From Pseudonocardiaceae bacterium (GTDB taxonomy: Bacteria > Actinomycetota > Actinomycetes > Mycobacteriales > Pseudonocardiaceae), in the NCBI GenBank assembly GCA_036402215.1, contig DASWTI010000205.1:1-61905 (forward strand): 61,905 nucleotides of DNA. Reading direction: 5' to 3'. The notes below the pieces were generated by a model. That model saw only the letters and a list, made by a program, of their open reading frames with translations. It was not told the DNA's origin and searched no databases. Below, piece by piece: positions 1-61,905 of this stretch (position 1 is the stretch's first letter; the number at the start of each line of letters is the position of its first letter). A program made the translations under genes and the position numbers.

Positions 1-324
1 GCGAGCGGCCCGTTCGAGTCGTTCTACAAGGGGATCGCCGGTGACGGCTGGGCGGACTGGCTGTTCATGGCCGGCCTGCTCGGTATCGGCGTGGCGCTGT
101 TGCTGGGTGTCGGTATGCGGATCGCCGCGGGCGCCGGGGCGTTGCTGCTGGTGCTGATGTGGACGGTGGCACTGCCGCCCGCGACCAACCCGTTCCTGGA
201 CGAGCACCTCATCCAGGCACTGGTGCTGGTGCTGCTGGCCGCGACGTACGCCGGTGACCGGTTCGGGCTCGGCCGCTGGTGGGCCGGCACCCCGCTGGTC
301 CGCCGCGCCCCCTGGCTGCGCTGA
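1..324 (+). CDS. DoxX-like membrane protein, 5'-partial (runs off window start)
   Basis: Frame 1 is open from base 1 (ASGPFESFYKGIAGDGWADWLF...). Two hydrophobic helices and high GC3. The C-terminal region resembles the DoxX family. Confidence 0.55.
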   Translation, partial: ASGPFESFYKGIAGDGWADWLFMAGLLGIGVALLLGVGMRIAAGAGALLLVLMWTVALPPATNPFLDEHLIQALVLVLLAATYAGDRFGLGRWWAGTPLVRRAPWLR

Positions 325-332
325 GCACCGTC

Positions 333-560
333 GTGCGTGCGAAGGATCTGATGAGTACGCCCGTGGTGACGTGCCGGCCGGACTGGCCGGCACGTGACGC
401 CGCGGCGCTGCTGGCCGCGCGGGGCTTCACCGCGCTGCCGGTGGTGGACGACGACGGCGCGCTGGTCGGCATCGTGACCGAGGCCGACGTGCTGCGCGGC
501 CGGGTCCGGCCGGACCCCCGGTCCCGGCCGACGAAGCCGATGCCGGAGTGGTCACGGTGA
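333..560 (+). CDS. CBS-domain protein with a single CBS motif (probably truncated)
   Basis: GTG start. VRAKDLMSTPVVTC...ALPVVDDDGALVGIVTEADVL is one CBS motif. A second-motif start (VGDV) appears out of frame near 597-615, so the usual CBS pair seems lost. Confidence 0.5.
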   Translation: MRAKDLMSTPVVTCRPDWPARDAAALLAARGFTALPVVDDDGALVGIVTEADVLRGRVRPDPRSRPTKPMPEWSR

Positions 561-651
561 CCGGCGCAGGCGCCGTCGCGGCGCAAGTTCCGCCGGCGGG
601 TGGGCGACGTGAGTGCCTGCGCGTTTCCAGCGGTCAGGAAGGAGGTGGACC

Positions 652-843
652 ATGCGGGCGAAGGTCGGTGACTGGATCGTCATGCAGAGCGTTCACCCGG
701 ATCGGCCACGCAGGGAGAGGCATGTAGTGGAGGTGCCGCACGTGGACGGCACGCCCCCTACGAGCGCACCCTGGTCTTTCCTGGCGCCGGGTGCCGAGAT
801 CCTGCCGCGTTCGGGGTACGCCAGGCCATCGGCACAGCGCTGA
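652..843 (+). pseudogene. DUF1918-like small protein, apparent frameshift
   Basis: MRAKVGDWIVMQSVHPDRPRRE..VEV.HVDGTPP matches the DUF1918 N-terminus. The expected continuation (PYERTLVFPGAG) reads in another frame after a C-run near 755-765. Confidence 0.4.
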
Positions 844-1076
844 CCATACACCCGCGCAGGGCGCGACAAGAAGGTCGCCGACGATGACGACACACACTGC
901 CCGACTCGTGATCGCCGGCGTGGACGGCTGCCGGAAGTTTCGTGCCGCAGTTGGCTGCCAGCAGCCGCCCACCGGCCAGACCGGCGTCCTGGTGCAGCCG
1001 AGCGGCCCGCCACCCCGCCCGGCAACGCCAGCAGCCCCGGCACCGCGCAGACCGAGCCGTTAGGACGTACGACCGG

Positions 1077-1223
1077 CTAGGAACTCGATTTGTCCCGTTC
1101 GTCGGCGCCGACTGTGTCGATTCGCTGCTTGCACTCGGTGCAGAGGATGCCGCCGAGACCGACGGGTCGCTCCCCGCAGCTCGCGCAGACACGGTGCGCG
1201 AGGTCTCCCAGGGCCTCGGTCAC
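1077..1223 (-). CDS. Small zinc-ribbon protein (48 aa, two CxxC pairs)
   Basis: GTG start. VTEALGDLAHRVCASCGERPVGLGGILCTECKQRID.. with GC3-rich codons. Shorter than the ORF-track cutoff. Confidence 0.3.
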   Translation of the reverse strand: MTEALGDLAHRVCASCGERPVGLGGILCTECKQRIDTVGADERDKSSS

Positions 1224-1276
1224 ATCTGGACGCTAACCCCTTGGGCAGCGCAAACACGGCAACGACATTCGAACGT

Positions 1277-1702
1277 ATGTTCGCACGCGCCACTCGCATC
1301 GCCCGTGCCCGTCTCGCCGAGAGCCAGGGCACCGCCGGCCGCCACTGGCACTATGTCGCGCTCGTCGGCCGGCCCGGCAGCAAGCTGGTGGACGCCGTGG
1401 TCGGCGCCGAGCCGGGCCTCAGCCGGGCCGCCGCCATCGCCGGCGTGGCAGAGGTCATCGACCGGTTCGCCATCGTCAAGTCCGGTCCTCACGGGCTGGC
1501 CACCGTGGCGACCGGGTGGCGCGCCGCGGCCCCGGACAGGCGTCGTGGTCTGGACTACTGGACCTACGCCGGCCATTTCACGTTCGCCGTCTTCTGGTGC
1601 GGCGACACCGGATGCGTGACCCAGATCGACGCCATCCTGGCCGACTACCTGGCGAGTTCCGCTTACACCGGGTACCAGCTGAGCCGCGTGCCGCCGCCGT
1701 AG
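1277..1702 (+). CDS. Hypothetical protein
   Basis: ATG at 1277 in the frame of ORF 1241..1702. Strong GC3 bias and a non-repetitive translation. No family recognised. Confidence 0.5.
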   Translation: MFARATRIARARLAESQGTAGRHWHYVALVGRPGSKLVDAVVGAEPGLSRAAAIAGVAEVIDRFAIVKSGPHGLATVATGWRAAAPDRRRGLDYWTYAGHFTFAVFWCGDTGCVTQIDAILADYLASSAYTGYQLSRVPPP

Positions 1703-2033
1703 GGCACCAGCCGAGCGCGGCGACCGTCCACCCGACCGGGGTTCCGGCCCGGGGTTCGTGTCGTGTGTCGACGGCGCGCAGCCGAGCGGACTCGGGTGAC
1801 GGATCGCCGGGGCGTGCCGCTGCGCGGTCGGCTGCGCCGACCCTGGCGACCCCGCACCCGGGTCCGCTGGGTGGCCGTCGTCCACGACGCCACTCACGGA
1901 ACGGAGCCGTCATGACCGGCCACCCCGCACCGGCCAGCAACCCTCCCCGCAACAGATCCTGCCATCACCCTCCTCCCAGCCACCCACCCCGCAGCCACCT
2001 CTCGCGCCGCCGGCGGTCCAGGCTGGTGGGGCG

Positions 2034-2290
2034 TTGCCGCGGCGGGTGCGGGTGTTCCACAACACCTCACCCCGGGCCGTGGTGTTCGGGGTGACACGAT
2101 CGTCGAGGTCGCCGCGTTCGACGACCCGAATCCCGACGACACCGACGACCAGGTGCTCAGCGACGTGTACCGGCTGTTCAACGTCGGCCACGACCCGCAG
2201 TTCGGCACCCCGGATCCGCGTGCGGTCGTCTACCGCGAGCGGGGGAACCGGTCGTTGTCAGTCGGTGACGTGGTCGCCCTCAACGAGGTC
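2034..2290 (+). pseudogene. Fragment of a small conserved actinobacterial protein (..RVFH.. / ..LFNVGHDP..RSLSVGDVV..), frameshifted and 3'-truncated
   Basis: The N-terminus (RRVRVFHNTSPRAVVFG) is in the frame of ORF 2034. The remainder (DTIVEVAAFDD...YRERGNRSLSVGDVVALNEV) is in the frame of ORF 2153. The expected C-terminus is missing. Confidence 0.35.
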
Positions 2291-2540
2291 TGTAGTGGAA
2301 ACAGGATTCGCGTACCCGCAGCCTGGGACCGAGGTGGGTCAGCGTGATTCCGGATTCATCAGCGGCTTCGCAGCGGGCGGAGTCGATAAGTGATTCGCCG
2401 GGGTCCAGGCGGCCCCCAGGGAGCTCCCACCAGTGATGACTCCGGTTGTCCGGGTCACAAGCGTGGATGCGCAGGGCACGATCAGGATCGAGGAGTAGAA
2501 CACGGGCACTGATTCGGGAGGGCGCTGATGGTGGGCATCC
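2280..2540 (-). pseudogene. NUDIX hydrolase fragment (3'-truncated, degenerate Nudix box)
   Basis: ARVLLLDPDRALRIHACDP...WWELPGGRLDPGESLIDSARCEAADESGI fits GX5EX7REUXEEXGU, but the RE is CE. The protein stops about 25 aa after the box. Confidence 0.5.
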
Positions 2541-3164
2541 AGCCACGGTCCTTACGGTCCGCTGATGGTGGTTCGGCAGCCGACGCGGAACGGTGACGGG
2601 ATGGGCCGGAACGAGGCCAGCACTGGTTCGTCCTGCGCGCCGACGCTGTGACAGAGTGAGACGTGAGCAGCTCTCGGCCAAAGCCTGGAAGGTGCTGACG
2701 GCCGCCATGAGCAGCATGGAAGTGTCAACGACAGCACTCGCGGCCTCTTCCGGCGTAACCTCGTCCGCTGGCTGAACGTTCACGACCATGGTTGACCGGC
2801 CAGCTCATCGGTCAAGGGTAACTCAGCCACCACTGAGCCACCGCCCCTACCTCCTCTGGAAGGTTCCACCACACCGCCCGTAATCACGGCGCCGGTCACT
2901 ACGCCTGGCAGCCGGGTCTGATGATCATCGAGAGCTTCGACCTTCCCGATTCCGATCAAGTCAGCGCTAGTTGGATCGCCTGGACACCTCGAGCTACCAA
3001 CTTTCGTTGGTAGGATGTGCCTACGAGCGGTGGCGATGAGATGCTGGTCGTGGCGTATTCTGCGCTCTGTATCGTAACGTTTACGGATAAAGTTCGGTTG
3101 GTGACGTATCTGAGCCATGATCGCCCCCACCTGTGCAGCGAGTAGTCACGCACAGGAGGAACTT

Positions 3165-4628
3165 ATGGAAGCCCTCACGGACCGTTCCGGTCGGCGGCAC
3201 CGTCGGGATCGGCGGCCGCCGCATCCCCTCGACGATCACGTTATGGCTCGGCACGGTGCCAAGGTGTTGCACCCAGCGGAGGCGGTCCCGCTGCCGGACG
3301 GCACGCTGCCGTCGCCGACCATCTACCAGCCGCGCCGACTGCTGGTGCCGCGGGCGATGCTGAGCGACGGCGGCGCGGCTGAGGTGCTTCGTGACGTACT
3401 GCTCGACCTGCGGCTGACCTTCACCTCCGATCCCAAGGCGATGCCGGCGGACCTGGTACCGATCGACCTGCTGCCGCACCCCGACCTACCCCCAAACACG
3501 CCGATCGACGCGTGGACGGCCCTACGGGCGCTGCGATCCACAGACCGCGGCCAGGGCACCCGCTTCGCCGAGCTGGCCCACCGGCTGGGTCTGCGGCACC
3601 TGCTCTCGGCGGCCACCTTCCCCGGCCAGGACGTTGCCACCAGACGAATGACCGGGGGCCCCGGCGGAATGGAGGGCCACTACGAGGAGGCCACCGGCCG
3701 GCGCCCGGTCCGGCTGCCAATGGCGGTGCCGGCCCTCCGAGCCGGCGCGCCACCACACCGTCGGCCGGTGGTGGCGGTGCTCGACAGCGGTTGCGGTCAG
3801 CACCCGTGGCTGGACACCGAGTCGACGGACCCGTTCGTGGTGCGCTGCCAGCCGGAACCGCCGTTCCCCGACCCGGAGTTGATGGCGGACATCGTCGACC
3901 CGCTGCGCGGTGAGCTGGACTCGCACTGCGGCCACGGCACCTTCGTCACCGGGATCATCCGCCAGCTCGCGCCGGACGCCACGGTGTGGTCCTACCGGGT
4001 CATGCAGAGCGACGGCGTGGTCGACGAGCACCACCTGGACGCGGTCCTCACCTCGATCGCCGAGGAGGTTTGGTACGCCCAGCAGCACGGTGTACCGGGC
4101 AGCTTCGTGGACCTCGTGCTCATGCCGTTCGGCGGCTACTTCGAGGACGAGGCGCCGTTGCTGCACGCCGCGCTGACGCGACTGGACTCCCTGGGAGTGG
4201 GCCTGGTCGCGGCCGCGGGCAACGACGCCAGCACGGTGCCGCACTACCCGGCGGCGTTCGACGAGGTGGTCGGCGTCGGTGCCTCGACCCGGACCGGCGT
4301 GCCCTCCATCTACAGCAACGCCGGGGCGAACGCCAACGTCGAGGCGCCGGGGTATGCGCTGGTCAGCACGCTGCCCCAGGGCCGGGACGGCAGCCGCAAC
4401 CCGGTCCACCGTACGCACACCGAACCGTGCCGGGAGAGCTTCGACCCGGACCGGTTCGCAACCGGCTTCGGCACCTGGAGCGGAACGTCCTTCGCGGCGG
4501 CGATGTTCGCCGGCCGGGTGGCCGCCGAGCTGTGGTCCTCCGACGACCTGGCCGACATCACGCCGGCCGGGGCCGACCGGCGGTGGACGGCCGCGGTGGC
4601 TGCTGTCTCGGGGGTGCCATGGTCGTGA
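3165..4628 (+). CDS. S8 (subtilisin-like) serine peptidase
   Basis: AGGAGG lies 5 nt before ATG 3165. Triad motifs are VAVLDSG (Asp), HCGHGTFVTG (His) and GTSFAAAMFAG (Ser). Confidence 0.85.
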   Translation: MEALTDRSGRRHRRDRRPPHPLDDHVMARHGAKVLHPAEAVPLPDGTLPSPTIYQPRRLLVPRAMLSDGGAAEVLRDVLLDLRLTFTSDPKAMPADLVPIDLLPHPDLPPNTPIDAWTALRALRSTDRGQGTRFAELAHRLGLRHLLSAATFPGQDVATRRMTGGPGGMEGHYEEATGRRPVRLPMAVPALRAGAPPHRRPVVAVLDSGCGQHPWLDTESTDPFVVRCQPEPPFPDPELMADIVDPLRGELDSHCGHGTFVTGIIRQLAPDATVWSYRVMQSDGVVDEHHLDAVLTSIAEEVWYAQQHGVPGSFVDLVLMPFGGYFEDEAPLLHAALTRLDSLGVGLVAAAGNDASTVPHYPAAFDEVVGVGASTRTGVPSIYSNAGANANVEAPGYALVSTLPQGRDGSRNPVHRTHTEPCRESFDPDRFATGFGTWSGTSFAAAMFAGRVAAELWSSDDLADITPAGADRRWTAAVAAVSGVPWS

Positions 4629-5197
4629 GCGGTGCGGACGGGACGCCCCGCTGGGTCGGCCTGGTCCGGCCGGCGCAGGCCGGTGACCGGGCAGCGCTGG
4701 ACGTCCTGGTGCGGGAGTTCACGCCGCTGATCTGGCGCACGGCCCGTGCGCAGGGGCTGAGTACGCCCGATGCGGAGGATGTGGTGCAGACCGTGTGGCT
4801 GATCGTCGTCGACGATCTGGCCCGGCTGCGTGACCCGCAGTCGCTGCCGGCCTGGCTGATCACCGTGACGCGACGGCAGGCACGACACGTGCTGCGGGCC
4901 CGCGGGCGGGAGACCCTCCACCCGTCGACCGAGCTGCCGGACCGGCCGGACCGGACCGACCTGGCGGAGGCGGCCGCCGTCGCCGACCGGGACCGCGTGC
5001 TGTGGCGGGCGGTTCACCGGCTGCCGGAGCGCTGCCAGCTGTTGGTGCTGGTGGTCGCCTACGTCGACCGGCCCGACTACGCACGTCTCGCCGACGCGCT
5101 GGCCGCGCCGCACGGCAGCGTCGGCCCGACCCGGCGACGCTGCCTGGACAAGCTACGCGCCCTGCTGCGCGACGACCCGGCCTGGAGTACGCCATGA
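4619..5197 (+). CDS. ECF-type sigma-70 family sigma factor
   Basis: ATG 4619 overlaps the S8 stop (4626-4628). Region 2 reads DAEDVVQTVWLIVV..L and region 4 reads YARLADALAAPHGSVGPTRRRCLDKLR. Confidence 0.85.
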   Translation: MVVSGADGTPRWVGLVRPAQAGDRAALDVLVREFTPLIWRTARAQGLSTPDAEDVVQTVWLIVVDDLARLRDPQSLPAWLITVTRRQARHVLRARGRETLHPSTELPDRPDRTDLAEAAAVADRDRVLWRAVHRLPERCQLLVLVVAYVDRPDYARLADALAAPHGSVGPTRRRCLDKLRALLRDDPAWSTP

Positions 5198-5661
5198 CCG
5201 CACCCCCACCTGTTGATGACCAGGAACTGGCCGCCGCCGTTCGCACGGCGCTCGACCGGGCCGACCCGGTGCCGATCGGTCTGGACGACCGAGTGCGGTT
5301 CGCCATCGACCTGCGTGACGCCGAGAGCGAGCTCGCCGGGCTGACCGAGGCGCCCGCGGCCGCCGCCCGCGCCACGGAGCTGACCAGGACCATCACCTTC
5401 GAGTCCGCCAGCCTCACCATCACGGTCACCCTCACCCCGCTGGGGGACGGCGGACATCGGCTGGACGGCTGGCTGCTGCCAGGCGGACGGCTGACCGTGG
5501 AGCTGCGCCTGCCGGCGGAGCGGTGGCGGGTCACCAGCGACGACACCGGCCGGTTCAGCGTGGACCGGGTGCCGGCCGGCCGGCTGCGGCTGGCCGTGCT
5601 GTCCGTAGGCGACGACCAGCCGTTGACCAGGACGGTCATTACCCCGCCCCTGGAGCTGTGA
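5194..5661 (+). CDS. Hypothetical protein in the anti-sigma position, with a C-terminal CarboxypepD_reg-like beta-sandwich
   Basis: ATGA overlap with the sigma stop. The C-terminus (GGRLTVELRLPAERWRVTSDDTGRFSVDRVPAGRLRLAVL) looks like a beta-sandwich. No TM helix or zinc motif. Confidence 0.6.
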   Translation: MTAPPPVDDQELAAAVRTALDRADPVPIGLDDRVRFAIDLRDAESELAGLTEAPAAAARATELTRTITFESASLTITVTLTPLGDGGHRLDGWLLPGGRLTVELRLPAERWRVTSDDTGRFSVDRVPAGRLRLAVLSVGDDQPLTRTVITPPLEL

Positions 5662-8150
5662 CCCGGAGCGGGCCGGCGGTGGCCGAACGGCTACGCACCG
5701 CGGGAGTGGCGGCCACCGCCGCCGGCCGACCGGTCGATGGCGTGCGGCTGCTGCGCGCCGCGCTCGGTGTGCTGCGGCCCGACGGTCCCGACCGGCAGAT
5801 CCGCGGCCGAGTGCTGCTCAGCCTTGCCTTCGCCGAGGTGGAACGGGGCCGAACGGCAGCCGGGCTGCGGGCGTTCGACGAGGCCGCCGCGCTGCTGACC
5901 GACCGGACCATGGTGGACAGCCAGCACGGGGCACTGCTGGCCCGGGCGGGGCGACTCGCCGAGGCGCTGCCGTACCTGGACCGGGCGGTGCAGGCGCTGG
6001 CGGCAGCCGGCGACCTCACGGAACTGAGCCGGGCGCTGCTGAACCGCGGCTACACGCTGATGAACGCCGGACGCCTGCGACAGAGCAGGGTGGACCTGCT
6101 GCGCTGCCTGCGGGTCGCCCGGGCCGGAGGGCCGCACAGCGTTGCGGTGAAGGCCGTGCAGAACCTCGGCTATCTGGCCTTCTTCACCGGCGACGTACCG
6201 CAGGCGTTGCGCTACCTCGACGAGGCTGCCAGGGGTTGCGCAAGGCTGCCCTCGTATCGGCCGGCGATCGCCGCCGACAAAGCCCGAGTGCTGCTCTCGG
6301 TGGGACTGGCCGACGATGCCTGCAGGGAGCTCGAACCCGCCATCGAGGCGTTCCGCGAACAGCGCCTGGGCCACCTGATGGCCGAGGCCGAGCTGGTGCT
6401 GGCCGACGCCCGGCTACTGGCTGGACACGCCGCCGGCGGGCGCCGGGCGGCAGCCTCGGCGCGCCGCCGCTTCCTGCGCCGGGGCAACCACACGTGGGCC
6501 GAACTGGCCGCCCTGTACGAGCTGCGAGCCGCGTTGGAGGACGGCGCACAGCCGCGATCGGTGGCGCGCGCAGCGGCCCGGCTGGCCGAGCGGTTGACCG
6601 TGGTCGGCCTGCCCGACGATGCCCGGTTCGCCCGGCTGCTCGCGGCCAGGGCACACCTGCGTGCCGGAGAGGTGAAGCAGGCGGCCGCTCTCCTCCACGG
6701 GCAACGTCCTCCGCCGTCGACCGCCCCGTTGCCGTTGCGGCTGGCCTGGCACCTCGCCGGCGCCGAGCTGGCGGTGGCTACCGGGCGGCCTGGCACCGGC
6801 CTGCGCCGACTGCGCAGCGGACTGCGCTGCCTGCAACGGCATCGCAGCACCCTGGGCAGCCTCGACCTGCAGACCGGGGTTGCCGCGCACGGCGCGCGAC
6901 TGGCCGCCACCGGGCTGACCGAGGTGCTACGTACCGGGCGGCCACGGCAGGTGCTGGAATGGGCCGAGCTGATGCGGGCCCAGGCGTTCCGCGTCCCGGG
7001 GCCGCCGCTGCGGACAGATGTACGTGAGGCGCTGGCCGAGCTGCGCCAGGTCCGGTTCGCCCAGCGCGAGGCCGAGTTACGAGGTGCCCCGCTCGGCCGG
7101 TTACGGACCCGGCGGAGCGAGTTGGAGCGGTCCATTCGGGAGACGACCTGGCTGGCCGACGGGCCCGGGGCCAGCCGGCCGCTGATCGGCCTCGGTGAGC
7201 TGCGTCAGCTCCTGGCCGCCCGTGATGAGGCCATGGTGCTGTATCTGGACGCCGGGGAACGGCTGGCGGCGCTCGTGGTCAACGGCCCGGCCACCCAGCT
7301 GGTCGACCTGGGGTCGTTCGCCGAGGTGGTGCACCACGTCCGACGGTTGCGCGCCGACCTCGACACCATGGCCGTGACGGTGCCCCGGCCCATGCTGCCG
7401 GTGATTGCCGCGTCCCGCAGGCACGAGGCGGTCAGGCTCGATGAGTTGCTGGTGTCGCCCCTGCGCCGACTGATCGGCGACCGCGCGCTGGTGGTGGTGC
7501 CGACCGGCGCGCTGTTCGGCCTACCGTGGTCACAGTTGCCGGCGCTGCGCAGCCGGCCGGTGGTGGTCGCCCCGTCCGCGACAATCTGGGCAGACGGCTG
7601 CCGCCGACAGCGGTCAACGGACGGCACCCCGGTGCTGGCCGCCGGCCCCGGCCTGGAGCACGCCGTCCGCGAGATCCTGGCCATCGCCGACATCTACCCC
7701 GCGGCCGAGCGACTCACCGGCGTGCGGGCCACACCGGCTGCAGTGCTGGACCGGCTGGACGGGGCACCCCTCGCGCACCTCGCCGCGCACGGCCATCACC
7801 AGGCCGGCAATGCACTGTTCTCCGCCCTGGACCTGGCAACCGGACCGCTGGTCGGCTACGACCTGCTCGGCCTGCACCGGGCACCCCGGCTGGTGGTGCT
7901 GTCCGCCTGCCAGCTGGGCCTGTCGGAGGTCCGCGCGGGCGACGAGATCGTCGGGATGGTGGCCGCGCTGCTGCTCACCGGCTCGGCCACCGTGGTGGCC
8001 AGCGTGGCCCGGCCGCTGGACCACGACATCCCGGAGGTCATGGTCCCGTTCCACCGGTCGCTGGCCGCCGGCGTCCCCCCGGCGACCGCCCTCGCCGACG
8101 CCACCGCCCACGTCGAGCACAGCTCGTTCGTCTGCTTCGGCTCCAGCTGA
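5658..8150 (+). CDS. TPR-like repeat / CHAT (caspase-like) domain protein
   Basis: GTGA overlap with the upstream stop. Long helical-repeat N-terminal half. The CHAT dyad motifs are HLAAHGHH and RLVVLSACQLG. Confidence 0.85.
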   Translation: MTRSGPAVAERLRTAGVAATAAGRPVDGVRLLRAALGVLRPDGPDRQIRGRVLLSLAFAEVERGRTAAGLRAFDEAAALLTDRTMVDSQHGALLARAGRLAEALPYLDRAVQALAAAGDLTELSRALLNRGYTLMNAGRLRQSRVDLLRCLRVARAGGPHSVAVKAVQNLGYLAFFTGDVPQALRYLDEAARGCARLPSYRPAIAADKARVLLSVGLADDACRELEPAIEAFREQRLGHLMAEAELVLADARLLAGHAAGGRRAAASARRRFLRRGNHTWAELAALYELRAALEDGAQPRSVARAAARLAERLTVVGLPDDARFARLLAARAHLRAGEVKQAAALLHGQRPPPSTAPLPLRLAWHLAGAELAVATGRPGTGLRRLRSGLRCLQRHRSTLGSLDLQTGVAAHGARLAATGLTEVLRTGRPRQVLEWAELMRAQAFRVPGPPLRTDVREALAELRQVRFAQREAELRGAPLGRLRTRRSELERSIRETTWLADGPGASRPLIGLGELRQLLAARDEAMVLYLDAGERLAALVVNGPATQLVDLGSFAEVVHHVRRLRADLDTMAVTVPRPMLPVIAASRRHEAVRLDELLVSPLRRLIGDRALVVVPTGALFGLPWSQLPALRSRPVVVAPSATIWADGCRRQRSTDGTPVLAAGPGLEHAVREILAIADIYPAAERLTGVRATPAAVLDRLDGAPLAHLAAHGHHQAGNALFSALDLATGPLVGYDLLGLHRAPRLVVLSACQLGLSEVRAGDEIVGMVAALLLTGSATVVASVARPLDHDIPEVMVPFHRSLAAGVPPATALADATAHVEHSSFVCFGSS

Positions 8151-8309
8151 CCATTTGCCACCCGCCTGCCCAACTGTGACCAGCACGAGATGGCGGCGCG
8201 CAAGCGACGACCCAGATGGGAACAGCGCACCGTGGCCCTGGCCTCACCGCCGGCAACCAGGTGACTTCTTGTACGCCCTGCGGCTGTCGAGAGTGCGACG
8301 GGCACAGCG

Positions 8310-9185
8310 GTGTCCTTCGCCGCTGGCTTGAGCGCGTCCCATCCGGGACACACTCCATCGACACCACCCCAGGACGACCCGCACCGCATTCCCGACCCGG
8401 CCACCGATCCGGCGGCCGACCTGGCCCTGGCGGTGGACGGTTGGTCGCTGGCCCAGGTGAACCCGGCCGACCTCGTGATCGGCCCGAACGTCCGCACCGA
8501 CGTGACGCTGGACCGGCAGTTCGTCGCGTCCATCCGCCGCGCCGGCGTACAGCAGCCGATCGTCGTACGCCGCGACACACAAGGACGCCTGGTGGTGCGC
8601 ACCAGGCAGCGGCGTGCGCTGGCGGCTGCCGAGGCCGGTCGCACGACGGTCCTGGTGGTCGTCGATCCCACCCCGCACGGTGACGAGCCGCAGGACCAGG
8701 CGGAGCGGATCGTGGACCAGCTGGTGGAGAACGCCCAGCGGGAAGCCAACACCGAGCTCGACGTCATCAGCGCCCACCAGCAGCTGCTGGACCTGGGCCT
8801 GACCGCCGGGCAGATCGCCCGGCGCACCAGCACCACACCGGCCGTCGTGAAGCGCCGGGTGGCCGTGGCGACCACGGCCGACCCGCGCGCGGCAACGAAG
8901 GAACTCGCGGACCTGCGGCCGGGCCCGGACCACACGCCGGGCTCGGAGCTCACCGACGAGGACCACGCCGGCTGCCCGGGACACGTGGTACGGCTGGAGG
9001 ACCACCAGTGGCAGCCCATGAACGACCCACCACACCGGCGTCATCGACGACGGCGACTTGACACGCGCCTGCGCCGCCCACAGCACGTACTGGACCGTCC
9101 AACCAGTCGTCCGTCGGCCACGTCCCAGACCGTGGTAAGCGAGCGCACTTCAACGCACAGCAATTGGTGCATCTTGCTTGTCTGA
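8310..9185 (+). CDS. ParB/Srx-like N-terminal domain protein (plasmid/ICE type), C-terminus possibly disrupted
   Basis: LVIGPNVRTDV..FVASIRRAGVQQPIVVRRD..GRLVVRTRQRRALAA resembles a ParB N-terminal domain. The tail after HAGCPGH is Arg/His-rich and looks non-coding. Confidence 0.6.
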   Translation: MSFAAGLSASHPGHTPSTPPQDDPHRIPDPATDPAADLALAVDGWSLAQVNPADLVIGPNVRTDVTLDRQFVASIRRAGVQQPIVVRRDTQGRLVVRTRQRRALAAAEAGRTTVLVVVDPTPHGDEPQDQAERIVDQLVENAQREANTELDVISAHQQLLDLGLTAGQIARRTSTTPAVVKRRVAVATTADPRAATKELADLRPGPDHTPGSELTDEDHAGCPGHVVRLEDHQWQPMNDPPHRRHRRRRLDTRLRRPQHVLDRPTSRPSATSQTVVSERTSTHSNWCILLV

Positions 9186-9554
9186 CATAGCGAGGATGGA
9201 CCCACCCGTGCCCGGACGACCGGACAACAATGGCCTTTGTGACGCTACAAATAGCGCGCCAGCGGCGGGACCGGCAGTCGTATCCTCAATTTACTTAAGC
9301 CTGCATCCGGGTGATGCCACAACAGAGTCACGCCCCGATCGCCATCCCAGCGCTTCCGGTCGCGATTACCTGCCCGGACCATTACACGGAGTGTAGCGGT
9401 CGTTGCCCTCCGACGCCTGTTGTGGCTGTCATGACAGGTTGCGGGGCCAGGCCGATCGAGAATGTTGGGCTTGGGATCGAGCCGGTCGCAGGTTGCCCTA
9501 ATCGTGGAGCTTCGAGTGCTGGTCACTCCTGCTGCACAGGTCTAGGCTTTCGCC

Positions 9555-9905
9555 GTGACTGGTATGCTGGATGCACATGTGGATATCGCCGGAGGGGTCG
9601 CCAGGATCGCCGTGCGGGGCGAACTGGACATGGCCACCGTTCGTATTCTCGAAAGCGGGCTGGACGGCGTCTACGCGGCTGATGACGTGACCGATCTCGT
9701 GATCGATCTCAGCGAGGTGTCGTTCATGGGCAGTTGGGGCCTGGCCACTCTGGTCACCGCGGTAGGCAAGTGCGCCGGGCGCAGCATCTTCTTGGCCGTG
9801 TATGCGAGCGAACCGGTGCAGCGGGCGGTGAAGGCTTCCGGTCTGGACGGTCATCTGCCGCTACGAGGTCCACCGGTGAGGCGCAGGGCGGCCCGCAGCG
9901 GGTGA
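9555..9905 (+). CDS. STAS-domain anti-sigma-factor antagonist
   Basis: VARIAVRGELDMATVRILESGL...LVIDLSEVSFMGSWGLATLV is a typical SpoIIAA/RsbV-like STAS sequence. Confidence 0.75.
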   Translation: MTGMLDAHVDIAGGVARIAVRGELDMATVRILESGLDGVYAADDVTDLVIDLSEVSFMGSWGLATLVTAVGKCAGRSIFLAVYASEPVQRAVKASGLDGHLPLRGPPVRRRAARSG

Positions 9906-10228
9906 AAGGTACCGGCAGGTCTCACTGGTGTGAGCGGCCGAGGGCCAGCCTGGCAATGACCGCGCTGGCCGTGTTGCGGCGCGGTCCTTCTCGCTCACAC
10001 CGTAGTTCGACGGGTAGTCCTCGAGTGCCACCAGATGCCGGTGGACGAACTCGCCACCACGACCAACCTGGATCGCCTGGTGCGGACTGTCACGATCCGG
10101 TGGTTGCTGCCGGGTGAGCACGGTGACCTCCATCCCGCCGGTGGCGCGGGTCGGGTGGTGCTCGTGGGTCGATGAGTCCGGTCTCTACTGCCTCGCTGAG
10201 TCCACGGTGTTCGGGCGGGTGGTGACGT

Positions 10229-10714
10229 TCACGGTGGCGGTGTGGCCGGTGGCGTGACGTCAGAGTTGCTGGTGCAGGGGGTCCAGTCCGGGATGTCGCA
10301 GGAGATGACCGCCCACACTGTCTTGCCGCCGTCGGTGGTCGGTCGGGTGCCCCAGTCGTGGGCGAGTTTGTCGACCATGATCAGGCCGCGGCCGCGGTTG
10401 TCGCCGAGGCGGGACCGGCCGATGACGGGCATGTCGGGGGAGCTGTCGTGGACTTCCACCGTCACCCGGCATGGGGTGCGGGTGTGGTGCAGGTGGATGC
10501 CGTAGGGGCCGGTGCCGTGTTCGTAGGCGTTGGTCAGCAACTCGGTGCTGAGCAGTAGCACCATGTGCAGGTGGTCCTCGCCCAGGTCGCCCAGTGCTGC
10601 GGCGGTCCACTGCCGGACGTTCACCAGGACGGGTACCTCGCCGTGGTTCCACCGCATGCGCAGCGGTTCGGGTGGCGGTTCAGGGGTCGGCTCGGGGGGT
10701 GGGGGTGCGGCCAT
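10229..10714 (-). CDS. RsbW/SpoIIAB-like ATP-binding anti-sigma kinase (HATPase_c_2)
   Basis: N-box STELLTNAYEHG and G-box GDNRGRGLIMVDKLAHDWG. ATG at 10714. Confidence 0.7.
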   Translation of the reverse strand: MAAPPPPEPTPEPPPEPLRMRWNHGEVPVLVNVRQWTAAALGDLGEDHLHMVLLLSTELLTNAYEHGTGPYGIHLHHTRTPCRVTVEVHDSSPDMPVIGRSRLGDNRGRGLIMVDKLAHDWGTRPTTDGGKTVWAVISCDIPDWTPCTSNSDVTPPATPPP

Positions 10715-11329
10715 GCGGGTCTGCTTTCGTTCCGTCGGCGCCTGTCTGCTCAAGCGCGCTGACCGGACGGTACGTGACCATCGCTCACCCCGACAGGGGC
10801 CCAGGACCGAGCCGGCCCCGGGCGGTGCCACCCTGGCCCGCGCTGTGCGATCGGCCCCTGCCTGCGGAAACAGGTGGGGCGTTACAGCGTGGCAAGGTGT
10901 GACGCCACCGCAGCAGCTGGAGCGGCGGGACGGCACCCCCGGGGGGAGGTGTCGCAACGCCTTCCTTTCTCTCGCCACCCCAGTTCGGTGGGCACTCCGA
11001 GTGTTAGCAGTTGCCCGGCGGCCAACCGTCGCCATCGGCTACGCAGTTCGACCCGGCGTCGTCGCAACGCGCCGGCCAGCATGATCAGTCCACGAGTGGG
11101 CACCGACGTCCCGGACGGGTAAGACAGCATGTCGAAGCTTCTGGTCAGACACGGTTGATCTGGGCAATCACCCGTCCACCAGGACCTTCACCCACCTCCA
11201 GACACCGACCGGCCCCCTTGACCGACTCCACAACCAGGTTGGCAAAGGTTAGTGGCCAATTTCTCCATCCACCGGCTCGAAGTCGATCCGATGCAGCAAG
11301 TCGCTGGTGAAGGTTCCGCGATTGACTGG

Positions 11330-11475
11330 CGCCCCGGTACGGCAACGACCGGGCCGCGGACTTCCGCTGTGCCCGCGCCAAGCTGTTCGACCCCGATCAC
11401 CCGCCACCGCCGCGTCCTGGTTCTTCCAGGGGCCGGCACAGCGACCATCGACGTCGCCATGCACATCCCCGGAGG
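11330..11475 (+). pseudogene. Multiply frameshifted fragment paralogous to the C-terminus of CDS 49129..49665
   Basis: ARAKLFDP / ..SWFFQGP / GTATIDVAMHIPG is spread over three frames. It matches RCARAELADPITAALAATRVSWFFQGPGAATIDAALHIPD. Confidence 0.45.
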
Positions 11476-11538
11476 CGGCTGCGGAGAGCTACAGGTCTGA
11501 ACCGCCGGCTGCCGCGTCTCCCGATGGTTTCGCTCGGC

Positions 11539-13056
11539 TCAGGCCTGGTTCAGCTGCAGAATGACGGCGTGGGGGGTGTACGGCTCGTCAGGTCCGCCGG
11601 GATGGTCGGAGCGGCCGACAGCGATCAGCGCGGTGCTGTTTGGCACAGCAGTAAGTTCCGACAAGTGGACTCCAGCGGCTCCTGGCGGCATGGGGACCAT
11701 CAGGTGCAGCCAGGTCTCGTGGTCGGCGTCGTATCGGGCGAGTGCCGACGTGTTGGGCGAGCCCTGCAGGACCCAAAGATGCCCTGCCGCGTCCCTTACG
11801 ACGTCGGGCAGGGTCACTGGCGGCAGGCCGTCGAGGACCTGCCATGACTCGGCGTCACCGCGCAGGACCAGGGGAGGGCCGAGGTCGGAGGCAAGTTGGC
11901 ATGTGACGTACAGGTCGTCGGCGGAGCTACCGGTGATCGCGGTAAACACCGATCTCGGCTGGTGGAGGCCGGGTGACACTGTCCTCCATCCGGCTCCGTC
12001 CCAGTGGAACAGCAGCGGTCCGCTGAATCCTGGCCACATGCCGCACCCACAGATCCAGATATCGTCCGCGGCGAAGGCGACGACTCCCTGGAAGCGGCAG
12101 AAGGCAGGTTGATCTGCGAACCAGCGGGCCTGCGCCTCAGGGGGCGGATCGTGCCGGTGCCACCTGTCACCGGTCCACTCGATGATCATGGCTCGCTGGT
12201 CATCGTCGTCGCCCACCAGCAGAAGCCGCTCGTCGATCGCGGCTGCCCCGTACACCTGCTTCACGTTGCGAGGGTTCGACATCGGAAAGTGGAGGTCGGT
12301 CCACTCGCTGCCGTCCCAGTGCAGGATGCGGGTTCGGCCGTCCTCGGGGCTGGAGCCGTGTGACGTGCCCACCACGAAGACGGATGTGGGAGACGATCCG
12401 GCGACGAGGTCCAACCCTCCGCTACGGCCGGGTTCCGTGAGGTCGACTGACCGCCAGGTCGAACCGTCCCAGCGGTCGGCGGCGGGCGCCCAACTGCCAT
12501 TAGGCAGAGAATCGGATCCGACCACCCAGATATCACCAGGGCTCAGGGCAAGGACTGCGCGCCGTACAGATGGTCGATCGGGAGGCCCGGGCCGCATCAT
12601 TTGCCAGGAAGACCGTGCCGGTACCCGTGGCGACCTCCGGCGGTCGGTCGCAGCGGGGTCGGGCCGGGAAGGTTGTGCCTGGTCCGCGGCGCCCTGGTGC
12701 GGGTCGTCGCGGGCCATATCGTCGTCGTGCGGATCCGTCGTCCGGGCCGGCTGCGCGGCGAGCTGCCATAGCGCGTCGACGTGATCGAGTACCCTCTCCT
12801 TGGCCTGCGTGGCCCATCCGGGTTGGGCAGCGACAAGGGCCTCTGCAATGCGGAGTGTCACGTCGGCGGCTGGCAGTCTCGAAGTGGCGAACACTTGGTG
12901 GACGGATGTGTGCGACGGGGCCGTTCCGTGCTGACGTCGGATCGCGGAGCTGATCTGGCGGCTGCTCAGGCCAGCCCGTTCTCGCAGCCGGTGCAGCAGC
13001 TCATTCAGTTCCCGCAGCGGCCCGTCGGGCAGCTCGGGCCTCTTCCAGGTCGCCAC
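11539..13056 (-). CDS. HTH domain - Pro/Asp-rich linker - beta-propeller-like repeat protein
   Basis: The N-terminus (LHRLRERAGLSSRQISSAI) is HTH-like. The C-terminal half has repeated W.G..W motifs (WDGSTWRSV, WDGSEWTDL, WTGDRWHRH, WDGAGWRTV). The start is uncertain; GTG 13056 has AAGGGA upstream. Confidence 0.6.
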   Translation of the reverse strand: MATWKRPELPDGPLRELNELLHRLRERAGLSSRQISSAIRRQHGTAPSHTSVHQVFATSRLPAADVTLRIAEALVAAQPGWATQAKERVLDHVDALWQLAAQPARTTDPHDDDMARDDPHQGAADQAQPSRPDPAATDRRRSPRVPARSSWQMMRPGPPDRPSVRRAVLALSPGDIWVVGSDSLPNGSWAPAADRWDGSTWRSVDLTEPGRSGGLDLVAGSSPTSVFVVGTSHGSSPEDGRTRILHWDGSEWTDLHFPMSNPRNVKQVYGAAAIDERLLLVGDDDDQRAMIIEWTGDRWHRHDPPPEAQARWFADQPAFCRFQGVVAFAADDIWICGCGMWPGFSGPLLFHWDGAGWRTVSPGLHQPRSVFTAITGSSADDLYVTCQLASDLGPPLVLRGDAESWQVLDGLPPVTLPDVVRDAAGHLWVLQGSPNTSALARYDADHETWLHLMVPMPPGAAGVHLSELTAVPNSTALIAVGRSDHPGGPDEPYTPHAVILQLNQA

Positions 13057-13281
13057 AACGGATCCCTTCACCGATAGGCAGCAGTGCCGAGGTGCCAGCT
13101 CATGGAACCAGTGGTGTGGGGGCGCGCCAAGGGCCGATGAGGTTCCCTGATCGCATGACCGCCGTTCCCCGCCGTTCTCGACCGGGCGGTCGCCTGAATA
13201 GGCTGCGATCGGCGCATGCACTGCATCTGCGCAAGCGAGTGGTCCCGACGCCGGGCGCCGGGACCACTTGGGTCGGGACGG

Positions 13282-13623
13282 TCAGACGAGTTGGGTGTAG
13301 ACGTAGGCCGTCGAGCCGGGACCGGACCAGCTGAAGTACTTCGTCGTGCCGGCGGGGCAGGCGCGGTCGCTGTAGTACCAGGAACCGTTGATCAGAGCCT
13401 TGACCTGCGCGCACTTGCCGTCCGCGCGGGTGTCCTTCACCCGGCCGTTGACGTAGATCCGGCCTCCGCTGCAGGTGAGCGTGTAGTGCGACTCCCCACC
13501 CGGGATGTAGACGTCCCGGGAGTTGTTGCAGGTGTCCGCCGAGGCCGACGGGGCCATGGCCACCAAGGCCAGTGTGGCCGTCCCAGCGGCGCTGGCCAAC
13601 GCGGCGGAAATTCGTCGCAGCAT
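13282..13623 (-). CDS. Secreted Cys-rich small protein
   Basis: Signal peptide MLRRISAALASAAGTATLALVAMAPSASA followed by D. Six Cys in the mature part. Confidence 0.6.
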   Translation of the reverse strand: MLRRISAALASAAGTATLALVAMAPSASADTCNNSRDVYIPGGESHYTLTCSGGRIYVNGRVKDTRADGKCAQVKALINGSWYYSDRACPAGTTKYFSWSGPGSTAYVYTQLV

Positions 13624-14047
13624 GTCATTCCTCTCGTCACAATCGGTCGACCGATGTGATTCCGGCCGGAGCGCCTCGATTGGCGCCACGACGAACAGTG
13701 CCGCACAGCCATTTTGATTTGAACGCCACGTGACACCCGCTGACACGCGCTTACAGGATTGCACCGGTTGGAGTACTGGCGGCCCACGCCGCTTACAGGG
13801 CTGTGGTCCATACAGTTGTGTCTTCGCGCAACCAGGCAGCTCCGACGGTCACTCTGGTGGATAGGGCGTGTAACCTTCGGCCGCTGAGCGTCGATGATGG
13901 GTCGACGTCGGTCGGGGCAACGGGACGTGGTGTGATGGGTGATGTTGCCTGGTGTGCAGGCACGGCCGAGTGACAGAAGCTGCCATCATGGCCGTGTTTC
14001 AAGCGCAACTTCGCGATGAAGGGCCAATGAGCCCTTCCCAACCTGGC

Positions 14048-14254
14048 TTAGCTGGTGAGGATCAGCGTTTGAACGGCGTGGATGAAGGTGACGGCCTGGC
14101 TGGGGCTGGAGCGGATCTTGCGGAGGATCTTCCAGTTCTTCAGTGTTGCGTTGGCTCGTTCGCCGGGTCCGCGACGGCGGGCGTGGGCGGTGTTGACGTT
14201 CTTCTGGCCTCGGGACAACGGCCGGCAGCGGCGCCGGGCCGGTGCAGGAACCAT
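14048..14254 (-). mobile_element. C-terminal fragment of an IS5-like (DDE_Tnp_4-type) transposase
   Basis: LSRGQKNVNTAHARRRGPGERANATLKNWKILRKIRSSP is the conserved transposase tail. No N-terminal part and no ends identified. Confidence 0.55.
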
Positions 14255-15165
14255 GCCTTCGCGGCCCGGCTGACGATGTCCACCATTGCTGGTTCCGGGA
14301 GACCGCGAAAGGCAAGCTCACGGGCCAGCTCCGCCCGTAGGAACGCGCTCCGATCGTGTTTGGCGTGGCGTTGGGTGGTGAACGGGGTCACGGACTCCCA
14401 GGCGACGGCCGGGCCGGTGAGTTCGGGCATGATCTGCTCGACGGCTCCGGTGGCGGTGACACGCACGTCGAGGCGCAGCGCCGACCCGGCCAGGACGCGC
14501 ACGGACAGCAACGCGGCTCGCTCGTCCTCGGGCAGGCCGTCGGGGGTCCAGACGACGAGCCCTGTCACTCGCCCGCCGGTGATGAGCGGCAGGAAGTGGG
14601 AGTGCCGGTGCTGCGCGGCGCTGGGACTGCCGCCGGTCGCGTCCCCGCTGCGCCCGCCGAGCCGGGTGAACGGACGGTCACCCGGCGTACGCCCCAGACG
14701 GGACAACGCGGCCTGCCGCAGCAGGTCGGTCACGACCACCGCGTCCGTCGCGGGCGGGGACTGGCCCGACAGGGCGAAGCGCACGGCCTCGGAGCAACCC
14801 GACAGCGACGAGGACGCCGGGGCACCCGGGGTCCGCCCACCGGCCGGGCGGCCTCCTGTGTCGGACAGCGGCCGGAGCGGTTCGCCGCGGCGAACGAGTT
14901 CGTACCCGACGAGCCGCGTGCCGACCGGCAACACCGACCTACCGCCGGCCGGTCCCGCGCCGCCGGCCAACGCCTCGAAACGCAACGGCAGCACCGGCGC
15001 CAGCACCGCGGTGGCCGTACCCCGCACGGCGTCCGCGGCGTCCAGCGGCACCCACCGGTCGTGCGCACCCGGCGCCCACGCAGGATCCACCCGAGCCGCA
15101 CAGCCGGCCCGCGCCCTCCCCGCGTACGGCAAGGACTCAGCCAGCCGCCGCAACACCTGCGATCG
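14255..15165 (-). pseudogene. Type I-G (I-U) CRISPR-associated Csb2 (Cas5/6 fusion) fragment, lacking its N-terminus
   Basis: QHRHSHFLPLITGGRVTGLVVWTPDGLPEDERAAL and WESVTPFTTQRHAKH..FLRAELARELAFRGLPEP resemble Csb2 C-terminal motifs. The frame runs straight into the IS5-like fragment. Confidence 0.55.
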
Positions 15166-15640
15166 GTGATTGCCACGTTCAACCGGCCGAACGATCAAGT
15201 GCTGCAGGGCGACCTGCGCGACCACCTGCCCGCCATCCTGAACAGTGCGTCCGACGCGGCGCTCTTCGCCTTCCTCGATCCCTTCGGGACAGCGTTGGAC
15301 CGGTCCCAGCTGGTGGATGAGTTGCTCGGTCGCCAGAGCGTGGGGCCGGTGGAGGTGCTCCTGCACATCAGCGTGAGCACCGTCGCTCGGCTCGGCGGCC
15401 TACTGCGCAGCCGACGCCTGGACGGGATCGAGCTCAGCGAGGCCGACTGCAAGACGATCGATCACGTGAACCGCTTCCTCGGCGGTGACTGGTGGCAGGC
15501 GCACTTCGAGCCGGTCCGGGACAGCGAGGATCAGGAGCGCGCGACCGACGCCGCATTGCGGGTGGCTGCGGAGTACATGGACGGCGTCTGTCAGGAGACG
15601 GGCTACCAGGCGGTGCGGATGCCGATCCGGGCCAAGCCGA
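15166..15640 (+). pseudogene. TcmP (three-Cys-motif partner protein)-like fragment
   Basis: LQGDLRDHLPAIL...ALFAFLDPFGTALDRSQL...VEVLLHISVSTVARL resembles the TcmP core. The N-terminus and C-terminus are absent. Confidence 0.45.
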
Positions 15641-15646
15641 CGCCGC

Positions 15647-15844
15647 AGGGTGCAACGTCACGCCGAACCCCGGACCGGACGTCCGTGGGTCACCATCGCG
15701 CTGGTACTTCGTCGACCCCATGTTCTTCAACCGGCCGGCCAGCACCAGGGCGTAGCAGTTGTCGCAGCCCGCAGACACGCGATCGCAGCCGGTCGTCGGG
15801 TTCCACGTCGACTCGGTCCACTCGATCGGTGATCTGTCCGCCAT
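15647..15844 (-). pseudogene. DUF5131 (phage Gp37/Gp68 family, three-Cys motif) N-terminal fragment
   Basis: [39 protein letters not shown] is the hallmark N-terminus. Similarity stops after about 65 aa, where it collides with the TcmP fragment. Confidence 0.6.
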
Positions 15845-16102
15845 CAGCCCATCCTCTCTCGCTGAAGGAAACAGCGCCGCACCAAGGTCGAACCCGACGC
15901 TCCCACCATCGGACCAACCAGCCCGGCAGCGACTCACCCACCGGACAACCCTCGTGGAAGACTTCAGGCGGCCAGGCCTGCTGACCTTGTGTGTCGCTGA
16001 CCTGGAACACACCGGCTCAGCGGCGGCGTGCGGCCAGCGCCGACGAAGAACCAGCTCGTGTCGTCCCGGCCATGTCGGTCCCACGGCGGTCCAAAGCTGG
16101 CC

Positions 16103-17413
16103 TCATAAATCCTGGGCCAGGGCAATCACACGCTCCAAGACGCGGCCGATGGTACGGATCCGCTCCGCAGTGTCGATGGCGTGTCGATGGGCGATGCCGT
16201 AGCTGATTTGTAGGACGACGCGACCGACGCCGATCGCCATCTCTGGGGTGCCGTCCGAAGGGGTCAGGTGGATGGCGTCGGCATCTTCGACGGGGACTGT
16301 GGTGTGGTCCGGGTGATAGCCGCGGAGGAACGCCAGTTGAGCCTGGGCGACGGCCGGGGCTTCATAAGTCGTGGCGTCGAGCTGAACCCAGGAGTGGGCG
16401 GTTTGGTTGCGGGGGTCGGTGGGCTCGGTCGTCTCTGTCCCCTGGGCGTGCCTGGTGCAGGAGGTGCGGAGGTAGTTGCGCGGGCCGCCGGGGAGGAGGT
16501 CGCCGTAGTCGATGCGGCCGACGGCGGCTGCAGCGGTCTCCTCGGCCAGGGCGATGGGGTCAACGCCGAGGATCTGGCGGACGACGGTCGCGTCGAGGAG
16601 GTCACAGGCGGTGAGGTGGTCGCCGGTGAAGGTGGGGCTGTCGTACTGCCATCGGGGTGGGCCGACCGGGTTGGCGAGCTGGGTGGGGATGCGGGCGGCG
16701 ACGAGGTCAACGATCGTCTTGGTGAAGGTCGGGTCGGGGTGGCGGATGACGAGTTCGGCGAGGGCCTGGGGGTGGATGAGGGCCCAGGTGGTGGTGTCCG
16801 GGTTGGGGTTGCGGCGTTGGTGGACGGCGACCGGGCCGATCGCCACCGGCGTGGTGCCGGTGGTGAGGGTGGTGGTGGCGGTGCGGATGCCGTTGGGGTT
16901 GGCGTAGGTGGGTTGGTGGACGGCGAGGTCGATGGAGCCGGTGCCGCCGCCGATGGTGAGGGTGTAGTGGCAGTGGGGTCCGTTGTTGGGGAGGTCGTAG
17001 CGGCTGCCGGTGTCGACGCCGGTGAGGTCGTCGGTCGTGGTGTCGAAGACGCGGCGGTGGAGGCCGTCGGTGGGGTTGGCGGTGAGGTAGCCGCCGGCGG
17101 TGCGGATGTCCTGGGCGGTGAGCAGGGCGCAGGGTTGCAGGACCGGTTGTCCGTTGATGAGGACGGGCGGACCGGCGGGTCCGGTAATGACGGCGGCCGG
17201 GTCGCCGACAGCGTCGGACAACGGGCCGTGGCCGGGGCGTTGGGTCGTGACGATGTCCGGTGGGCCGGTCGTGGTGGCGGGGGCGGCGCTGGCGTGGACG
17301 GCGTCCGCGACCGGCAGTGGGTCGGGTGTGGTGGTGCAGGCGATGACGGAGGCGCCGACGGCGAGGACGGCGAGTGGCAGTGGCCACGGGATGTGGCCGT
17401 AGCGGATGCGCAT
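16103..17413 (-). CDS. Lipoprotein with two DUF3558-like modules
   Basis: Lipobox LAVGASVIAC. Repeated C-x-LL motifs (PCALLTAQDI, ACDLLDATVV). Confidence 0.65.
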   Translation of the reverse strand: MRIRYGHIPWPLPLAVLAVGASVIACTTTPDPLPVADAVHASAAPATTTGPPDIVTTQRPGHGPLSDAVGDPAAVITGPAGPPVLINGQPVLQPCALLTAQDIRTAGGYLTANPTDGLHRRVFDTTTDDLTGVDTGSRYDLPNNGPHCHYTLTIGGGTGSIDLAVHQPTYANPNGIRTATTTLTTGTTPVAIGPVAVHQRRNPNPDTTTWALIHPQALAELVIRHPDPTFTKTIVDLVAARIPTQLANPVGPPRWQYDSPTFTGDHLTACDLLDATVVRQILGVDPIALAEETAAAAVGRIDYGDLLPGGPRNYLRTSCTRHAQGTETTEPTDPRNQTAHSWVQLDATTYEAPAVAQAQLAFLRGYHPDHTTVPVEDADAIHLTPSDGTPEMAIGVGRVVLQISYGIAHRHAIDTAERIRTIGRVLERVIALAQDL

Positions 17414-17434
17414 GGTGGGTCCCCCCGGGTTGGT

Positions 17435-18517
17435 TCAGGTGTAGGCGTCGAGCCGGTCGGCGATGGTGGCGGCGATGGTCGTGAGCCGGCCGGTGTCGGT
17501 GGGCGGTGGTGTGGCGTGGAGTTCGACGACGATGGGGCCGCGGCGCAGGAGCAGGACGTGCGGCCGGTCCGGGAGGTCGACGAGGAGGGCTTCGTCGCCG
17601 ACGTCGGGGATCGGGGTGGCGGGGCGGTGGTGTTCCAGGTGCTGGTGTGCGGCGTCGACGTGTGGGTGGGTCAGGGTGCGCACGTCGAGGGTGGGTTGCT
17701 CGCGTGGGCTGAGGTCGGGTCGGGTGCCGTGGCGGCGGCAGCCGCCCTCCAGGGCCCGAGCCACTCCGAAGTGTTCGGTGGCGGTGGGTGCGGAGTCCTC
17801 GGCGTGGGCGGTGCGGAACTCGTCGTTGCCGAGCAGCTCGCACGGCCCCACCGCGGTGTGGGTCAGCGGAGGTGGGCCGGCCGGGGCGCGGACCTGGTCG
17901 ACCAGTCGGCGGGCGACGACGGCCAGCAGCGCCTCCCGGATGGCCGGGTCGGCGCCGTGGATCTGGAGGTCGACGAGGACGTCCTGGTGCAGCAGGACCC
18001 ACTCCCCTGCTGTCGGGTCGGTGGTTCGCCGGGTGGCGGTGTCGACGCCGGCGTGGATGGGGCCGGGGTCGAGGCCGCGGCGGTGGGCGTCGATCGCCGC
18101 CTGCTCCACGTAGGTGGGCTGGGCGACCTCGATGGCGGCCAGGGGCGGTTCGCCGGGGCCGGCAGTGAAGCGGCAGGTGTTCAGCCCGGCCGGCAGGGCC
18201 CGCGCCAGGCGGAGGGGTGGGCCGATGTGGCCGTCGAGCACGGCGCGTTCGACGGCCACCGGTGGGTGGATGCCGGCAGTGTGCAGGTCGGTGGGTGAGA
18301 GCAGGTTGCAGGCCTGGATCACCGGTGCGCCGGCCAGCACGACGCCCGGTCCGGGTGCGCCGAAGTCGATCCGCAGGCCGTCCGTGGCCGGTGGACCGGT
18401 CGTGCAGCCGGTCACGGTGGCCGCGGCAACGGCGAGGCGCAGCCATTCGACACCGCGGTGATGGGTTTTCTTGCGACCGCCCGTGGTGCGGGTGTGACTG
18501 AGCAGAGTTGTTCTCAT
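17435..18517 (-). CDS. Lipoprotein, paralog of 16103..17413
   Basis: Lipobox AAATVTGC. Motifs ACNLLSPTDL and PCELLGNDEF. ATG at 18517. Confidence 0.65.
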   Translation of the reverse strand: MRTTLLSHTRTTGGRKKTHHRGVEWLRLAVAAATVTGCTTGPPATDGLRIDFGAPGPGVVLAGAPVIQACNLLSPTDLHTAGIHPPVAVERAVLDGHIGPPLRLARALPAGLNTCRFTAGPGEPPLAAIEVAQPTYVEQAAIDAHRRGLDPGPIHAGVDTATRRTTDPTAGEWVLLHQDVLVDLQIHGADPAIREALLAVVARRLVDQVRAPAGPPPLTHTAVGPCELLGNDEFRTAHAEDSAPTATEHFGVARALEGGCRRHGTRPDLSPREQPTLDVRTLTHPHVDAAHQHLEHHRPATPIPDVGDEALLVDLPDRPHVLLLRRGPIVVELHATPPPTDTGRLTTIAATIADRLDAYT

Positions 18518-18738
18518 CACGTGTCCCCCAGAACGTGACCGTGGCCCGACTCGGTGTTGTCGCGAGCTCGGGCGTTTCCCCCTGACCACCACTCATACAC
18601 GATGCCGTCGCGTGCTTGCGGCTGTGGAGAATGCTGCGACCAATGCGACGACGACGGGATGTAGGGTGGTGTCGGAAGGGCCGCTCATCACGCCGCCCGA
18701 CGATTCCCAACAACGCTGACAGCGGAAGGTGTGCTCCC

Positions 18739-19086
18739 ATGGCACAACAGGTCATTGTCCGGATGGTCGACGACCTCGACGGCACCAGCTCGGACACCGT
18801 CGAGACCGTCGAGTTCGGGCTGGACGGCCGCACGTACGAGATCGACCTGCACGAGGGCAACAGCAGTGAGCTGCGGCAACTGCTCTCCCGTTACGCCACG
18901 AAGGCCCGCCGGGTCGGTGGCCGCGCCCGCCGCGGCAGCGCCCCGGCGTCGACGTCGCGGGGTGGTCGCAGCCGCGCGGAGACCGAGGCGATTCGTGAGT
19001 GGGCGAGGGCGAACGGGCACGAGGTCGCCGACCGTGGACGCATTCCCGGGCGGGTCATCGACGCCTACTCGGCCGCCCACAACTGA
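18739..19086 (+). CDS. lsr2: Lsr2 nucleoid-associated xenogeneic silencer
   Basis: [32 protein letters not shown] gives the N-terminal dimerisation domain. The C-terminus reads [26 protein letters not shown]. Confidence 0.85.
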
Positions 19087-19095
19087 CCCATCCTC

Positions 19096-19139
19096 CGGCG
19101 GCCCGGATCCCACTCCTCGGAGACGGATTCGGGCCGCCG
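19096..19139 (+). terminator. Imperfect GC-rich hairpin after lsr2
   Basis: Arms ccggcggcccgga and ttcgggccgccg pair at 11 of 12 positions. No T-tract. Confidence 0.3.
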
Positions 19140-19251
19140 TCGCATGTCCATCCGCGTTCCCGGCAATGCACCGGTCGGATGCGTTGTGCGGCAAAATCGG
19201 GTTCACTGGCCACCGGCGGATCCGGGGGGAACCGCCGAATCTGGGGGGATC

Positions 19252-20349
19252 ATGCACACATCACGCCACACCATGCCCGTCGGCCGATTCGTCGCCGTGA
19301 CGCTCGCGCTGGCCATGGCCGCGCTGTCCAACGCCGGCTGCGGGACCACCGTCACCGGCCGCCCGAACGCCGCACCGTCCAACGCCACACCCGCAGGGCC
19401 GGCGACTGAGGTCACGGCCCTCGAGTCACCACCGGACGGGTCCGGGTTCTCCACCGAACCGCTCGACCAGCCCAACCCGGCACCGGGGATCACCTGGGCC
19501 GCCCGGGACAAGGTCTGCGACTGGCTCACACCCGACCTCGCCACCGCCATCGGCGCCACCGGCCCTGCCCAACCCGGCACGCTCGGCTGCGTCGTCCCGG
19601 TCACCGGCCACGCCGGGGACACCGCCCAGATCGCCTGGACCTTCCCGTTCCAAGCCCTGCACGAACCGACACACTTCGCCCGACCAGCCACCGTCCACGG
19701 ACTGCAGGCCCGCCAGTTCGCCCTGCACGGCCAGGGCCCCGGGGAGTGCACCACCCAGGTCAACACCCGCTCCGCGGTCTCCCTGCACCTCGTCGTGTGG
19801 AATCCCACCGACCCAGCCGCGGGAGACCATGAGGCGCGCTGCGCCACCGCACTGCGGACCGCGGAAGTCCTGACCGCCCGCTACGTCCCGCTCGCCGGCG
19901 GCACGCCCTACCCCGGCACACCCCAGCAGCCCGACCCGGCCCGGCTGGCCAAGGCCACGGCATGCGATGTGGTGACCAAGGGCGCCGCGAACCTGGCGAA
20001 CCTCGACAACCAGCCCGGCACCCCCGGCACCGAAGACAACGGCGACACCACCTGCTACCACACCAGCCCACACGCCGAAGCCCACGCCACCCTCACCACC
20101 CGCGGCGCCGACCGACCGACCCGGGAGATCATCGGACTGCCTGCCGACCTCCGCCCCTCCACCGACCCGACCGACCTGGCCTGCACCATGACCATCAACC
20201 TCAGCCCCGACCACCACCTCCGGCTCACCTACCACATCACCGGCCAGCCACCCGCCGGCGCCGACCAGAGCCGGCTCCTCGGGCTGGCCTGCGCGTTCGT
20301 GGAACTGCTGGCCGCCACCACCCTCAACGCCATCCACCGGGCGAACTGA
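19252..20349 (+). CDS. Lipoprotein, third member of the local paralog family
   Basis: GGGGGG lies before ATG 19252. Lipobox ALSNAGCG. Motifs VCDWLTPDL and ACDVVTKGA. Confidence 0.65.
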   Translation: MHTSRHTMPVGRFVAVTLALAMAALSNAGCGTTVTGRPNAAPSNATPAGPATEVTALESPPDGSGFSTEPLDQPNPAPGITWAARDKVCDWLTPDLATAIGATGPAQPGTLGCVVPVTGHAGDTAQIAWTFPFQALHEPTHFARPATVHGLQARQFALHGQGPGECTTQVNTRSAVSLHLVVWNPTDPAAGDHEARCATALRTAEVLTARYVPLAGGTPYPGTPQQPDPARLAKATACDVVTKGAANLANLDNQPGTPGTEDNGDTTCYHTSPHAEAHATLTTRGADRPTREIIGLPADLRPSTDPTDLACTMTINLSPDHHLRLTYHITGQPPAGADQSRLLGLACAFVELLAATTLNAIHRAN

Positions 20350-20430
20350 CCGGCCGGAAGTGCCGGCCCACCAGAGTGGTTGCCCCGCTACCGTCACAGG
20401 CAGGTCGTACTCGCGGGGAGGGAGCGAACA

Positions 20431-21036
20431 GTGCGATCACCAGGTGGGCCGGCATGGCAGGCCGCAGTCGAGACACACCGCACATTGATGGCCGGCGGAC
20501 GGATGACATCACTGCCGAGCGCGTCGGCCGGTGTGGCTCTGGCGCCTGGTGAGGTGGTGCACGGCGTCTTCCGCCGAGGCACCGGAGTGGAAGTGGTGTA
20601 CTCCCGGTTCTTCGCCGCCAACGTCGAATACGTGGTACCCGGCTCGGTGGCGATCGGACCACCGGCCTTCGTCGCCGGCCATCTGCTGACATCGGCGGCC
20701 CGGCGCTCCCAGGTGCGCCGCGAGGCGCACCGCAAGGCCGCGCCGCAATGGCGACGTGCACCGTGGCTGGCCACCGTCGTCACCTCCCGCCGGCTGATGT
20801 GCCAGATCCGCCACGGCAATGGCACCCCCTGGATCAGCATTTACCACGCGGCGCTCGCCGAGCTGCGACTGACCGGGCTTTCACTGGTCATGACCCCGAT
20901 ATCCGGGCCGCCGATCGGCCTCACCGGCGCCTGGGCGCCCTGGTGCGCCGCGGTCACCGCCCACTACCGCTACGGCTACGGCCTCGCCGCCGGCCACGCC
21001 GTCCCCGAACTCGACCAGGCCGCCCGGACTGCCTGA
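20431..21036 (+). CDS. Hypothetical protein
   Basis: GGGAGGGAG lies 6 nt before GTG 20431. GC3-rich with a non-repetitive translation. No family recognised. Confidence 0.5.
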   Translation: MRSPGGPAWQAAVETHRTLMAGGRMTSLPSASAGVALAPGEVVHGVFRRGTGVEVVYSRFFAANVEYVVPGSVAIGPPAFVAGHLLTSAARRSQVRREAHRKAAPQWRRAPWLATVVTSRRLMCQIRHGNGTPWISIYHAALAELRLTGLSLVMTPISGPPIGLTGAWAPWCAAVTAHYRYGYGLAAGHAVPELDQAARTA

Positions 21037-21293
21037 ACCACCACCGGCGGCGGACGTGAGGCAGGGGGCGACCACGCCGGCGCCGCACCCGAAGTTGCGA
21101 CTCCGCAGCCCGGAAGGCCGCGGCTGACTGCCAACGAACCGGTGAGTTCCCGCCTCACGTCCGATTCCCAGGACCGCTCCTGCGACGAGACGTCACCGAA
21201 CCGGCGCCACGCAGCATAGATCCGACCATTCCGCCTCGCACGGCCACACCGCAAAAGTCGCACCCCACAGCTCCCGTTAGCGCAATAAAGTCT

Positions 21294-21646
21294 TCACGAT
21301 GCTCCAAGAGCGACGCGTACCTGTCGCGGCAGCAACATGCCGCACCTCGTTTCTCGGGTGAGATCAGCAAGGTTCCGCCATGTGATCTGGCGGATCTCCT
21401 CAGGCGCCAACCGGTGCAGACGCGCGAGAGCCTGTTCGACATCGTCCACTCGGCCCGGCCGGCGAGCACGGCCACCGGAGCGGTCGCCAAACGGATGGTC
21501 AGTTCCGGCAAGACGCAATCAAGCGGCAGTCGTTCGAACAACTCAGGCCGCCGCGCCATCGCGGCGTTGACCGAGAAGAAGCAGCCCAGGCTGATCGCCC
21601 GCTGGGTCTGCTCCGCGTCACTCAGCCACCAGTGCAGCGTCGGCAA
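21294..21646 (-). pseudogene. TatD-family hydrolase C-terminal fragment with a frameshift
   Basis: HWWLSDAEQTQRAISLGCFFSVN...LDCVLPE, then a frame change to TDHPFGDRSG...LAPEEIRQITWRNLADL. The shift sits at gaact, where gaaact would be expected. The N-terminal ~150 aa are absent. Confidence 0.6.
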
Positions 21647-21728
21647 CCGTCCCCCCTACCGCGTCAAAGGACAGCAGGTCGACGCGCGCCGGGTCGTCCG
21701 ACCAGAGGGCAAGGAGTGGCTCGGTCAT
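21618..21728 (-). pseudogene. 36-aa stub resembling the N-terminus of a KAP-family P-loop NTPase
   Basis: MTEPLLALWSDDPARVDLLSFDAVGGTVADA fits the KAP N-terminal D.P...D.L.F..(A/V)...A pattern. Its ATG overlaps the DUF45 stop (ATGA). No P-loop follows. Confidence 0.35.
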
Positions 21729-22429
21729 GACACCCCTCCGAACCACAGGCGAGCACCACGCCTCGCGAGCTCTCGCTTGCGCTCCTCGTAGTCGGGCATG
21801 ACCCGGGCGAGCAGCTGCCAGAACGCGGGGCCGTGGTGGGCCTCGCGAAGATGAGCCAGCTCGTGCACGAGGACGTACTCGACAAGCGTTGGCGGCAGTT
21901 GCAGCGTTGCCCAGTGAATCCGAACGCGCCGTCCGGCCGTTGCGCTTCCCCACTTGTGGCCAAGGTCAGCGACCTCGATCGCCGCGTTGTCGACGCGCAG
22001 ACGTTCCGCCCACGAGGTGGCGCGTGGCCGCAGCCACGTCTCACCGCAGCGCCGGTACCACGCGATGACTGCGGTGTCACCGGAGCCGACCAGACCTTCG
22101 GGCAGGACGAGTCGACCGCGTTCCAACCGAACAGCGCCACCCTTCTCGACAAGCTTCAGGCGGTGACTGCGCCCGAGGTACAAGAAGCCCTCGCCGTCGA
22201 CCAGTTCTTTGGTGACCGGCTCGTGCTGCAGAACTTCCTTCTCCGCCAACTTGCGGTAGACCCACTCGCGCTTGGAGGCGAGGAACTGCTGCAGCTCTTC
22301 AGTCGCCACGTCCCCCGCAGCCCGGAGTCGGAGCGATCCGTCTGCCTCGATCGTGAGCTTCGCCCTGCGGCTGGTGCCAGCGATCTCGACCGGTACTCGG
22401 AGGTCATCGAGCTGGAGGACCGCCGTCAT
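21725..22429 (-). CDS. DUF45 / YgjP-like zinc metallopeptidase (commonly linked to type I R-M)
   Basis: HEXXH in YVLVHELAHLREAHHGPAFW. ATGA overlap with the hsdR stop. Confidence 0.85.
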   Translation of the reverse strand: MTAVLQLDDLRVPVEIAGTSRRAKLTIEADGSLRLRAAGDVATEELQQFLASKREWVYRKLAEKEVLQHEPVTKELVDGEGFLYLGRSHRLKLVEKGGAVRLERGRLVLPEGLVGSGDTAVIAWYRRCGETWLRPRATSWAERLRVDNAAIEVADLGHKWGSATAGRRVRIHWATLQLPPTLVEYVLVHELAHLREAHHGPAFWQLLARVMPDYEERKRELARRGARLWFGGVS

Positions 22430-25400
22430 GAGCGTCCTCCTGCCTTGATGTGCTGGGAGATGAGCGGCTGGTTGGCGCGCGCCAGTTCCATCAGGCGATC
22501 GGCGACGGCGGCCTGCTCGGAGAACGGGAACAGATCGACGTCGTCGAGCGTGTGGATGATGTCCTTACGCAGCTCGTCCTGGGCGTGCGGGTTATGCCAG
22601 AACCGGACGATGCCAGCGTGCCGGGTCACTTCGACGACGATGTCCTCGGCCAGGTGCATGATGTCCACCCGAACCTCATCGGGCAACGTGGCGCCAGTCG
22701 AGAACTCGCTCTCCAGCAAGCCGTAGAACCGGGCCACCAGCGGATCCTCATGGACGCGCTGGTCGGCGGGCTCATCGACGACGTCGCGGAGCAGCACCTC
22801 AAGGGCGAGGCTGAGCTGGTCCCACTTGCCGGTCAGGGTCTTCAATATCTCGTCGAGCCGCTCGGAGAGCTTGGTGTAGCGGGCGGGGTCCTCGTCGAAG
22901 TTCTTCCGGATATGGAACCGGAGGGCGTGCTCCATCTCGGAGGCCTTGGCCTTGTCCGAGGTCAGGCCCTTGACCTTGGCGAGGAACTCCGGGTCGGTAA
23001 CTGAGACCGGTGGGATCTTGGTCGCGATGTCGAGAGCAGTGACATGCTCGTCGATCAGGGCGCGGACCTTCTCGCCGTAGAGAGACGCGTCGAAGTCCCC
23101 CATGCCGTCGTCGCGGTAGCGGCGCCGGGCGACCTTCTGGATGAGGCCGAAGCGCTTGGCATCCGCCACGAATGGGAGCGCCTCCGGGCGGGGCAGGATG
23201 GTGTCGAGCGTGCTCAGGAACTGCTTGAGCAGCACACCAAAGCGGGCTCGTAGAGCGTCGTCTGAGAGCAGATCGACGCAGGCCTCGATGTCCTCATCAA
23301 GGTCGAAGCTCTCGATGCCGGCCTGAGCGAAGAGTGCCGCCACTCGGGCGTGCCGATCACGCAGCTTCGGCACCTCGTCGGTGATCGAGGCCAGGGCGCC
23401 GATCGCGTCCTCGGCATCCTCGGGCGCATACGCCTGCAGCGCCTTCTGCAGATGGGCGCCGACCCCGAAGTAGTCGACCAGGAGCCCGGCCGACTTGCCC
23501 TGTGCCGTTCGGTTCACTCGCGCAATGGCTTGCAGCAGCTCGGCATCCTGGATGAAGCGGTCGAGATAGAGCGCCTGCTCGACCGGGGCGTCGAAGCCGG
23601 TCAGTAGCATGGTGCGCACCAGCAGGAAGGCGACGGGGCTGGCGTGCTCACCGGGCAGACCGAGCGGCTTCTTGAACTCGGCGATCACGGCGTCCTGACG
23701 CGCCTTGTCCGTCCACTGCGCCCACGCCGGGTCGTCGTTGTGGTCGCCCGAGATGACCGGCACGAAATCAAGGATGCGAATGAGCTCAAGCTGCGGCAGT
23801 GCACGGACCAGCACCTGGCGCCGCCGATCCAGCCCGTCGACGTCGAGGCTGCCGTCCTCGGCGCCACGCACGAGATGCTCCGGCAGGTTCTCGATCTGCG
23901 CTACCAATTCGTCCCGGGTCACGAGCAGCGCCTCGCGGTAGCGAACCGTCGCCAGCCTGCTGGTGGCGGACAGCTGCGCCTTGAAGCCACCGGGCAGCAC
24001 CGTCGAGACGTAGTGCCACAGGATCGACTTGGCCTTGGCAGCAATGAGCTTGGGCGCTTCCAACACAGCCCCGGTCGTGGCGTAGCGCGCCTTGAGCTTC
24101 TCGACCTCCTCGGCCGTGTGCTCGGCGAACATGTCCTCGAACAGCTCGTCCAGGTCGCTGCCACCAGCGACTGCGCCCTTGGCCGTGCGTCCCTCGTAGA
24201 AGATCGGGACAACGGCGCCGTCGTGCTCCGCCTGGCGGATCGTGTACTTGTCGATGAACGGGCCGAAGATGGCGTCGGTGCGCTTCTTGCCCTCGCGCAT
24301 GATCGGGGTGCCGGTGAAGCCAATCTTGGCCGCGTTCGGCAGCGCCGCCATGAGGTTGGCGTGCAGCGTCGAGGTCTGGGATCGGTGCGCCTCGTCGACC
24401 AGGATCACGATGGTCTCGTCGGTGTTGAGCACACCGAGCGCCTCGTTCGTCTCGTCGCCGGTCATCCGGGTCTCGCTCGCACCGGCGGCATCGGTGTCGC
24501 GGTACTTCTGGATCATGGCGAAGACGAGCGCCGGGCCCTTCTCGGCGAGGATCGTCCTCAGCTTACTGGTGCGCCGGGCTCGCTGGACGCCCTCGCCGGA
24601 CAGCTTGGCCGTTTCGGACAGCTGCTTCTCCAGGTCGGTCCGGTCGGTCACAACAACGACCTTGAAGGCACGCAGCACCGGGTCAGAGCGCATCGCCCGC
24701 ATCAGGAACACCATGGTGAGCGACTTACCCGACCCCTGCGTGTGCCAGATGAGCCCACCACGCCGGTCACTCTCGCCGTCCTGGGCGCGCGTCTTGCCGG
24801 TGCGTAGGCGCTGGAGCGCCCGACCAACGGCGCGGTGCTGCTGGTAGCGAGTGACGATCTTGATCCGCCGGCCGTTCACCTCGGTGAAGAGCGTGAAGTG
24901 CCTGACGATGTCGAGCAGGTTGGCCGGTGCCAACATCCCAGCGGTCAGCAGCTCCTGTCCGGTCAGCTCCGCCGCGGGCTTGCCGAGCTTCGCCGCCAGC
25001 TCGTCACGCGTGAGCGGAAAGGCGTCCTTCCACTCCAGGAAGTGCTCCGGGCCGGCCGTGAACGTCGCAACCCGCGCCTTGTCGCCGTAGGTCGAGACGA
25101 CGAACTGGTTGGTCCAGAACAACTGCTCGTTGCCCTCGGGCAGGCCAAGATGGCGCTGGTTGGCGTAGCGGCGCAGCTGGTTGATGCCCTCGGCCATGGG
25201 GTCGGTGATGTACGGGCTCTTGCACTCGATGACCACCAGCGGGATGCCGTTGACGAACAGCACGATGTCGGGAGCGACGAACTTCTTCGCCTGGCCGCCT
25301 GGCTCATCCACCCGAAACTGGCTGATCGCCAGGAAGTCGTTGTTGCCAGGATCGTCGAAGTCGATGAACTGGATGCGCTGCGACCGGCCCTGATCCCAGT

Positions 25401-25725
25401 CGGGTAGACCAGCCACGGTCACGCCCTCAAGAAGGCGCTCAGTCATCCGCTCATTGAGCTCGATGAGCTTGCCTACTTCAGAGCGCGTTAGCGACGAGAC
25501 GGCCTCGGCCAGCCGGGCGTCGTCCAGCCACAGAGCACCGTCCGGTCCCGGGTTAATCTTGCGCAAGGCGGCCCGGAGCCGATCCTCGAGGATTGAGCCA
25601 CGGAACGAGTCGCGCTCAGTCACCGAGGGGTCTGACTTGGATCCCTCGATCACCTGCCAGCCGAGACCGGTCAGCTGATCCAGCAGCGGCTTCTCGACCT
25701 CGGTGTATTCGGGACCCTGGTTCAT
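22426..25725 (-). CDS. hsdR: Type I restriction enzyme R subunit
   Basis: Walker A HTQGSGKSLTM and DEAH box ILVDEAHRSQ. The N-terminus [18 protein letters not shown] is typical. ATGA overlap with the hsdS stop. Confidence 0.9.
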   Translation of the reverse strand: MNQGPEYTEVEKPLLDQLTGLGWQVIEGSKSDPSVTERDSFRGSILEDRLRAALRKINPGPDGALWLDDARLAEAVSSLTRSEVGKLIELNERMTERLLEGVTVAGLPDWDQGRSQRIQFIDFDDPGNNDFLAISQFRVDEPGGQAKKFVAPDIVLFVNGIPLVVIECKSPYITDPMAEGINQLRRYANQRHLGLPEGNEQLFWTNQFVVSTYGDKARVATFTAGPEHFLEWKDAFPLTRDELAAKLGKPAAELTGQELLTAGMLAPANLLDIVRHFTLFTEVNGRRIKIVTRYQQHRAVGRALQRLRTGKTRAQDGESDRRGGLIWHTQGSGKSLTMVFLMRAMRSDPVLRAFKVVVVTDRTDLEKQLSETAKLSGEGVQRARRTSKLRTILAEKGPALVFAMIQKYRDTDAAGASETRMTGDETNEALGVLNTDETIVILVDEAHRSQTSTLHANLMAALPNAAKIGFTGTPIMREGKKRTDAIFGPFIDKYTIRQAEHDGAVVPIFYEGRTAKGAVAGGSDLDELFEDMFAEHTAEEVEKLKARYATTGAVLEAPKLIAAKAKSILWHYVSTVLPGGFKAQLSATSRLATVRYREALLVTRDELVAQIENLPEHLVRGAEDGSLDVDGLDRRRQVLVRALPQLELIRILDFVPVISGDHNDDPAWAQWTDKARQDAVIAEFKKPLGLPGEHASPVAFLLVRTMLLTGFDAPVEQALYLDRFIQDAELLQAIARVNRTAQGKSAGLLVDYFGVGAHLQKALQAYAPEDAEDAIGALASITDEVPKLRDRHARVAALFAQAGIESFDLDEDIEACVDLLSDDALRARFGVLLKQFLSTLDTILPRPEALPFVADAKRFGLIQKVARRRYRDDGMGDFDASLYGEKVRALIDEHVTALDIATKIPPVSVTDPEFLAKVKGLTSDKAKASEMEHALRFHIRKNFDEDPARYTKLSERLDEILKTLTGKWDQLSLALEVLLRDVVDEPADQRVHEDPLVARFYGLLESEFSTGATLPDEVRVDIMHLAEDIVVEVTRHAGIVRFWHNPHAQDELRKDIIHTLDDVDLFPFSEQAAVADRLMELARANQPLISQHIKAGGRS

Positions 25726-26855
25726 GAGGCGGCCTGTTCCGGAACGCGAACGCGACCGCTGAGCAGATCCCTTGCCAAGCTCTCCATCAGCTGAGTGAGT
25801 TTTGACAAGCGAGCCTCTTCGCAATTGAGGGCGAAGCGAGAGGCATCAAGTGCGTCGACCACCATTTCCGCCTGCCCTTTGGGCAGTATTGGGATCTGAA
25901 TGCGCCGCACGTCTCGAAGATTAATTCCGCGAACGGCGAGGCCTACCGTCTCTGAGTCGATGAAACGCTGAGCGTCGGGCGACGTTAGATAGTGCGCCGC
26001 GAACCGTTGAAGCGAATTGGGGAGAGATATCCGGGCCGTGTCCTGAGTAATATTTGCACCATTAAGCTGCGGCCCTACAATGCAGACCCGTCCAACCGTA
26101 CCCCGAATAGAGAGGAGGACATCTCCCGCCTGCAGACGGGAGCGCCGATACTCTCTATCGATCGAGGGGCTCGTAAGCAGAAGTCCGTCAGGACTGATCG
26201 ACCCGGTCTTCATGTCCTTGACCTTGACGACTGGCACGCCATTGGGAAAATGCTCACCGGGCATAAGGATTCCATAAACAATCGGGCGATTCCTGTCCAC
26301 GAGATCGCCGAGCGGTATCCATCTGCACGAGTTCCGAACTGAGTCTCCTTCGAAGAAGCTCATGAGAAGGCCTTTGTGGAGGTCCTGCAGCTTCTGCACG
26401 ACAAGGGAGCTAGATGCAATCTGCTCTTCGAGAACGTCCAAGATCGCTGCAATTTGCCGCTGTTCAATAATCGGCGGAACCTTAAAAGCGAGCCTGTAAA
26501 CATCGTTTCGGTTCAGACCCGGTACGCCGGTCGAGGAGTCTAGGCGCCGAAGCCCAAGCTGCGATAGCGCCCAATAGAACCACCTCAAGTCAAAGTTGCG
26601 AGCAACCTTCACGTAGTAGGCCGTATCAATAGGCCAGAAGTCATGTCGAGACCACGCTAGAGCGCCGACGGTACCCTTGCGTCCGACGATGATCCCAGGG
26701 CCCTTGATGAGCGCCGCACTGTGCCTCCCCACCTCTCCATTGGACCCAAAGACCGGGAACTCATCTCCGAAGCGAATCGTCGCGGGTAGCGCTGCGCCAT
26801 ATTCGAGCGTGGCAACATCACCAAGCGTAAGTGCACGCCATTTTCGATCACTCAT
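25722..26855 (-). CDS. hsdS: Type I R-M specificity subunit
   Basis: Two target-recognition halves separated by a conserved helical spacer ([20 protein letters not shown]; ..[14 protein letters not shown]). 8-nt overlap with hsdM. Confidence 0.85.
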
Positions 26856-29250
26856 AGCCGAGCTCCTTCAGGAACCCGGCGAGGGTTGCTGCGGCAGCGT
26901 CACGCTCAGCTTCCAGCGCCGAGAGAGGCGTTCGGTACTTGTCCCACCAGGTCTCGAAGGCTGAGACCACCAATCGGCGATGCCGAGTGATGCGGTCCTG
27001 CGCTTCTGCCAGGAGATCGTGCTGCAAGGCGTCGAGCACGATCTGACGAGCGGACGTGTCATCAAGCGCGGTACTGGCGGCCGCGAGCCGGTCGGCGAAA
27101 GCGGCCTTCTCGGCTTTGAGCTGCTTCTTGGTGGCCGTCAGCTTGGTCTTCAGCTTCTTCAGTTCGGCCAGCGAGAGGGCGTCCTCGCTCGGCTCGGCGT
27201 CCTCCTCGTCATCGGAGGCGGTCGCCGCCTTGATCGTGCCGTCCAACTCTGCGACCTCGGCTTCGAGCGTGGCCAGACGGTCGAGATACTCAGGCAGCAG
27301 TGCCCTGGCCACCTTGTGGTCGAGCGGGTTGACCTTCGCCTTCTCCTCCGCCAGGGCGTCGAGCACGGTGGCAACCCAAGCCTCGATGAGACCGCGGTAG
27401 CCGTGAGTCGCAAGCGCCTTGAGGTCAGGCAGGCTCTCGCCCCACCAGGACGCCACGATGCCCCGGATCGCAAAGGGATCGAGCAGCGGCGTGTCCGCCA
27501 GGGCGTCTCGGAACGTCTCGATCATCTCCTTGCGGAGATCAACGAGATCGCCGGGCGCCGCCAGCTTGTCGAAGCGCCCTTCCTGCGTCTCCCACCAGAG
27601 CCCGATGGCGTCGGGCACCTTGCTCTCCACACCGACCACACCAGCGTCTGACTCGATCCGGGTGCGTAGGTCGCGCCGCTCGGTCACGACGTCGGCAAAC
27701 TGCAGGTAGTCGTCGCTCCTTGGCGCCAGCAGGTGCTCGGGTACGAGGCCGTGGGCGGCAAAGAGATCCGCCTTGGCGCTCACCTCACGCTTCGGGATCC
27801 CGCCGTGCAGATGCGCGCGGACGTCCTGCGGCTCGGGAGGCGGCGTGGTGTCGACGTAGCGACGGATGTTGAGGTTGTCGTCGTTCTCGGCAAGCTCGGC
27901 GCGTGAAACCACACGGGCGAAGCCTGGGACGTCCTCGAAGGTGCGATACGCCGAGACGATCTTCTCGATATGCTCGGGCTCCAGGTAGTTCTGTGCCCTG
28001 CCCTCGCGGTAGTCGCGGTCCGCGTTGATGAATAGCACCTTCTCCTTGCGCTCGGCTGGCTTCGAGCCGAGTGGGCGCAGCACGAGGATGCAGGCCGGGA
28101 TGCCGGTGCCGTAGAAGAGCTGGGGACCGAGACCGATGACGGCCTCAATGAGATCGTCGTTCAGGAAGCCGGTGCGGATCTTCCCCTCATCCCCACCACG
28201 GAACAGCACGCCGTGCGGCATGACGGTCGTGACGAGGCCGCCGGGCCTGGTGACCGCCAGCATGTGCTGGACGAACATCAGGTCGGCCTTCTTGCCCTTC
28301 TCGGGCGTGTAGCCGTAGCGGAACCGCTCGGGGAACGGGATGGCGTCGGCTGAGTAGTTCATGGAGAACGGCGGGTTGGTGATCACCCGGTCGAAGCGCT
28401 GCAGCTCCCCGCCGGTGATGTGTGCCGGGTCCTCCAGTGTGCCGTCGTCGTTGTTCCGCAGGTCAGCGTCGGGGATGCCGTGCAGCAGCATATTCATCTT
28501 GGAGATGGCCCAGACGCTGCCGTCCTTCTCCTGGCCGGCGAGGGCAAGGTTGCGGCCGTCGCCGCCGGACTCCTCGACGTACTCCTTGGAGAGGATCAGC
28601 ATGCCGCCAGATCCCGTGCACGGGTCGTAGACGCTCATGCCGGGGTGCGGGTCGGCGATCTGCACCATGAGGCGGACGACGTCGCGAGGGGTGTAGAACT
28701 CCCCGCCCTTCTTGCCCGCCGAGTCGGCAAAGTCCCGGATCAGGTACTCGTACGCAGCGCCGAGGAGGTCGGGGAACTCAAAGTCCTGCTGGCGGAGCGG
28801 CACCTTGTTGAAGTGCATGATCAGCTCGCGCAGCTTCTTGTCGGACATCGACGACTGACCGATCTTGCGGTTGAAGTCGATGTGCTGCAGGACGCCGTCG
28901 AGCGGCCGGTTGCTGTGCTCCAGCTCCTCCAGAGCCTTGTTCAGGCCGCTGCCGACCGACTTGTGCAGGTGGTCCCGGATCTGGTCCCAGCGGGCGCGCT
29001 GCGGCACGTAGAACGTCCGATAGAACGCCGGGGACTCAGCCCGCTGCTCCGCCTCAGCCTGAGAGCGCCCGCGGGAGCGTTGCTCGGCGATGACCTGCTG
29101 CTGCTCAGCCTCGAACTGGTCCGAGGCGTACTTCAGGAACAGCATCCCGAAGATGTACTCCTTGTAGGCGGAGGCCTCCATGGAGCCGCGGAGTACATCG
29201 GCGGCAGCGAACAGATGCCGCTCCAACTGCGGCAATGTCAAGCGAGGCAT
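26848..29250 (-). CDS. hsdM: Type I R-M N6-adenine DNA methyltransferase subunit with a long C-terminal extension
   Basis: HsdM N-terminal domain ([10 protein letters not shown]), SAM motif [10 protein letters not shown] and catalytic NPPF. About 300 extra C-terminal residues with coiled-coil character. Confidence 0.9.
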
Positions 29251-29705
29251 CCGGCAGCTCGTCCTTCCTGGTGGCAGGCGTCAGGCCCATCGTGCAGCAT
29301 CACATCAGCGTTACTGCATCTGGTCTCCTCAGGGATGCAAGGTCTCGCTATGGCCACCTTGCGCTTCACCACCCCGCACAAAGTTGACCTTGGCTGCCAA
29401 GAGTCAGGTTGCCGCGGCGGAGGGCATCGAGGGAGACGACGGCAGGTGTGACCACGGACCTGCAGTAGCGGCGCCGCCGCACCAGATCTGGGCGGTGGCA
29501 AAGACGGCAGTGGGTCGGCCCATGAGCGTGCAGCCAATGGCCGCGTTCCTTGGTGATGACCACGAGGAGGCGGGTGCGCCGCAGAGCAAGATAGGCCAAC
29601 GCGTGCCGCTTTGGCGACGCCGCGGGGGCTGGCGTGGCACGGTGGTGGGGTGGGCAGTGGGGGCTGCCTCGGGCCGGCGGGCCGGGAGTTGGGGGGAGGG
29701 CGCCG

Positions 29706-30080
29706 GTGGATGGTGCGCGGTATCGGCGGCATGCGTCTGTGGGGAGGCGGTTGCGTCGGGGGGCGTTGTGGTTCACGGATGCCGAGTGGGCGGCGATCGT
29801 GCGGGCGGCCGAGGGTGCTGGGTTGCGGCCGACGGCGTGGGTTCAGCAGGTTGCGCACGAGACTGCAGCCGGGCGTGCCGGTCTCGGGCGAGACGAGACG
29901 GTGGTTCTCGTTGCCGAGTTGCGAGAGTCGCGGGCGGCGTTGGCGAGAGCGGGCGCGGCGGTTCGCGGTCTCGCGAGAGCTGACGCCGGGCCGGGTGAAC
30001 GAGTGTTGGCGTTGGTGGCGGGCACGGTTCATCGGCTGGATGCGGTGTTGCTGCGAGTGCATCGGCGGCTCGCGGGGTGA
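29706..30080 (+). CDS. MobC-like relaxosome accessory protein
   Basis: LWFTDAEWAAIVRAAEGAGLRPTAWVQQVA (ribbon-helix-helix style). GTGA overlap with the relaxase start. Its own start is uncertain. Confidence 0.6.
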   Translation: MDGARYRRHASVGRRLRRGALWFTDAEWAAIVRAAEGAGLRPTAWVQQVAHETAAGRAGLGRDETVVLVAELRESRAALARAGAAVRGLARADAGPGERVLALVAGTVHRLDAVLLRVHRRLAG

Positions 30081-31645
30081 TCGCGAAGGTCGTTCGGGGG
30101 TGGCGACCGGCCGGGCTGATCGTCTACTTGTTCGGGCCGGGGAAGTACGAGGAGCACCGCAATCCGCGGGTTGTGGCGTCCTGGGACGGAACGCCGTGGC
30201 TGCATCAACCCCCGGGTCTGGCATCGGTGGAGTTGGACGGCGAGGTGCTGCCGGCCGGCGAGTTCGATCTGGACCTCCGCCGGCTGATCGCGACCATGCA
30301 GGATCCGGCCGTTCTCGCCGGTCTGCCCCTGACCGCTCCACCGCCGGTGAGCGCGGAGTGGCTGCCCTACCTGCGTTCCGGCGGGCGACTGCCGGCCGGC
30401 GCGCCGCAGTGGCTGCCGCATTACCGGTACGACGCCCATGCGGACGCGGTTGTGCGCCGGCCCGGGTACGTCTGGCACTGCCCGGTTCGGCTCCATCCGG
30501 ACGACCCGACACTCACCGACGAGCAGTGGCAGACCATCGCGGAACGGCTCATGCGCGCCACCGGCATCGACCAGGCCGGTTGCCGGTGGATCGCCGTCCG
30601 GCATGCCGACGACCACATCCACCTCATGGCCACCCTCGTTTCTGAGACCTCCGGGCGACGCTTCCACCCGTACCGCGACTACCTGAAGCTCCGCCGCGAA
30701 TGCCAGGCCATCGAACGTGAACTCGGCCTCGTCCGCACCGCCGACGCCGACAAGACCGCCACACGAACACCGACCCGCGCGGAGAAAGGCAAGGCGGAAC
30801 GCCTCGGCCACACCATCACCGCCCGCGAAGAACTGCACCGCCGGGTCGCCCACGCCGCAGCAACCACCGCAACGGCCGACGACTTCCTGAACGAACTCCG
30901 CAACGAAGGGCTCCGGCCTCACCTCGCCCGCGATCCAGGCGGTGCCATTCGCGGCTACTCCGTCGCCCTGCCCGGCGACGTCACCCGGCTCGGCGAACCC
31001 GTCCGCTACTCCGGCGGACAACTGGGCCACGACCTCACCTGGCCCAAGCTTCTGCAGCGCTGGGCACAGGTTCCCACCGATTCACGACTCCACCGTCGCA
31101 CCGGTAGTCGCGCGACGCCCGCGGAGCGACGTGAGACCTACCGCGATGCCGCACGTCTCGTGAACGTGGCGACCACAGCGGTCCGATCCGGCGACGACGT
31201 CGACGGGATCGCCCACGCCACCAACGACCTTCTCGCCGCACTCAGCCACTCCATCGACGGCTACGACCACGGCCCGACGACCCACGCATTCATCCAGTTC
31301 GACCGCGCGGCCCGCACCCCACACCGCGCCGTCCCCACCGACATTGGGGCCCTTGCCCAACGACTCCGCCGCACGTCCCGCCACCTCGGCCACATCGGCC
31401 GAATCACCGGCCGAGGCAACGAGAAATTCGCTGTGTCGACGCTGACGATCGCCGTCGCCGGGCTGCTCGTCGAGATCGCCGCCTGGCAGCAGCTCAAGGC
31501 ACGCGACCACCAGAGCCGCGCGGCTCGCAACGCGGGCGTCACCCTCGGCAGGCGTCCGCAGACGACCCGCACCGAGCAAGCTCCCACTTCAGGTCGGCGC
31601 CCGGCGACTCCCTGGCAAGGCCGCCCGTCCCGGCGAACACCATGA
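30077..31645 (+). CDS. Relaxase / mobilisation nuclease (MobA/VirD2-type)
   Basis: MIAKVVRGW..GLIVYLFGPGK N-terminus. Histidine motif IAVRHADDHIHLMATLV. Confidence 0.75.
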   Translation: MIAKVVRGWRPAGLIVYLFGPGKYEEHRNPRVVASWDGTPWLHQPPGLASVELDGEVLPAGEFDLDLRRLIATMQDPAVLAGLPLTAPPPVSAEWLPYLRSGGRLPAGAPQWLPHYRYDAHADAVVRRPGYVWHCPVRLHPDDPTLTDEQWQTIAERLMRATGIDQAGCRWIAVRHADDHIHLMATLVSETSGRRFHPYRDYLKLRRECQAIERELGLVRTADADKTATRTPTRAEKGKAERLGHTITAREELHRRVAHAAATTATADDFLNELRNEGLRPHLARDPGGAIRGYSVALPGDVTRLGEPVRYSGGQLGHDLTWPKLLQRWAQVPTDSRLHRRTGSRATPAERRETYRDAARLVNVATTAVRSGDDVDGIAHATNDLLAALSHSIDGYDHGPTTHAFIQFDRAARTPHRAVPTDIGALAQRLRRTSRHLGHIGRITGRGNEKFAVSTLTIAVAGLLVEIAAWQQLKARDHQSRAARNAGVTLGRRPQTTRTEQAPTSGRRPATPWQGRPSRRTP

Positions 31646-31872
31646 CAGGCTCGCCGGAGGCTGCGTCACGTTCGGCAGCACTACGTCCGACCTCACCGGG
31701 ACAGCCCGCGGAGCGCCGCCGTCAAGGCCCAGACTGTCGGCTGGTCAGAGCACATTCGCCCAGGTCAGCAGTGGCCGGCGTCACCGCGCCCTTCCGTCCT
31801 GGAGCGGCGCGGCGCACAGTGTCGAACATGCGTTCGAAGTCGCGGAGGTCGGCTCGCTTGTCCGCCTGGGGC

Positions 31873-32190
31873 ATGGACAGCGACCCGTCCTGGATGGCCA
31901 CCATGCGCAAACACGAACCGCGCGACGTATGGGTCCTCCTCGCCCACGCCTTCGCCCCGCCGCACACACCGGACAAGGCCACCGGCCCCGTCGCCCCCCT
32001 CCGCGGTGAGGTCCGCGGCGAACTCCACCACTGGCTCCGCGCCGAACCCGGCTGGTATGGCCTCGTCGAGTTCTACGTCGACCACATCACCGGTCCACTA
32101 CGCATGCTCGTCCCCGACGCCGCTCTCCGCCCCCGCGACGACGATCGCACCCTCAACGGCACGCCCCGCCGTAGCCGCCTCGACCGCTAA
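31873..32190 (+). CDS. Hypothetical protein
   Basis: The C-terminal part of ORF 31642..32190 (..RDVWVLLAHAFAPP..WYGLVEFYVDHITGPL) looks protein-like. The start is uncertain. Confidence 0.35.
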   Translation: MDSDPSWMATMRKHEPRDVWVLLAHAFAPPHTPDKATGPVAPLRGEVRGELHHWLRAEPGWYGLVEFYVDHITGPLRMLVPDAALRPRDDDRTLNGTPRRSRLDR

Positions 32191-32271
32191 CGAACCGCAC
32201 GCCGATGGCCATCCGCGGAAGGTCCGTACCGCCGATGCAGCCGCCTTGCCCGGAGGACGCCGTAACCTGGA

Positions 32272-33645
32272 GTGAGGGGACGCTCGAGGACCTGGTACGG
32301 GGAGGTGCTGGTCCGCGACGGTTGGGGGGCCGTGGTGAGTGATGATCCGCCGGGGTTGATGGTGCCGGCGTCGGAGTTGTGGCAGTGGGCGCAGGCGGTG
32401 AACGCGGTGACAGCGTTCGCCGGGTGGTTGCGTCGATCACGGGAGCGGGCCGGTCGACTGGCGTTCGCCGACGAGGCGCACGCGGAGTTCGTGCATCAGG
32501 TGCGGGAGGCGCCGCCACCGGTACGACCGATGACGGACGACGAGCGGTCCGTCTGGGCGGACCGGGTGCCGGTGGAGATGGTGATCCGGCCGGACGATCA
32601 GCTGGTGACCGTGTGGACGGCGCAGCTGGTCGACGAGTCCGGGGCGCCGACCGGTGAGTGGGGGGTGGAGGCGCACTGCTGGGTGGGGAACTCGGCGGTG
32701 GCGTCGGCGTTCGTGGTGTGTCGGGATCCGGTGGACGCCTTGGCGTTGACCCGGCAGCTCCGCGCGGAGGGCACGGCCGCGGCGGTACGGCGGGTGCAGT
32801 CGCTCGCCGACGGCGGCCCGGCCGGGCAGCCGCACGCCCTCACTGAGCAGGAGTGGTTGGCGGCGCTGCGGCGGGGGTTGCCGGGGCGGTTGGCCGAGCG
32901 GATCGTGGCAGATGACCCGGGGCATCCGCATCACGCGGCGTGGCGGGAGTTGTGGGCGTTGGCGGCCGAGGAGGTCAGCCGGGTCGGCGCCGATCCGGAC
33001 CGGCTGGTGGGGTTGATCGCGACCATCCCGCGGTGGCGCGACGATGTGCGGAACCCGCCGGCGTTGGCGCACTGGGCCTTGACCGAGGCCCGGGCCTCGA
33101 CGACGTACGAGTCCGTGGTCCGCGGTGAGCCACGCCGGGCGGAGCAGCCAGTGCCGGTGGCGCCGCGATTGAGGGAGGTGCGGGACCCGGCGGCCGCGCT
33201 GGCATGGGCGTCGCACCTCGTGGCAGATGACCCGGTGCATCGGATCGAGGCGCAGCAGGGCTTCGGCCGGTGGGGTTCGGAGGTCGACGCAATCCTGGCC
33301 CGCACGTTCGACGGGCTGCTCGGCGCGGTTGCCACCCCGCCGAACCGGTCGGCGGTTGTCGACCCGGCGGTGGTGGCGGAGCTGCGGGCCGAGGTGGAGC
33401 GGCTGGATCCGCAGCGGCCGATCGACCGGCGGGCGGCGCGGATCATGCTCGGTCGCGTACCGGACGAGGTGACCGAGCTGATCGCCCAGCGGTTCGCCGG
33501 AGAGCCGGCGATCGAGGAACGGCTGGGCGAGCTGTATCCCGACGGGGTCCCGTGGGCGACGAACGTCGCCACGGCCATGACGGACCGGCCTACGGCGGTA
33601 CAGCCGACGGTCCAGCACCAGCGACAGGCAGCGCCCGGACGCTGA
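32272..33645 (+). CDS. Hypothetical protein in the mobilisation module
   Basis: 457-aa ORF with GC3 bias and a non-repetitive translation. No domain recognised. Confidence 0.6.
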   Translation: MRGRSRTWYGEVLVRDGWGAVVSDDPPGLMVPASELWQWAQAVNAVTAFAGWLRRSRERAGRLAFADEAHAEFVHQVREAPPPVRPMTDDERSVWADRVPVEMVIRPDDQLVTVWTAQLVDESGAPTGEWGVEAHCWVGNSAVASAFVVCRDPVDALALTRQLRAEGTAAAVRRVQSLADGGPAGQPHALTEQEWLAALRRGLPGRLAERIVADDPGHPHHAAWRELWALAAEEVSRVGADPDRLVGLIATIPRWRDDVRNPPALAHWALTEARASTTYESVVRGEPRRAEQPVPVAPRLREVRDPAAALAWASHLVADDPVHRIEAQQGFGRWGSEVDAILARTFDGLLGAVATPPNRSAVVDPAVVAELRAEVERLDPQRPIDRRAARIMLGRVPDEVTELIAQRFAGEPAIEERLGELYPDGVPWATNVATAMTDRPTAVQPTVQHQRQAAPGR

Positions 33646-33710
33646 CTCTTGCGCTAGGGCCGGCGTGGGGCGTCGACCGTTCATCAGCACGACAATCGGG
33701 GGGAACGATC

Positions 33711-35120
33711 ATGGCGGACACCACCGCGACCACCAACACCGTCCAACCACCACCGGTCATCAACGGCTTCCCACGCCTGGCCAACGAACCCGCCGGGCAA
33801 GCCGGCGCGCCGCCGCCACCGGCGTGGGATCCGGACACCGAACGGGCGCCGGAGCACGCGCTGCTCGGCAGCCTGCTCTACGCGCCGCACGCCTTCGACG
33901 CCGTCGACACCTTCCTCGGCGCTCGCGACTTCTCCACCCCAGCCACCAAGGCCGTCTTCACCACGCTCCGCGAGCTGCGCCGCGCCGGTGCCCTGTACGA
34001 CGTGGCAGCGCTACCCACACAGCAGGCGCAGCTCCAAGCGGCCGAGGAGAACCGTTCCAGGCTGTTCACCGCGCTCAGCAACCGCAGCTACTCCGACCTG
34101 CCCGTCGGCGACGTCGGCGAGGTCCTCGCCCAGCTGACCGCGGCTGCGCCAGCGGAGTGCGTGCCACTGCGCGGCATCTACGACCCGGCGGCGCAGATGC
34201 GGCTGGCCCGCATCGTCCTGGAGGCATCGCTGCGGCGGCAGCTGCGGTCGATGGGCGTGCTGATGACCAAGGGCCGGCCGGTCGTCCCCGGCCCGGTCAC
34301 CGAGCAGGCGGCCGGGCCGTCGGTGCAGCACCTGGAGCAGATCAGCGGCCAGCTCCGCACCATGACCGACCGCCTGGTGCAAGCCGTCCGACGAACCGAG
34401 GTCGTCGGGACACCGCCGCCAGCAGCCCAGCAGCCGCACGTGGCCCCGGCCCCATCCCACCCGCCGTCACCGCCGAGCCCGCCCGCCGAACAGCAACCCC
34501 GGGCCGCAGCGCAGCAGCCCGCGGGCACCCAACGAGCACGTGCCGCCATGACCGCGGGTCGCGCCGGGTCCTCACGGTGGCGCTTGCCCCAGCCGCTGCA
34601 GGCCATCACCCAGCGCCGCCTGCACCGGGCGGAGCGACATCTCATCCACCTGGCCCTGCACAGCGGGCCAGACGCTGGCCGCCTGCCGACCGAGGTGCTC
34701 GACCTGCGCCCCGAGGACTTCACCCACCCCGTGAACGCCAACACCTGGCGCGCCATCCAGGACCTGCGGCGGCAAGGACTGCCCATCAACTACGTCTCCC
34801 TGCACCTGCGCACCGCCGACCCAAGCTGGGGCCACCACCCCACGCTGTCCGCGCGGGACCTCGGCCGGCTGGCCCAGCCACCCGAGCTCCGCCCCGAACG
34901 CGTCGCCCGCACCCTGCAAACGGTCGTCACCGCAGGCATACGCCGAGCCTCCCGAAGCGCCGGCCGCGCCGTCTCCGCCCTCGCCACACCGGAACTCGAC
35001 GTGCGCTCCGCCTTGGACGAGGCCCAGCGCCAGGTCAGCGTGCTCACCGCCCGCACCCGCACCGCCGCTGCCGTCCACCACGCCACCCAACCGACCCAGC
35101 AATCATCACCACGCCGGTGA
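33711..35120 (+). CDS. DnaB-helicase N-terminal-domain protein (no ATPase domain)
   Basis: EHALLGSLLYAPHAFDAVDTFL..DFSTPATKAVFTTLRELRRAG, plus a second copy (HLIHLALHSG...FTHPVNANTWRAIQDLRRQG). No Walker motifs. Confidence 0.65.
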   Translation: MADTTATTNTVQPPPVINGFPRLANEPAGQAGAPPPPAWDPDTERAPEHALLGSLLYAPHAFDAVDTFLGARDFSTPATKAVFTTLRELRRAGALYDVAALPTQQAQLQAAEENRSRLFTALSNRSYSDLPVGDVGEVLAQLTAAAPAECVPLRGIYDPAAQMRLARIVLEASLRRQLRSMGVLMTKGRPVVPGPVTEQAAGPSVQHLEQISGQLRTMTDRLVQAVRRTEVVGTPPPAAQQPHVAPAPSHPPSPPSPPAEQQPRAAAQQPAGTQRARAAMTAGRAGSSRWRLPQPLQAITQRRLHRAERHLIHLALHSGPDAGRLPTEVLDLRPEDFTHPVNANTWRAIQDLRRQGLPINYVSLHLRTADPSWGHHPTLSARDLGRLAQPPELRPERVARTLQTVVTAGIRRASRSAGRAVSALATPELDVRSALDEAQRQVSVLTARTRTAAAVHHATQPTQQSSPRR

Positions 35121-35143
35121 CCCCTGCAACCCGAGGAGCCGCG

Positions 35144-35392
35144 ATGAACGAGATCAGCCGCGAGCAGATGGCCGAACTCATCACCAACGGCACAGCCACC
35201 CCCTGGACCCACCCGCTGGGAGTGGAAGGCGACATCCCAACAGCCGCCACACTGGCCGACACCTGGTACGTCGTACTGGACGGCCACGACCACTACACAC
35301 CGGCCGCCGCCGACCTCGCCGCAGTCTTGACCAGCGCACACTGCGCATTGGCCGCAGCCGATGCCGCCATCGGCGCACAGCACGTGGAGTGA
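35144..35392 (+). CDS. Hypothetical small protein
   Basis: GAGGAG lies before ATG 35144. 82 aa and GC3-rich. Confidence 0.5.
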   Translation: MNEISREQMAELITNGTATPWTHPLGVEGDIPTAATLADTWYVVLDGHDHYTPAAADLAAVLTSAHCALAAADAAIGAQHVE

Positions 35393-35475
35393 CGCCACCT
35401 GCTGCATAAGTGCTGCACTTGCGCCGCACTGCCGCGCCGTGATCAGGGACGATGGTCGTAGGCGGAGGGAGGCTC

Positions 35476-36651
35476 ATGACGGACCATGTCCAGTGGACCG
35501 GGTACGACGCACAGCAGCTCAGGCGCGCGCTGCGGATGAGTCAACGGGCCTTCGCGACCCATCTCGGGCTGGCGGACCGCACCATCACCAGGTGGGAGAA
35601 GCTGGGCCGCGAGACCACCCCGTTCCCGGAGACGCAGGCGATCCTGGACACGGCTCTCGCCCGGGCCACCGACGACGTGCGCGCCCGGTTCCGCGCACTT
35701 CTCGAGCTCGACTTCACCGAGGACGTTCAGCACGGTCGTCCGGCGAACTCGGATGGAGCGGCGCTCGCGGAGTTCGAGGAGCGGACCGAGGACATGCGTG
35801 TGCGTTATCACCAGGCACCGGCGTCGGAGCTGCTGCCGGTGGCCCTGGCCCATCTGGAGGTCCTTCAGGACGCCTTGCGGGGGCATGGGGCTGATCGGCG
35901 ACGACGCGAGCTCGGTGCCATGGCACAGGAGACCGCCGGGCTGGTGGCGTGGCTGCGTCACGATTGCGGCTTGGACCGGCTGGCGGATCAGGCTTACACG
36001 ACCGCGCAGGCTCTGTTGAAGGTGTCGGGTGATCGGGCGTTGGCGGGGTACGTCAGCACGTTCCGGGCCGAGGCGGCGCTGCATCAGGATGACCTCGACG
36101 GGGCGGCCGCGTACTTCTCGGCGGCCCGTTCGATGGTGGGTCGGGGGGCGCCGTGGTTGGTCGAGGCGTGGACGTCAGCGGTTGGTGCCGAGGTCATGGC
36201 GGTCACCGCCCGGCCGTCGGACGCCGTTCGTCTCCTCGGGGCGGCAGAGACGGCGCTCGACAAGGCCGGTGGACGGCCGGGTGCGCCGTGGATGTACCGG
36301 TTCGATGAGTCCCGGCTCGCGCTGTACCGCGGTCGGACGCTGCTCGCGCTGGGCGAGCCGGCTGCGGCGCGGCGTGAGTTCGACGCGGCGCTTGCCGTGA
36401 TTCCGCCGCTGCGGATCCGGCGACGGTCGGAAGCGATCCTCGGATCGGCCCGGGCCGACCTGGCCGTCGGCTCGTTGAGTGACGCTCATGACGGCTGTGT
36501 CTCGGCGCTGAGCGGTTTCGTTCACACCCGCTCGACACGAGGTCTTCGCCAGGTGCGCAGCATCCGCGACGAGCTGAAAGCGCGAGGTGCCGCCCTGTTG
36601 GCGGCCAGCCTGGACGATCGCATGTGGGATCTGGTGACAGCCGGGCCATGA
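35476..36651 (+). CDS. XRE-family HTH regulator with a TPR-like C-terminal domain
   Basis: LRRALRMSQRAFATHLGLADRTITRWE is the HTH. The C-terminus is a helical repeat. GGAGGGAGG lies before the ATG. Confidence 0.75.
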   Translation: MTDHVQWTGYDAQQLRRALRMSQRAFATHLGLADRTITRWEKLGRETTPFPETQAILDTALARATDDVRARFRALLELDFTEDVQHGRPANSDGAALAEFEERTEDMRVRYHQAPASELLPVALAHLEVLQDALRGHGADRRRRELGAMAQETAGLVAWLRHDCGLDRLADQAYTTAQALLKVSGDRALAGYVSTFRAEAALHQDDLDGAAAYFSAARSMVGRGAPWLVEAWTSAVGAEVMAVTARPSDAVRLLGAAETALDKAGGRPGAPWMYRFDESRLALYRGRTLLALGEPAAARREFDAALAVIPPLRIRRRSEAILGSARADLAVGSLSDAHDGCVSALSGFVHTRSTRGLRQVRSIRDELKARGAALLAASLDDRMWDLVTAGP

Positions 36652-38381
36652 CAGCCGTCGATGCCGTCCAGGTAGTCGGTGGGAACGTCTTCTGGATCGA
36701 AGGCGGCAGCTCCGGCGATCACCTGCGTCGATGGTCCGCGGACACCGGCAACGCCGTCACCGAGCTGCCCGGCGTCTGCGTCGGTTCGCGCATCTACGGC
36801 TACGGCGGCGGTTCCTACGTCGTGACCCCGATCGGCATCGTCGCCAGTGACGCCGAGACCTCCGCGCTGGTCCTGCAGGCGTCCGACGGACAGATCAGGC
36901 GGCTGGTCGACGACGGGTGGTGGTACGGCGATCTGCACTGGGACACCGCGGCGGCCCGGGTGCTGGCGGTCCGGGAACGGGGCGCGGTCGCCGAACTCGT
37001 CTCGATCGCGCTGCCGGGCGGCGCGGTGTCGGTGATCGCTGCGGGTGAGGAGTTCTACGCGGCGCCGCGGGCCGGGCCGGACGGGCGCCGGCTCGCGTGG
37101 CTGAGCTGGCAGGCGCCGTTCATGCCGTGGGATCGCACGGTCTTCTGGACCGCGCCGACCGACAACCCGGCCGCCGCCACGCCGCTCGTGGACGACGACG
37201 AGTCGGTGTTCTGCCCACAGTGGAGCCCGCAAGGCGTGCTGCACTTCATGTCCGACCGCTCCGGCTGGTGGAACCTCTACCAGGCCACGGCCTCCGGGAC
37301 CAGGCGGGTTGTGGCAGCGGACGCGGAGCTCGGCACCGCCCAGTGGGAGCTGGGATACGCCACCTACACCTTCCTCGACAACGGACAGCTGGCCCTGATC
37401 AGCCAACGAGGCCCGCACCACAAACTGCTCACCGGCACGCCATCGGACCTCACCCCGGCCGCCCCTGGCTATACCTCGATCAAGCCGTACCTCAGTACCA
37501 GCAACGACACCGTGGCGTTCATCGGAGCCAACACGACCCAAGAACCGACCGTGGTCACCGTTCGAGCCGGCTCGGCTCCACGAGACCTCACACCCGCCAG
37601 GCACGCCCACGTCGGCAGCCCGCCCCGGCAGATCACCTGCCGCGCCAGAGACGGTCTCCGGATTCACGGCCTGTACTGGCCCGCGCAGCAACGGGACGGT
37701 CGGCGACCGCTGATTGTCCGAGCCCACCCCGGGCCGACCGCGAATGCCACAGGACGCCTCGACCCCTACGTCAGCTACTTCACCAGCCGCGGCTACGCCG
37801 TCGTCGACGTCGACTACCGAGGCAGCACCGGCTACGGCCGCAGCTTCCGCACCGCGCTGCGGGGATCGTGGGGCGTCGCGGACGCCCACGACTGCGCCGA
37901 CATGGCACGCCACCTCATCGACCGCGGCCTCGCGCACGCCGGCAGCGTGGTCATCAGCGGCAGCAGCGCCGGCGGCTACACCGCCCTCCACGCCATCGCC
38001 AGCGAGGGACCGTTCCGCGCCGCAACGGCCAGGTCCGCGATCGTCGACCTCCACGCCTGGAAGGCAGCAGCACCGCGCTTCCAGGCCCACCACGCCGACC
38101 TCCTCGTGGCGCCGCCGACGTACACGTCGTCAAGTCGCGACCTGATTGCCGAACTCGGTACGCGCATCTCCCGGCCGTTGCTGTTGATCCACGGAACACG
38201 CGATCGAATCGCCCCTGTTGAACCGGTCGGCCGCCTCTCGGCCATCACCAACGCCAACGGCACACCGTGCACACTGATGACCTTCGACGAAGACCACACG
38301 TTCCGCTCGGAGGAGGCCATTCGGACCTCCTTCGAGGCGGAGCTTCGGCACTACGACTCTGCGCTCCGGGTAGGCCGGTAG
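36648..38381 (+). CDS. S9 family serine peptidase (prolyl oligopeptidase / acylaminoacyl-peptidase type)
   Basis: ATGA overlap with the upstream stop. Propeller-like N-terminal half. Nucleophile motif GSSAGGYTAL, then HGTRDRIAP and DEDHTF. Confidence 0.8.
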   Translation: MTAVDAVQVVGGNVFWIEGGSSGDHLRRWSADTGNAVTELPGVCVGSRIYGYGGGSYVVTPIGIVASDAETSALVLQASDGQIRRLVDDGWWYGDLHWDTAAARVLAVRERGAVAELVSIALPGGAVSVIAAGEEFYAAPRAGPDGRRLAWLSWQAPFMPWDRTVFWTAPTDNPAAATPLVDDDESVFCPQWSPQGVLHFMSDRSGWWNLYQATASGTRRVVAADAELGTAQWELGYATYTFLDNGQLALISQRGPHHKLLTGTPSDLTPAAPGYTSIKPYLSTSNDTVAFIGANTTQEPTVVTVRAGSAPRDLTPARHAHVGSPPRQITCRARDGLRIHGLYWPAQQRDGRRPLIVRAHPGPTANATGRLDPYVSYFTSRGYAVVDVDYRGSTGYGRSFRTALRGSWGVADAHDCADMARHLIDRGLAHAGSVVISGSSAGGYTALHAIASEGPFRAATARSAIVDLHAWKAAAPRFQAHHADLLVAPPTYTSSSRDLIAELGTRISRPLLLIHGTRDRIAPVEPVGRLSAITNANGTPCTLMTFDEDHTFRSEEAIRTSFEAELRHYDSALRVGR

Positions 38382-38901
38382 GAGCGAAGGCGCAAAGCCG
38401 GCCGAGTACACGCTCCAACCCGACATCTGCCCGCCTCAACCGGACCGACAGCCTCTCAACCGCCTGCGCGATCGCCGCCCACCCAGCGTCCGTGAACTGC
38501 AACGCCCTCGACGTAGCTGCCTCCCCACGGACGCATTCACCGACACCGCGCACATCCGCGGGCGCCCCGTCAAATCCTGACCCGCCGTCCCGAGGCGGCG
38601 CCCGCGGCACCAGCCAAGGCCGGCACGCTGTGACCTGCTTTGCTCCGCACCCGGCCTCCGCGGTCATCTGGGCGGCCCGCAGCCGCCCCGGAGCCGAGCG
38701 TTCGAGGCTCCAGCCGTGGATCCCCTCTCGTGTAAGCTGCTGCTAGCAGTAGCGCCTGCTCGTTCCGAGCGTTGGTTACCCACGTTGGCCAGCGTGTCGA
38801 GGACAAGGTTCTCCTGAATCGCGCATCGTCGATCGGCTGTCGCTCACGTTGGCTCAGGCAGCGAGATGGACGTGGGACGTCTCGGGTCAAGGGAGCACGT
38901 G

Positions 38902-39867
38902 ATGACCAAGAACCGTCGACTCAAGAACCAGATCAGGGCCCTGCAGAAGAGCACCGGCACCTCTTACATGGTGGCCCGGCGTGAACTGGCCGGGGGTGTG
39001 TCTGGATCGGCACCGACCGGCGACGACGGTCGCCCACCGATGGCGCTTCGTCCGCCCCTGGCGGTGTGGGAGCGGCCGAGTATGTGCCGCTTCTGGGAAG
39101 ACCTGCAGGAAGGACACGGTCCGCTGATCGCACTCAAGATCAGCCTCACGGGCGGTGGCTGGTGGGGACTCGATGACCTTGCCCGGGAAGTGGCGGGTGC
39201 GTTGCAGGACGACCGACCGGCCAACCAGCGAGGCCTGTGGCTCGGCGTGGGCCGTTACAACGTCACCAAGCAGGAGCACCTGGCCGGGATCGTGGCAGCG
39301 CTGGACGGCGCCGGTGCGGTACACCGCCTGACGGTGCGGTCCATGCCCGACGGGGCCAACTGCACGCATGCGAGCTGCCGGCGTCGCCGTGGTCAACCGC
39401 CAGTGTCTGCTCAAGGCCGTCCCGACCGCGGCGCCCCCGTACCTATCGCGCGTGCAGGGATCCACCTGCCCGTCACCGGGTTGAGCCTGCGGGAGGTCAT
39501 GGACGTGCATCCGCAGTTGAACAGCCATGGGTTCGGTGTGTTCAATGGGCAGGGGATGACGGCCGAGCAGAGGCGAGAGAAACTCAGCCAGGGCCGCGAC
39601 GAGCTCCGTAGTAGTGAGGGCCTGGTGCTGCGGGTACGCGACTGGCTGCGGGTGTCCATCGCGCCGATCAAGACGCCCACCGTGGGCAGCTATGGCATGA
39701 AGCACGTGGTCGAGAAGGCGATCGGCCAGTACATCACCAACGGTGAGCTGATCACGGCAGCGCTGATGGCCGGCTATCCGATGGGCCGCCCCCACGGCCC
39801 CAATGTCGACTTCGGCATGAGCAAGCGCGACGTGGACCGAGCCCGAACAGCCAATCGACGAAACTAG
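38902..39867 (+). CDS. Hypothetical protein
   Basis: AAGGGAG lies before ATG 38902. MTKNRRLKNQIRALQKSTGTSYMVARREL N-terminus. No family recognised. Confidence 0.55.
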   Translation: MTKNRRLKNQIRALQKSTGTSYMVARRELAGGVSGSAPTGDDGRPPMALRPPLAVWERPSMCRFWEDLQEGHGPLIALKISLTGGGWWGLDDLAREVAGALQDDRPANQRGLWLGVGRYNVTKQEHLAGIVAALDGAGAVHRLTVRSMPDGANCTHASCRRRRGQPPVSAQGRPDRGAPVPIARAGIHLPVTGLSLREVMDVHPQLNSHGFGVFNGQGMTAEQRREKLSQGRDELRSSEGLVLRVRDWLRVSIAPIKTPTVGSYGMKHVVEKAIGQYITNGELITAALMAGYPMGRPHGPNVDFGMSKRDVDRARTANRRN

Positions 39868-39873
39868 AAGACC

Positions 39874-39920
39874 CCAGCTGCTCCGGCCTACTTCACATCC
39901 GGGCAGGCCGGAGCAGCTGG
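39874..39920 (+). terminator. Perfect 15-bp stem hairpin downstream of CDS 38902..39867
   Basis: ccagctgctccggcc, a 17-nt loop, then ggccggagcagctgg followed by tt. Confidence 0.5.
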
Positions 39921-40018
39921 TTCCACGCCTTGGTGAGCGCGACTCAGCGACCCCGAGAGCTGGGGTGCCTGTTAGCCGGATCCAGCAGTTTCCCCAGGTC
40001 AGACGCGAGAACTGGCAT

Positions 40019-41003
40019 CTAGACGAGTAATGCGTAAGTCCGGGGTGGTGACCGGAGACGGACGAAGGGTGTTCAAGATCAGTTTGTGACGACCGACCTG
40101 AACACCCTTCTCACCGCACTCTACGTCAAGATCGACGACCACCTCGCCGGCAGGCCCCGTCAGGGCAGACCGCCGAAACTTACCGACGCCGAGCTGGTCA
40201 CCCTGGCCGTGGCCCAAGCCCTGCTCGGCTTCACCTCCGAGGCCCGTTGGCTGCGTTTCGTGCCCGCCCGGATGCCCGGCGCGTTCCGCTACCTGCCTGG
40301 CCAGTCCGGCTACAACCGCCGACTGCGTGGCGCTTTGCCGGTGGTCAAGCAGGTCATACGGCTGGTGGCCGCCGACACCGACCTGTGGACCGACACCACC
40401 TGGATCGTCGACTCCACCCCCGTCGAATGCGGACGCTCCCGCCCCACTGTCAAGCGCTCGGAGCTGGCCGGCTGGGCCAAATACGGCTACTGCCGCTCGC
40501 ATTCGCGCTGGTTCTGGGGATTGCGCCTGCACCTGGCCTGCACCCCGGCCGGGCTGCCCGTCACCTGGGCCCTGGCCGATCCGAAGATCGACGAGCGCCA
40601 GGTGCTCATGGCGATCTGCGACCACGAACCCCACCTGCTCGGCGACCGACCCGGCCTGCTGATCATCGCCGACAAGGGCTACGTCTCCCGCGAACTCGAC
40701 CGCTACCTCGTCGACCGCGGAGTCCGACTGATCCGACCCTCCTACCGCAACCGCACACCACATCCCGGTGAACCGCTGCTCAAGTCGATCCGCCAGCTCA
40801 TCGAGTCGGTCAACGACACCCTCAAAGGTCAGCTGAACCTCGAACAGCACGGCGGACGCACCATCGAGGGCGTCGGTGTCCGCATCGCCCAACGCCTTCT
40901 GGCCCTGACCGCCGCGATCTGGCACAACCGCACCACCGGCCAACCCATCACCCGATCCCTGACCACCTACGACCACTGACCGAGTTAGGAATTACTCGTC
41001 TAG
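40019..41003 (+). mobile_element. Intact IS982-family insertion sequence
   Basis: Imperfect terminal inverted repeats: ctagacgagtaatGcGtaaGtc on the left, and the reverse complement of gagttaggaattactcgtctag on the right. The first 13 bp are identical. A single transposase ORF lies inside. Confidence 0.8.
40086..40979 (+). CDS. IS982-family DDE transposase
   Basis: LTALYVKIDD N-terminus. DDE context IVDSTPVEC, IIADKGYVS and ESVNDTLKGQL. Confidence 0.85.
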   Translation: MTTDLNTLLTALYVKIDDHLAGRPRQGRPPKLTDAELVTLAVAQALLGFTSEARWLRFVPARMPGAFRYLPGQSGYNRRLRGALPVVKQVIRLVAADTDLWTDTTWIVDSTPVECGRSRPTVKRSELAGWAKYGYCRSHSRWFWGLRLHLACTPAGLPVTWALADPKIDERQVLMAICDHEPHLLGDRPGLLIIADKGYVSRELDRYLVDRGVRLIRPSYRNRTPHPGEPLLKSIRQLIESVNDTLKGQLNLEQHGGRTIEGVGVRIAQRLLALTAAIWHNRTTGQPITRSLTTYDH

Positions 41004-41064
41004 GCCGTGGCCAGGCCGTCGGACGAGGCATCAATCATAAGCTTGGGCCACCGACCGTTCTTAC

Positions 41065-41981
41065 CTACGCCTTCGGTGCCCACTCCACACGGAACGTAAC
41101 CCCGGGAAAAGTGAAGTCGCAATCCGCCTGCCATCCCTGCCGCTCACCACCAGCCACAAGCGAAATGGGAACCTCACCCCCGTAAAGCTGCATGTCTAGA
41201 TCACTGACCGCATCTCCGGTTAGCCAGAAGGAAGTCGCCAGGCATGGGCTAGACAATACGAATGGAAAGCGGCCCATGGCGGACTGATAGGTAACCGCCC
41301 TCGCCTCTTCAGATCGATAGGCCCCGGCGGAGCTTCAGGAAAGGAAAGTTGCGCAGTGACGATCTGACAGCTTCCGTCAGGACGGCGAATCGCCGCCCGA
41401 GCCAGTTCCTGCCGATCAAACTCCTGGGTCTCGATCACGTCCGCCCTTTGCCCTGCACTATGGCCACGAACCTCGACCCGCATCATCTCAAAATGGCTGG
41501 CCGCTTGCCCAGCCATTGAGCCGATCACCCAAGGCTTTGGGTGATTCCACGGACCACTAGAAACATTAACAGAGTCGAACACGTACTTCCCCGTTACCTT
41601 CAGTGCCACCCCCGGTTCATGCCACTCAAAGGAGAGGGTGAAGCGTACTCTTACGTGGACCATAGCAACGGCCTGGAGTTTCGCCTGAAGACCGCCAATA
41701 TATTCCTGCGGCGCATTGACGCCGAAAATTGCTTGCATCGAGAGGCGAGCAACGTCACGAACCAGCGCCAACTTGAGCAAGCGATCCACCGTGAGTCCTA
41801 GAATGCCAGCCACCAGGAGCGCTTCGACGACCGCAGTCACCCCCTCCGACCACCATCCGTCGCCGTACTCGTGGGTAGGCCCGGCCAACAACAAGAGTGT
41901 CGTGGAGAGCACCACCATTCCGGCTAGCCAGGCCCGGGTGATGCCCCGATGAGGTCGCATGAGGGACAGTATTGCCGCCAA
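41065..41981 (-). pseudogene. Lower-GC membrane protein (2 TM helices plus a soluble domain), either frameshifted near 41230-41300 or two overlapping ORFs
   Basis: ORF 41220..41981 has TM segments AWLAGMVVLSTTLLLLAG and VTAVVEALLVAGILGLTV. It continues in another frame as ORF 41065..41277. Many A/T-ending codons compared with neighbours. Confidence 0.45.
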
Positions 41982-42106
41982 GGCCGCTAGCGGGAAACAC
42001 CGTCAACTTGATCTTGATCATCTGCGAACAGCGTCACCTCGTTGCGCTCGTCGTTGAGGACCCGACGGTGGTGGCGTGATTGCGCTCGCGCACGGTGCCG
42101 CCTGGG

Positions 42107-44713
42107 ATGATGTCCGGCATGGCGTCACCGAGACCGCGGCGGGTGTTCCTCAGCTGCACCAGTGAGCTGCGCAAGTACCCTGAGGTGTTCTCCTTCGCCG
42201 ATGCCGTCAAGGCTGCGGTCGACAACGTCGGGGACCGCATAGCCCTGGACGGAGTGACCGGGGCCGATGTCTGCGTGCTGCTGGTCGGGTTCCGATACGG
42301 CGCGCCAGCCCTCGACCGGCCCGAGCTGTCGGTGGTGGAGCACGACTTCGAGACGGCGAGCGCACTCGGCCTGTCTCGGCTGGTCTTCTTGCTGAACGAG
42401 GACGTCATCGGACCGGCGCGCCTGTTCATCGATCCGGAACACGGCGACCACCAGTTCGCCTTCCGCCGTCGACTGACCGAGAGCGCGGCGGTCGTGACCA
42501 TCTCTACGCCCGACGAACTGGAACATGCGGTACGGCTGACGTTGGGCGACCTCCCTAGGGCCAGGACCTTCACGCGGCGTGTCTGGAACATCCCGCCACG
42601 CAACCCCCGCTTCGTCCGTCGACAGAACGTCCTCGACCACCTCGCGAACTCCGGCGGCCCGCGCCTGCTCACCGGCCCAGGGGGAATGGGCAAGACCGCG
42701 GTGGCGATCGAGTTCGCGCATCGCAACTCCGATCGCTACGACCTCGCTTGGCTGGTGAGGCCGGGAGCGGGCGAGTCGGCGCGCCGGTCGCTAGCTGACT
42801 TGGCGGTCGCCCTAGAGCTGGTCGATCCGGCGGTGTCGACCGGACGGGCGCTGGAGGCGCTGCGCATCTACCTGCGTTCACGCCGCAACTGGCTGCTGAT
42901 ATTCGACGAGGTGGACGACGTTGACGGGATTGAGGCGTTCCTGCACCTCGACGGAGATGTCCTCGTCACCAGTCGCCGTAAGCTTCCAGGTGCGTTCAAA
43001 CACGTCGAGGTGAACCAGTTCCTGCGGTCGGAGTCGGTAGAACTCCTGCGTAACCGGCTTCCCGACCTCCGACTGGCCCAGGCGGAGGGCATCGCCACTG
43101 CCGTGGCCGATCTGCCATTGGCGCTGCACGCCGCCGCGGCGTACCTGGAGGACACGCGGATGACTCCCGAGGAGTACCTCGACAAGCTGCGCCGTGGCAC
43201 CGAGGACCTGCTGGCCACCGATGACCTGCTGGCCATTCGCGTCCAGGCGATCATCGCTTCGGCGCTCGACCGCCTCGCTGAGGAAAGCCCATCCGCGTCG
43301 CTGTTGCTCACCGCCGCCGCCTGGCTCGCCCCGCAGGCCGTGCCGCTGTACCTGTTCACCAAACAGGCGGAAACCCTGCTGCCCACGCCGTTGGGACGGG
43401 CGGTGACCGAACCGCTGGAACTCGCCGAGACGGTCTCTCGATTAGGTAATAGTTCGCTGGTCGCGGTCACGCCGGACAGCCTGACGGTCCACAACATGAT
43501 CCGGGAGCTGCTGCGGCGCCGGAGCGAGGACGCCGAGCCACAGGTCGGCGGCTGGCCAGCGATTGTCGCCCGGCTGCTGCGCGCGGCGTTGCCGGACGAT
43601 CCGGTCGCCCATCCCGAGTTGTGGCGCGACCTCCTGCCGCATGTGCTGACCGCCACGGACAAGAACCGCCGGCTGCACGAGGCGGTCGACCATGTCATCT
43701 GGTTGCTGGACCGGGCCTACCGGTACCTAACCCACGAGGGCGAGCACGAACGCGCGCGCGAGGTCCGCGATCGGGCGACCGCGTGGTCCCGGTCCAGGGC
43801 GGCCGGGGAGGCGACTCGCACTCTGGTTGATGTCGAACGGGCCTACCAGCGGCTGAGCAGCGGGAGCCCGCCCGATCACCCCGACGTGCTGGCGGCGGCG
43901 AGTGATCTGGCCGCGGCGTTGCAGGAAACCGGGCGCTACCACGAAGCCCGCCAGCTGTACCAACGTGTGCTCGAGGCACGGAAGGTGAACCTGGGCGAAA
44001 CCCATCGCGAGACCCTTGTCGCGAAAGCCAATCTGGCGGCGCTCCTGCGCGAGATAGGCGAGTACCACCTCGCCCGCGACCACGAGGCATCCGTGGCGGC
44101 GTGGTTCCTCAAGCTGCACGGCGAGGACGACCCGGACACCTTGACGGCCGAGACGAACCTGGCTGTGACGCTGCGCGAACTCGGCGAGCACCAGCGGGCG
44201 CACCGGCTCGACCGGTCTATCCTGAAGCGGTCGCGAAGGGTGTTCGGCGAGTACCACCCGAGGACCCTGCTTGCGATGACCAGCTTCGCCGCGGACCTGG
44301 TCGCGCTGGGTGACTACCACGAAGCGCGAGCCTTGAGCGAGCAGGCGTGGGAGCGTTATCGCCAGGTGCTTGGACCCGACCACCCCGACACGCTGGTAGC
44401 CGCGACAAGCCTGGCTGCGATCCTCTCCGCGCAGGGGGAGCACGAGCGGGCGTTTCGAGTGGACGAGGACACGTTCACCCGCTACCGGCGCGTGCTTGGC
44501 GACGACCACCCGCACACCCTGTTGTCGGCCAACAATCTCGCGGCCGACCTGCGGGAACTGGGTAGGTTCGAGGAGGCGGCCCGGCTGGATCGGCAGACGT
44601 GGGAGAGGTTCCGGCGCGTGCTTGGCGAGGACCACCCGGACACCGTCCGATCGGCGGGCAACCTGGCGCTCAGCCTCAAAGCGCGCGACGAGTCGAAACG
44701 GGCCAGGTCATGA
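42107..44713 (+). CDS. STAND NTPase: DUF4062-like N-terminal domain, NB-ARC, then TPR (TPR_10/12-type) repeats
   Basis: RVFLSCTSELRKYPE...CVLLVGFRYG...EHDFETA..LVFLL is DUF4062-like. P-loop LTGPGGMGKTAVAIEFA. Repeated ...HPDTL(x)A(x)NLA... TPR units run to the C-terminus. The start is uncertain (42080-42119). Confidence 0.8.
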   Translation: MMSGMASPRPRRVFLSCTSELRKYPEVFSFADAVKAAVDNVGDRIALDGVTGADVCVLLVGFRYGAPALDRPELSVVEHDFETASALGLSRLVFLLNEDVIGPARLFIDPEHGDHQFAFRRRLTESAAVVTISTPDELEHAVRLTLGDLPRARTFTRRVWNIPPRNPRFVRRQNVLDHLANSGGPRLLTGPGGMGKTAVAIEFAHRNSDRYDLAWLVRPGAGESARRSLADLAVALELVDPAVSTGRALEALRIYLRSRRNWLLIFDEVDDVDGIEAFLHLDGDVLVTSRRKLPGAFKHVEVNQFLRSESVELLRNRLPDLRLAQAEGIATAVADLPLALHAAAAYLEDTRMTPEEYLDKLRRGTEDLLATDDLLAIRVQAIIASALDRLAEESPSASLLLTAAAWLAPQAVPLYLFTKQAETLLPTPLGRAVTEPLELAETVSRLGNSSLVAVTPDSLTVHNMIRELLRRRSEDAEPQVGGWPAIVARLLRAALPDDPVAHPELWRDLLPHVLTATDKNRRLHEAVDHVIWLLDRAYRYLTHEGEHERAREVRDRATAWSRSRAAGEATRTLVDVERAYQRLSSGSPPDHPDVLAAASDLAAALQETGRYHEARQLYQRVLEARKVNLGETHRETLVAKANLAALLREIGEYHLARDHEASVAAWFLKLHGEDDPDTLTAETNLAVTLRELGEHQRAHRLDRSILKRSRRVFGEYHPRTLLAMTSFAADLVALGDYHEARALSEQAWERYRQVLGPDHPDTLVAATSLAAILSAQGEHERAFRVDEDTFTRYRRVLGDDHPHTLLSANNLAADLRELGRFEEAARLDRQTWERFRRVLGEDHPDTVRSAGNLALSLKARDESKRARS

Positions 44714-45990
44714 GCAACCCTGGGTGGCGACCGCCGGGTCGGCCGCGGGTCCGGCACGGCTACTACACCGGCGGTCCGCTCGTCGGCGACTTCTACGGCC
44801 TGTCGCACGAGGCAGCCATCATGGAGTCCGGGGTGCGACAGGTCTTCACCCCGCACCAACCAGTGCAACCAGGCGAGGAACTGGCCGGCCGCAAGCGCGA
44901 GGTCCGCAAGCTCGTCGAAGTGCTGAACACGCCGGGCCAGCACGCCCTGCTCTACGGCGACCGCGGGGTAGGAAAGAGCTCGCTGGCCAACGTCGTGTCG
45001 CACGCGTTCCGGCAAGCCGCAGGCCGCGACTACTTCGTCAAACGGTGCGACCATACGGACACGTTCGAGTCGATCTTCCGGGACCCGCTGGCTGCGGTTG
45101 GCGTGGATGTGCTGCGCGTCGAGTACGTCACGCAGGAGATCACGACGCGGAAAGCGGAGGTCGCCGCGTTCGACGTGCTCACGGCTGGCCGGGAGCGGCA
45201 GCACGGCCAGTCGACCACCTACCGACCAGAAGGCACCATGGGTGCGTCCGAGGCGGCCCGGCACCTCGCTGGCCTGAGCGGCTTCATGTTGATCGATGAG
45301 CTGGACGGGGTGGGCGACCCCGTGGCCCGGCGCAAGGTCGCCGAACTGATCAAGCAGCTCAGCGACCTTGGGTCGGCGTTCAAGCTGCTGCTGGTCGGCA
45401 TCGCCGAGACCGCCACGGACCTGACCGGCGCGCACCCATCGGTCCAACGGTCGTTACGCGAGACCAAGCTGCACCTGATGGCCGAGGAAACCCTGCGGAA
45501 CATCATCGCGCGCGGCGCGCACCGGCTGGGGTTGTCGTTCGACGACGACGTGATGACGGCGATCGCCCGGTTGAGCGCCGGCTATCCCCATTTCACTCAC
45601 CTGTTGGCGCTCAAGTGCGCCGAGAACGCCATCCGCAATGGGCAGCGACGAGTGGAGCCCTCCGATCTGCCGCTGGCGATGACCATTGCCGTGGAGGACG
45701 CGGAGGGTACGCTGCGGCAGGCCTACCACTCAGGCGTGCGCGCGTCGGCCGAAGGCCACCGCGCGGTGCTGACCGCCGCCGCATCGCTCGACGGCATCGA
45801 ATTCACCACCGCCCAGTTGCGCGACGCGCTTCCACCCGCACTCAACCCGGCGGGACCGCTGCGGCGGTTGGTGTCCGACGACGGAGCCACCATCCTGCGG
45901 CGCACCACCAAGGGCGTTTACCGCTTCAGCGACCCTCGGATGCGCAGCTACATCCGGATCATCCACCTCATGATCGACCCGATCGGGTAG
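44710..45990 (+). CDS. ORC/Cdc6-like AAA+ ATPase with a C-terminal winged-helix-like region
   Basis: ATGA overlap with the STAND stop. Walker A YGDRGVGKSSLANV and Walker B FMLIDELDGV. Lid AGYPHFTHLLALKCAENA. Confidence 0.75.
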   Translation: MSNPGWRPPGRPRVRHGYYTGGPLVGDFYGLSHEAAIMESGVRQVFTPHQPVQPGEELAGRKREVRKLVEVLNTPGQHALLYGDRGVGKSSLANVVSHAFRQAAGRDYFVKRCDHTDTFESIFRDPLAAVGVDVLRVEYVTQEITTRKAEVAAFDVLTAGRERQHGQSTTYRPEGTMGASEAARHLAGLSGFMLIDELDGVGDPVARRKVAELIKQLSDLGSAFKLLLVGIAETATDLTGAHPSVQRSLRETKLHLMAEETLRNIIARGAHRLGLSFDDDVMTAIARLSAGYPHFTHLLALKCAENAIRNGQRRVEPSDLPLAMTIAVEDAEGTLRQAYHSGVRASAEGHRAVLTAAASLDGIEFTTAQLRDALPPALNPAGPLRRLVSDDGATILRRTTKGVYRFSDPRMRSYIRIIHLMIDPIG

Positions 45991-46157
45991 CCAGTGACGT
46001 ACATCGAGCGCCTCGACCAGCAGGTCTTCCGGAGTCACCAGCGGCGGTAGCCCCCACCGCCACACCTCTTCGTACTGCGCTCTACGGTCTCAACTCCGAC
46101 GACGGGTTGCGTGACAGAACTGCCGCACCGTACGCGAAGACCAGCCACAATGGCGTT

Positions 46158-46556
46158 TTAGGCGACGTACGTGACCTCATCGTCCGGCTGGAGCGGACCG
46201 AAACCGAACTGGCCTGCAGGTTGGCAAAGGTTCAGTATCTCTCCGAGGTGGACGATCGCTGCGTCCGGGAGTGGCGGCAGTGGCGGTGACTCCACCGGTC
46301 GTCGAGGCGGGCGGCCGCGGCACAGCACCGTCCGTCCGTTCTGGCGTAGGTGGAACAGCTGGTCCTCTCCGAGGACCGCATCGAGCATGACCCGGTCGTT
46401 CGACTCTCGCCGCCAGCACTGACCGCCGGCGGCCTCGGTGACCAGGTCCTGAACGCCGTCGTAGTCCAGCTCGGTGGCGTATCGGAGCAGCAACTCTTCC
46501 CGTCGACGCTGGGAGAAGTCCTCCAGGCTCACCATGCTGCTCATCACGGGGTGCAT
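46158..46556 (-). CDS. Hypothetical protein
   Basis: 132-aa ORF with a plausible globular translation. No family recognised. The start is uncertain. Confidence 0.4.
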   Translation of the reverse strand: MHPVMSSMVSLEDFSQRRREELLLRYATELDYDGVQDLVTEAAGGQCWRRESNDRVMLDAVLGEDQLFHLRQNGRTVLCRGRPPRRPVESPPLPPLPDAAIVHLGEILNLCQPAGQFGFGPLQPDDEVTYVA

Positions 46557-46670
46557 GCCGGCGATCGAACCGCTCGGACTCGCACGCCGCAGTCGGAAGC
46601 CTCGCGGGCTGCCTGGCCTCCAGGCAAAGGCTTCGACCCCGGACGTCGTATTGCACCAGTCTTGTGCGCC

Positions 46671-47156
46671 TCAGGCAGTCTCCCAGTCCAGGTCGAGCAT
46701 GGCGTCGAGTTTGAACTCGAGGGTGAGGGTGTAGACGATTCGTTGGTCGCCGGGGACGAGGGGCGTCGGGTCGGGTTCGCGTTCTTTCCGGTAGTGCACG
46801 TCGATGATGGTGATGTCGTCGTGTCGGCGTCGGACCCAGGTGGTGAGCCGGGTGAGGACGGCGCGGATGTCGTGGCCGCGGAACACGGCGTCGCAGTGGT
46901 TGGGGATGGAGACCTGTACGTGGTCCATGCCCGCGTCGGCCGGGTCGGTGTCGTCTGCGTGTTCGGCATGGGCGGCGGAGTCATCGTCTGCGCCGAGGGC
47001 GGTGGTCAGGTCGGTGATGGTGTTGGCCGGGAGGACGGCGGTGCCGCCTTCGGGCAGGACCAGGGCGTGGTCGTTGCCGGTGTCGATGATGTGCAGGTGG
47101 GTGGTGGTGCCGTCGAGGGTTCGGCAGGCGACGTTGGTCTCCTGGCTCGAGGTCAT
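46671..47156 (-). CDS. Hypothetical protein (AICE-like block)
   Basis: ATG 47156 forms an ATGA overlap with the upstream gene. Acidic, non-repetitive translation. Confidence 0.5.
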   Translation of the reverse strand: MTSSQETNVACRTLDGTTTHLHIIDTGNDHALVLPEGGTAVLPANTITDLTTALGADDDSAAHAEHADDTDPADAGMDHVQVSIPNHCDAVFRGHDIRAVLTRLTTWVRRRHDDITIIDVHYRKEREPDPTPLVPGDQRIVYTLTLEFKLDAMLDLDWETA

Positions 47157-47458
47157 GGCCGACGGTCCGGGTGGTGGCCGGCGGTGAGGTGGTGGCCGGC
47201 GATGGCGGCGGACATGTCGAGTACGTCCTGGGAGGTGCAGCCGGGTCCGCACCGGACGGTGACGTGGCCGGTGGGGTTGATCTCGGCGGTGTAGCGGATC
47301 GGCAGGTCGTTGAGGTCGGCGACGGCACGAGAATCCGCGGGTCCGCCGCAGGTGAACGTGATCTGCAGGCCCGAATCGGATGGCCCCGCGAGTTGCCCGG
47401 ACGGTGGCCCCGGTGGTGGCTCGATCCGTGCGGGGTTCGGTCTCGGTGGTCGGTTCAC
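47153..47458 (-). CDS. Hypothetical protein (AICE-like block)
   Basis: GTG 47458 forms a GTGA overlap with the upstream stop. ..LQITFTCGGPADSRAVADLNDLPIRYTAEINPTGHVTVRCGPGC. Confidence 0.45.
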   Translation of the reverse strand: MNRPPRPNPARIEPPPGPPSGQLAGPSDSGLQITFTCGGPADSRAVADLNDLPIRYTAEINPTGHVTVRCGPGCTSQDVLDMSAAIAGHHLTAGHHPDRRP

Positions 47459-47955
47459 GATGCCTCCTCCTGTGGCAGATCTGGTTCTTGGTGGTGCTCG
47501 TGGTTCGCGGCCGGTTCGACGAAGGTGGGCACGGCGGGGCCTTGGTGGCGTTGGGGCAGCGGCCGTGCCGGTCGGTGTTGTGCCGAGAACGCGGGTGTCA
47601 GGGCGGTGAGGGGGGAGGCGGTGGTGCTGGCCTGGGTGAGTGCGTGGAGGGCGTCTCGGTTGGTGATGACGACGGTGGTCCAGGCGTCTGCCGTGGCGCC
47701 GGTGGTGTGGATGAGGCCGCGTCGTTGCAGGGTGTGGATGGAGCGGCGGAGGTAGACGCCGACTCGGCTGCCGCGGCTGCTGCCACCGTGCGTTTTGTGG
47801 GTGGGGCGGTCGTCCAGCGGTCGGGTGGTCCTCCAGAGGTGGTGCAGGGCTTCGCGTTGCAGCTGGGGGTTTTCGGTGGTGGTGTGGTCGAGCAGCATGG
47901 TGGCCAGGTCGAGGACGCGTCCGGTGAGCAGCTGATCGGGGTCGTCGATGGTCAT
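47455..47955 (-). CDS. Hypothetical protein (AICE-like block)
   Basis: ATGA overlap with the GntR stop. 166 aa. Confidence 0.45.
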   Translation of the reverse strand: MTIDDPDQLLTGRVLDLATMLLDHTTTENPQLQREALHHLWRTTRPLDDRPTHKTHGGSSRGSRVGVYLRRSIHTLQRRGLIHTTGATADAWTTVVITNRDALHALTQASTTASPLTALTPAFSAQHRPARPLPQRHQGPAVPTFVEPAANHEHHQEPDLPQEEAS

Positions 47956-48446
47956 GGCGTCTGCCCCGGGTCGCCGTCGGCCTGATCATCGGGCTGGTCG
48001 TCGTCTGGCGGGTCGTCGGGTGGGTGGTCGGGTAGGTCGAGGGTGTGGAGTAGGACGACGCGGTCGGCGCGCCAGTAGCGGGTGTGGCCGTCGGGGTAGG
48101 TGACGACGAGCAGTGGGGTGCCGGCGGGGACGTGGTGTTCGCGGGCTTCGTCGGCGGTGGGCATCCGGGCCTGCACGGTGTGCCCGGGGCCGGGGGCGAC
48201 GGGGAGGTGGACGGTGCGGGGTGGGATGGCGGGGCGGACGTAGGAGCCGTGGCGGGGCCGGGTGATGATGAGGCCGTCGGTGCGCAGGACGGCGAGGGCG
48301 CGGCGGATCATGGAGCGGTTGCTGGCGAACTCGGTGATGAGGTCGGTTTCCGAGGGCAGCCGGCTGCCGGGGGGCCACTGGCCGGAGTCGATGCGCCGGC
48401 GCAGCAGGTCGGCCAGCCGGCGGTACTGCGGGGTCTTGTTGGTCAC
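47952..48446 (-). CDS. GntR-family transcriptional regulator (KorSA-like position in an actinomycete ICE)
   Basis: YRRLADLLRRRIDSGQWPPGSRLPSETDLITEFASNRSMIRRALAVLRTDGLI is a GntR winged HTH. Confidence 0.8.
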   Translation of the reverse strand: MTNKTPQYRRLADLLRRRIDSGQWPPGSRLPSETDLITEFASNRSMIRRALAVLRTDGLIITRPRHGSYVRPAIPPRTVHLPVAPGPGHTVQARMPTADEAREHHVPAGTPLLVVTYPDGHTRYWRADRVVLLHTLDLPDHPPDDPPDDDQPDDQADGDPGQTP

Positions 48447-49111
48447 CGGTCATCCCCGGTGCTCGGGCTGGCGGTCAGACGGAAGCTGCGTGCAAAGGCT
48501 GCTGAGCGCAGCCGCTGCCAGGTCTTGAGCGCGGTCCACTGCACGGCCAGCGAATGCGGCAGCTCACGCGCCGCGGGCAGGCGGGGCACCACGACCGGGT
48601 CCGGGTCGGCGGCCGGGTGCGTGGTGTCGCGTTGTGATGGCACGGCCGGGCCTGAGCAGGGGGCCCAGCGGACGGTGTGGTCGTCGGCTGATCGGGTGGG
48701 AGGCAACGGGATCCACCGGCCGTCGCGGATGAGGCGGATCCCGCTGTCGCGGGGCAGGTCCTGGATCTGCGGGGAGCCGGGGGTGACGAGGAACCACCAC
48801 AGGGCGCTGCCGGCCACCGGCCAGGTGTCGTGGGTCAGGGTGAGCACGGGGGCGGGCCAGCCGGTGGTGGTCATGTGCTCGCCGACCTCGGCGGGTACTT
48901 CGACGAGGTCGAAGCGGCCGGCGCTGGGGCAGGCGATGCCGTAGTCCTCGTGCCGCCACCATTCCGCGGTTTCGGCGGCGGAGGCCGGTGGGCGGGTGGT
49001 GATCAGGGTGGTGAACCGGGGTGGCCGGCTGGCCAGGACCGGCCACCCGGCCGACCACAACGCCACCGCCGTCGCACCCACGACGCTCGGCGGCCCTCCA
49101 GGCGTCCGCAT
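48443..49111 (-). CDS. Hypothetical protein, weakly Prim-Pol (bifunctional primase/polymerase N-terminal)-like
   Basis: AVALWSAGWPVL...AAETAEWWRHEDYGIACPSAGRFDLVEVP resembles the Prim-Pol N-terminal domain, but the acidic catalytic motif is not obvious. Confidence 0.4.
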   Translation of the reverse strand: MRTPGGPPSVVGATAVALWSAGWPVLASRPPRFTTLITTRPPASAAETAEWWRHEDYGIACPSAGRFDLVEVPAEVGEHMTTTGWPAPVLTLTHDTWPVAGSALWWFLVTPGSPQIQDLPRDSGIRLIRDGRWIPLPPTRSADDHTVRWAPCSGPAVPSQRDTTHPAADPDPVVVPRLPAARELPHSLAVQWTALKTWQRLRSAAFARSFRLTASPSTGDDR

Positions 49112-49128
49112 CGTGCTGCCACCCGGGG

Positions 49129-49665
49129 TCAGTGGTGGCCCGGGTGGGCGGTGACCGGGACGCGGATCGGCACCGGATTGGGAATGTGCTGCCCGCGGTG
49201 GGTGTCGGGGATGTGCAGGGCGGCGTCGATGGTCGCCGCGCCGGGGCCCTGGAAGAACCACGACACCCTGGTGGCGGCCAACGCCGCGGTGATCGGATCG
49301 GCCAGCTCCGCACGGGCACAACGGAAGGCCGCGGCCCGGTCATCGGCGTACACGGCGATCACATCGACCGTGTGGTCGGACGGCCGCACCGCGACCGACA
49401 GCACCACCACCCGCGACCCCGGCCACCCACGGCCCCCAGCGGGCAGCGCGGCGTCCCCATGGGCACCGGTGTCCTGCACGGGCTGTGCCGGGGTGTGGTC
49501 GGTGGGCGCGAGGAACGCCACGACACACCAATCAGCACCGAGCCCCCGGATCCGGCGCCGCACCTCCTCCGACGTCCCGGCCGGGAACAGCCCCGGAGAC
49601 AGCCCGGACAACCCCACGGACAGTGCCGTGGCCCGTGCCGTGGTGGACGGTTCAGCGTCGTTCAT
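49129..49665 (-). CDS. Hypothetical protein (has a decayed paralog at 11330..11475)
   Basis: 178-aa ORF, GC3-rich. The C-terminus contains SWFFQGPGAATIDAALHIPD. Confidence 0.5.
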   Translation of the reverse strand: MNDAEPSTTARATALSVGLSGLSPGLFPAGTSEEVRRRIRGLGADWCVVAFLAPTDHTPAQPVQDTGAHGDAALPAGGRGWPGSRVVVLSVAVRPSDHTVDVIAVYADDRAAAFRCARAELADPITAALAATRVSWFFQGPGAATIDAALHIPDTHRGQHIPNPVPIRVPVTAHPGHH

Positions 49666-50189
49666 GTCGCATCCCTGCAGCTCATGTTGCCGGTGATGTG
49701 CGGGCCGGGCAGACCCCCTTGTGAGAGAAGGGAATGCGGCCTGCCCGGCCCGTTCCGGTGCGAATCCGGATCAGGGCCGCGTACCCCGCGCGTCAGGGCG
49801 CGGCCCCGGGAGGCGCCCCGCCGGTAGGCGGGCGGAGCGCGTGTTCCGCACACCCGAACCCATGGGCCAGGTGCCGGAACGCGAGCACGACGCCGGGTGA
49901 CGCCAACGACCGTGCCCGAACTCGAGGGGGGGTGGCCGGGCGGCGGGTACGGACCGAACGCCCATCCCGGCCAGCACCCACCGCCCAACCGCGGCGAGCA
50001 GTGACAGCTGCCCGCCGCATGACGTGCCCGTGTCACGCCCACCGGGTTCGTCTCATGGATCGTCGGGGCAATGAACGAACCGCGGGACTCCCGGCGTGGT
50101 GGCATGACCGTCGAGCACCAGGCCCTACCAGTCAGGAACACTCCGGCGGCCGTGGTCCCGGATCCGCGGCAACGGCAGCGTCACACCGT

Positions 50190-50420
50190 TCATCGCCGTC
50201 TGCCGGGCCGGTCGCCTGCCGAGCTCGGCCGCCGCCAGCTCGGCCCGGCGCCGCCAGCTCGGCCATGACGCCGAATCTGCTCGACCACTCGCTCCCGGGT
50301 GACCTGACCACGCCAGCTCCGCCAGCACGACACCGCGAGACCCGCCCCGAGCGCCGCCAGCACCACCACCGACCAGAGGGCGCTGGTGTTGATCCACCAG
50401 TCGTAGTCCCCGCGCGTCAT
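50190..50420 (-). CDS. Possible small membrane protein
   Basis: MTRGDYDWWINTSALWSVVVLAALGAGLAVSCW has one TM helix. The tail is Arg-rich and may be spurious. Confidence 0.25.
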   Translation of the reverse strand: MTRGDYDWWINTSALWSVVVLAALGAGLAVSCWRSWRGQVTRERVVEQIRRHGRAGGAGPSWRRPSSAGDRPGRRR

Positions 50421-50985
50421 CGCCCGTCTCCCAGGGCGGAGCTGCTGCGCGGTCGCGCCCGCAGGATCGGGCGTGCCCGAGCGACCCGGCGTGGCCCATG
50501 TCTGTGGGCAGCAACTGTCATGTGCGAAGCGTCTTCGATCAAGCACCCCGTGGCACCGGCGATGCGCTGCATTCCCGCTGCACTTCCGCCGCAGAAGCCG
50601 CCAAGAAGAGACACTCCCTCGGATCGACGTAGCGCCACGCGGCTTCCTTGTCGGCCAATGGTGGGGCGCCATTGCCCGGCATCGCGTGGTAGACAGCCAA
50701 CCTTTCGTAACGTCGCAGGAGAATGGCATCCGGCCGTTGAGGATGGCGATTGAAGGACCTGCAGCACATGCCGGGTTTCTCGGCCGTGGTTCCGGTGAAT
50801 TCTGCCGAAGCTGCAATGTCCGCGCCGTGCCACCCATTCGGGCCACCTCCTCACCCATATTCGGCCGCTGGCTGTGTGCAATCCGCACCACGTAGTAGGT
50901 AACGCTACGATCTAGTGGACACGGTCGGAAGCGACTGCGAGTACGAGTAGGACCGGGGCGGCGGTGGGGCACGCGGGGAGGTGTC

Positions 50986-52101
50986 ATGCGCGACGGTCAG
51001 GCAACTGTGACCGGCAGTCACGGTTGGAGTTCAACGGGGCTGGTGTCCGGGTTCGTTCTGAAGCTCGCCCGTCAGTCGACGGGCTTGACGCAGGACCAGA
51101 TGGCGGAACGCCTCCAGGTCGACGTCTCCACGGTTCGCGGCTGGGAGTCGGGCCGGCGACCCGTGGCCGCGATGAACACCGGTGAGTTTCTCCGGGTCAG
51201 CACCCGCCTGCGCCGACTCGGCGCGCCGGCGTCGACGAGCAGAAACCTTCGGGAGGCGATCGAGGCGGACGTGGTGCTGTCGACCGGGGTCGGTGCCGGC
51301 CCGAGCTGGGTTGATCCCGACAACCACCCCTTGGCCACCAGCGTGCACCGCAAGGCGCTGACCAACTTGATCACCTGGCCGATGACCGGGCAGCTACCAC
51401 CGCAGCTCGCCGAGTTCAGGCCGAAGACCCCACGCCGAGGCCCCAGCGCGACCCACCCGTCCTTGACGGCCGAGGAGCGCAACCGCTTCTTCGACCACAT
51501 GCTCACCGTGGCCGAACGCGCAGCCCACCACGGCGAGGCACTTCTGAGGCGGCAGGCGGTCTACCTCCTCGGCTTCGACAACCGGCCACGCACGGCGGAT
51601 TGGCTCCGCAACGAGTGGCACCGAGCCGGGCGACGCCCCGCCGGCGACGGCATCACCGCACTCCTCGAAGCACGATCCGCCTCCGTCGCGCTGGCATCGG
51701 CCGGAGACAGCTCCCACATCCACGACTTCGTGACCACCATGACCGGGACCCGCGCAGAGATCGCCAACCTGAACTACTGGGCCTACTGGATCGGCGAGCT
51801 GAACGACGAGCACACCGACGACACCTTCATGCTGACCGACGACACCCGCTCCTGGACCGGCATCCGGCTCCTCCAGCACCTGACCCAACGCCTGTCTCCA
51901 GCCTCCCCACACCTGCCGCTGAACCTCCACACCTTGCACACCCTCGTCGCCTCACGGCCGTCCCTGCTCGAACTCCACAACGGCGTGAGCAGTCCGCTGG
52001 GAACTGCGCTGGACGTCCTGGCTTCGAGTGACGTACTCAGTGCCGTCGGCCGGGACCAGGTCGCAGGCCTGCACTACGCACTCCGCATCGCCAACCGCTA
52101 G
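50986..52101 (+). CDS. XRE-family HTH protein with a large uncharacterised C-terminal domain
   Basis: LKLARQSTGLTQDQMAERLQVDVSTVRGWESG is the HTH. About 300 further residues with no recognised domain. Confidence 0.75.
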   Translation: MRDGQATVTGSHGWSSTGLVSGFVLKLARQSTGLTQDQMAERLQVDVSTVRGWESGRRPVAAMNTGEFLRVSTRLRRLGAPASTSRNLREAIEADVVLSTGVGAGPSWVDPDNHPLATSVHRKALTNLITWPMTGQLPPQLAEFRPKTPRRGPSATHPSLTAEERNRFFDHMLTVAERAAHHGEALLRRQAVYLLGFDNRPRTADWLRNEWHRAGRRPAGDGITALLEARSASVALASAGDSSHIHDFVTTMTGTRAEIANLNYWAYWIGELNDEHTDDTFMLTDDTRSWTGIRLLQHLTQRLSPASPHLPLNLHTLHTLVASRPSLLELHNGVSSPLGTALDVLASSDVLSAVGRDQVAGLHYALRIANR

Positions 52102-52109
52102 GAGCCCGC

Positions 52110-52673
52110 ATGCCCGAGGACAACGTCACCGCGCTCGCCGCCTTCGGCTACGAACTCGGCGTCCTCAAACGCGTCCGCCGCGCCGGCTGGTGGCACGCCG
52201 GCGTCCGCGACCCCGAATCCGTAGCCGAACACACCGCCAGGACCGCCCAACTCGCAGCACTCATCGCAGCCGAGGAAGGTGCCGACCCCATGCGCGCCGC
52301 CTTCCTCGCCCTCTGGCACGACACCCAGGAAACCCGCATCGGCGACATCCCCCACACCGCCCGCCCCTACCTCGACAAACCCAACCCGCAACAAGTCACC
52401 GCGGACCAAACCGAACACCTCCCAACCGCCGTGCGGGACGTCATCCGAGCCGCCGTGAAGGAGTACGAGGCAAAGCAGACACCGGAAGCCCGATGCGCCG
52501 CAGACGCGGACAAACTCGAGATGCTCCTCCAGGCCATCGAATACCGAGAAGCAGGTGTGGCGCGAACGGACGGGTGGATCACCTCCGCCCAGAAAGGACT
52601 GACCACCCACACTGCCCAACGGATCGCCGACGCCGCACTCATCACATCGCCCTTGGAATGGCGCCGTCGATAA
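52110..52673 (+). CDS. HD-domain phosphohydrolase (YfbR / HD_3-like 5'-nucleotidase type)
   Basis: GGAG lies before ATG 52110, 8 nt after the XRE stop. RAGWWHAGVRDPESVAEHT, LALWHDTQETRIGDIP and ADADKLEML. Confidence 0.8.
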   Translation: MPEDNVTALAAFGYELGVLKRVRRAGWWHAGVRDPESVAEHTARTAQLAALIAAEEGADPMRAAFLALWHDTQETRIGDIPHTARPYLDKPNPQQVTADQTEHLPTAVRDVIRAAVKEYEAKQTPEARCAADADKLEMLLQAIEYREAGVARTDGWITSAQKGLTTHTAQRIADAALITSPLEWRRR

Positions 52674-52989
52674 CAGCAGGCAGATCGATATCGCAACGCA
52701 TGCAACCCCCGCAGAGCGCGAGTCGAATGACGGAGAAAACCCGGCCCAGGATGGGGCATAATGGCCACCGACTCGTGGAGCACTGCGGGCGTCCAACCAA
52801 ACAGCTGGCCTGCTGGCCACACCACAGCGACTACCACGGGCGGTGGTAAGCAGGTTGATTTGCGAGTGGCTCGTCCTTGGCCCGCTGAACCTGGCAAAGC
52901 ACCTGCCGTCGACGACCAACGGTAACATGCCTAACTGACCGAAGGCGCCTCGCCGGTTCGGGTCGAGGACCCGCCTACGACCAGCGTCA

Positions 52990-54024
52990 ATGAGACTACT
53001 GATAGTGGGAGCGCGAGTGGTGGCCACAGGAGCGAAACTCCGAGCATTACGGTCACTCCGTTATGATCCGCCAGGCTACGCGAAAAAAGGGGCGCGTCGT
53101 ACGACTTTCCAGACCTCCCTAGAGCAGGGCGAACAGTTCCTGCAAGCAGCCAAGGTTGCCGGCTACTCCACGCGCCCTGTCCAACTCTTCTACGCTCTGT
53201 CGCAGGCGGGGCGCGCCATCACAGCGGCGTCACCACGCGTGGGAAACCAGGAGTGGAAGGTAGGCGGACATGGCCTGAGTGTTCAACCCGCGGACCGCGC
53301 CTCTGAGGTCACCGTTACCGCCAGCGGGTCCGGCTTGTTCGCTACAGTGGCCTCTGCGCTCGGCGTCGAGCCCTTTACGCCACGTGAGCAGATAGCGCTT
53401 CATGAACTTTGGCCGATCCTGCCCGAGACGGCCTTCAATCCACTGACCTCCGATTTCATGTTTCCCGCACTATTGTTCTTCCAACAGGGATGGCCCGAGG
53501 AGGAAAGGTTCTCCAGCGCCAGAGTCAGCTGGATACCGCCCGCCGTTAAAGGACTATGTGGTGACGATCCCGGACGCGTAGTGGAGTACCTCGCTCGCTA
53601 TCCAGCATTGAGAGGCAGCTCACCGACACTGTCACGTCCCATGCGCCACGTCCCATGGAGCAGCGCAGGACCTGGCCTTACGCTCAATGTCGAGTGGCGC
53701 GGCGAGCCGCCGCAACTTCCGGCGCTGGACACGAAGACGCTACGTGAGATCGGCATCGTGTCGTACAGGTCCGCCGACGACCTCCTGGCGACTCCGACAG
53801 TGGGATCAATGTCAACCGGCCTGCATCCGTTCCTGGCGTTGTGGGCCACACTGCTGGCGCTATCGTCGCTGGCAAGGTACGAGCCAGCCAAGTGGTCGAC
53901 GGTACTTGATGTCGACCGATCACCCGAGGCGAGTTCAATCGAACATCTGCTTGACGAGTCCGTGGAATCGATTCCTGCAGCCGTACTGAACATCCTCACT
54001 TCTATCCAGCAGCGGACGCAGTAG
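52990..54024 (+). CDS. YaaC-like family protein
   Basis: RPVQLFYALSQAGRAITAA near the N-terminus. C-terminal HPFLALWATLLALSSLARYEPAKW...SIEHLLDESVESIPAAV matches the YaaC pattern. Lower GC than neighbours. The start is uncertain (52990 or 53017). Confidence 0.6.
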   Translation: MRLLIVGARVVATGAKLRALRSLRYDPPGYAKKGARRTTFQTSLEQGEQFLQAAKVAGYSTRPVQLFYALSQAGRAITAASPRVGNQEWKVGGHGLSVQPADRASEVTVTASGSGLFATVASALGVEPFTPREQIALHELWPILPETAFNPLTSDFMFPALLFFQQGWPEEERFSSARVSWIPPAVKGLCGDDPGRVVEYLARYPALRGSSPTLSRPMRHVPWSSAGPGLTLNVEWRGEPPQLPALDTKTLREIGIVSYRSADDLLATPTVGSMSTGLHPFLALWATLLALSSLARYEPAKWSTVLDVDRSPEASSIEHLLDESVESIPAAVLNILTSIQQRTQ

Positions 54025-54096
54025 TAGTAGCGGTCACAATGCGAGAACTCTGCGCGCCCTTGGCTGCTTCGCGCAATTTGGGGGGGCAGCACGCCA

Positions 54097-55134
54097 CTAC
54101 ATGGAGCTCGTCGCTGCGGTGCTCGGCCGGGTTGCGCCGAGATGATCGCCAGACAGACGGACAGTGGCCAGGGTGATAAGGGTGCCGGAACGGGGCGCTT
54201 CGATCATCTGCCCCTCCCCCACGTACAGAGCAACGTGGTGAACACGTAGGCCGGTGCCCCAGAACAGCAGGTCGCCGGGTTGGAGTTGGTCGACCGGGAT
54301 GGGGTTGTTGCGGGTGGCGTTGTACTGCTCTTGGGCCGTACGCGGCAGGGTGATGGTGCCGTTGCTGCCTTGGTGGAAGGCGTGGCGGACGAGGCTTGAG
54401 CAGTCGAAGCCGATGACGTGGGTGTCGGGTGGCATGCCTCGGCTGGGGCCGGTGAGGGTGCCGCCGCCCCAGGCGTAGGGGGTGCGGCCGACGTGGGCCT
54501 GGGCGGCGGCGATGACGGCGGTGATGAGGTCGTCGGCCGGGGGTGCGAGGGCGTAGGTGGTGGTGGCCAGGTCGCGGACCTTGCGGACGTACAGGGTGGT
54601 TTCGGGGAAGGGTGGGATGCCGTTGTGGCGGCGGACGTTGCCGGGGCCGGCGTTGTAGGCGGCGAGCGCCAGGTCAACGAGCTGGCCGGTAAGGCTGGTC
54701 CAGCCGCGGAGCAGGTCGACGAGGTGGCACATGTACCGGGTCTGGGTGGGGATGGCGTCGGCGGGGTCGCGGGGGTTGGCGGTGCCGTCGCCGTTGTGGT
54801 CGCGGCCGAACTCGGCCCAGGTGCCGGGGATGAACTGGGCAAGGCCGGTGGCCTGGGAGCCGGTGTTGTAGGCGTCGGGATTCCAGGAGGATTCGACGTG
54901 GATCTGGGCGGCGAGCAAGGGCGCGGTGACTTCTGGGCAGGCCGCCGCTGCGACGCTGAGCGGTGCGAGCGCCCAGGTGGGGATCGCGGCTTCGTTGAGT
55001 TGGGCGGCAACCGGTGCCGGTCGGCCGGGGAGGGCCGTGGTGGTGGCGCCCATGGTGAGGAGGAGCACCAGCAGCATCGCCACCGGCAGCGCGGCAATCG
55101 CACCAATGGCGGGCAGCGGCGATGGCCGGTTCAT
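54097..55134 (-). CDS. Secreted cell-wall hydrolase: lytic transglycosylase (SLT) plus NlpC/P60 domains
   Basis: TM/signal AIAALPVAMLLVLLL. SLT motifs HVESSWNPDAY..ATGLAQF. NlpC/P60 motifs GFDCSSLVRHAF and HHVALYVG. Confidence 0.8.
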   Translation of the reverse strand: MNRPSPLPAIGAIAALPVAMLLVLLLTMGATTTALPGRPAPVAAQLNEAAIPTWALAPLSVAAAACPEVTAPLLAAQIHVESSWNPDAYNTGSQATGLAQFIPGTWAEFGRDHNGDGTANPRDPADAIPTQTRYMCHLVDLLRGWTSLTGQLVDLALAAYNAGPGNVRRHNGIPPFPETTLYVRKVRDLATTTYALAPPADDLITAVIAAAQAHVGRTPYAWGGGTLTGPSRGMPPDTHVIGFDCSSLVRHAFHQGSNGTITLPRTAQEQYNATRNNPIPVDQLQPGDLLFWGTGLRVHHVALYVGEGQMIEAPRSGTLITLATVRLSGDHLGATRPSTAATSSM

Positions 55135-55643
55135 GAGCTGCTGGTGTCGGCGATGTTGACCTGGCTGATGCGCCAGCCGGCCGGGGTGGAGCGGACGGTG
55201 CAGTAGAAGACCAGGGATGGCAGGGATTGCTGCCATCCGTTTTCGGCGACGGCGGTGCGGGTGACGATGACCCCGGCCGGCTGGTCGCTGCCGTCGAGGA
55301 CCGGTGGCGGGTCATCGTGCACGGGCTCGGCGGTGGCACGGATCCGGGCGCGGTGTTCGTGTAGTAGCGACCAGGTGGGGTCGGTGCCGTGGCCGGCCAC
55401 CTGGTCGACCAGCCCGGAGGTTCCGTATTCACGGGCGGCGCGGAGCCGGGCCGCGGACGAGTCGGCGTCCACCGTGGCGTCGATGCTGACAGCGGCGACG
55501 GCGAAGCGAGCACAGGTCTCGGTGACCGCGGATCGAATGTCGGCCACCGGGCGGGCGGGTGGCGCCGGCGGCGGCGAGCTGTATCCACCCGCCGCGATCA
55601 GCGCGGTGACGGCGATGGCTGTGCTGCGCCAATGGTTGTCCAT
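55131..55643 (-). CDS. Hypothetical exported or anchored protein of the conjugative block
   Basis: MDNHWRSTAIAVTALIAAGG N-terminus. ATGA overlap with the downstream hydrolase gene. Confidence 0.5.
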   Translation of the reverse strand: MDNHWRSTAIAVTALIAAGGYSSPPPAPPARPVADIRSAVTETCARFAVAAVSIDATVDADSSAARLRAAREYGTSGLVDQVAGHGTDPTWSLLHEHRARIRATAEPVHDDPPPVLDGSDQPAGVIVTRTAVAENGWQQSLPSLVFYCTVRSTPAGWRISQVNIADTSSS

Positions 55644-55672
55644 GATCGTCCCCCTGTCGATCGTGGCCTTCC

Positions 55673-55996
55673 TCAACGTCGGAGGGCTGCGGGGCCCACT
55701 GCGGCGAGCGGCGGCCGGGACCGGTGCTGTGATGGGGCCCCGGGGAGCAGCCGGGGCGAGCCGTCAGCTGGCCCGCGCATTGCGGGCACCTCGGGCAACG
55801 ACAGGTCCAGGTCCTGCCTGAGCTGCTCGAAGATTGGAGTGGCTGAGCTGCTCGGCGGAGGCGTCGGCCGAGGAAGCCCGGTGCTGGCCGGTTGCTCGAC
55901 CGGCGGTAGGCCGGCAGCCGCGGCCAGGGCATCGAAGATCGGCGTGGCCGACGGAGGCTTCAGGCCGTCCGCGCGATGAGCAGCTTCGCGGTGCAT
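55673..55996 (-). CDS. Possible Pro-rich protein with a duplicated ATPIF(D/E) motif
   Basis: PPSATPIFDALAAAAGLPP...SSSATPIFEQLRQDL. Low complexity. The 5' end overlaps the truncated integrase. Confidence 0.25.
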   Translation of the reverse strand: MHREAAHRADGLKPPSATPIFDALAAAAGLPPVEQPASTGLPRPTPPPSSSATPIFEQLRQDLDLSLPEVPAMRGPADGSPRLLPGAPSQHRSRPPLAAVGPAALRR

Positions 55997-56865
55997 CCCG
56001 CCGGGACGCAGTCGTGCTCGTCGCCGGTGTTGTGGCGGACATGCAGGTCCCGCCAGCGCAATGCGCACAGCTCACCGCGACGGGCACCCGTGGTCATGGC
56101 CACCCACACGTAGGGACCGATGCCCCGACGCCAGCACTCCGTGAGCAGCGCGACGGCGTCCTCCGGCGACGGCGGCGCGGGGTTGGGAGCCGGCGGTGCG
56201 GGTGGCCGAGCCCGGACCATCGGGTTGATCGTCAGCCATTCCCAACGGATCGCGTTGGTGTAGGCGCAGTTCAGCAGGGAATGAATCTTGCGGATGGTCG
56301 CCGGCCCGAGGCCCCGGCACCGATGGCGACGGCACCGGCGATCGCAGGCGTGCTCGTCGGTCGTCCGGTGCTGCACCCCGCTGCCGTCGCAGTGATCACG
56401 ACACCGGCGCAACTCGGCGTAGAAGGAGTCAAGGACCTGGGCGGGGAGGCTGCCCATCGGCCGGTCCCCGATCAGCGGGTAAACGTGCTTCCGCGCGTAG
56501 CCCGTCAGCGAACGCAAGGTCCGCGGCTCCACCTGCGCGACCGCCAGGTGCGACTCCACCAGGTGCCGGACAGGCGCGCTGGTCCGCTCGTGACGGCCCT
56601 CGTCGACCTGGCGGAGCAGGTCCTGCCTGGTCTTCTCCGCCCGCTCGGCCTGCCGCGGCCCCGGCTTGACCAACGCCCTCAGATACAGGTCACGACCGGT
56701 CACCACGTCCGTACCGGCATAGACCCGGACCCGCAGCGACCCGCTGCGCAACGTCTCGATGTTCCCCTGCGGGCGCACGCGCCCGGAGGAGGTCCCCCCG
56801 AACTCCCCCACCTCATCAGGATAGGTAGCCGTCCGGGCCGGACGGCGGTTCATGCCACGAACCAT
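55960..56865 (-). pseudogene. Tyrosine integrase with its catalytic C-terminal half missing
   Basis: Typical actinomycete integrase N-terminal and core-binding region (YPDEVGEFGG..NIETLRSGSLRVRVYAG; ..AMTTGARRGELCALRWRDL). It stops about 20 aa after the first catalytic Arg. No HxxR...Y region. Confidence 0.7.
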
Positions 56866-56979
56866 GCCACGCGATCCCTTCCAAGATCGCCGGCAGAGCC
56901 GCCGTGGACGCCTCACCGAGAGGCATAGAGTGGGGTTGACCTGCGGAAACACCCGCTGAAGTGGATCGTGCCAACTGGG

Positions 56980-57051
56980 TGCCCCCGGCAGGATTCGAAC
57001 CTGCGCTCCCGCCTCCGGAGGGCGGTGCTCTATCCCCTGAGCTACGGGGGC
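56980..57051 (-). tRNA. tRNA-Arg (anticodon CCG)
   Basis: Reverse complement is GCCCCCGTAGCTCAGGGGATAGAGCACCGCCCTCCGGAGGCGGGAGCGCAGGTTCGAATCCTGCCGGGGGCA. It has a 7-bp acceptor stem, GTTCGAATC T-loop and anticodon loop CTCCGGA. CCA is not encoded. Confidence 0.85.
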
Positions 57052-57127
57052 GCGCCGCGTGGTGGCGGCCCGGGGTGAAGCGTAGCGCACGGGGCGCGGG
57101 GGCCGCGCAGGCCCTAGCCTTCGGGGC

Positions 57128-58294
57128 ATGGCGGGCGACGGGCGTGAGTTCGATGTGGTGGTGCTGGGGGCTACCGGGTTCACGGGGCGGCTGACGGCGG
57201 AGTACCTGGCTCGGCAGGGGGACAGCGGGACGCGGTGGGCCGTGGCGGGGCGGAACAAGGGGAAGCTGGCGGCGCTGCGGGACGAGCTCGGGGTGGACGT
57301 GCCGATCGTGCACGCGGACTCGGACGACCTCGGTTCGCTGCGGGACCTCGCCGGGCGGACGCGGGTGGTGGCGACGACGGTGGGGCCGTACCTCGTGTAC
57401 GGGGAGCGGCTGGTCCAGGCGTGCGCGGAGCTGGGCACGGACTACGTGGACCTCACGGGTGAGCCGGAGTTCGTGGACCTCATGTACCTGCGGCATCACG
57501 ACACGGCGGTGCGCAGCGGCGCGCGGATCGTGCACGCGTGCGGTTTCGACTCGATCCCGCACGACCTGGGGGCGTACTTCACGGTGCGTCAGCTGCCGGA
57601 GGGTGTTCCGCTGCGGGTCGAGGGGTACGTGCGCGCCAGCGGCCGGATCTCGGGCGGGACGCTGCACTCCGCGCTGACGGCGTTCGGCCGTGGGCGCCAG
57701 ATGGCGGTGATCGGGAAGCGGCGGCGCCGGGCCGAGCACGCCGGTGACCGGGATGCCCGCGCGGTGGCGGGGCGGCCACGGCTGGACCGGGCGCTCGGCG
57801 GCTGGGTGCTGCCGCTGCCGACCATCGACCCGCAGGTGGTGCGGCGCTCGGCGGCGGCGCTGGAGCGCTACGGGCCGAGCTTCCGCTACTCGCACTACGC
57901 GGTGCTGCCGAACCTGCTCACGACGGTCGGCGTCGTCGGCGGCGTCGGGGTGCTGTTCGCCGGCGCGCAGCTGCCGGTGACGCGCCGCTGGCTGCTGTCC
58001 CGCCTGCCGGCCGGCGAGGGGCCGTCGGCCAAGCAGCGCGAGGACTCCTGGTTCAGCGTCCGCTTCGTCGGCGAGGGCGGCGGCCGGCGCGTGGTCACCG
58101 AGGTCTCCGGCGGCGACCCCGGCTACGGCGAGACGGCCAAGATGCTGGCCGAGTCGGCGCTCTGCCTGGCGCACGACGACCTGCCGCCGACGGCGGGTCA
58201 GGTGACGACGGCGCCGGCCATGGGTGACGCGCTGATCGCACGGTTGCAGAAGGCGGGCATCGCGTTCACGGTCCTGGAGTCCTCGGAAGGCTGA
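57128..58294 (+). CDS. Saccharopine-dehydrogenase-like NAD(P)-binding reductase
   Basis: FDVVVLGATGFTGRLTAEYL Rossmann motif. Length and layout are typical of the family. Confidence 0.85.
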   Translation: MAGDGREFDVVVLGATGFTGRLTAEYLARQGDSGTRWAVAGRNKGKLAALRDELGVDVPIVHADSDDLGSLRDLAGRTRVVATTVGPYLVYGERLVQACAELGTDYVDLTGEPEFVDLMYLRHHDTAVRSGARIVHACGFDSIPHDLGAYFTVRQLPEGVPLRVEGYVRASGRISGGTLHSALTAFGRGRQMAVIGKRRRRAEHAGDRDARAVAGRPRLDRALGGWVLPLPTIDPQVVRRSAAALERYGPSFRYSHYAVLPNLLTTVGVVGGVGVLFAGAQLPVTRRWLLSRLPAGEGPSAKQREDSWFSVRFVGEGGGRRVVTEVSGGDPGYGETAKMLAESALCLAHDDLPPTAGQVTTAPAMGDALIARLQKAGIAFTVLESSEG

Positions 58295-58356
58295 CGGGCC
58301 GCCCCGCGATCGTGGCTTTCCGTAACACGGCGGTGGCTCGGCGGCGATGCTCACGC

Positions 58357-58806
58357 GTGACCAGGACGGGAATCGTGGCAATGGCGTTGGGCGCGGTGCT
58401 GCTGGGCGGGTGCGGCGCGGCGGAACGACAGGAGACGGGTCCGGTCCCGACGCCGACGGTGTCCGCGACACCGGCGGCGTCCACGGCGACAGCCGATGCG
58501 CCGGCGACCACCACGGAGCCCGAGCGGCCGACGGCGGCCCCGACGCCGGGCCAGGCGCAACAGCAGACCTGGGTCATGCCGAACCTGGTCGGACGGACGC
58601 TGCAGCAGGCGCAGGACGCCGTGCAGGAGCTGACCGGCTTCGGCATCACCTTCACCAGCTCGACGGACGCCACCGGGCAGGGACGGGCGCAGGTGCTCGA
58701 CCGCAACTGGGTGGTGTGCGGTCAGAACGTTGCGCCGGGCACGGCGATCACCACGAGCACCAGTATCGAGTTCGCGGCCGTGAAACTGGACGAGCGCTGC
58801 CCCTGA
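58357..58806 (+). CDS. Lipoprotein with a C-terminal PASTA-like domain
   Basis: Lipobox AVLLGGCG and a Thr/Pro/Ala linker. VMPNLVGRTLQQAQDAVQELTG...VVCGQNVAPG is PASTA-like. The start is uncertain. Confidence 0.65.
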   Translation: MTRTGIVAMALGAVLLGGCGAAERQETGPVPTPTVSATPAASTATADAPATTTEPERPTAAPTPGQAQQQTWVMPNLVGRTLQQAQDAVQELTGFGITFTSSTDATGQGRAQVLDRNWVVCGQNVAPGTAITTSTSIEFAAVKLDERCP

Positions 58807-58822
58807 GCGCCGTCGATCGCCG

Positions 58823-59032
58823 TCAGGGCGTGGGGGTGGGCGTCGGGGACGGTGGCGTGGTGGTGGACGTGCTGGTGAGGGTGGGGCCGGGGTTGCGGTC
58901 GAAGCTGGGGGTCGGCGCCGTTTCCTGAGTGGTCTGGTCGATGGGAACGGGCCGGCTCTCGGGGCGCACGCCGCAGGAGACGAGCGTGACGGCCACCAGC
59001 GCCGCCAGGGCGAGCACCACGTAGCGGCTCAT
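58823..59032 (-). CDS. Small lipoprotein
   Basis: MSRYVVLALAALVAVTLVSCG lipobox and a Thr/Pro-rich tail. ATGA-type overlap with the kinase stop. Confidence 0.5.
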   Translation of the reverse strand: MSRYVVLALAALVAVTLVSCGVRPESRPVPIDQTTQETAPTPSFDRNPGPTLTSTSTTTPPSPTPTPTP

Positions 59033-60411
59033 GGCGACTCCGCGGGGAGCTCGACCACGAAGCGGGCGCCGCCGCCGGGGCGGTCCTCCACCCAGGCGGT
59101 GCCGCGGTGACGGCGGACGTGCTCGGCGACCAGGGCCAGGCCGAGGCCGACGCCGACCGCGGAGGAGGAGCGGCGGGCGGCCGGTGAGCCGCGGGCGAAG
59201 CGCTCGAACACGCGCTCGCGGTCGGCCGGCGGCACGCCGGGGCCGGCGTCGTCGACCTCGATGCGTGCGCGGCCGTCGCGCGACAGCACGGCCAGCCGCA
59301 CGAGGCCGCCGCCGTGCTGGTTCGCGTTGTCCACGAGGTTCGCGATCACCCGCTCCAGCCGCCGCCGGTCGGCCGGCACCACGGTCGCGTCGCCGGAGGT
59401 CTCCACCGGCGGGCGGGTGCCGGGCAGGGTGGCGCACGCCCGGTCCACCAGCTCCGCCACGTCCACCGGCTCCAGGACGAGCTCGTCGTCGCCGCGGGAG
59501 ATGTCCAGCAGGTCGTCCACCATGCGCCGGAACCGCCGCAGGTCGGCGCCCAGCAGCTCGACGGCCTGCCGGGCGCTCGGCGGCAGCTCGTCACGCCGCC
59601 GTTGCAGCACCGCCATGGCGTTCAGCATGGTGGTGAGCGGCGACCGCAGCTCGTGGCTGACGTCGCCGGCGAAGCGCTCGTCGCGGGCGACCCGTCGCTG
59701 CAGCCGCTCGGCGGTCTCGTTGAACGCGGCGGACAGTGGCGCCAGGTCCGGGTCGCGGGTCGCGGGCAGCCGGACCGCGAGGTTGCCGGCGGCGGCCGCG
59801 GCGGCCACCCCGGTCAGGTCCGTCAGCGGCCGCAGCGCGTGCGTCGCCGCCCAGCGGCCGATGAGGGCGCCGGCCAGGCCGCTCACGGCGATGCCCGCCA
59901 CCAGCATCCAGCTCAGGAAGCGCAGCGTGCGGTCGAGCTCGCGCAGCGGCGACACCTCGACGTAGCTGGCCTCGGCCGCCGGGATCGGCAGCCCGACCAC
60001 GAGCGAGGGCACCCCGTCCAGCACGACGCGCTGGTGGGCGGCCCGGCCGCCCTGCACCATGGCGACCAGCCCGGCGGGGAGGTTGCGGGTGTTCACCAGG
60101 TTGCCGCTGGTGATCCACTCGCCGTCGTTCACCAGCAGCACGCCGGACTCCACCTCGGCTCCGAGGCCGGTGAGCAGCTCGGGCAGGCCGGCCGGGCGCC
60201 GGCTCATGGTCGCGTCGACGAGCCGGGCGTTGACCCTGGCCTGGCGCACGGCACTGCGCTCGCGCTGGTCGAGCATGTACGAGCTGCTGAGCTGCCAGGT
60301 GGCCACCGCGAGCAGGCTGGTGATCGCCATCGAGGCCAGGCAGAACGCGGCCATCACGCGGGTGCGCAGCGGCAGCCGCTCCACCGGCCCCAGCCCCGGC
60401 CGCCGCATCAC
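59029..60411 (-). CDS. Sensor histidine kinase (2 TM, HAMP, HisKA, HATPase)
   Basis: H-box SHELRSPLTTM, N-box VIANLVDNANQHG and G1 VDDAGPGVP. Confidence 0.85.
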   Translation of the reverse strand: MMRRPGLGPVERLPLRTRVMAAFCLASMAITSLLAVATWQLSSSYMLDQRERSAVRQARVNARLVDATMSRRPAGLPELLTGLGAEVESGVLLVNDGEWITSGNLVNTRNLPAGLVAMVQGGRAAHQRVVLDGVPSLVVGLPIPAAEASYVEVSPLRELDRTLRFLSWMLVAGIAVSGLAGALIGRWAATHALRPLTDLTGVAAAAAAGNLAVRLPATRDPDLAPLSAAFNETAERLQRRVARDERFAGDVSHELRSPLTTMLNAMAVLQRRRDELPPSARQAVELLGADLRRFRRMVDDLLDISRGDDELVLEPVDVAELVDRACATLPGTRPPVETSGDATVVPADRRRLERVIANLVDNANQHGGGLVRLAVLSRDGRARIEVDDAGPGVPPADRERVFERFARGSPAARRSSSAVGVGLGLALVAEHVRRHRGTAWVEDRPGGGARFVVELPAESP

Positions 60412-60505
60412 CGGCCCGGCTCCCGGGTCATCGGCCCGGCTCCCGGCTCCCGGGTCATCGGCCCGGCGCGGCCATCGGCCCGGTCCGGCGTCATTGGTCC
60501 GGTCC
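60406..60505. repeat. Degenerate tandem repeat filling the regulator-kinase intergenic region
   Basis: Five successive units start with CATC(A/G)..GGCCCGG (catcaccggcccggctcccgggt / catcggcccggctcccggctcccgggt / catcggcccggcgcggc / catcggcccggtccggcgt / cattggtccggtcc). Confidence 0.7.
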
Positions 60506-61186
60506 TCGTGGGGCGCGGTAACCGAGGCCGCGCACGGTGAGCACGATGCGCGGGTTGCCCGGGTCCGGCTCGACCTTGCGGCGCAGCCGCCGGATGTGCA
60601 CGTCGAGCAGCCGCGTGTCGCCGAAGTAGCCGTACTCCCAGACCCGCTCCAGCAGCTGCTCGCGCGTGACCACCCGGCCCTGCGCGGCGGCCAGCTCGCA
60701 CAACAGCTTGAACTCCGTCCGCGTCAGCCTCAGCTCGCGCTCACCCCGGTGGACCCGCCCCTCCGTCGGATGGATCCGCAGGTCCCCCACCAGCAGCACC
60801 TCGGCCGCCGCGCCCCTGGCCCGCCGCAGCAGCGCCCGGATGCGCGCCGCCAGCTCCCCGGCGTCCAGCGGCTTGGTCACGTAGTCGTCCGCGCCCGCCT
60901 CCAGGCCCGCGATGACGTCCGCGGTGTCGGTGCGCGCCGTGACGATGATGATCGGCAGGTCACCCCGCTCCCGGACCGCCGCGCACACCTGGAGCCCGTC
61001 GATGCCCGGCAGCATCAGGTCGAGCAGCACCACGTCCGGCTCCGGCTCGTGGTCGAGCAGTTCCAGCGCCCGTTCCCCCGTCTCGGCCTCGGTCACCCGG
61101 TAGCCCTCGTCGGCCAGCGCCAGGCCGAGCGCCTGCCGGATCCGGGAGTCGTCCTCGACGAGCAGGACCGTGGTCATGCCAGGCAC
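60491..61186 (-). CDS. OmpR-family response regulator
   Basis: VLLVEDD and DLMLPGIDG receiver motifs. C-terminal winged helix LTRTEFKLLCELA...VRGLGYR. Confidence 0.9.
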   Translation of the reverse strand: MPGMTTVLLVEDDSRIRQALGLALADEGYRVTEAETGERALELLDHEPEPDVVLLDLMLPGIDGLQVCAAVRERGDLPIIIVTARTDTADVIAGLEAGADDYVTKPLDAGELAARIRALLRRARGAAAEVLLVGDLRIHPTEGRVHRGERELRLTRTEFKLLCELAAAQGRVVTREQLLERVWEYGYFGDTRLLDVHIRRLRRKVEPDPGNPRIVLTVRGLGYRAPRGPDQ

Positions 61187-61300
61187 GCTACTCGTGACCA
61201 GCCCCGATGATCATGACGGTGACGTCCCGTTCACGGTGCCGCGACGGATCGTCAGGTATTCGCAAGGCGGGACGCCCCCCGCTCCGGGCAGGATGAGGGC

Positions 61301-61543
61301 ATGACCGCTGCACGACCCGTGGACCGGCCCCATGACCGACCCCTCGACGACCGTTGCGTCGCCGACGTGTCCGAGCGGCTGATGATCGAGTACGAGGCCG
61401 ACCTGCCCCTGGGCACCGTCACCTCCGTGGTGCTGGACGCGCACCGCGACCTGGCCGGCCAGATCCCACCCACCGCGCTCGCCGAGATGCTCGAGCGCCT
61501 GGCCCGCTACCGCCTCGACCGGCTGCTCGCCGCGGCCGGCTGA
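61301..61543 (+). CDS. Hypothetical small helical protein
   Basis: 80-aa ORF, GC3-rich, followed by a strong hairpin. Confidence 0.5.
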   Translation: MTAARPVDRPHDRPLDDRCVADVSERLMIEYEADLPLGTVTSVVLDAHRDLAGQIPPTALAEMLERLARYRLDRLLAAAG

Positions 61544-61574
61544 GCCGGGCCGCCACCGAACCCCCTCCGATAGA

Positions 61575-61615
61575 CCGAACGGGCCGACCACTGCAGGGGT
61601 GGTCGGCCCGTTCGG
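61575..61615. terminator. Perfect 17-bp stem hairpin between convergent genes
   Basis: ccgaacgggccgaccac, a 7-nt loop, then gtggtcggcccgttcgg. Confidence 0.6.
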
Positions 61616-61652
61616 CACCAGGACTCGCACCGTGGACCACCCCGGGCCGCGG

Positions 61653-61905
61653 TCAGCCGGCTGCGGTGACGCGGCGGGCGCGAGCCACGGCCAGCAGGCC
61701 GAGGACCACGGCGACCAGCCCGGCCACCAGGGCCATGGCACCGCCGACGATGCCGGAACCACTGCCGGGGCCTCCGTCGGCGACGAGCACGACCAGGCCA
61801 CCGATGACCGCGGCGGCCACCCCGGCCCCGAGAGCCACCGGGGCGGCCCGTCCCCCGGCACCGGCACCGGCACCGGCGCCCGCGCCCGGGCCACCGGGGC
61901 GACCG
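61653..61905 (-). CDS. Gly/Ala-rich membrane protein, 5'-partial (open to the window end)
   Basis: Two hydrophobic helices (VAAAVIGGLVVLVA; AMALVAGLVAVVLGLLAVA). The frame stays open upstream through a GAGAGAGAG run to base 61905. Confidence 0.35.
   Translation of the reverse strand, partial: GRPGGPGAGAGAGAGAGGRAAPVALGAGVAAAVIGGLVVLVADGGPGSGSGIVGGAMALVAGLVAVVLGLLAVARARRVTAAG

Follow-up and report, generated by a model that had tools for sequence, protein, structure and literature searches.

The window analysed here is a stretch of 61,905 nucleotides from a Pseudonocardiaceae bacterium (contig DASWTI010000205.1 of assembly GCA_036402215.1). It carries two adjacent genes on the same strand, hereafter A and B (Table 1), which an earlier note, made from the letters alone, had proposed as a two-gene defence module. 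The ORFs given there as ~870 and 426 aa are present, as are the ATGA in which the stop codon of A overlaps the start codon of B and every P-loop, Walker A and Walker B motif it quoted. Both ORFs show the same coding signature (GC3 of 0.84), and the MM start of A is conserved among its homologues. Upstream are the IS and the membrane gene described in that note, namely an IS982-family transposase and a divergent 2-TM ORF; no sigma-70 consensus was found between the latter and A, an absence that is uninformative in actinomycetes. The window also encodes type I restriction-modification (R-M) genes, a TPR-CHAT protein, a subtilase, a relaxase, a ParB_N-like gene and an IS element. The island had been called decayed, but decay is not visible: the R-M genes match PADLOC models over their full length and are intact. 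PADLOC v2, suggested earlier as a check, recovered the R-M genes; it has no model matching A and gave one partial match for B (22 bits).

Table 1. Features of the A-B locus, with positions in the window and residues of the encoded proteins.
Feature	Position	Strand	Residues or description	Basis
IS982-family transposase	40086-40979			ORF/Pfam scan
2-TM ORF	41220-41981	-		ORF map
Intergenic region, 2-TM ORF/gene A	41982-42106	.	Divergent; presumed promoter region	ORF map
Gene A	42107-44713	+	868 aa; NIR(DUF4062)-like domain, NB-ARC/AP-ATPase core, TPR repeats; NLR-like STAND protein	ORF and translation
NIR/DUF4062-like (TIR-like NADase) domain, A	42107-42556	+	1-150	Profile search, alignment, AF2, Foldseek
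E78 codon, A	42338-42340	+	Candidate catalytic Glu	Alignment
NB-ARC/AP-ATPase nucleotide-binding oligomerisation core, A	42590-43546	+	~162-480	Motifs, NF040586, weak Pfam
P-loop GPGGMGKT (K196), A	42674-42697	+	190-197	Motif
Walker B LLIFDE (D267/E268), A		+	263-268	Motif
GLPL-type motif LPLA, A		+	336	Motif
Seven TPR_10/TPR_12 units, A	43874-44710	+	590-868	Unit starts, Pfam, PDB matches
ATGA stop/start overlap	44710-44713	+		Sequence
Gene B	44710-45990	+	426 aa; minimal ORC/Cdc6-like/nSTAND1 AAA+ ATPase, lid, C-terminal winged helix	Pfam, phrog_6841, AF2, Foldseek
N-terminal tail, B	44710-44799	+	Basic, Trp-containing (MSNPGWRPPGRPRVRHGY...)	N-termini compared
Walker A GDRGVGKS (K89), B	44956-44982	+	83-90	Motif
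Insert, B	45121-45228	+	Poorly modelled	AF2
Walker B FMLIDELD (D196/E197), B	45283-45306	+	192-199	Motif
Winged-helix region, B	~45742-45969	+		Model

The tripartite STAND architecture proposed earlier for A is borne out. In Pfam, the window copy falls below the cutoffs of both DUF4062 (17.7 bits vs 24.7) and NB-ARC (18.2 vs 23.5). Despite this, we regard the two domains as established on the strength of profile matches: a search with the N-terminus retrieved 359 proteins, nearly all with PF13271 (42-51% identity, E down to 5e-43), and NCBIfam NF040586 covers residues 162-773 with 495 bits (cutoff 300). Weak Pfam matches to NB-ARC, AAA_22 and DUF7779 fall in the core, and homologues of A pass the NB-ARC threshold. 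The C-terminal array, presumed to be a sensor or partner-binding domain, is confidently assigned by Pfam (TPR_10, E=2e-54; TPR_12, E=7e-53) and matches kinesin-light-chain TPRs in the PDB with E-values down to 4e-22. It comprises seven units, fewer than the ten or so counted earlier; their starts are spaced exactly 42 residues apart (590, 632, 674, 716, 758, 800 and 842), and the last unit is truncated. On relatives of this NB-ARC-TPR body the N-terminal effectors are interchangeable (TIR, TIR_2, DUF4062, PNP_UDP).

The N-terminal domain of A is a divergent DUF4062/NIR domain of an actinobacterial subfamily. In a 30-sequence alignment E78 is invariant. Canonical relatives have about 16 residues more at the D43-R44 boundary, among them the near-invariant DMAYF segment that A has lost; the deletion probably corresponds to the betaB/BB-loop/alphaB region. 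The AF2 model (pLDDT 84.8) places E78 at a helix start, just after strand 55-60, and its top Foldseek matches are nucleoside 2'-deoxyribosyltransferases and a plant TIR (E~2e-3). That DUF4062 sits in the effector position was already suggested and is supported, but its function can now be named. Three 2026 preprints, on the NIR (DUF4062)-bearing PsAvs2 (Le Mouellic et al., bioRxiv 10.64898/2026.09.04.749371) and on the related systems Swarozyc (bioRxiv 10.64898/2026.05.01.722283) and Evangelion (bioRxiv 10.64898/2026.06.25.731849), show that it is "NIR", a TIR-like NADase effector found in Avs and other NLR-like proteins. This role is proven in Avs2, Swarozyc, Vulcan and Vesta, where the Glu is essential (10.64898/2026.09.04.749371 and 10.64898/2026.05.01.722283). 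Hence, the architecture of A is already known, and its NIR domain probably destroys NAD. For the divergent window copy this activity is predicted from sequence and may be altered or lost, given the sub-threshold score, the deletion and the Asp that replaces E78 in one paired homologue (L004); the equivalent Glu is kept in six of the seven full-length pairs.

Protein B passes the Pfam cutoffs of nSTAND1 (32.2 bits vs 27.1) and AAA_16 (35 vs 32.6), and it matches phrog_6841 with an E-value of 9.4e-55. Its nSTAND1 membership makes the module arguably a tandem of two STAND-type NTPases. The ORC/Cdc6 type assigned to B earlier holds for the fold but not for the sequence. The AF2 model (pLDDT 79.7, pTM 0.73) combines an AAA+ base with a lid and a winged helix and has archaeal Orc1/Cdc6 as its best Foldseek match (2qby_A, 1fnn and 2v1u, followed by PAB2304, RuvB and CED-4), whereas by sequence B falls far short of the Orc1/Cdc6 model TIGR02928 (17.9 bits vs a cutoff of 181). 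We therefore use "ORC/Cdc6-like" strictly for the predicted fold of the lid and winged helix. B proteins have a mean column identity of 57% in a 19-sequence alignment, and most paired ones share a W-R-x-x-G-R-x-R motif in the N-terminal tail, which is disordered in the model (pLDDT below 50 for residues 1-25). Since basic tails also occur on some solo members of the family, this feature is suggestive only.

The family of B is large (1,210 phrog_6841 clusters at E<=1e-30) and its members are almost always solo. Relatives occur on 70 IMG/VR contigs. P2-like prophages of Salmonella and E. coli carry the gene in the gpA-to-portal slot, which we take to be the P2 old/tin cargo locus. In actinophages it lies in the central region: Gordonia phage Cashline has a copy, and in the Charlievirus mycobacteriophage Kevin1 the gene sits between the lysis cassette and the integrase and adjoins a HicB-like antitoxin gene. 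On a Clavibacter plasmid it is found near DUF4238 and Fic genes, and the neighbours of some solo copies include, in a plain count with no null model, mad2/3/8, SspH, AriA and methyltransferase genes. Judged by these neighbourhoods, the B family behaves like defence cargo of prophages and plasmids, and the possibility raised earlier, that B belongs to a transposon or replication module, is not what its distribution shows.

Four Saccharothrix genomes share the arrangement seen in the window, as do Lentzea, Nocardia nova and two metagenome contigs; a lack of synteny elsewhere, which the earlier note said would refute the module, is therefore not what is seen. In these eight loci a TPR-protein homologue precedes B: an A-like gene lies directly 5' of it in L001-L004, L081, L085 and L086, and a 2xTetR-TPR protein replaces A in Nocardia nova (L080). 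Across the nine loci, every junction read has a 4-nt overlap (ATGA or GTGA), including that of Nocardia nova; in the window, the ATGA implies translational coupling. Between loci A is 34-52% and B 61-80% identical, so that A evolves faster, and the two identity matrices correlate (r=0.74). In addition, the metagenomic protein P0241 joins NB-ARC, DUF7779, TPR, a linker and B in one polypeptide, with the alternative reading frames of the linker closed; this fusion was seen once, on a 6-kb contig. The B copies that follow a TPR protein are confined to one small clade of actinomycetes and share 59% or more identity with that of the window, and no further pair was found among 162 metagenome relatives. 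No TPR gene neighbours the nearest relatives outside the pairs (46-57% identity), and nearly all genomes carry B solo, so that B can do without A. The pair in two Saccharothrix genomes lies amid ordinary signalling and housekeeping genes, outside any defence island, and its flanks differ between the two species, so it moves as a cassette. By comparative sequence evidence, A and B are a genuine co-inherited two-gene module, and their pairing is narrow in range but real. Synteny, overlap, co-divergence and fusion thus uphold the module part of the earlier proposal; its defence function is what we infer.

Plants and animals have paired sensor/helper NLRs, such as NAIP-NLRC4 and RRS1-RPS4, which resemble the locus in having adjacent STAND-type NTPase genes, here a fast-evolving A and a conserved B. 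The likeness is pure analogy, implying no homology past the STAND/AAA+ core; B lacks sensor repeats and a recognisable effector, and the effector is on the fast-evolving A. Closer to A are the PsAvs2-type NIR proteins, with their N-terminal DUF4062 effector, STAND NTPase, C-terminal TPR-type repeats, conserved Glu at a helix start after the third strand and location on a mobile island. However, A has an AP-ATPase/NB-ARC (NF040586) NTPase and kinesin-light-chain-like TPR_10/12 repeats instead of the Avs2 sensor, in addition to its divergent NIR domain and the lack of a PADLOC model. The available text of the DUF4062 preprints contains no mention that we could find of a coupled AAA+/nSTAND1 partner gene, and that of the Evangelion preprint lacks the words 'ATPase', 'STAND', 'TPR' and 'operon'. 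PGAP would name A an FxSxx-COOH system TPR protein (NF040586), after the AP-ATPase+TPR effectors of peptide-processing/VMAP-ternary systems (Kaur et al. 2020, PMC7159879). These share the NB-ARC+TPR body and have a TIR-type effector where A has NIR, but B is foreign to that system and, in line with the earlier note, a Pfam scan of ~40 window ORFs found no FxSxx precursor, radical-SAM/SPASM, metallopeptidase or vWA/ternary genes.

For B, the closest candidate is PADLOC PDC-S59, a single-gene ATPase linked to defence candidates, with a model of similar length (428 positions) and no mention in the literature searched. B-family members consistently match it over ~250 residues (E 1e-4 to 5e-10), but at 17-37 bits the family is a distant sister and not a member. 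BrxD of BREX provides a precedent for a standalone ORC/Cdc6-type ATPase within a defence system (PMC12839542). B shares with BrxC/BrxD and archaeal Orc1/Cdc6 an AAA+ base whose strand 2 is followed by an insert, along with a helical lid and a winged helix. It differs in having no PADLOC match to BrxC/BrxD, a sub-cutoff score against the Orc1/Cdc6 sequence model and an nSTAND1 assignment in Pfam, and its neighbourhood lacks PglZ, PglX and other BREX genes.

We slightly favour the view that A and B are co-transcribed and translationally coupled and make up an anti-phage module on a mobile island, most likely an abortive-infection system, with A as sensor-executioner and B as partner ATPase. A would be an NLR-like STAND protein whose TPR array keeps the NB-ARC core inactive in the absence of a ligand. 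Once a ligand is bound, oligomerisation that depends on ATP would bring the NIR domains together, and their hydrolysis of NAD+ would arrest the infected cell. The B family, normally solo cargo, would have been captured in this actinomycete lineage as a stoichiometric partner of the TPR protein. B would most likely act as a second sensing or licensing subunit facing nucleic acid or nucleoprotein, and may talk to A through the TPR array, possibly via its Trp/Arg-rich tail. Phage sensing, physical contact between A and B, the direction of signalling and the coupling mechanism are all conjectural here.

Because B stands on its own in the vast majority of genomes, A and B may instead be two independent single-gene defence systems stacked in one transcription unit, without physical or regulatory coupling. 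Defence genes often cluster, NIR/TIR-NB-ARC-TPR proteins as a rule form systems of one gene, almost all of the ~1,200 clusters of the B family and every prophage or plasmid example are solo, and the paired clade is small and rare. We nevertheless find this unlikely, as the overlap persists though A diverges so far, A and B co-diverge, Nocardia nova swaps the upstream protein yet keeps the overlap, and a single-polypeptide fusion exists. Less probable still is a STAND-type switch of actinomycete physiology or development, comparable to AfsR- or MalT-like NB-ARC/TPR regulators, in which B, an AAA+ protein that binds DNA, would provide the output, and the NIR-like domain would have degenerated into a non-catalytic scaffold. 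A Saccharothrix pair does lie among two-component and partner-switching (RsbR/STAS/SpoIIE) genes, adjoining lexA; the Nocardia nova partner has TetR DNA-binding domains; the paired-clade NIR domain is divergent, with a deletion; and defence and non-defence STAND clades are interspersed (PMC13581612). Yet the neighbours of the pair vary by species, giving no conserved pathway context, R-M and IS elements accompany the window pair on its mobile island, most full-length pairs retain the catalytic-equivalent Glu, and B relatives are overwhelmingly prophage and plasmid cargo. Finally, it is very improbable that B is an ATPase for maintenance, replication or partition of the mobile element (an ORC-like initiator or ParA-adjacent) that lies beside A incidentally: its fold, a distant pMT1 homologue directly after parA-parB and the relaxase and ParB_N-like genes of the window fit this, but in P2-like prophages B fills the cargo slot while gpA already supplies replication, B is often a lone insertion beside housekeeping genes (RNR, GroEL, aldehyde dehydrogenase), the paired Saccharothrix copies are chromosomal with no mobile-element genes around, and the Orc1/Cdc6 sequence model fails.

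Under the favoured reading of a coupled defence module, the novelty lies in B, which is undescribed as a partner, and a conserved pairing of an NLR-like protein with an ORC/Cdc6-like ATPase does not seem to have been reported. A small ATPase of this predicted fold, usually lone cargo of prophages and plasmids, is here paired with an NLR-like putative sensor on an actinomycete mobile island.

The best explanation of genes A and B is that they form one conflict module of two translationally coupled genes that are inherited together. The region between 42080 and 45990 is filled by two open reading frames on the same strand with a coding GC3 signature of 0.84, in a surrounding composition of about 0.66-0.69 G+C, and the tetranucleotide ATGA at 44710-44713 is common to both genes, as the stop of A and the start of B. 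All the sequence motifs that the earlier note quoted for the two proteins were found in the translations. Promoter and terminator scans of the locus were uninformative.

Features of the window and of the homologous loci compared with it
Feature	Record	Coordinates	Strand	Remarks
S8 subtilase	window	3117-4625	+	PADLOC match
TPR + CHAT (caspase-like protease) protein	window	5523-8147	+	875 aa; no PADLOC match
Type I R-M operon	window	22426-29250	-	hsdR 1132 aa, hsdS 377 aa, hsdM 800 aa
MobA/VirD2-type relaxase	window	29999-31642
IS982-family transposase	window	40086-40979
ORF in low-GC patch (0.59; 41000-42000)	window	41220-41981	-	two N-terminal hydrophobic helices, no Pfam match; divergent to A
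Gene A	window	42107 (ATG)-44713	+	ORF; encoded start MMSGMA..PRP..RVFLS kept in homologues
Gene B	window	44710 (ATG)-45990	+	ORF
NlpC/P60+SLT cell-wall hydrolase	window	54100-55236
tRNA-Arg(ccg) gene	window	56978-57051
Upstream partner of B, Nocardia nova	L080	3188-6004		938 aa; two TetR modules (N and C), then TPR_12 repeats; 4-nt overlap
P0241 fusion	L246	595-4170		single 1,191-aa ORF: NB-ARC, DUF7779, TPR_10/12, ~65-residue acidic linker, complete B domain
B-family gene, E. coli TK3888	L089	7001-8224		P2-like prophage, between gpA (+ Tum or DinI-like gene) and portal gene
B-family gene, Salmonella phage-plasmid	L084	5879-7096		same gpA-to-portal slot as P2-like prophages
Kevin1 gp30 (Mycobacterium phage, Charlievirus)	L082	4938-6206		between lysis cassette and integrase; adjoins HicB-like antitoxin gene
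Cashline gp34 (Gordonia phage)	L083	4974-6176		between tail genes and integrase
Distant B relative, Yersinia pestis pMT1	L240	5959-7350		28% identity, 463 aa; directly after parA-parB, before ArdA + methylase leading region

The earlier note had asked whether the two genes are syntenic elsewhere, and the pair does recur in Saccharothrix, Lentzea and metagenomes. More precisely, a tblastn comparison of 246 loci placed an A-like gene immediately upstream of B only in L001-L004 (Saccharothrix), L081 (Lentzea), and L085 and L086 (metagenomes), and each of the junctions read is a 4-nt overlap, either ATGA or GTGA. Across the seven full pairs the identity ranges from 34 to 52% for A and from 61 to 80% for B, and the two identity matrices are correlated (Pearson r=0.74). 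The flanks differ between Saccharothrix species, which suggests that the pair moves as a cassette. The main rival explanation is that two defence genes acting independently are simply stacked here. It would suit the B relatives at 46-57% identity to the window protein, which are solo (in paired B proteins the figure is 59% or more), and the canonical NIR-STAND genes outside the paired clade, which have no B downstream; the overlapping junctions and the correlated divergence argue for a co-inherited module. Searches of metagenome and viral collections returned no further members of the paired clade, the best metagenome relative being 51% identical and the viral ones at most 41%.

In Nocardia nova the partner of B has been swapped, and the substitute still carries TPR repeats. 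On a 6-kb metagenomic contig of 59% GC, the fusion protein P0241 lacks the NIR domain and has a B domain 48% identical to the window B. When P0241 was used as query, the coverage of all other matches stayed at or below 66%, which leaves the fusion a singleton; since both alternative frames of its 65-codon linker contain stops, a frameshift artefact seems unlikely from the reading frames. The partners are of three types (NIR-NB-ARC-TPR, TetR-TPR, and fused NB-ARC-TPR), and TPR is the sole domain type that they have in common, from which we infer that the TPR array is the interface with B.

The N-terminus of A had been described as a DUF4062 domain, an assignment that stands by homology and falls short of the Pfam gathering score. 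The model PF13271 scores 17.7 bits where 24.7 are required, with a match confined to model positions 37-82, whereas a profile built from seven paired-clade N-termini retrieved 359 proteins (the top ones 42-51% identical, E down to 5e-43), nearly all of which carry PF13271. The N-terminus of A is thus a genuine, though divergent, DUF4062. Its AF2 model (pLDDT 84.8) is of the beta-alpha-beta type, and the best Foldseek matches are nucleoside 2'-deoxyribosyltransferases and the TIR domain of plant SNC1, all of them weak (E~2e-3, TM 0.45-0.52). E78 is invariant in a 30-sequence alignment (motif LSYTELEFE, LSVVEHDFE in the window copy), and in the model it opens the helix that follows strand 55-60. 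In the same alignment, the window copy is missing about 16 residues, including the near-invariant segment DMAYF..AR..P..VC, and the core of the domain is incomplete, probably at the betaB / BB-loop / alphaB segment. The entire paired clade is divergent in this region.

Three 2026 bioRxiv preprints show DUF4062 to be a TIR-like NADase, renamed NIR (10.64898/2026.09.04.749371 on PsAvs2, WP_273864396.1; 10.64898/2026.05.01.722283 on Swarozyc, including KpSwz, for which there is a cryo-EM structure; and 10.64898/2026.06.25.731849 on Evangelion). According to these preprints, an Avs2 protein built as DUF4062-STAND-TPR has NIR as its effector, and NIR is present as well in further NLR-like proteins with varied repeats, in Swarozyc, Evangelion and Vulcan, and in the two-gene Vesta; it has a single essential Glu (E97, E98, E103 or E108, depending on the protein), and its outcome is NAD+ depletion and abortive infection. 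In the defence-neighbourhood scoring of Le Mouellic et al., NIR reached 20% against 3.9%. Hence, A is a divergent newcomer to an architecture that had already been described. With the 16-residue deletion added, E78 falls at about position 94-97 in canonical numbering and is the presumed counterpart of the catalytic Glu of KpSwz (E97) and PsAvs2 (E108). In actinobacterial MAGs we also observed many DUF4062 proteins of 180-280 aa that seem "standalone" and lie amid transposases (L244 7001-8845, L245 7001-10659); they resemble the N-terminal parts of NIR-STAND-TPR or NIR-STAND-WD40 genes broken by a frameshift.

The remainder of A has the features of AP-ATPase/NB-ARC STAND proteins: a P-loop (GPGGMGKT at 190), a Walker B (LLIFDE at 263), a GLPL-type helical domain (LPLA at 336), and a C-terminal repeat sensor. 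The Pfam NB-ARC model is sub-threshold on A itself (18.2 bits against 23.5), as is DUF7779; homologues of A pass the NB-ARC cutoff. TPR_10 and TPR_12 match very strongly. The array had been credited with about ten repeats; we count seven units, whose first residues (590, 632, 674, 716, 758, 800, and 842) are spaced exactly 42 apart. No tandem repeats were found in the DNA underlying the array, the repetition being at the protein level only. No family of PADLOC-DB v2.0.0 matched A, whether Avs/NLR or other.

The NCBIfam model NF040586 ("FxSxx-COOH system tetratricopeptide repeat protein") matches residues 162-773 of A with 495 bits, for a cutoff of 300. According to Kaur et al. 2020 (PMC7159879), it corresponds to AP-ATPase+TPR proteins with an N-terminal TIR, found alongside FxSxx peptide-processing systems. 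A fits this model, but in line with the earlier note, Pfam searches of about 40 window ORFs identified no partner gene of such a system, with no match to Radical_SAM, SPASM, or a fitting peptidase. What earns A this label is thus its NB-ARC-TPR body alone. In proteins related through this body the N-terminal effector is exchangeable (TIR, TIR_2, DUF4062, PNP_UDP, CbiA), and the PGAP name "FxSxx-COOH system TPR protein" also lands on effector-swapping NLR-like proteins without RiPP context, a caveat for annotation. A non-immune signalling role of the pair is less likely than a conflict function.

B passes the Pfam models nSTAND1 (PF20703; 32.2 bits against 27.1, residues 60-287) and AAA_16 (35 against 32.6), and its homologues are named 'nSTAND1 domain-containing NTPase' by NCBI. 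Its description as ORC/Cdc6-like is borne out by the fold and not by the sequence model. The AF2 model of B (pLDDT 79.7, pTM 0.73) comprises an AAA+ base, a lid of helices, and a winged-helix-like domain at the C-terminus; the N-terminal 25 residues are disordered, as is an insert (residues 138-173) that separates strand 2 from the Walker B strand. The leading Foldseek matches are the archaeal Orc1/Cdc6 structures 2qby_A (9.7e-10), 1fnn_A, and 2v1u_A, over about 420 columns with TM 0.45-0.53, followed by PAB2304, RuvB, and CED-4. In contrast, the Orc1/Cdc6 model TIGR02928 gives 17.9 bits for a cutoff of 181.3, so the resemblance to these initiators is confined to the three-domain fold. Identity with a known solved protein was rejected, as a PDB sequence search yields only marginal matches to the RuvB P-loop and lid. 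The same applies to the defence ATPases BrxC, BrxD, and PARIS AriA, which have no PADLOC match to B, and to IetA, mad3, and mad8, which match its family weakly and mostly at the P-loop. The PADLOC candidate PDC-S59 is only a distant sister: its model PDLC05049 gives 22.4 bits on the window B over model positions 168-308 of 428, which is not full-length, and 17-37 bits on other members. A basic tail of the type W-R-x-x-G-R-x-R is common to the majority of paired B proteins; as a sign of pairing the N-terminal tail holds only in part, since basic tails also occur in some solo members from actinobacteria.

B belongs to phrog_6841, a family annotated as of unknown function (9.4e-55 for the window B, 2.5e-182 for a P2-prophage homologue), which is uncharacterised and has no PADLOC v2 model. 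The family is large, with 4,814 clusters at 50% identity for E<=1e-3, 2,894 for E<=1e-10, and 1,210 for E<=1e-30, and almost all members have 390-450 aa. Across phyla the mean column identity is 57%, and Walker A, Walker B, and the motif GYPHFTH...KCAE are invariant. The 79 genome loci differ widely in the genes that neighbour B. A few genes do recur close upstream of it (ribonucleotide reductase, aldehyde dehydrogenase, GroEL, carbamoyltransferase); they were considered as further partners and set aside as housekeeping genes that neighbour an insertion. Hence, B is typically a lone insertion. In six unrelated genomes, among them Psychrobacter, Litchfieldella, and Thioalkalicoccus, a solo B lies just 3' of the gene for the large subunit of ribonucleotide reductase (L018, L025, L026, L028, L031, L063), which could reflect a hotspot for insertion or mere chance.

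Mobile elements carry the family repeatedly. The gpA-to-portal slot of P2-like prophages, the classic P2 old/tin cargo hotspot, holds B in 4 of 5,426 complete E. coli genomes. The copies in Kevin1 and Cashline lie in the variable region of temperate actinophages, genes for DUF4238 and Fic proteins lie close to B on the Clavibacter plasmid pCM2L, and relatives occur in 70 IMG/VR contigs and in gut-phage contigs. The relative on pMT1 is conserved in 63 Yersinia plasmid records; its place next to parA-parB would fit a role of B in the maintenance of mobile elements, which the prophage cargo positions make less likely. Around solo B genes, PADLOC matched mad8 (three times), mad3, mad2, SspH, AriA, RT-protease, and several methyltransferases among 122 neighbour ORFs of 18 loci in the range L005-L036, a count without a null model that is suggestive of a defence association.

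The window is itself a mobile and conflict island. The earlier note regarded it as decayed, which does not apply to the type I R-M operon: hsdR, hsdS, and hsdM each fit full-length PADLOC models, so the operon is intact. The subtilase beside the TPR-CHAT protein forms another pair resembling a conflict system. Other genes encode an HTH-TPR protein, an S9 peptidase, a GntR regulator, HTH proteins, and a YaaC-like protein. The relaxase, the NlpC/P60+SLT hydrolase, and the tRNA-Arg gene may together mark an integrative conjugative or mobilisable element whose boundary lies near 57 kb. A nucleotide search of PLSDB with the 29.5-54.4 kb segment matched the IS982 element only.

The usual view of NLR-like defence proteins is that each works as a complete system encoded by one gene. 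We propose that A would be an NLR-like sensor-executioner, in which the TPR array gates the oligomerisation of NB-ARC and thereby switches on the putative NIR NADase. B would be a normally autonomous ORC/Cdc6-like ATPase of the prophage-cargo type, captured as partner of a TPR protein. A joint reading, which we consider possible but somewhat doubtful, is that phrog_6841 is a new, widespread, autonomous anti-phage ATPase, ORC/Cdc6-like and DNA-engaging, that in actinomycetes has been coupled to an NLR-like NADase and serves it as a conserved helper or co-sensor. The outcome would be a bacterial two-NTPase immune pair, made of a fast-evolving sensor-executioner and a conserved partner, where the TPR array of A might read out B (e.g. 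its Trp/Arg tail) instead of, or besides, a phage protein.

What appears new here is the A-B operon, beside the uncharacterised family of B, the architecture of A being known from the 2026 preprints. The operon is not described in the literature searched. In the text searched, the three preprints make no mention of a coupled AAA+ or nSTAND1 partner gene; a survey of 589 STAND clades published in Nature in 2026 (PMC13581612) has none of the words Cdc6, DUF4062, operon, or two-gene, and its phylogeny section has no such pair. Independently of A, phrog_6841 is a large and strongly conserved candidate single-gene defence family, perhaps the most useful practical outcome of this analysis, and its E. 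coli prophage copy WP_019842449.1 is directly testable in standard phage panels. If A and B are functionally coupled, a bacterial NLR-like NADase would depend on, or be modulated by, a second, minimal STAND/ORC-like ATPase. This would add a new layer of control to NLR-like defence proteins, in parallel to the sensor/helper NLR pairs of eukaryotes.
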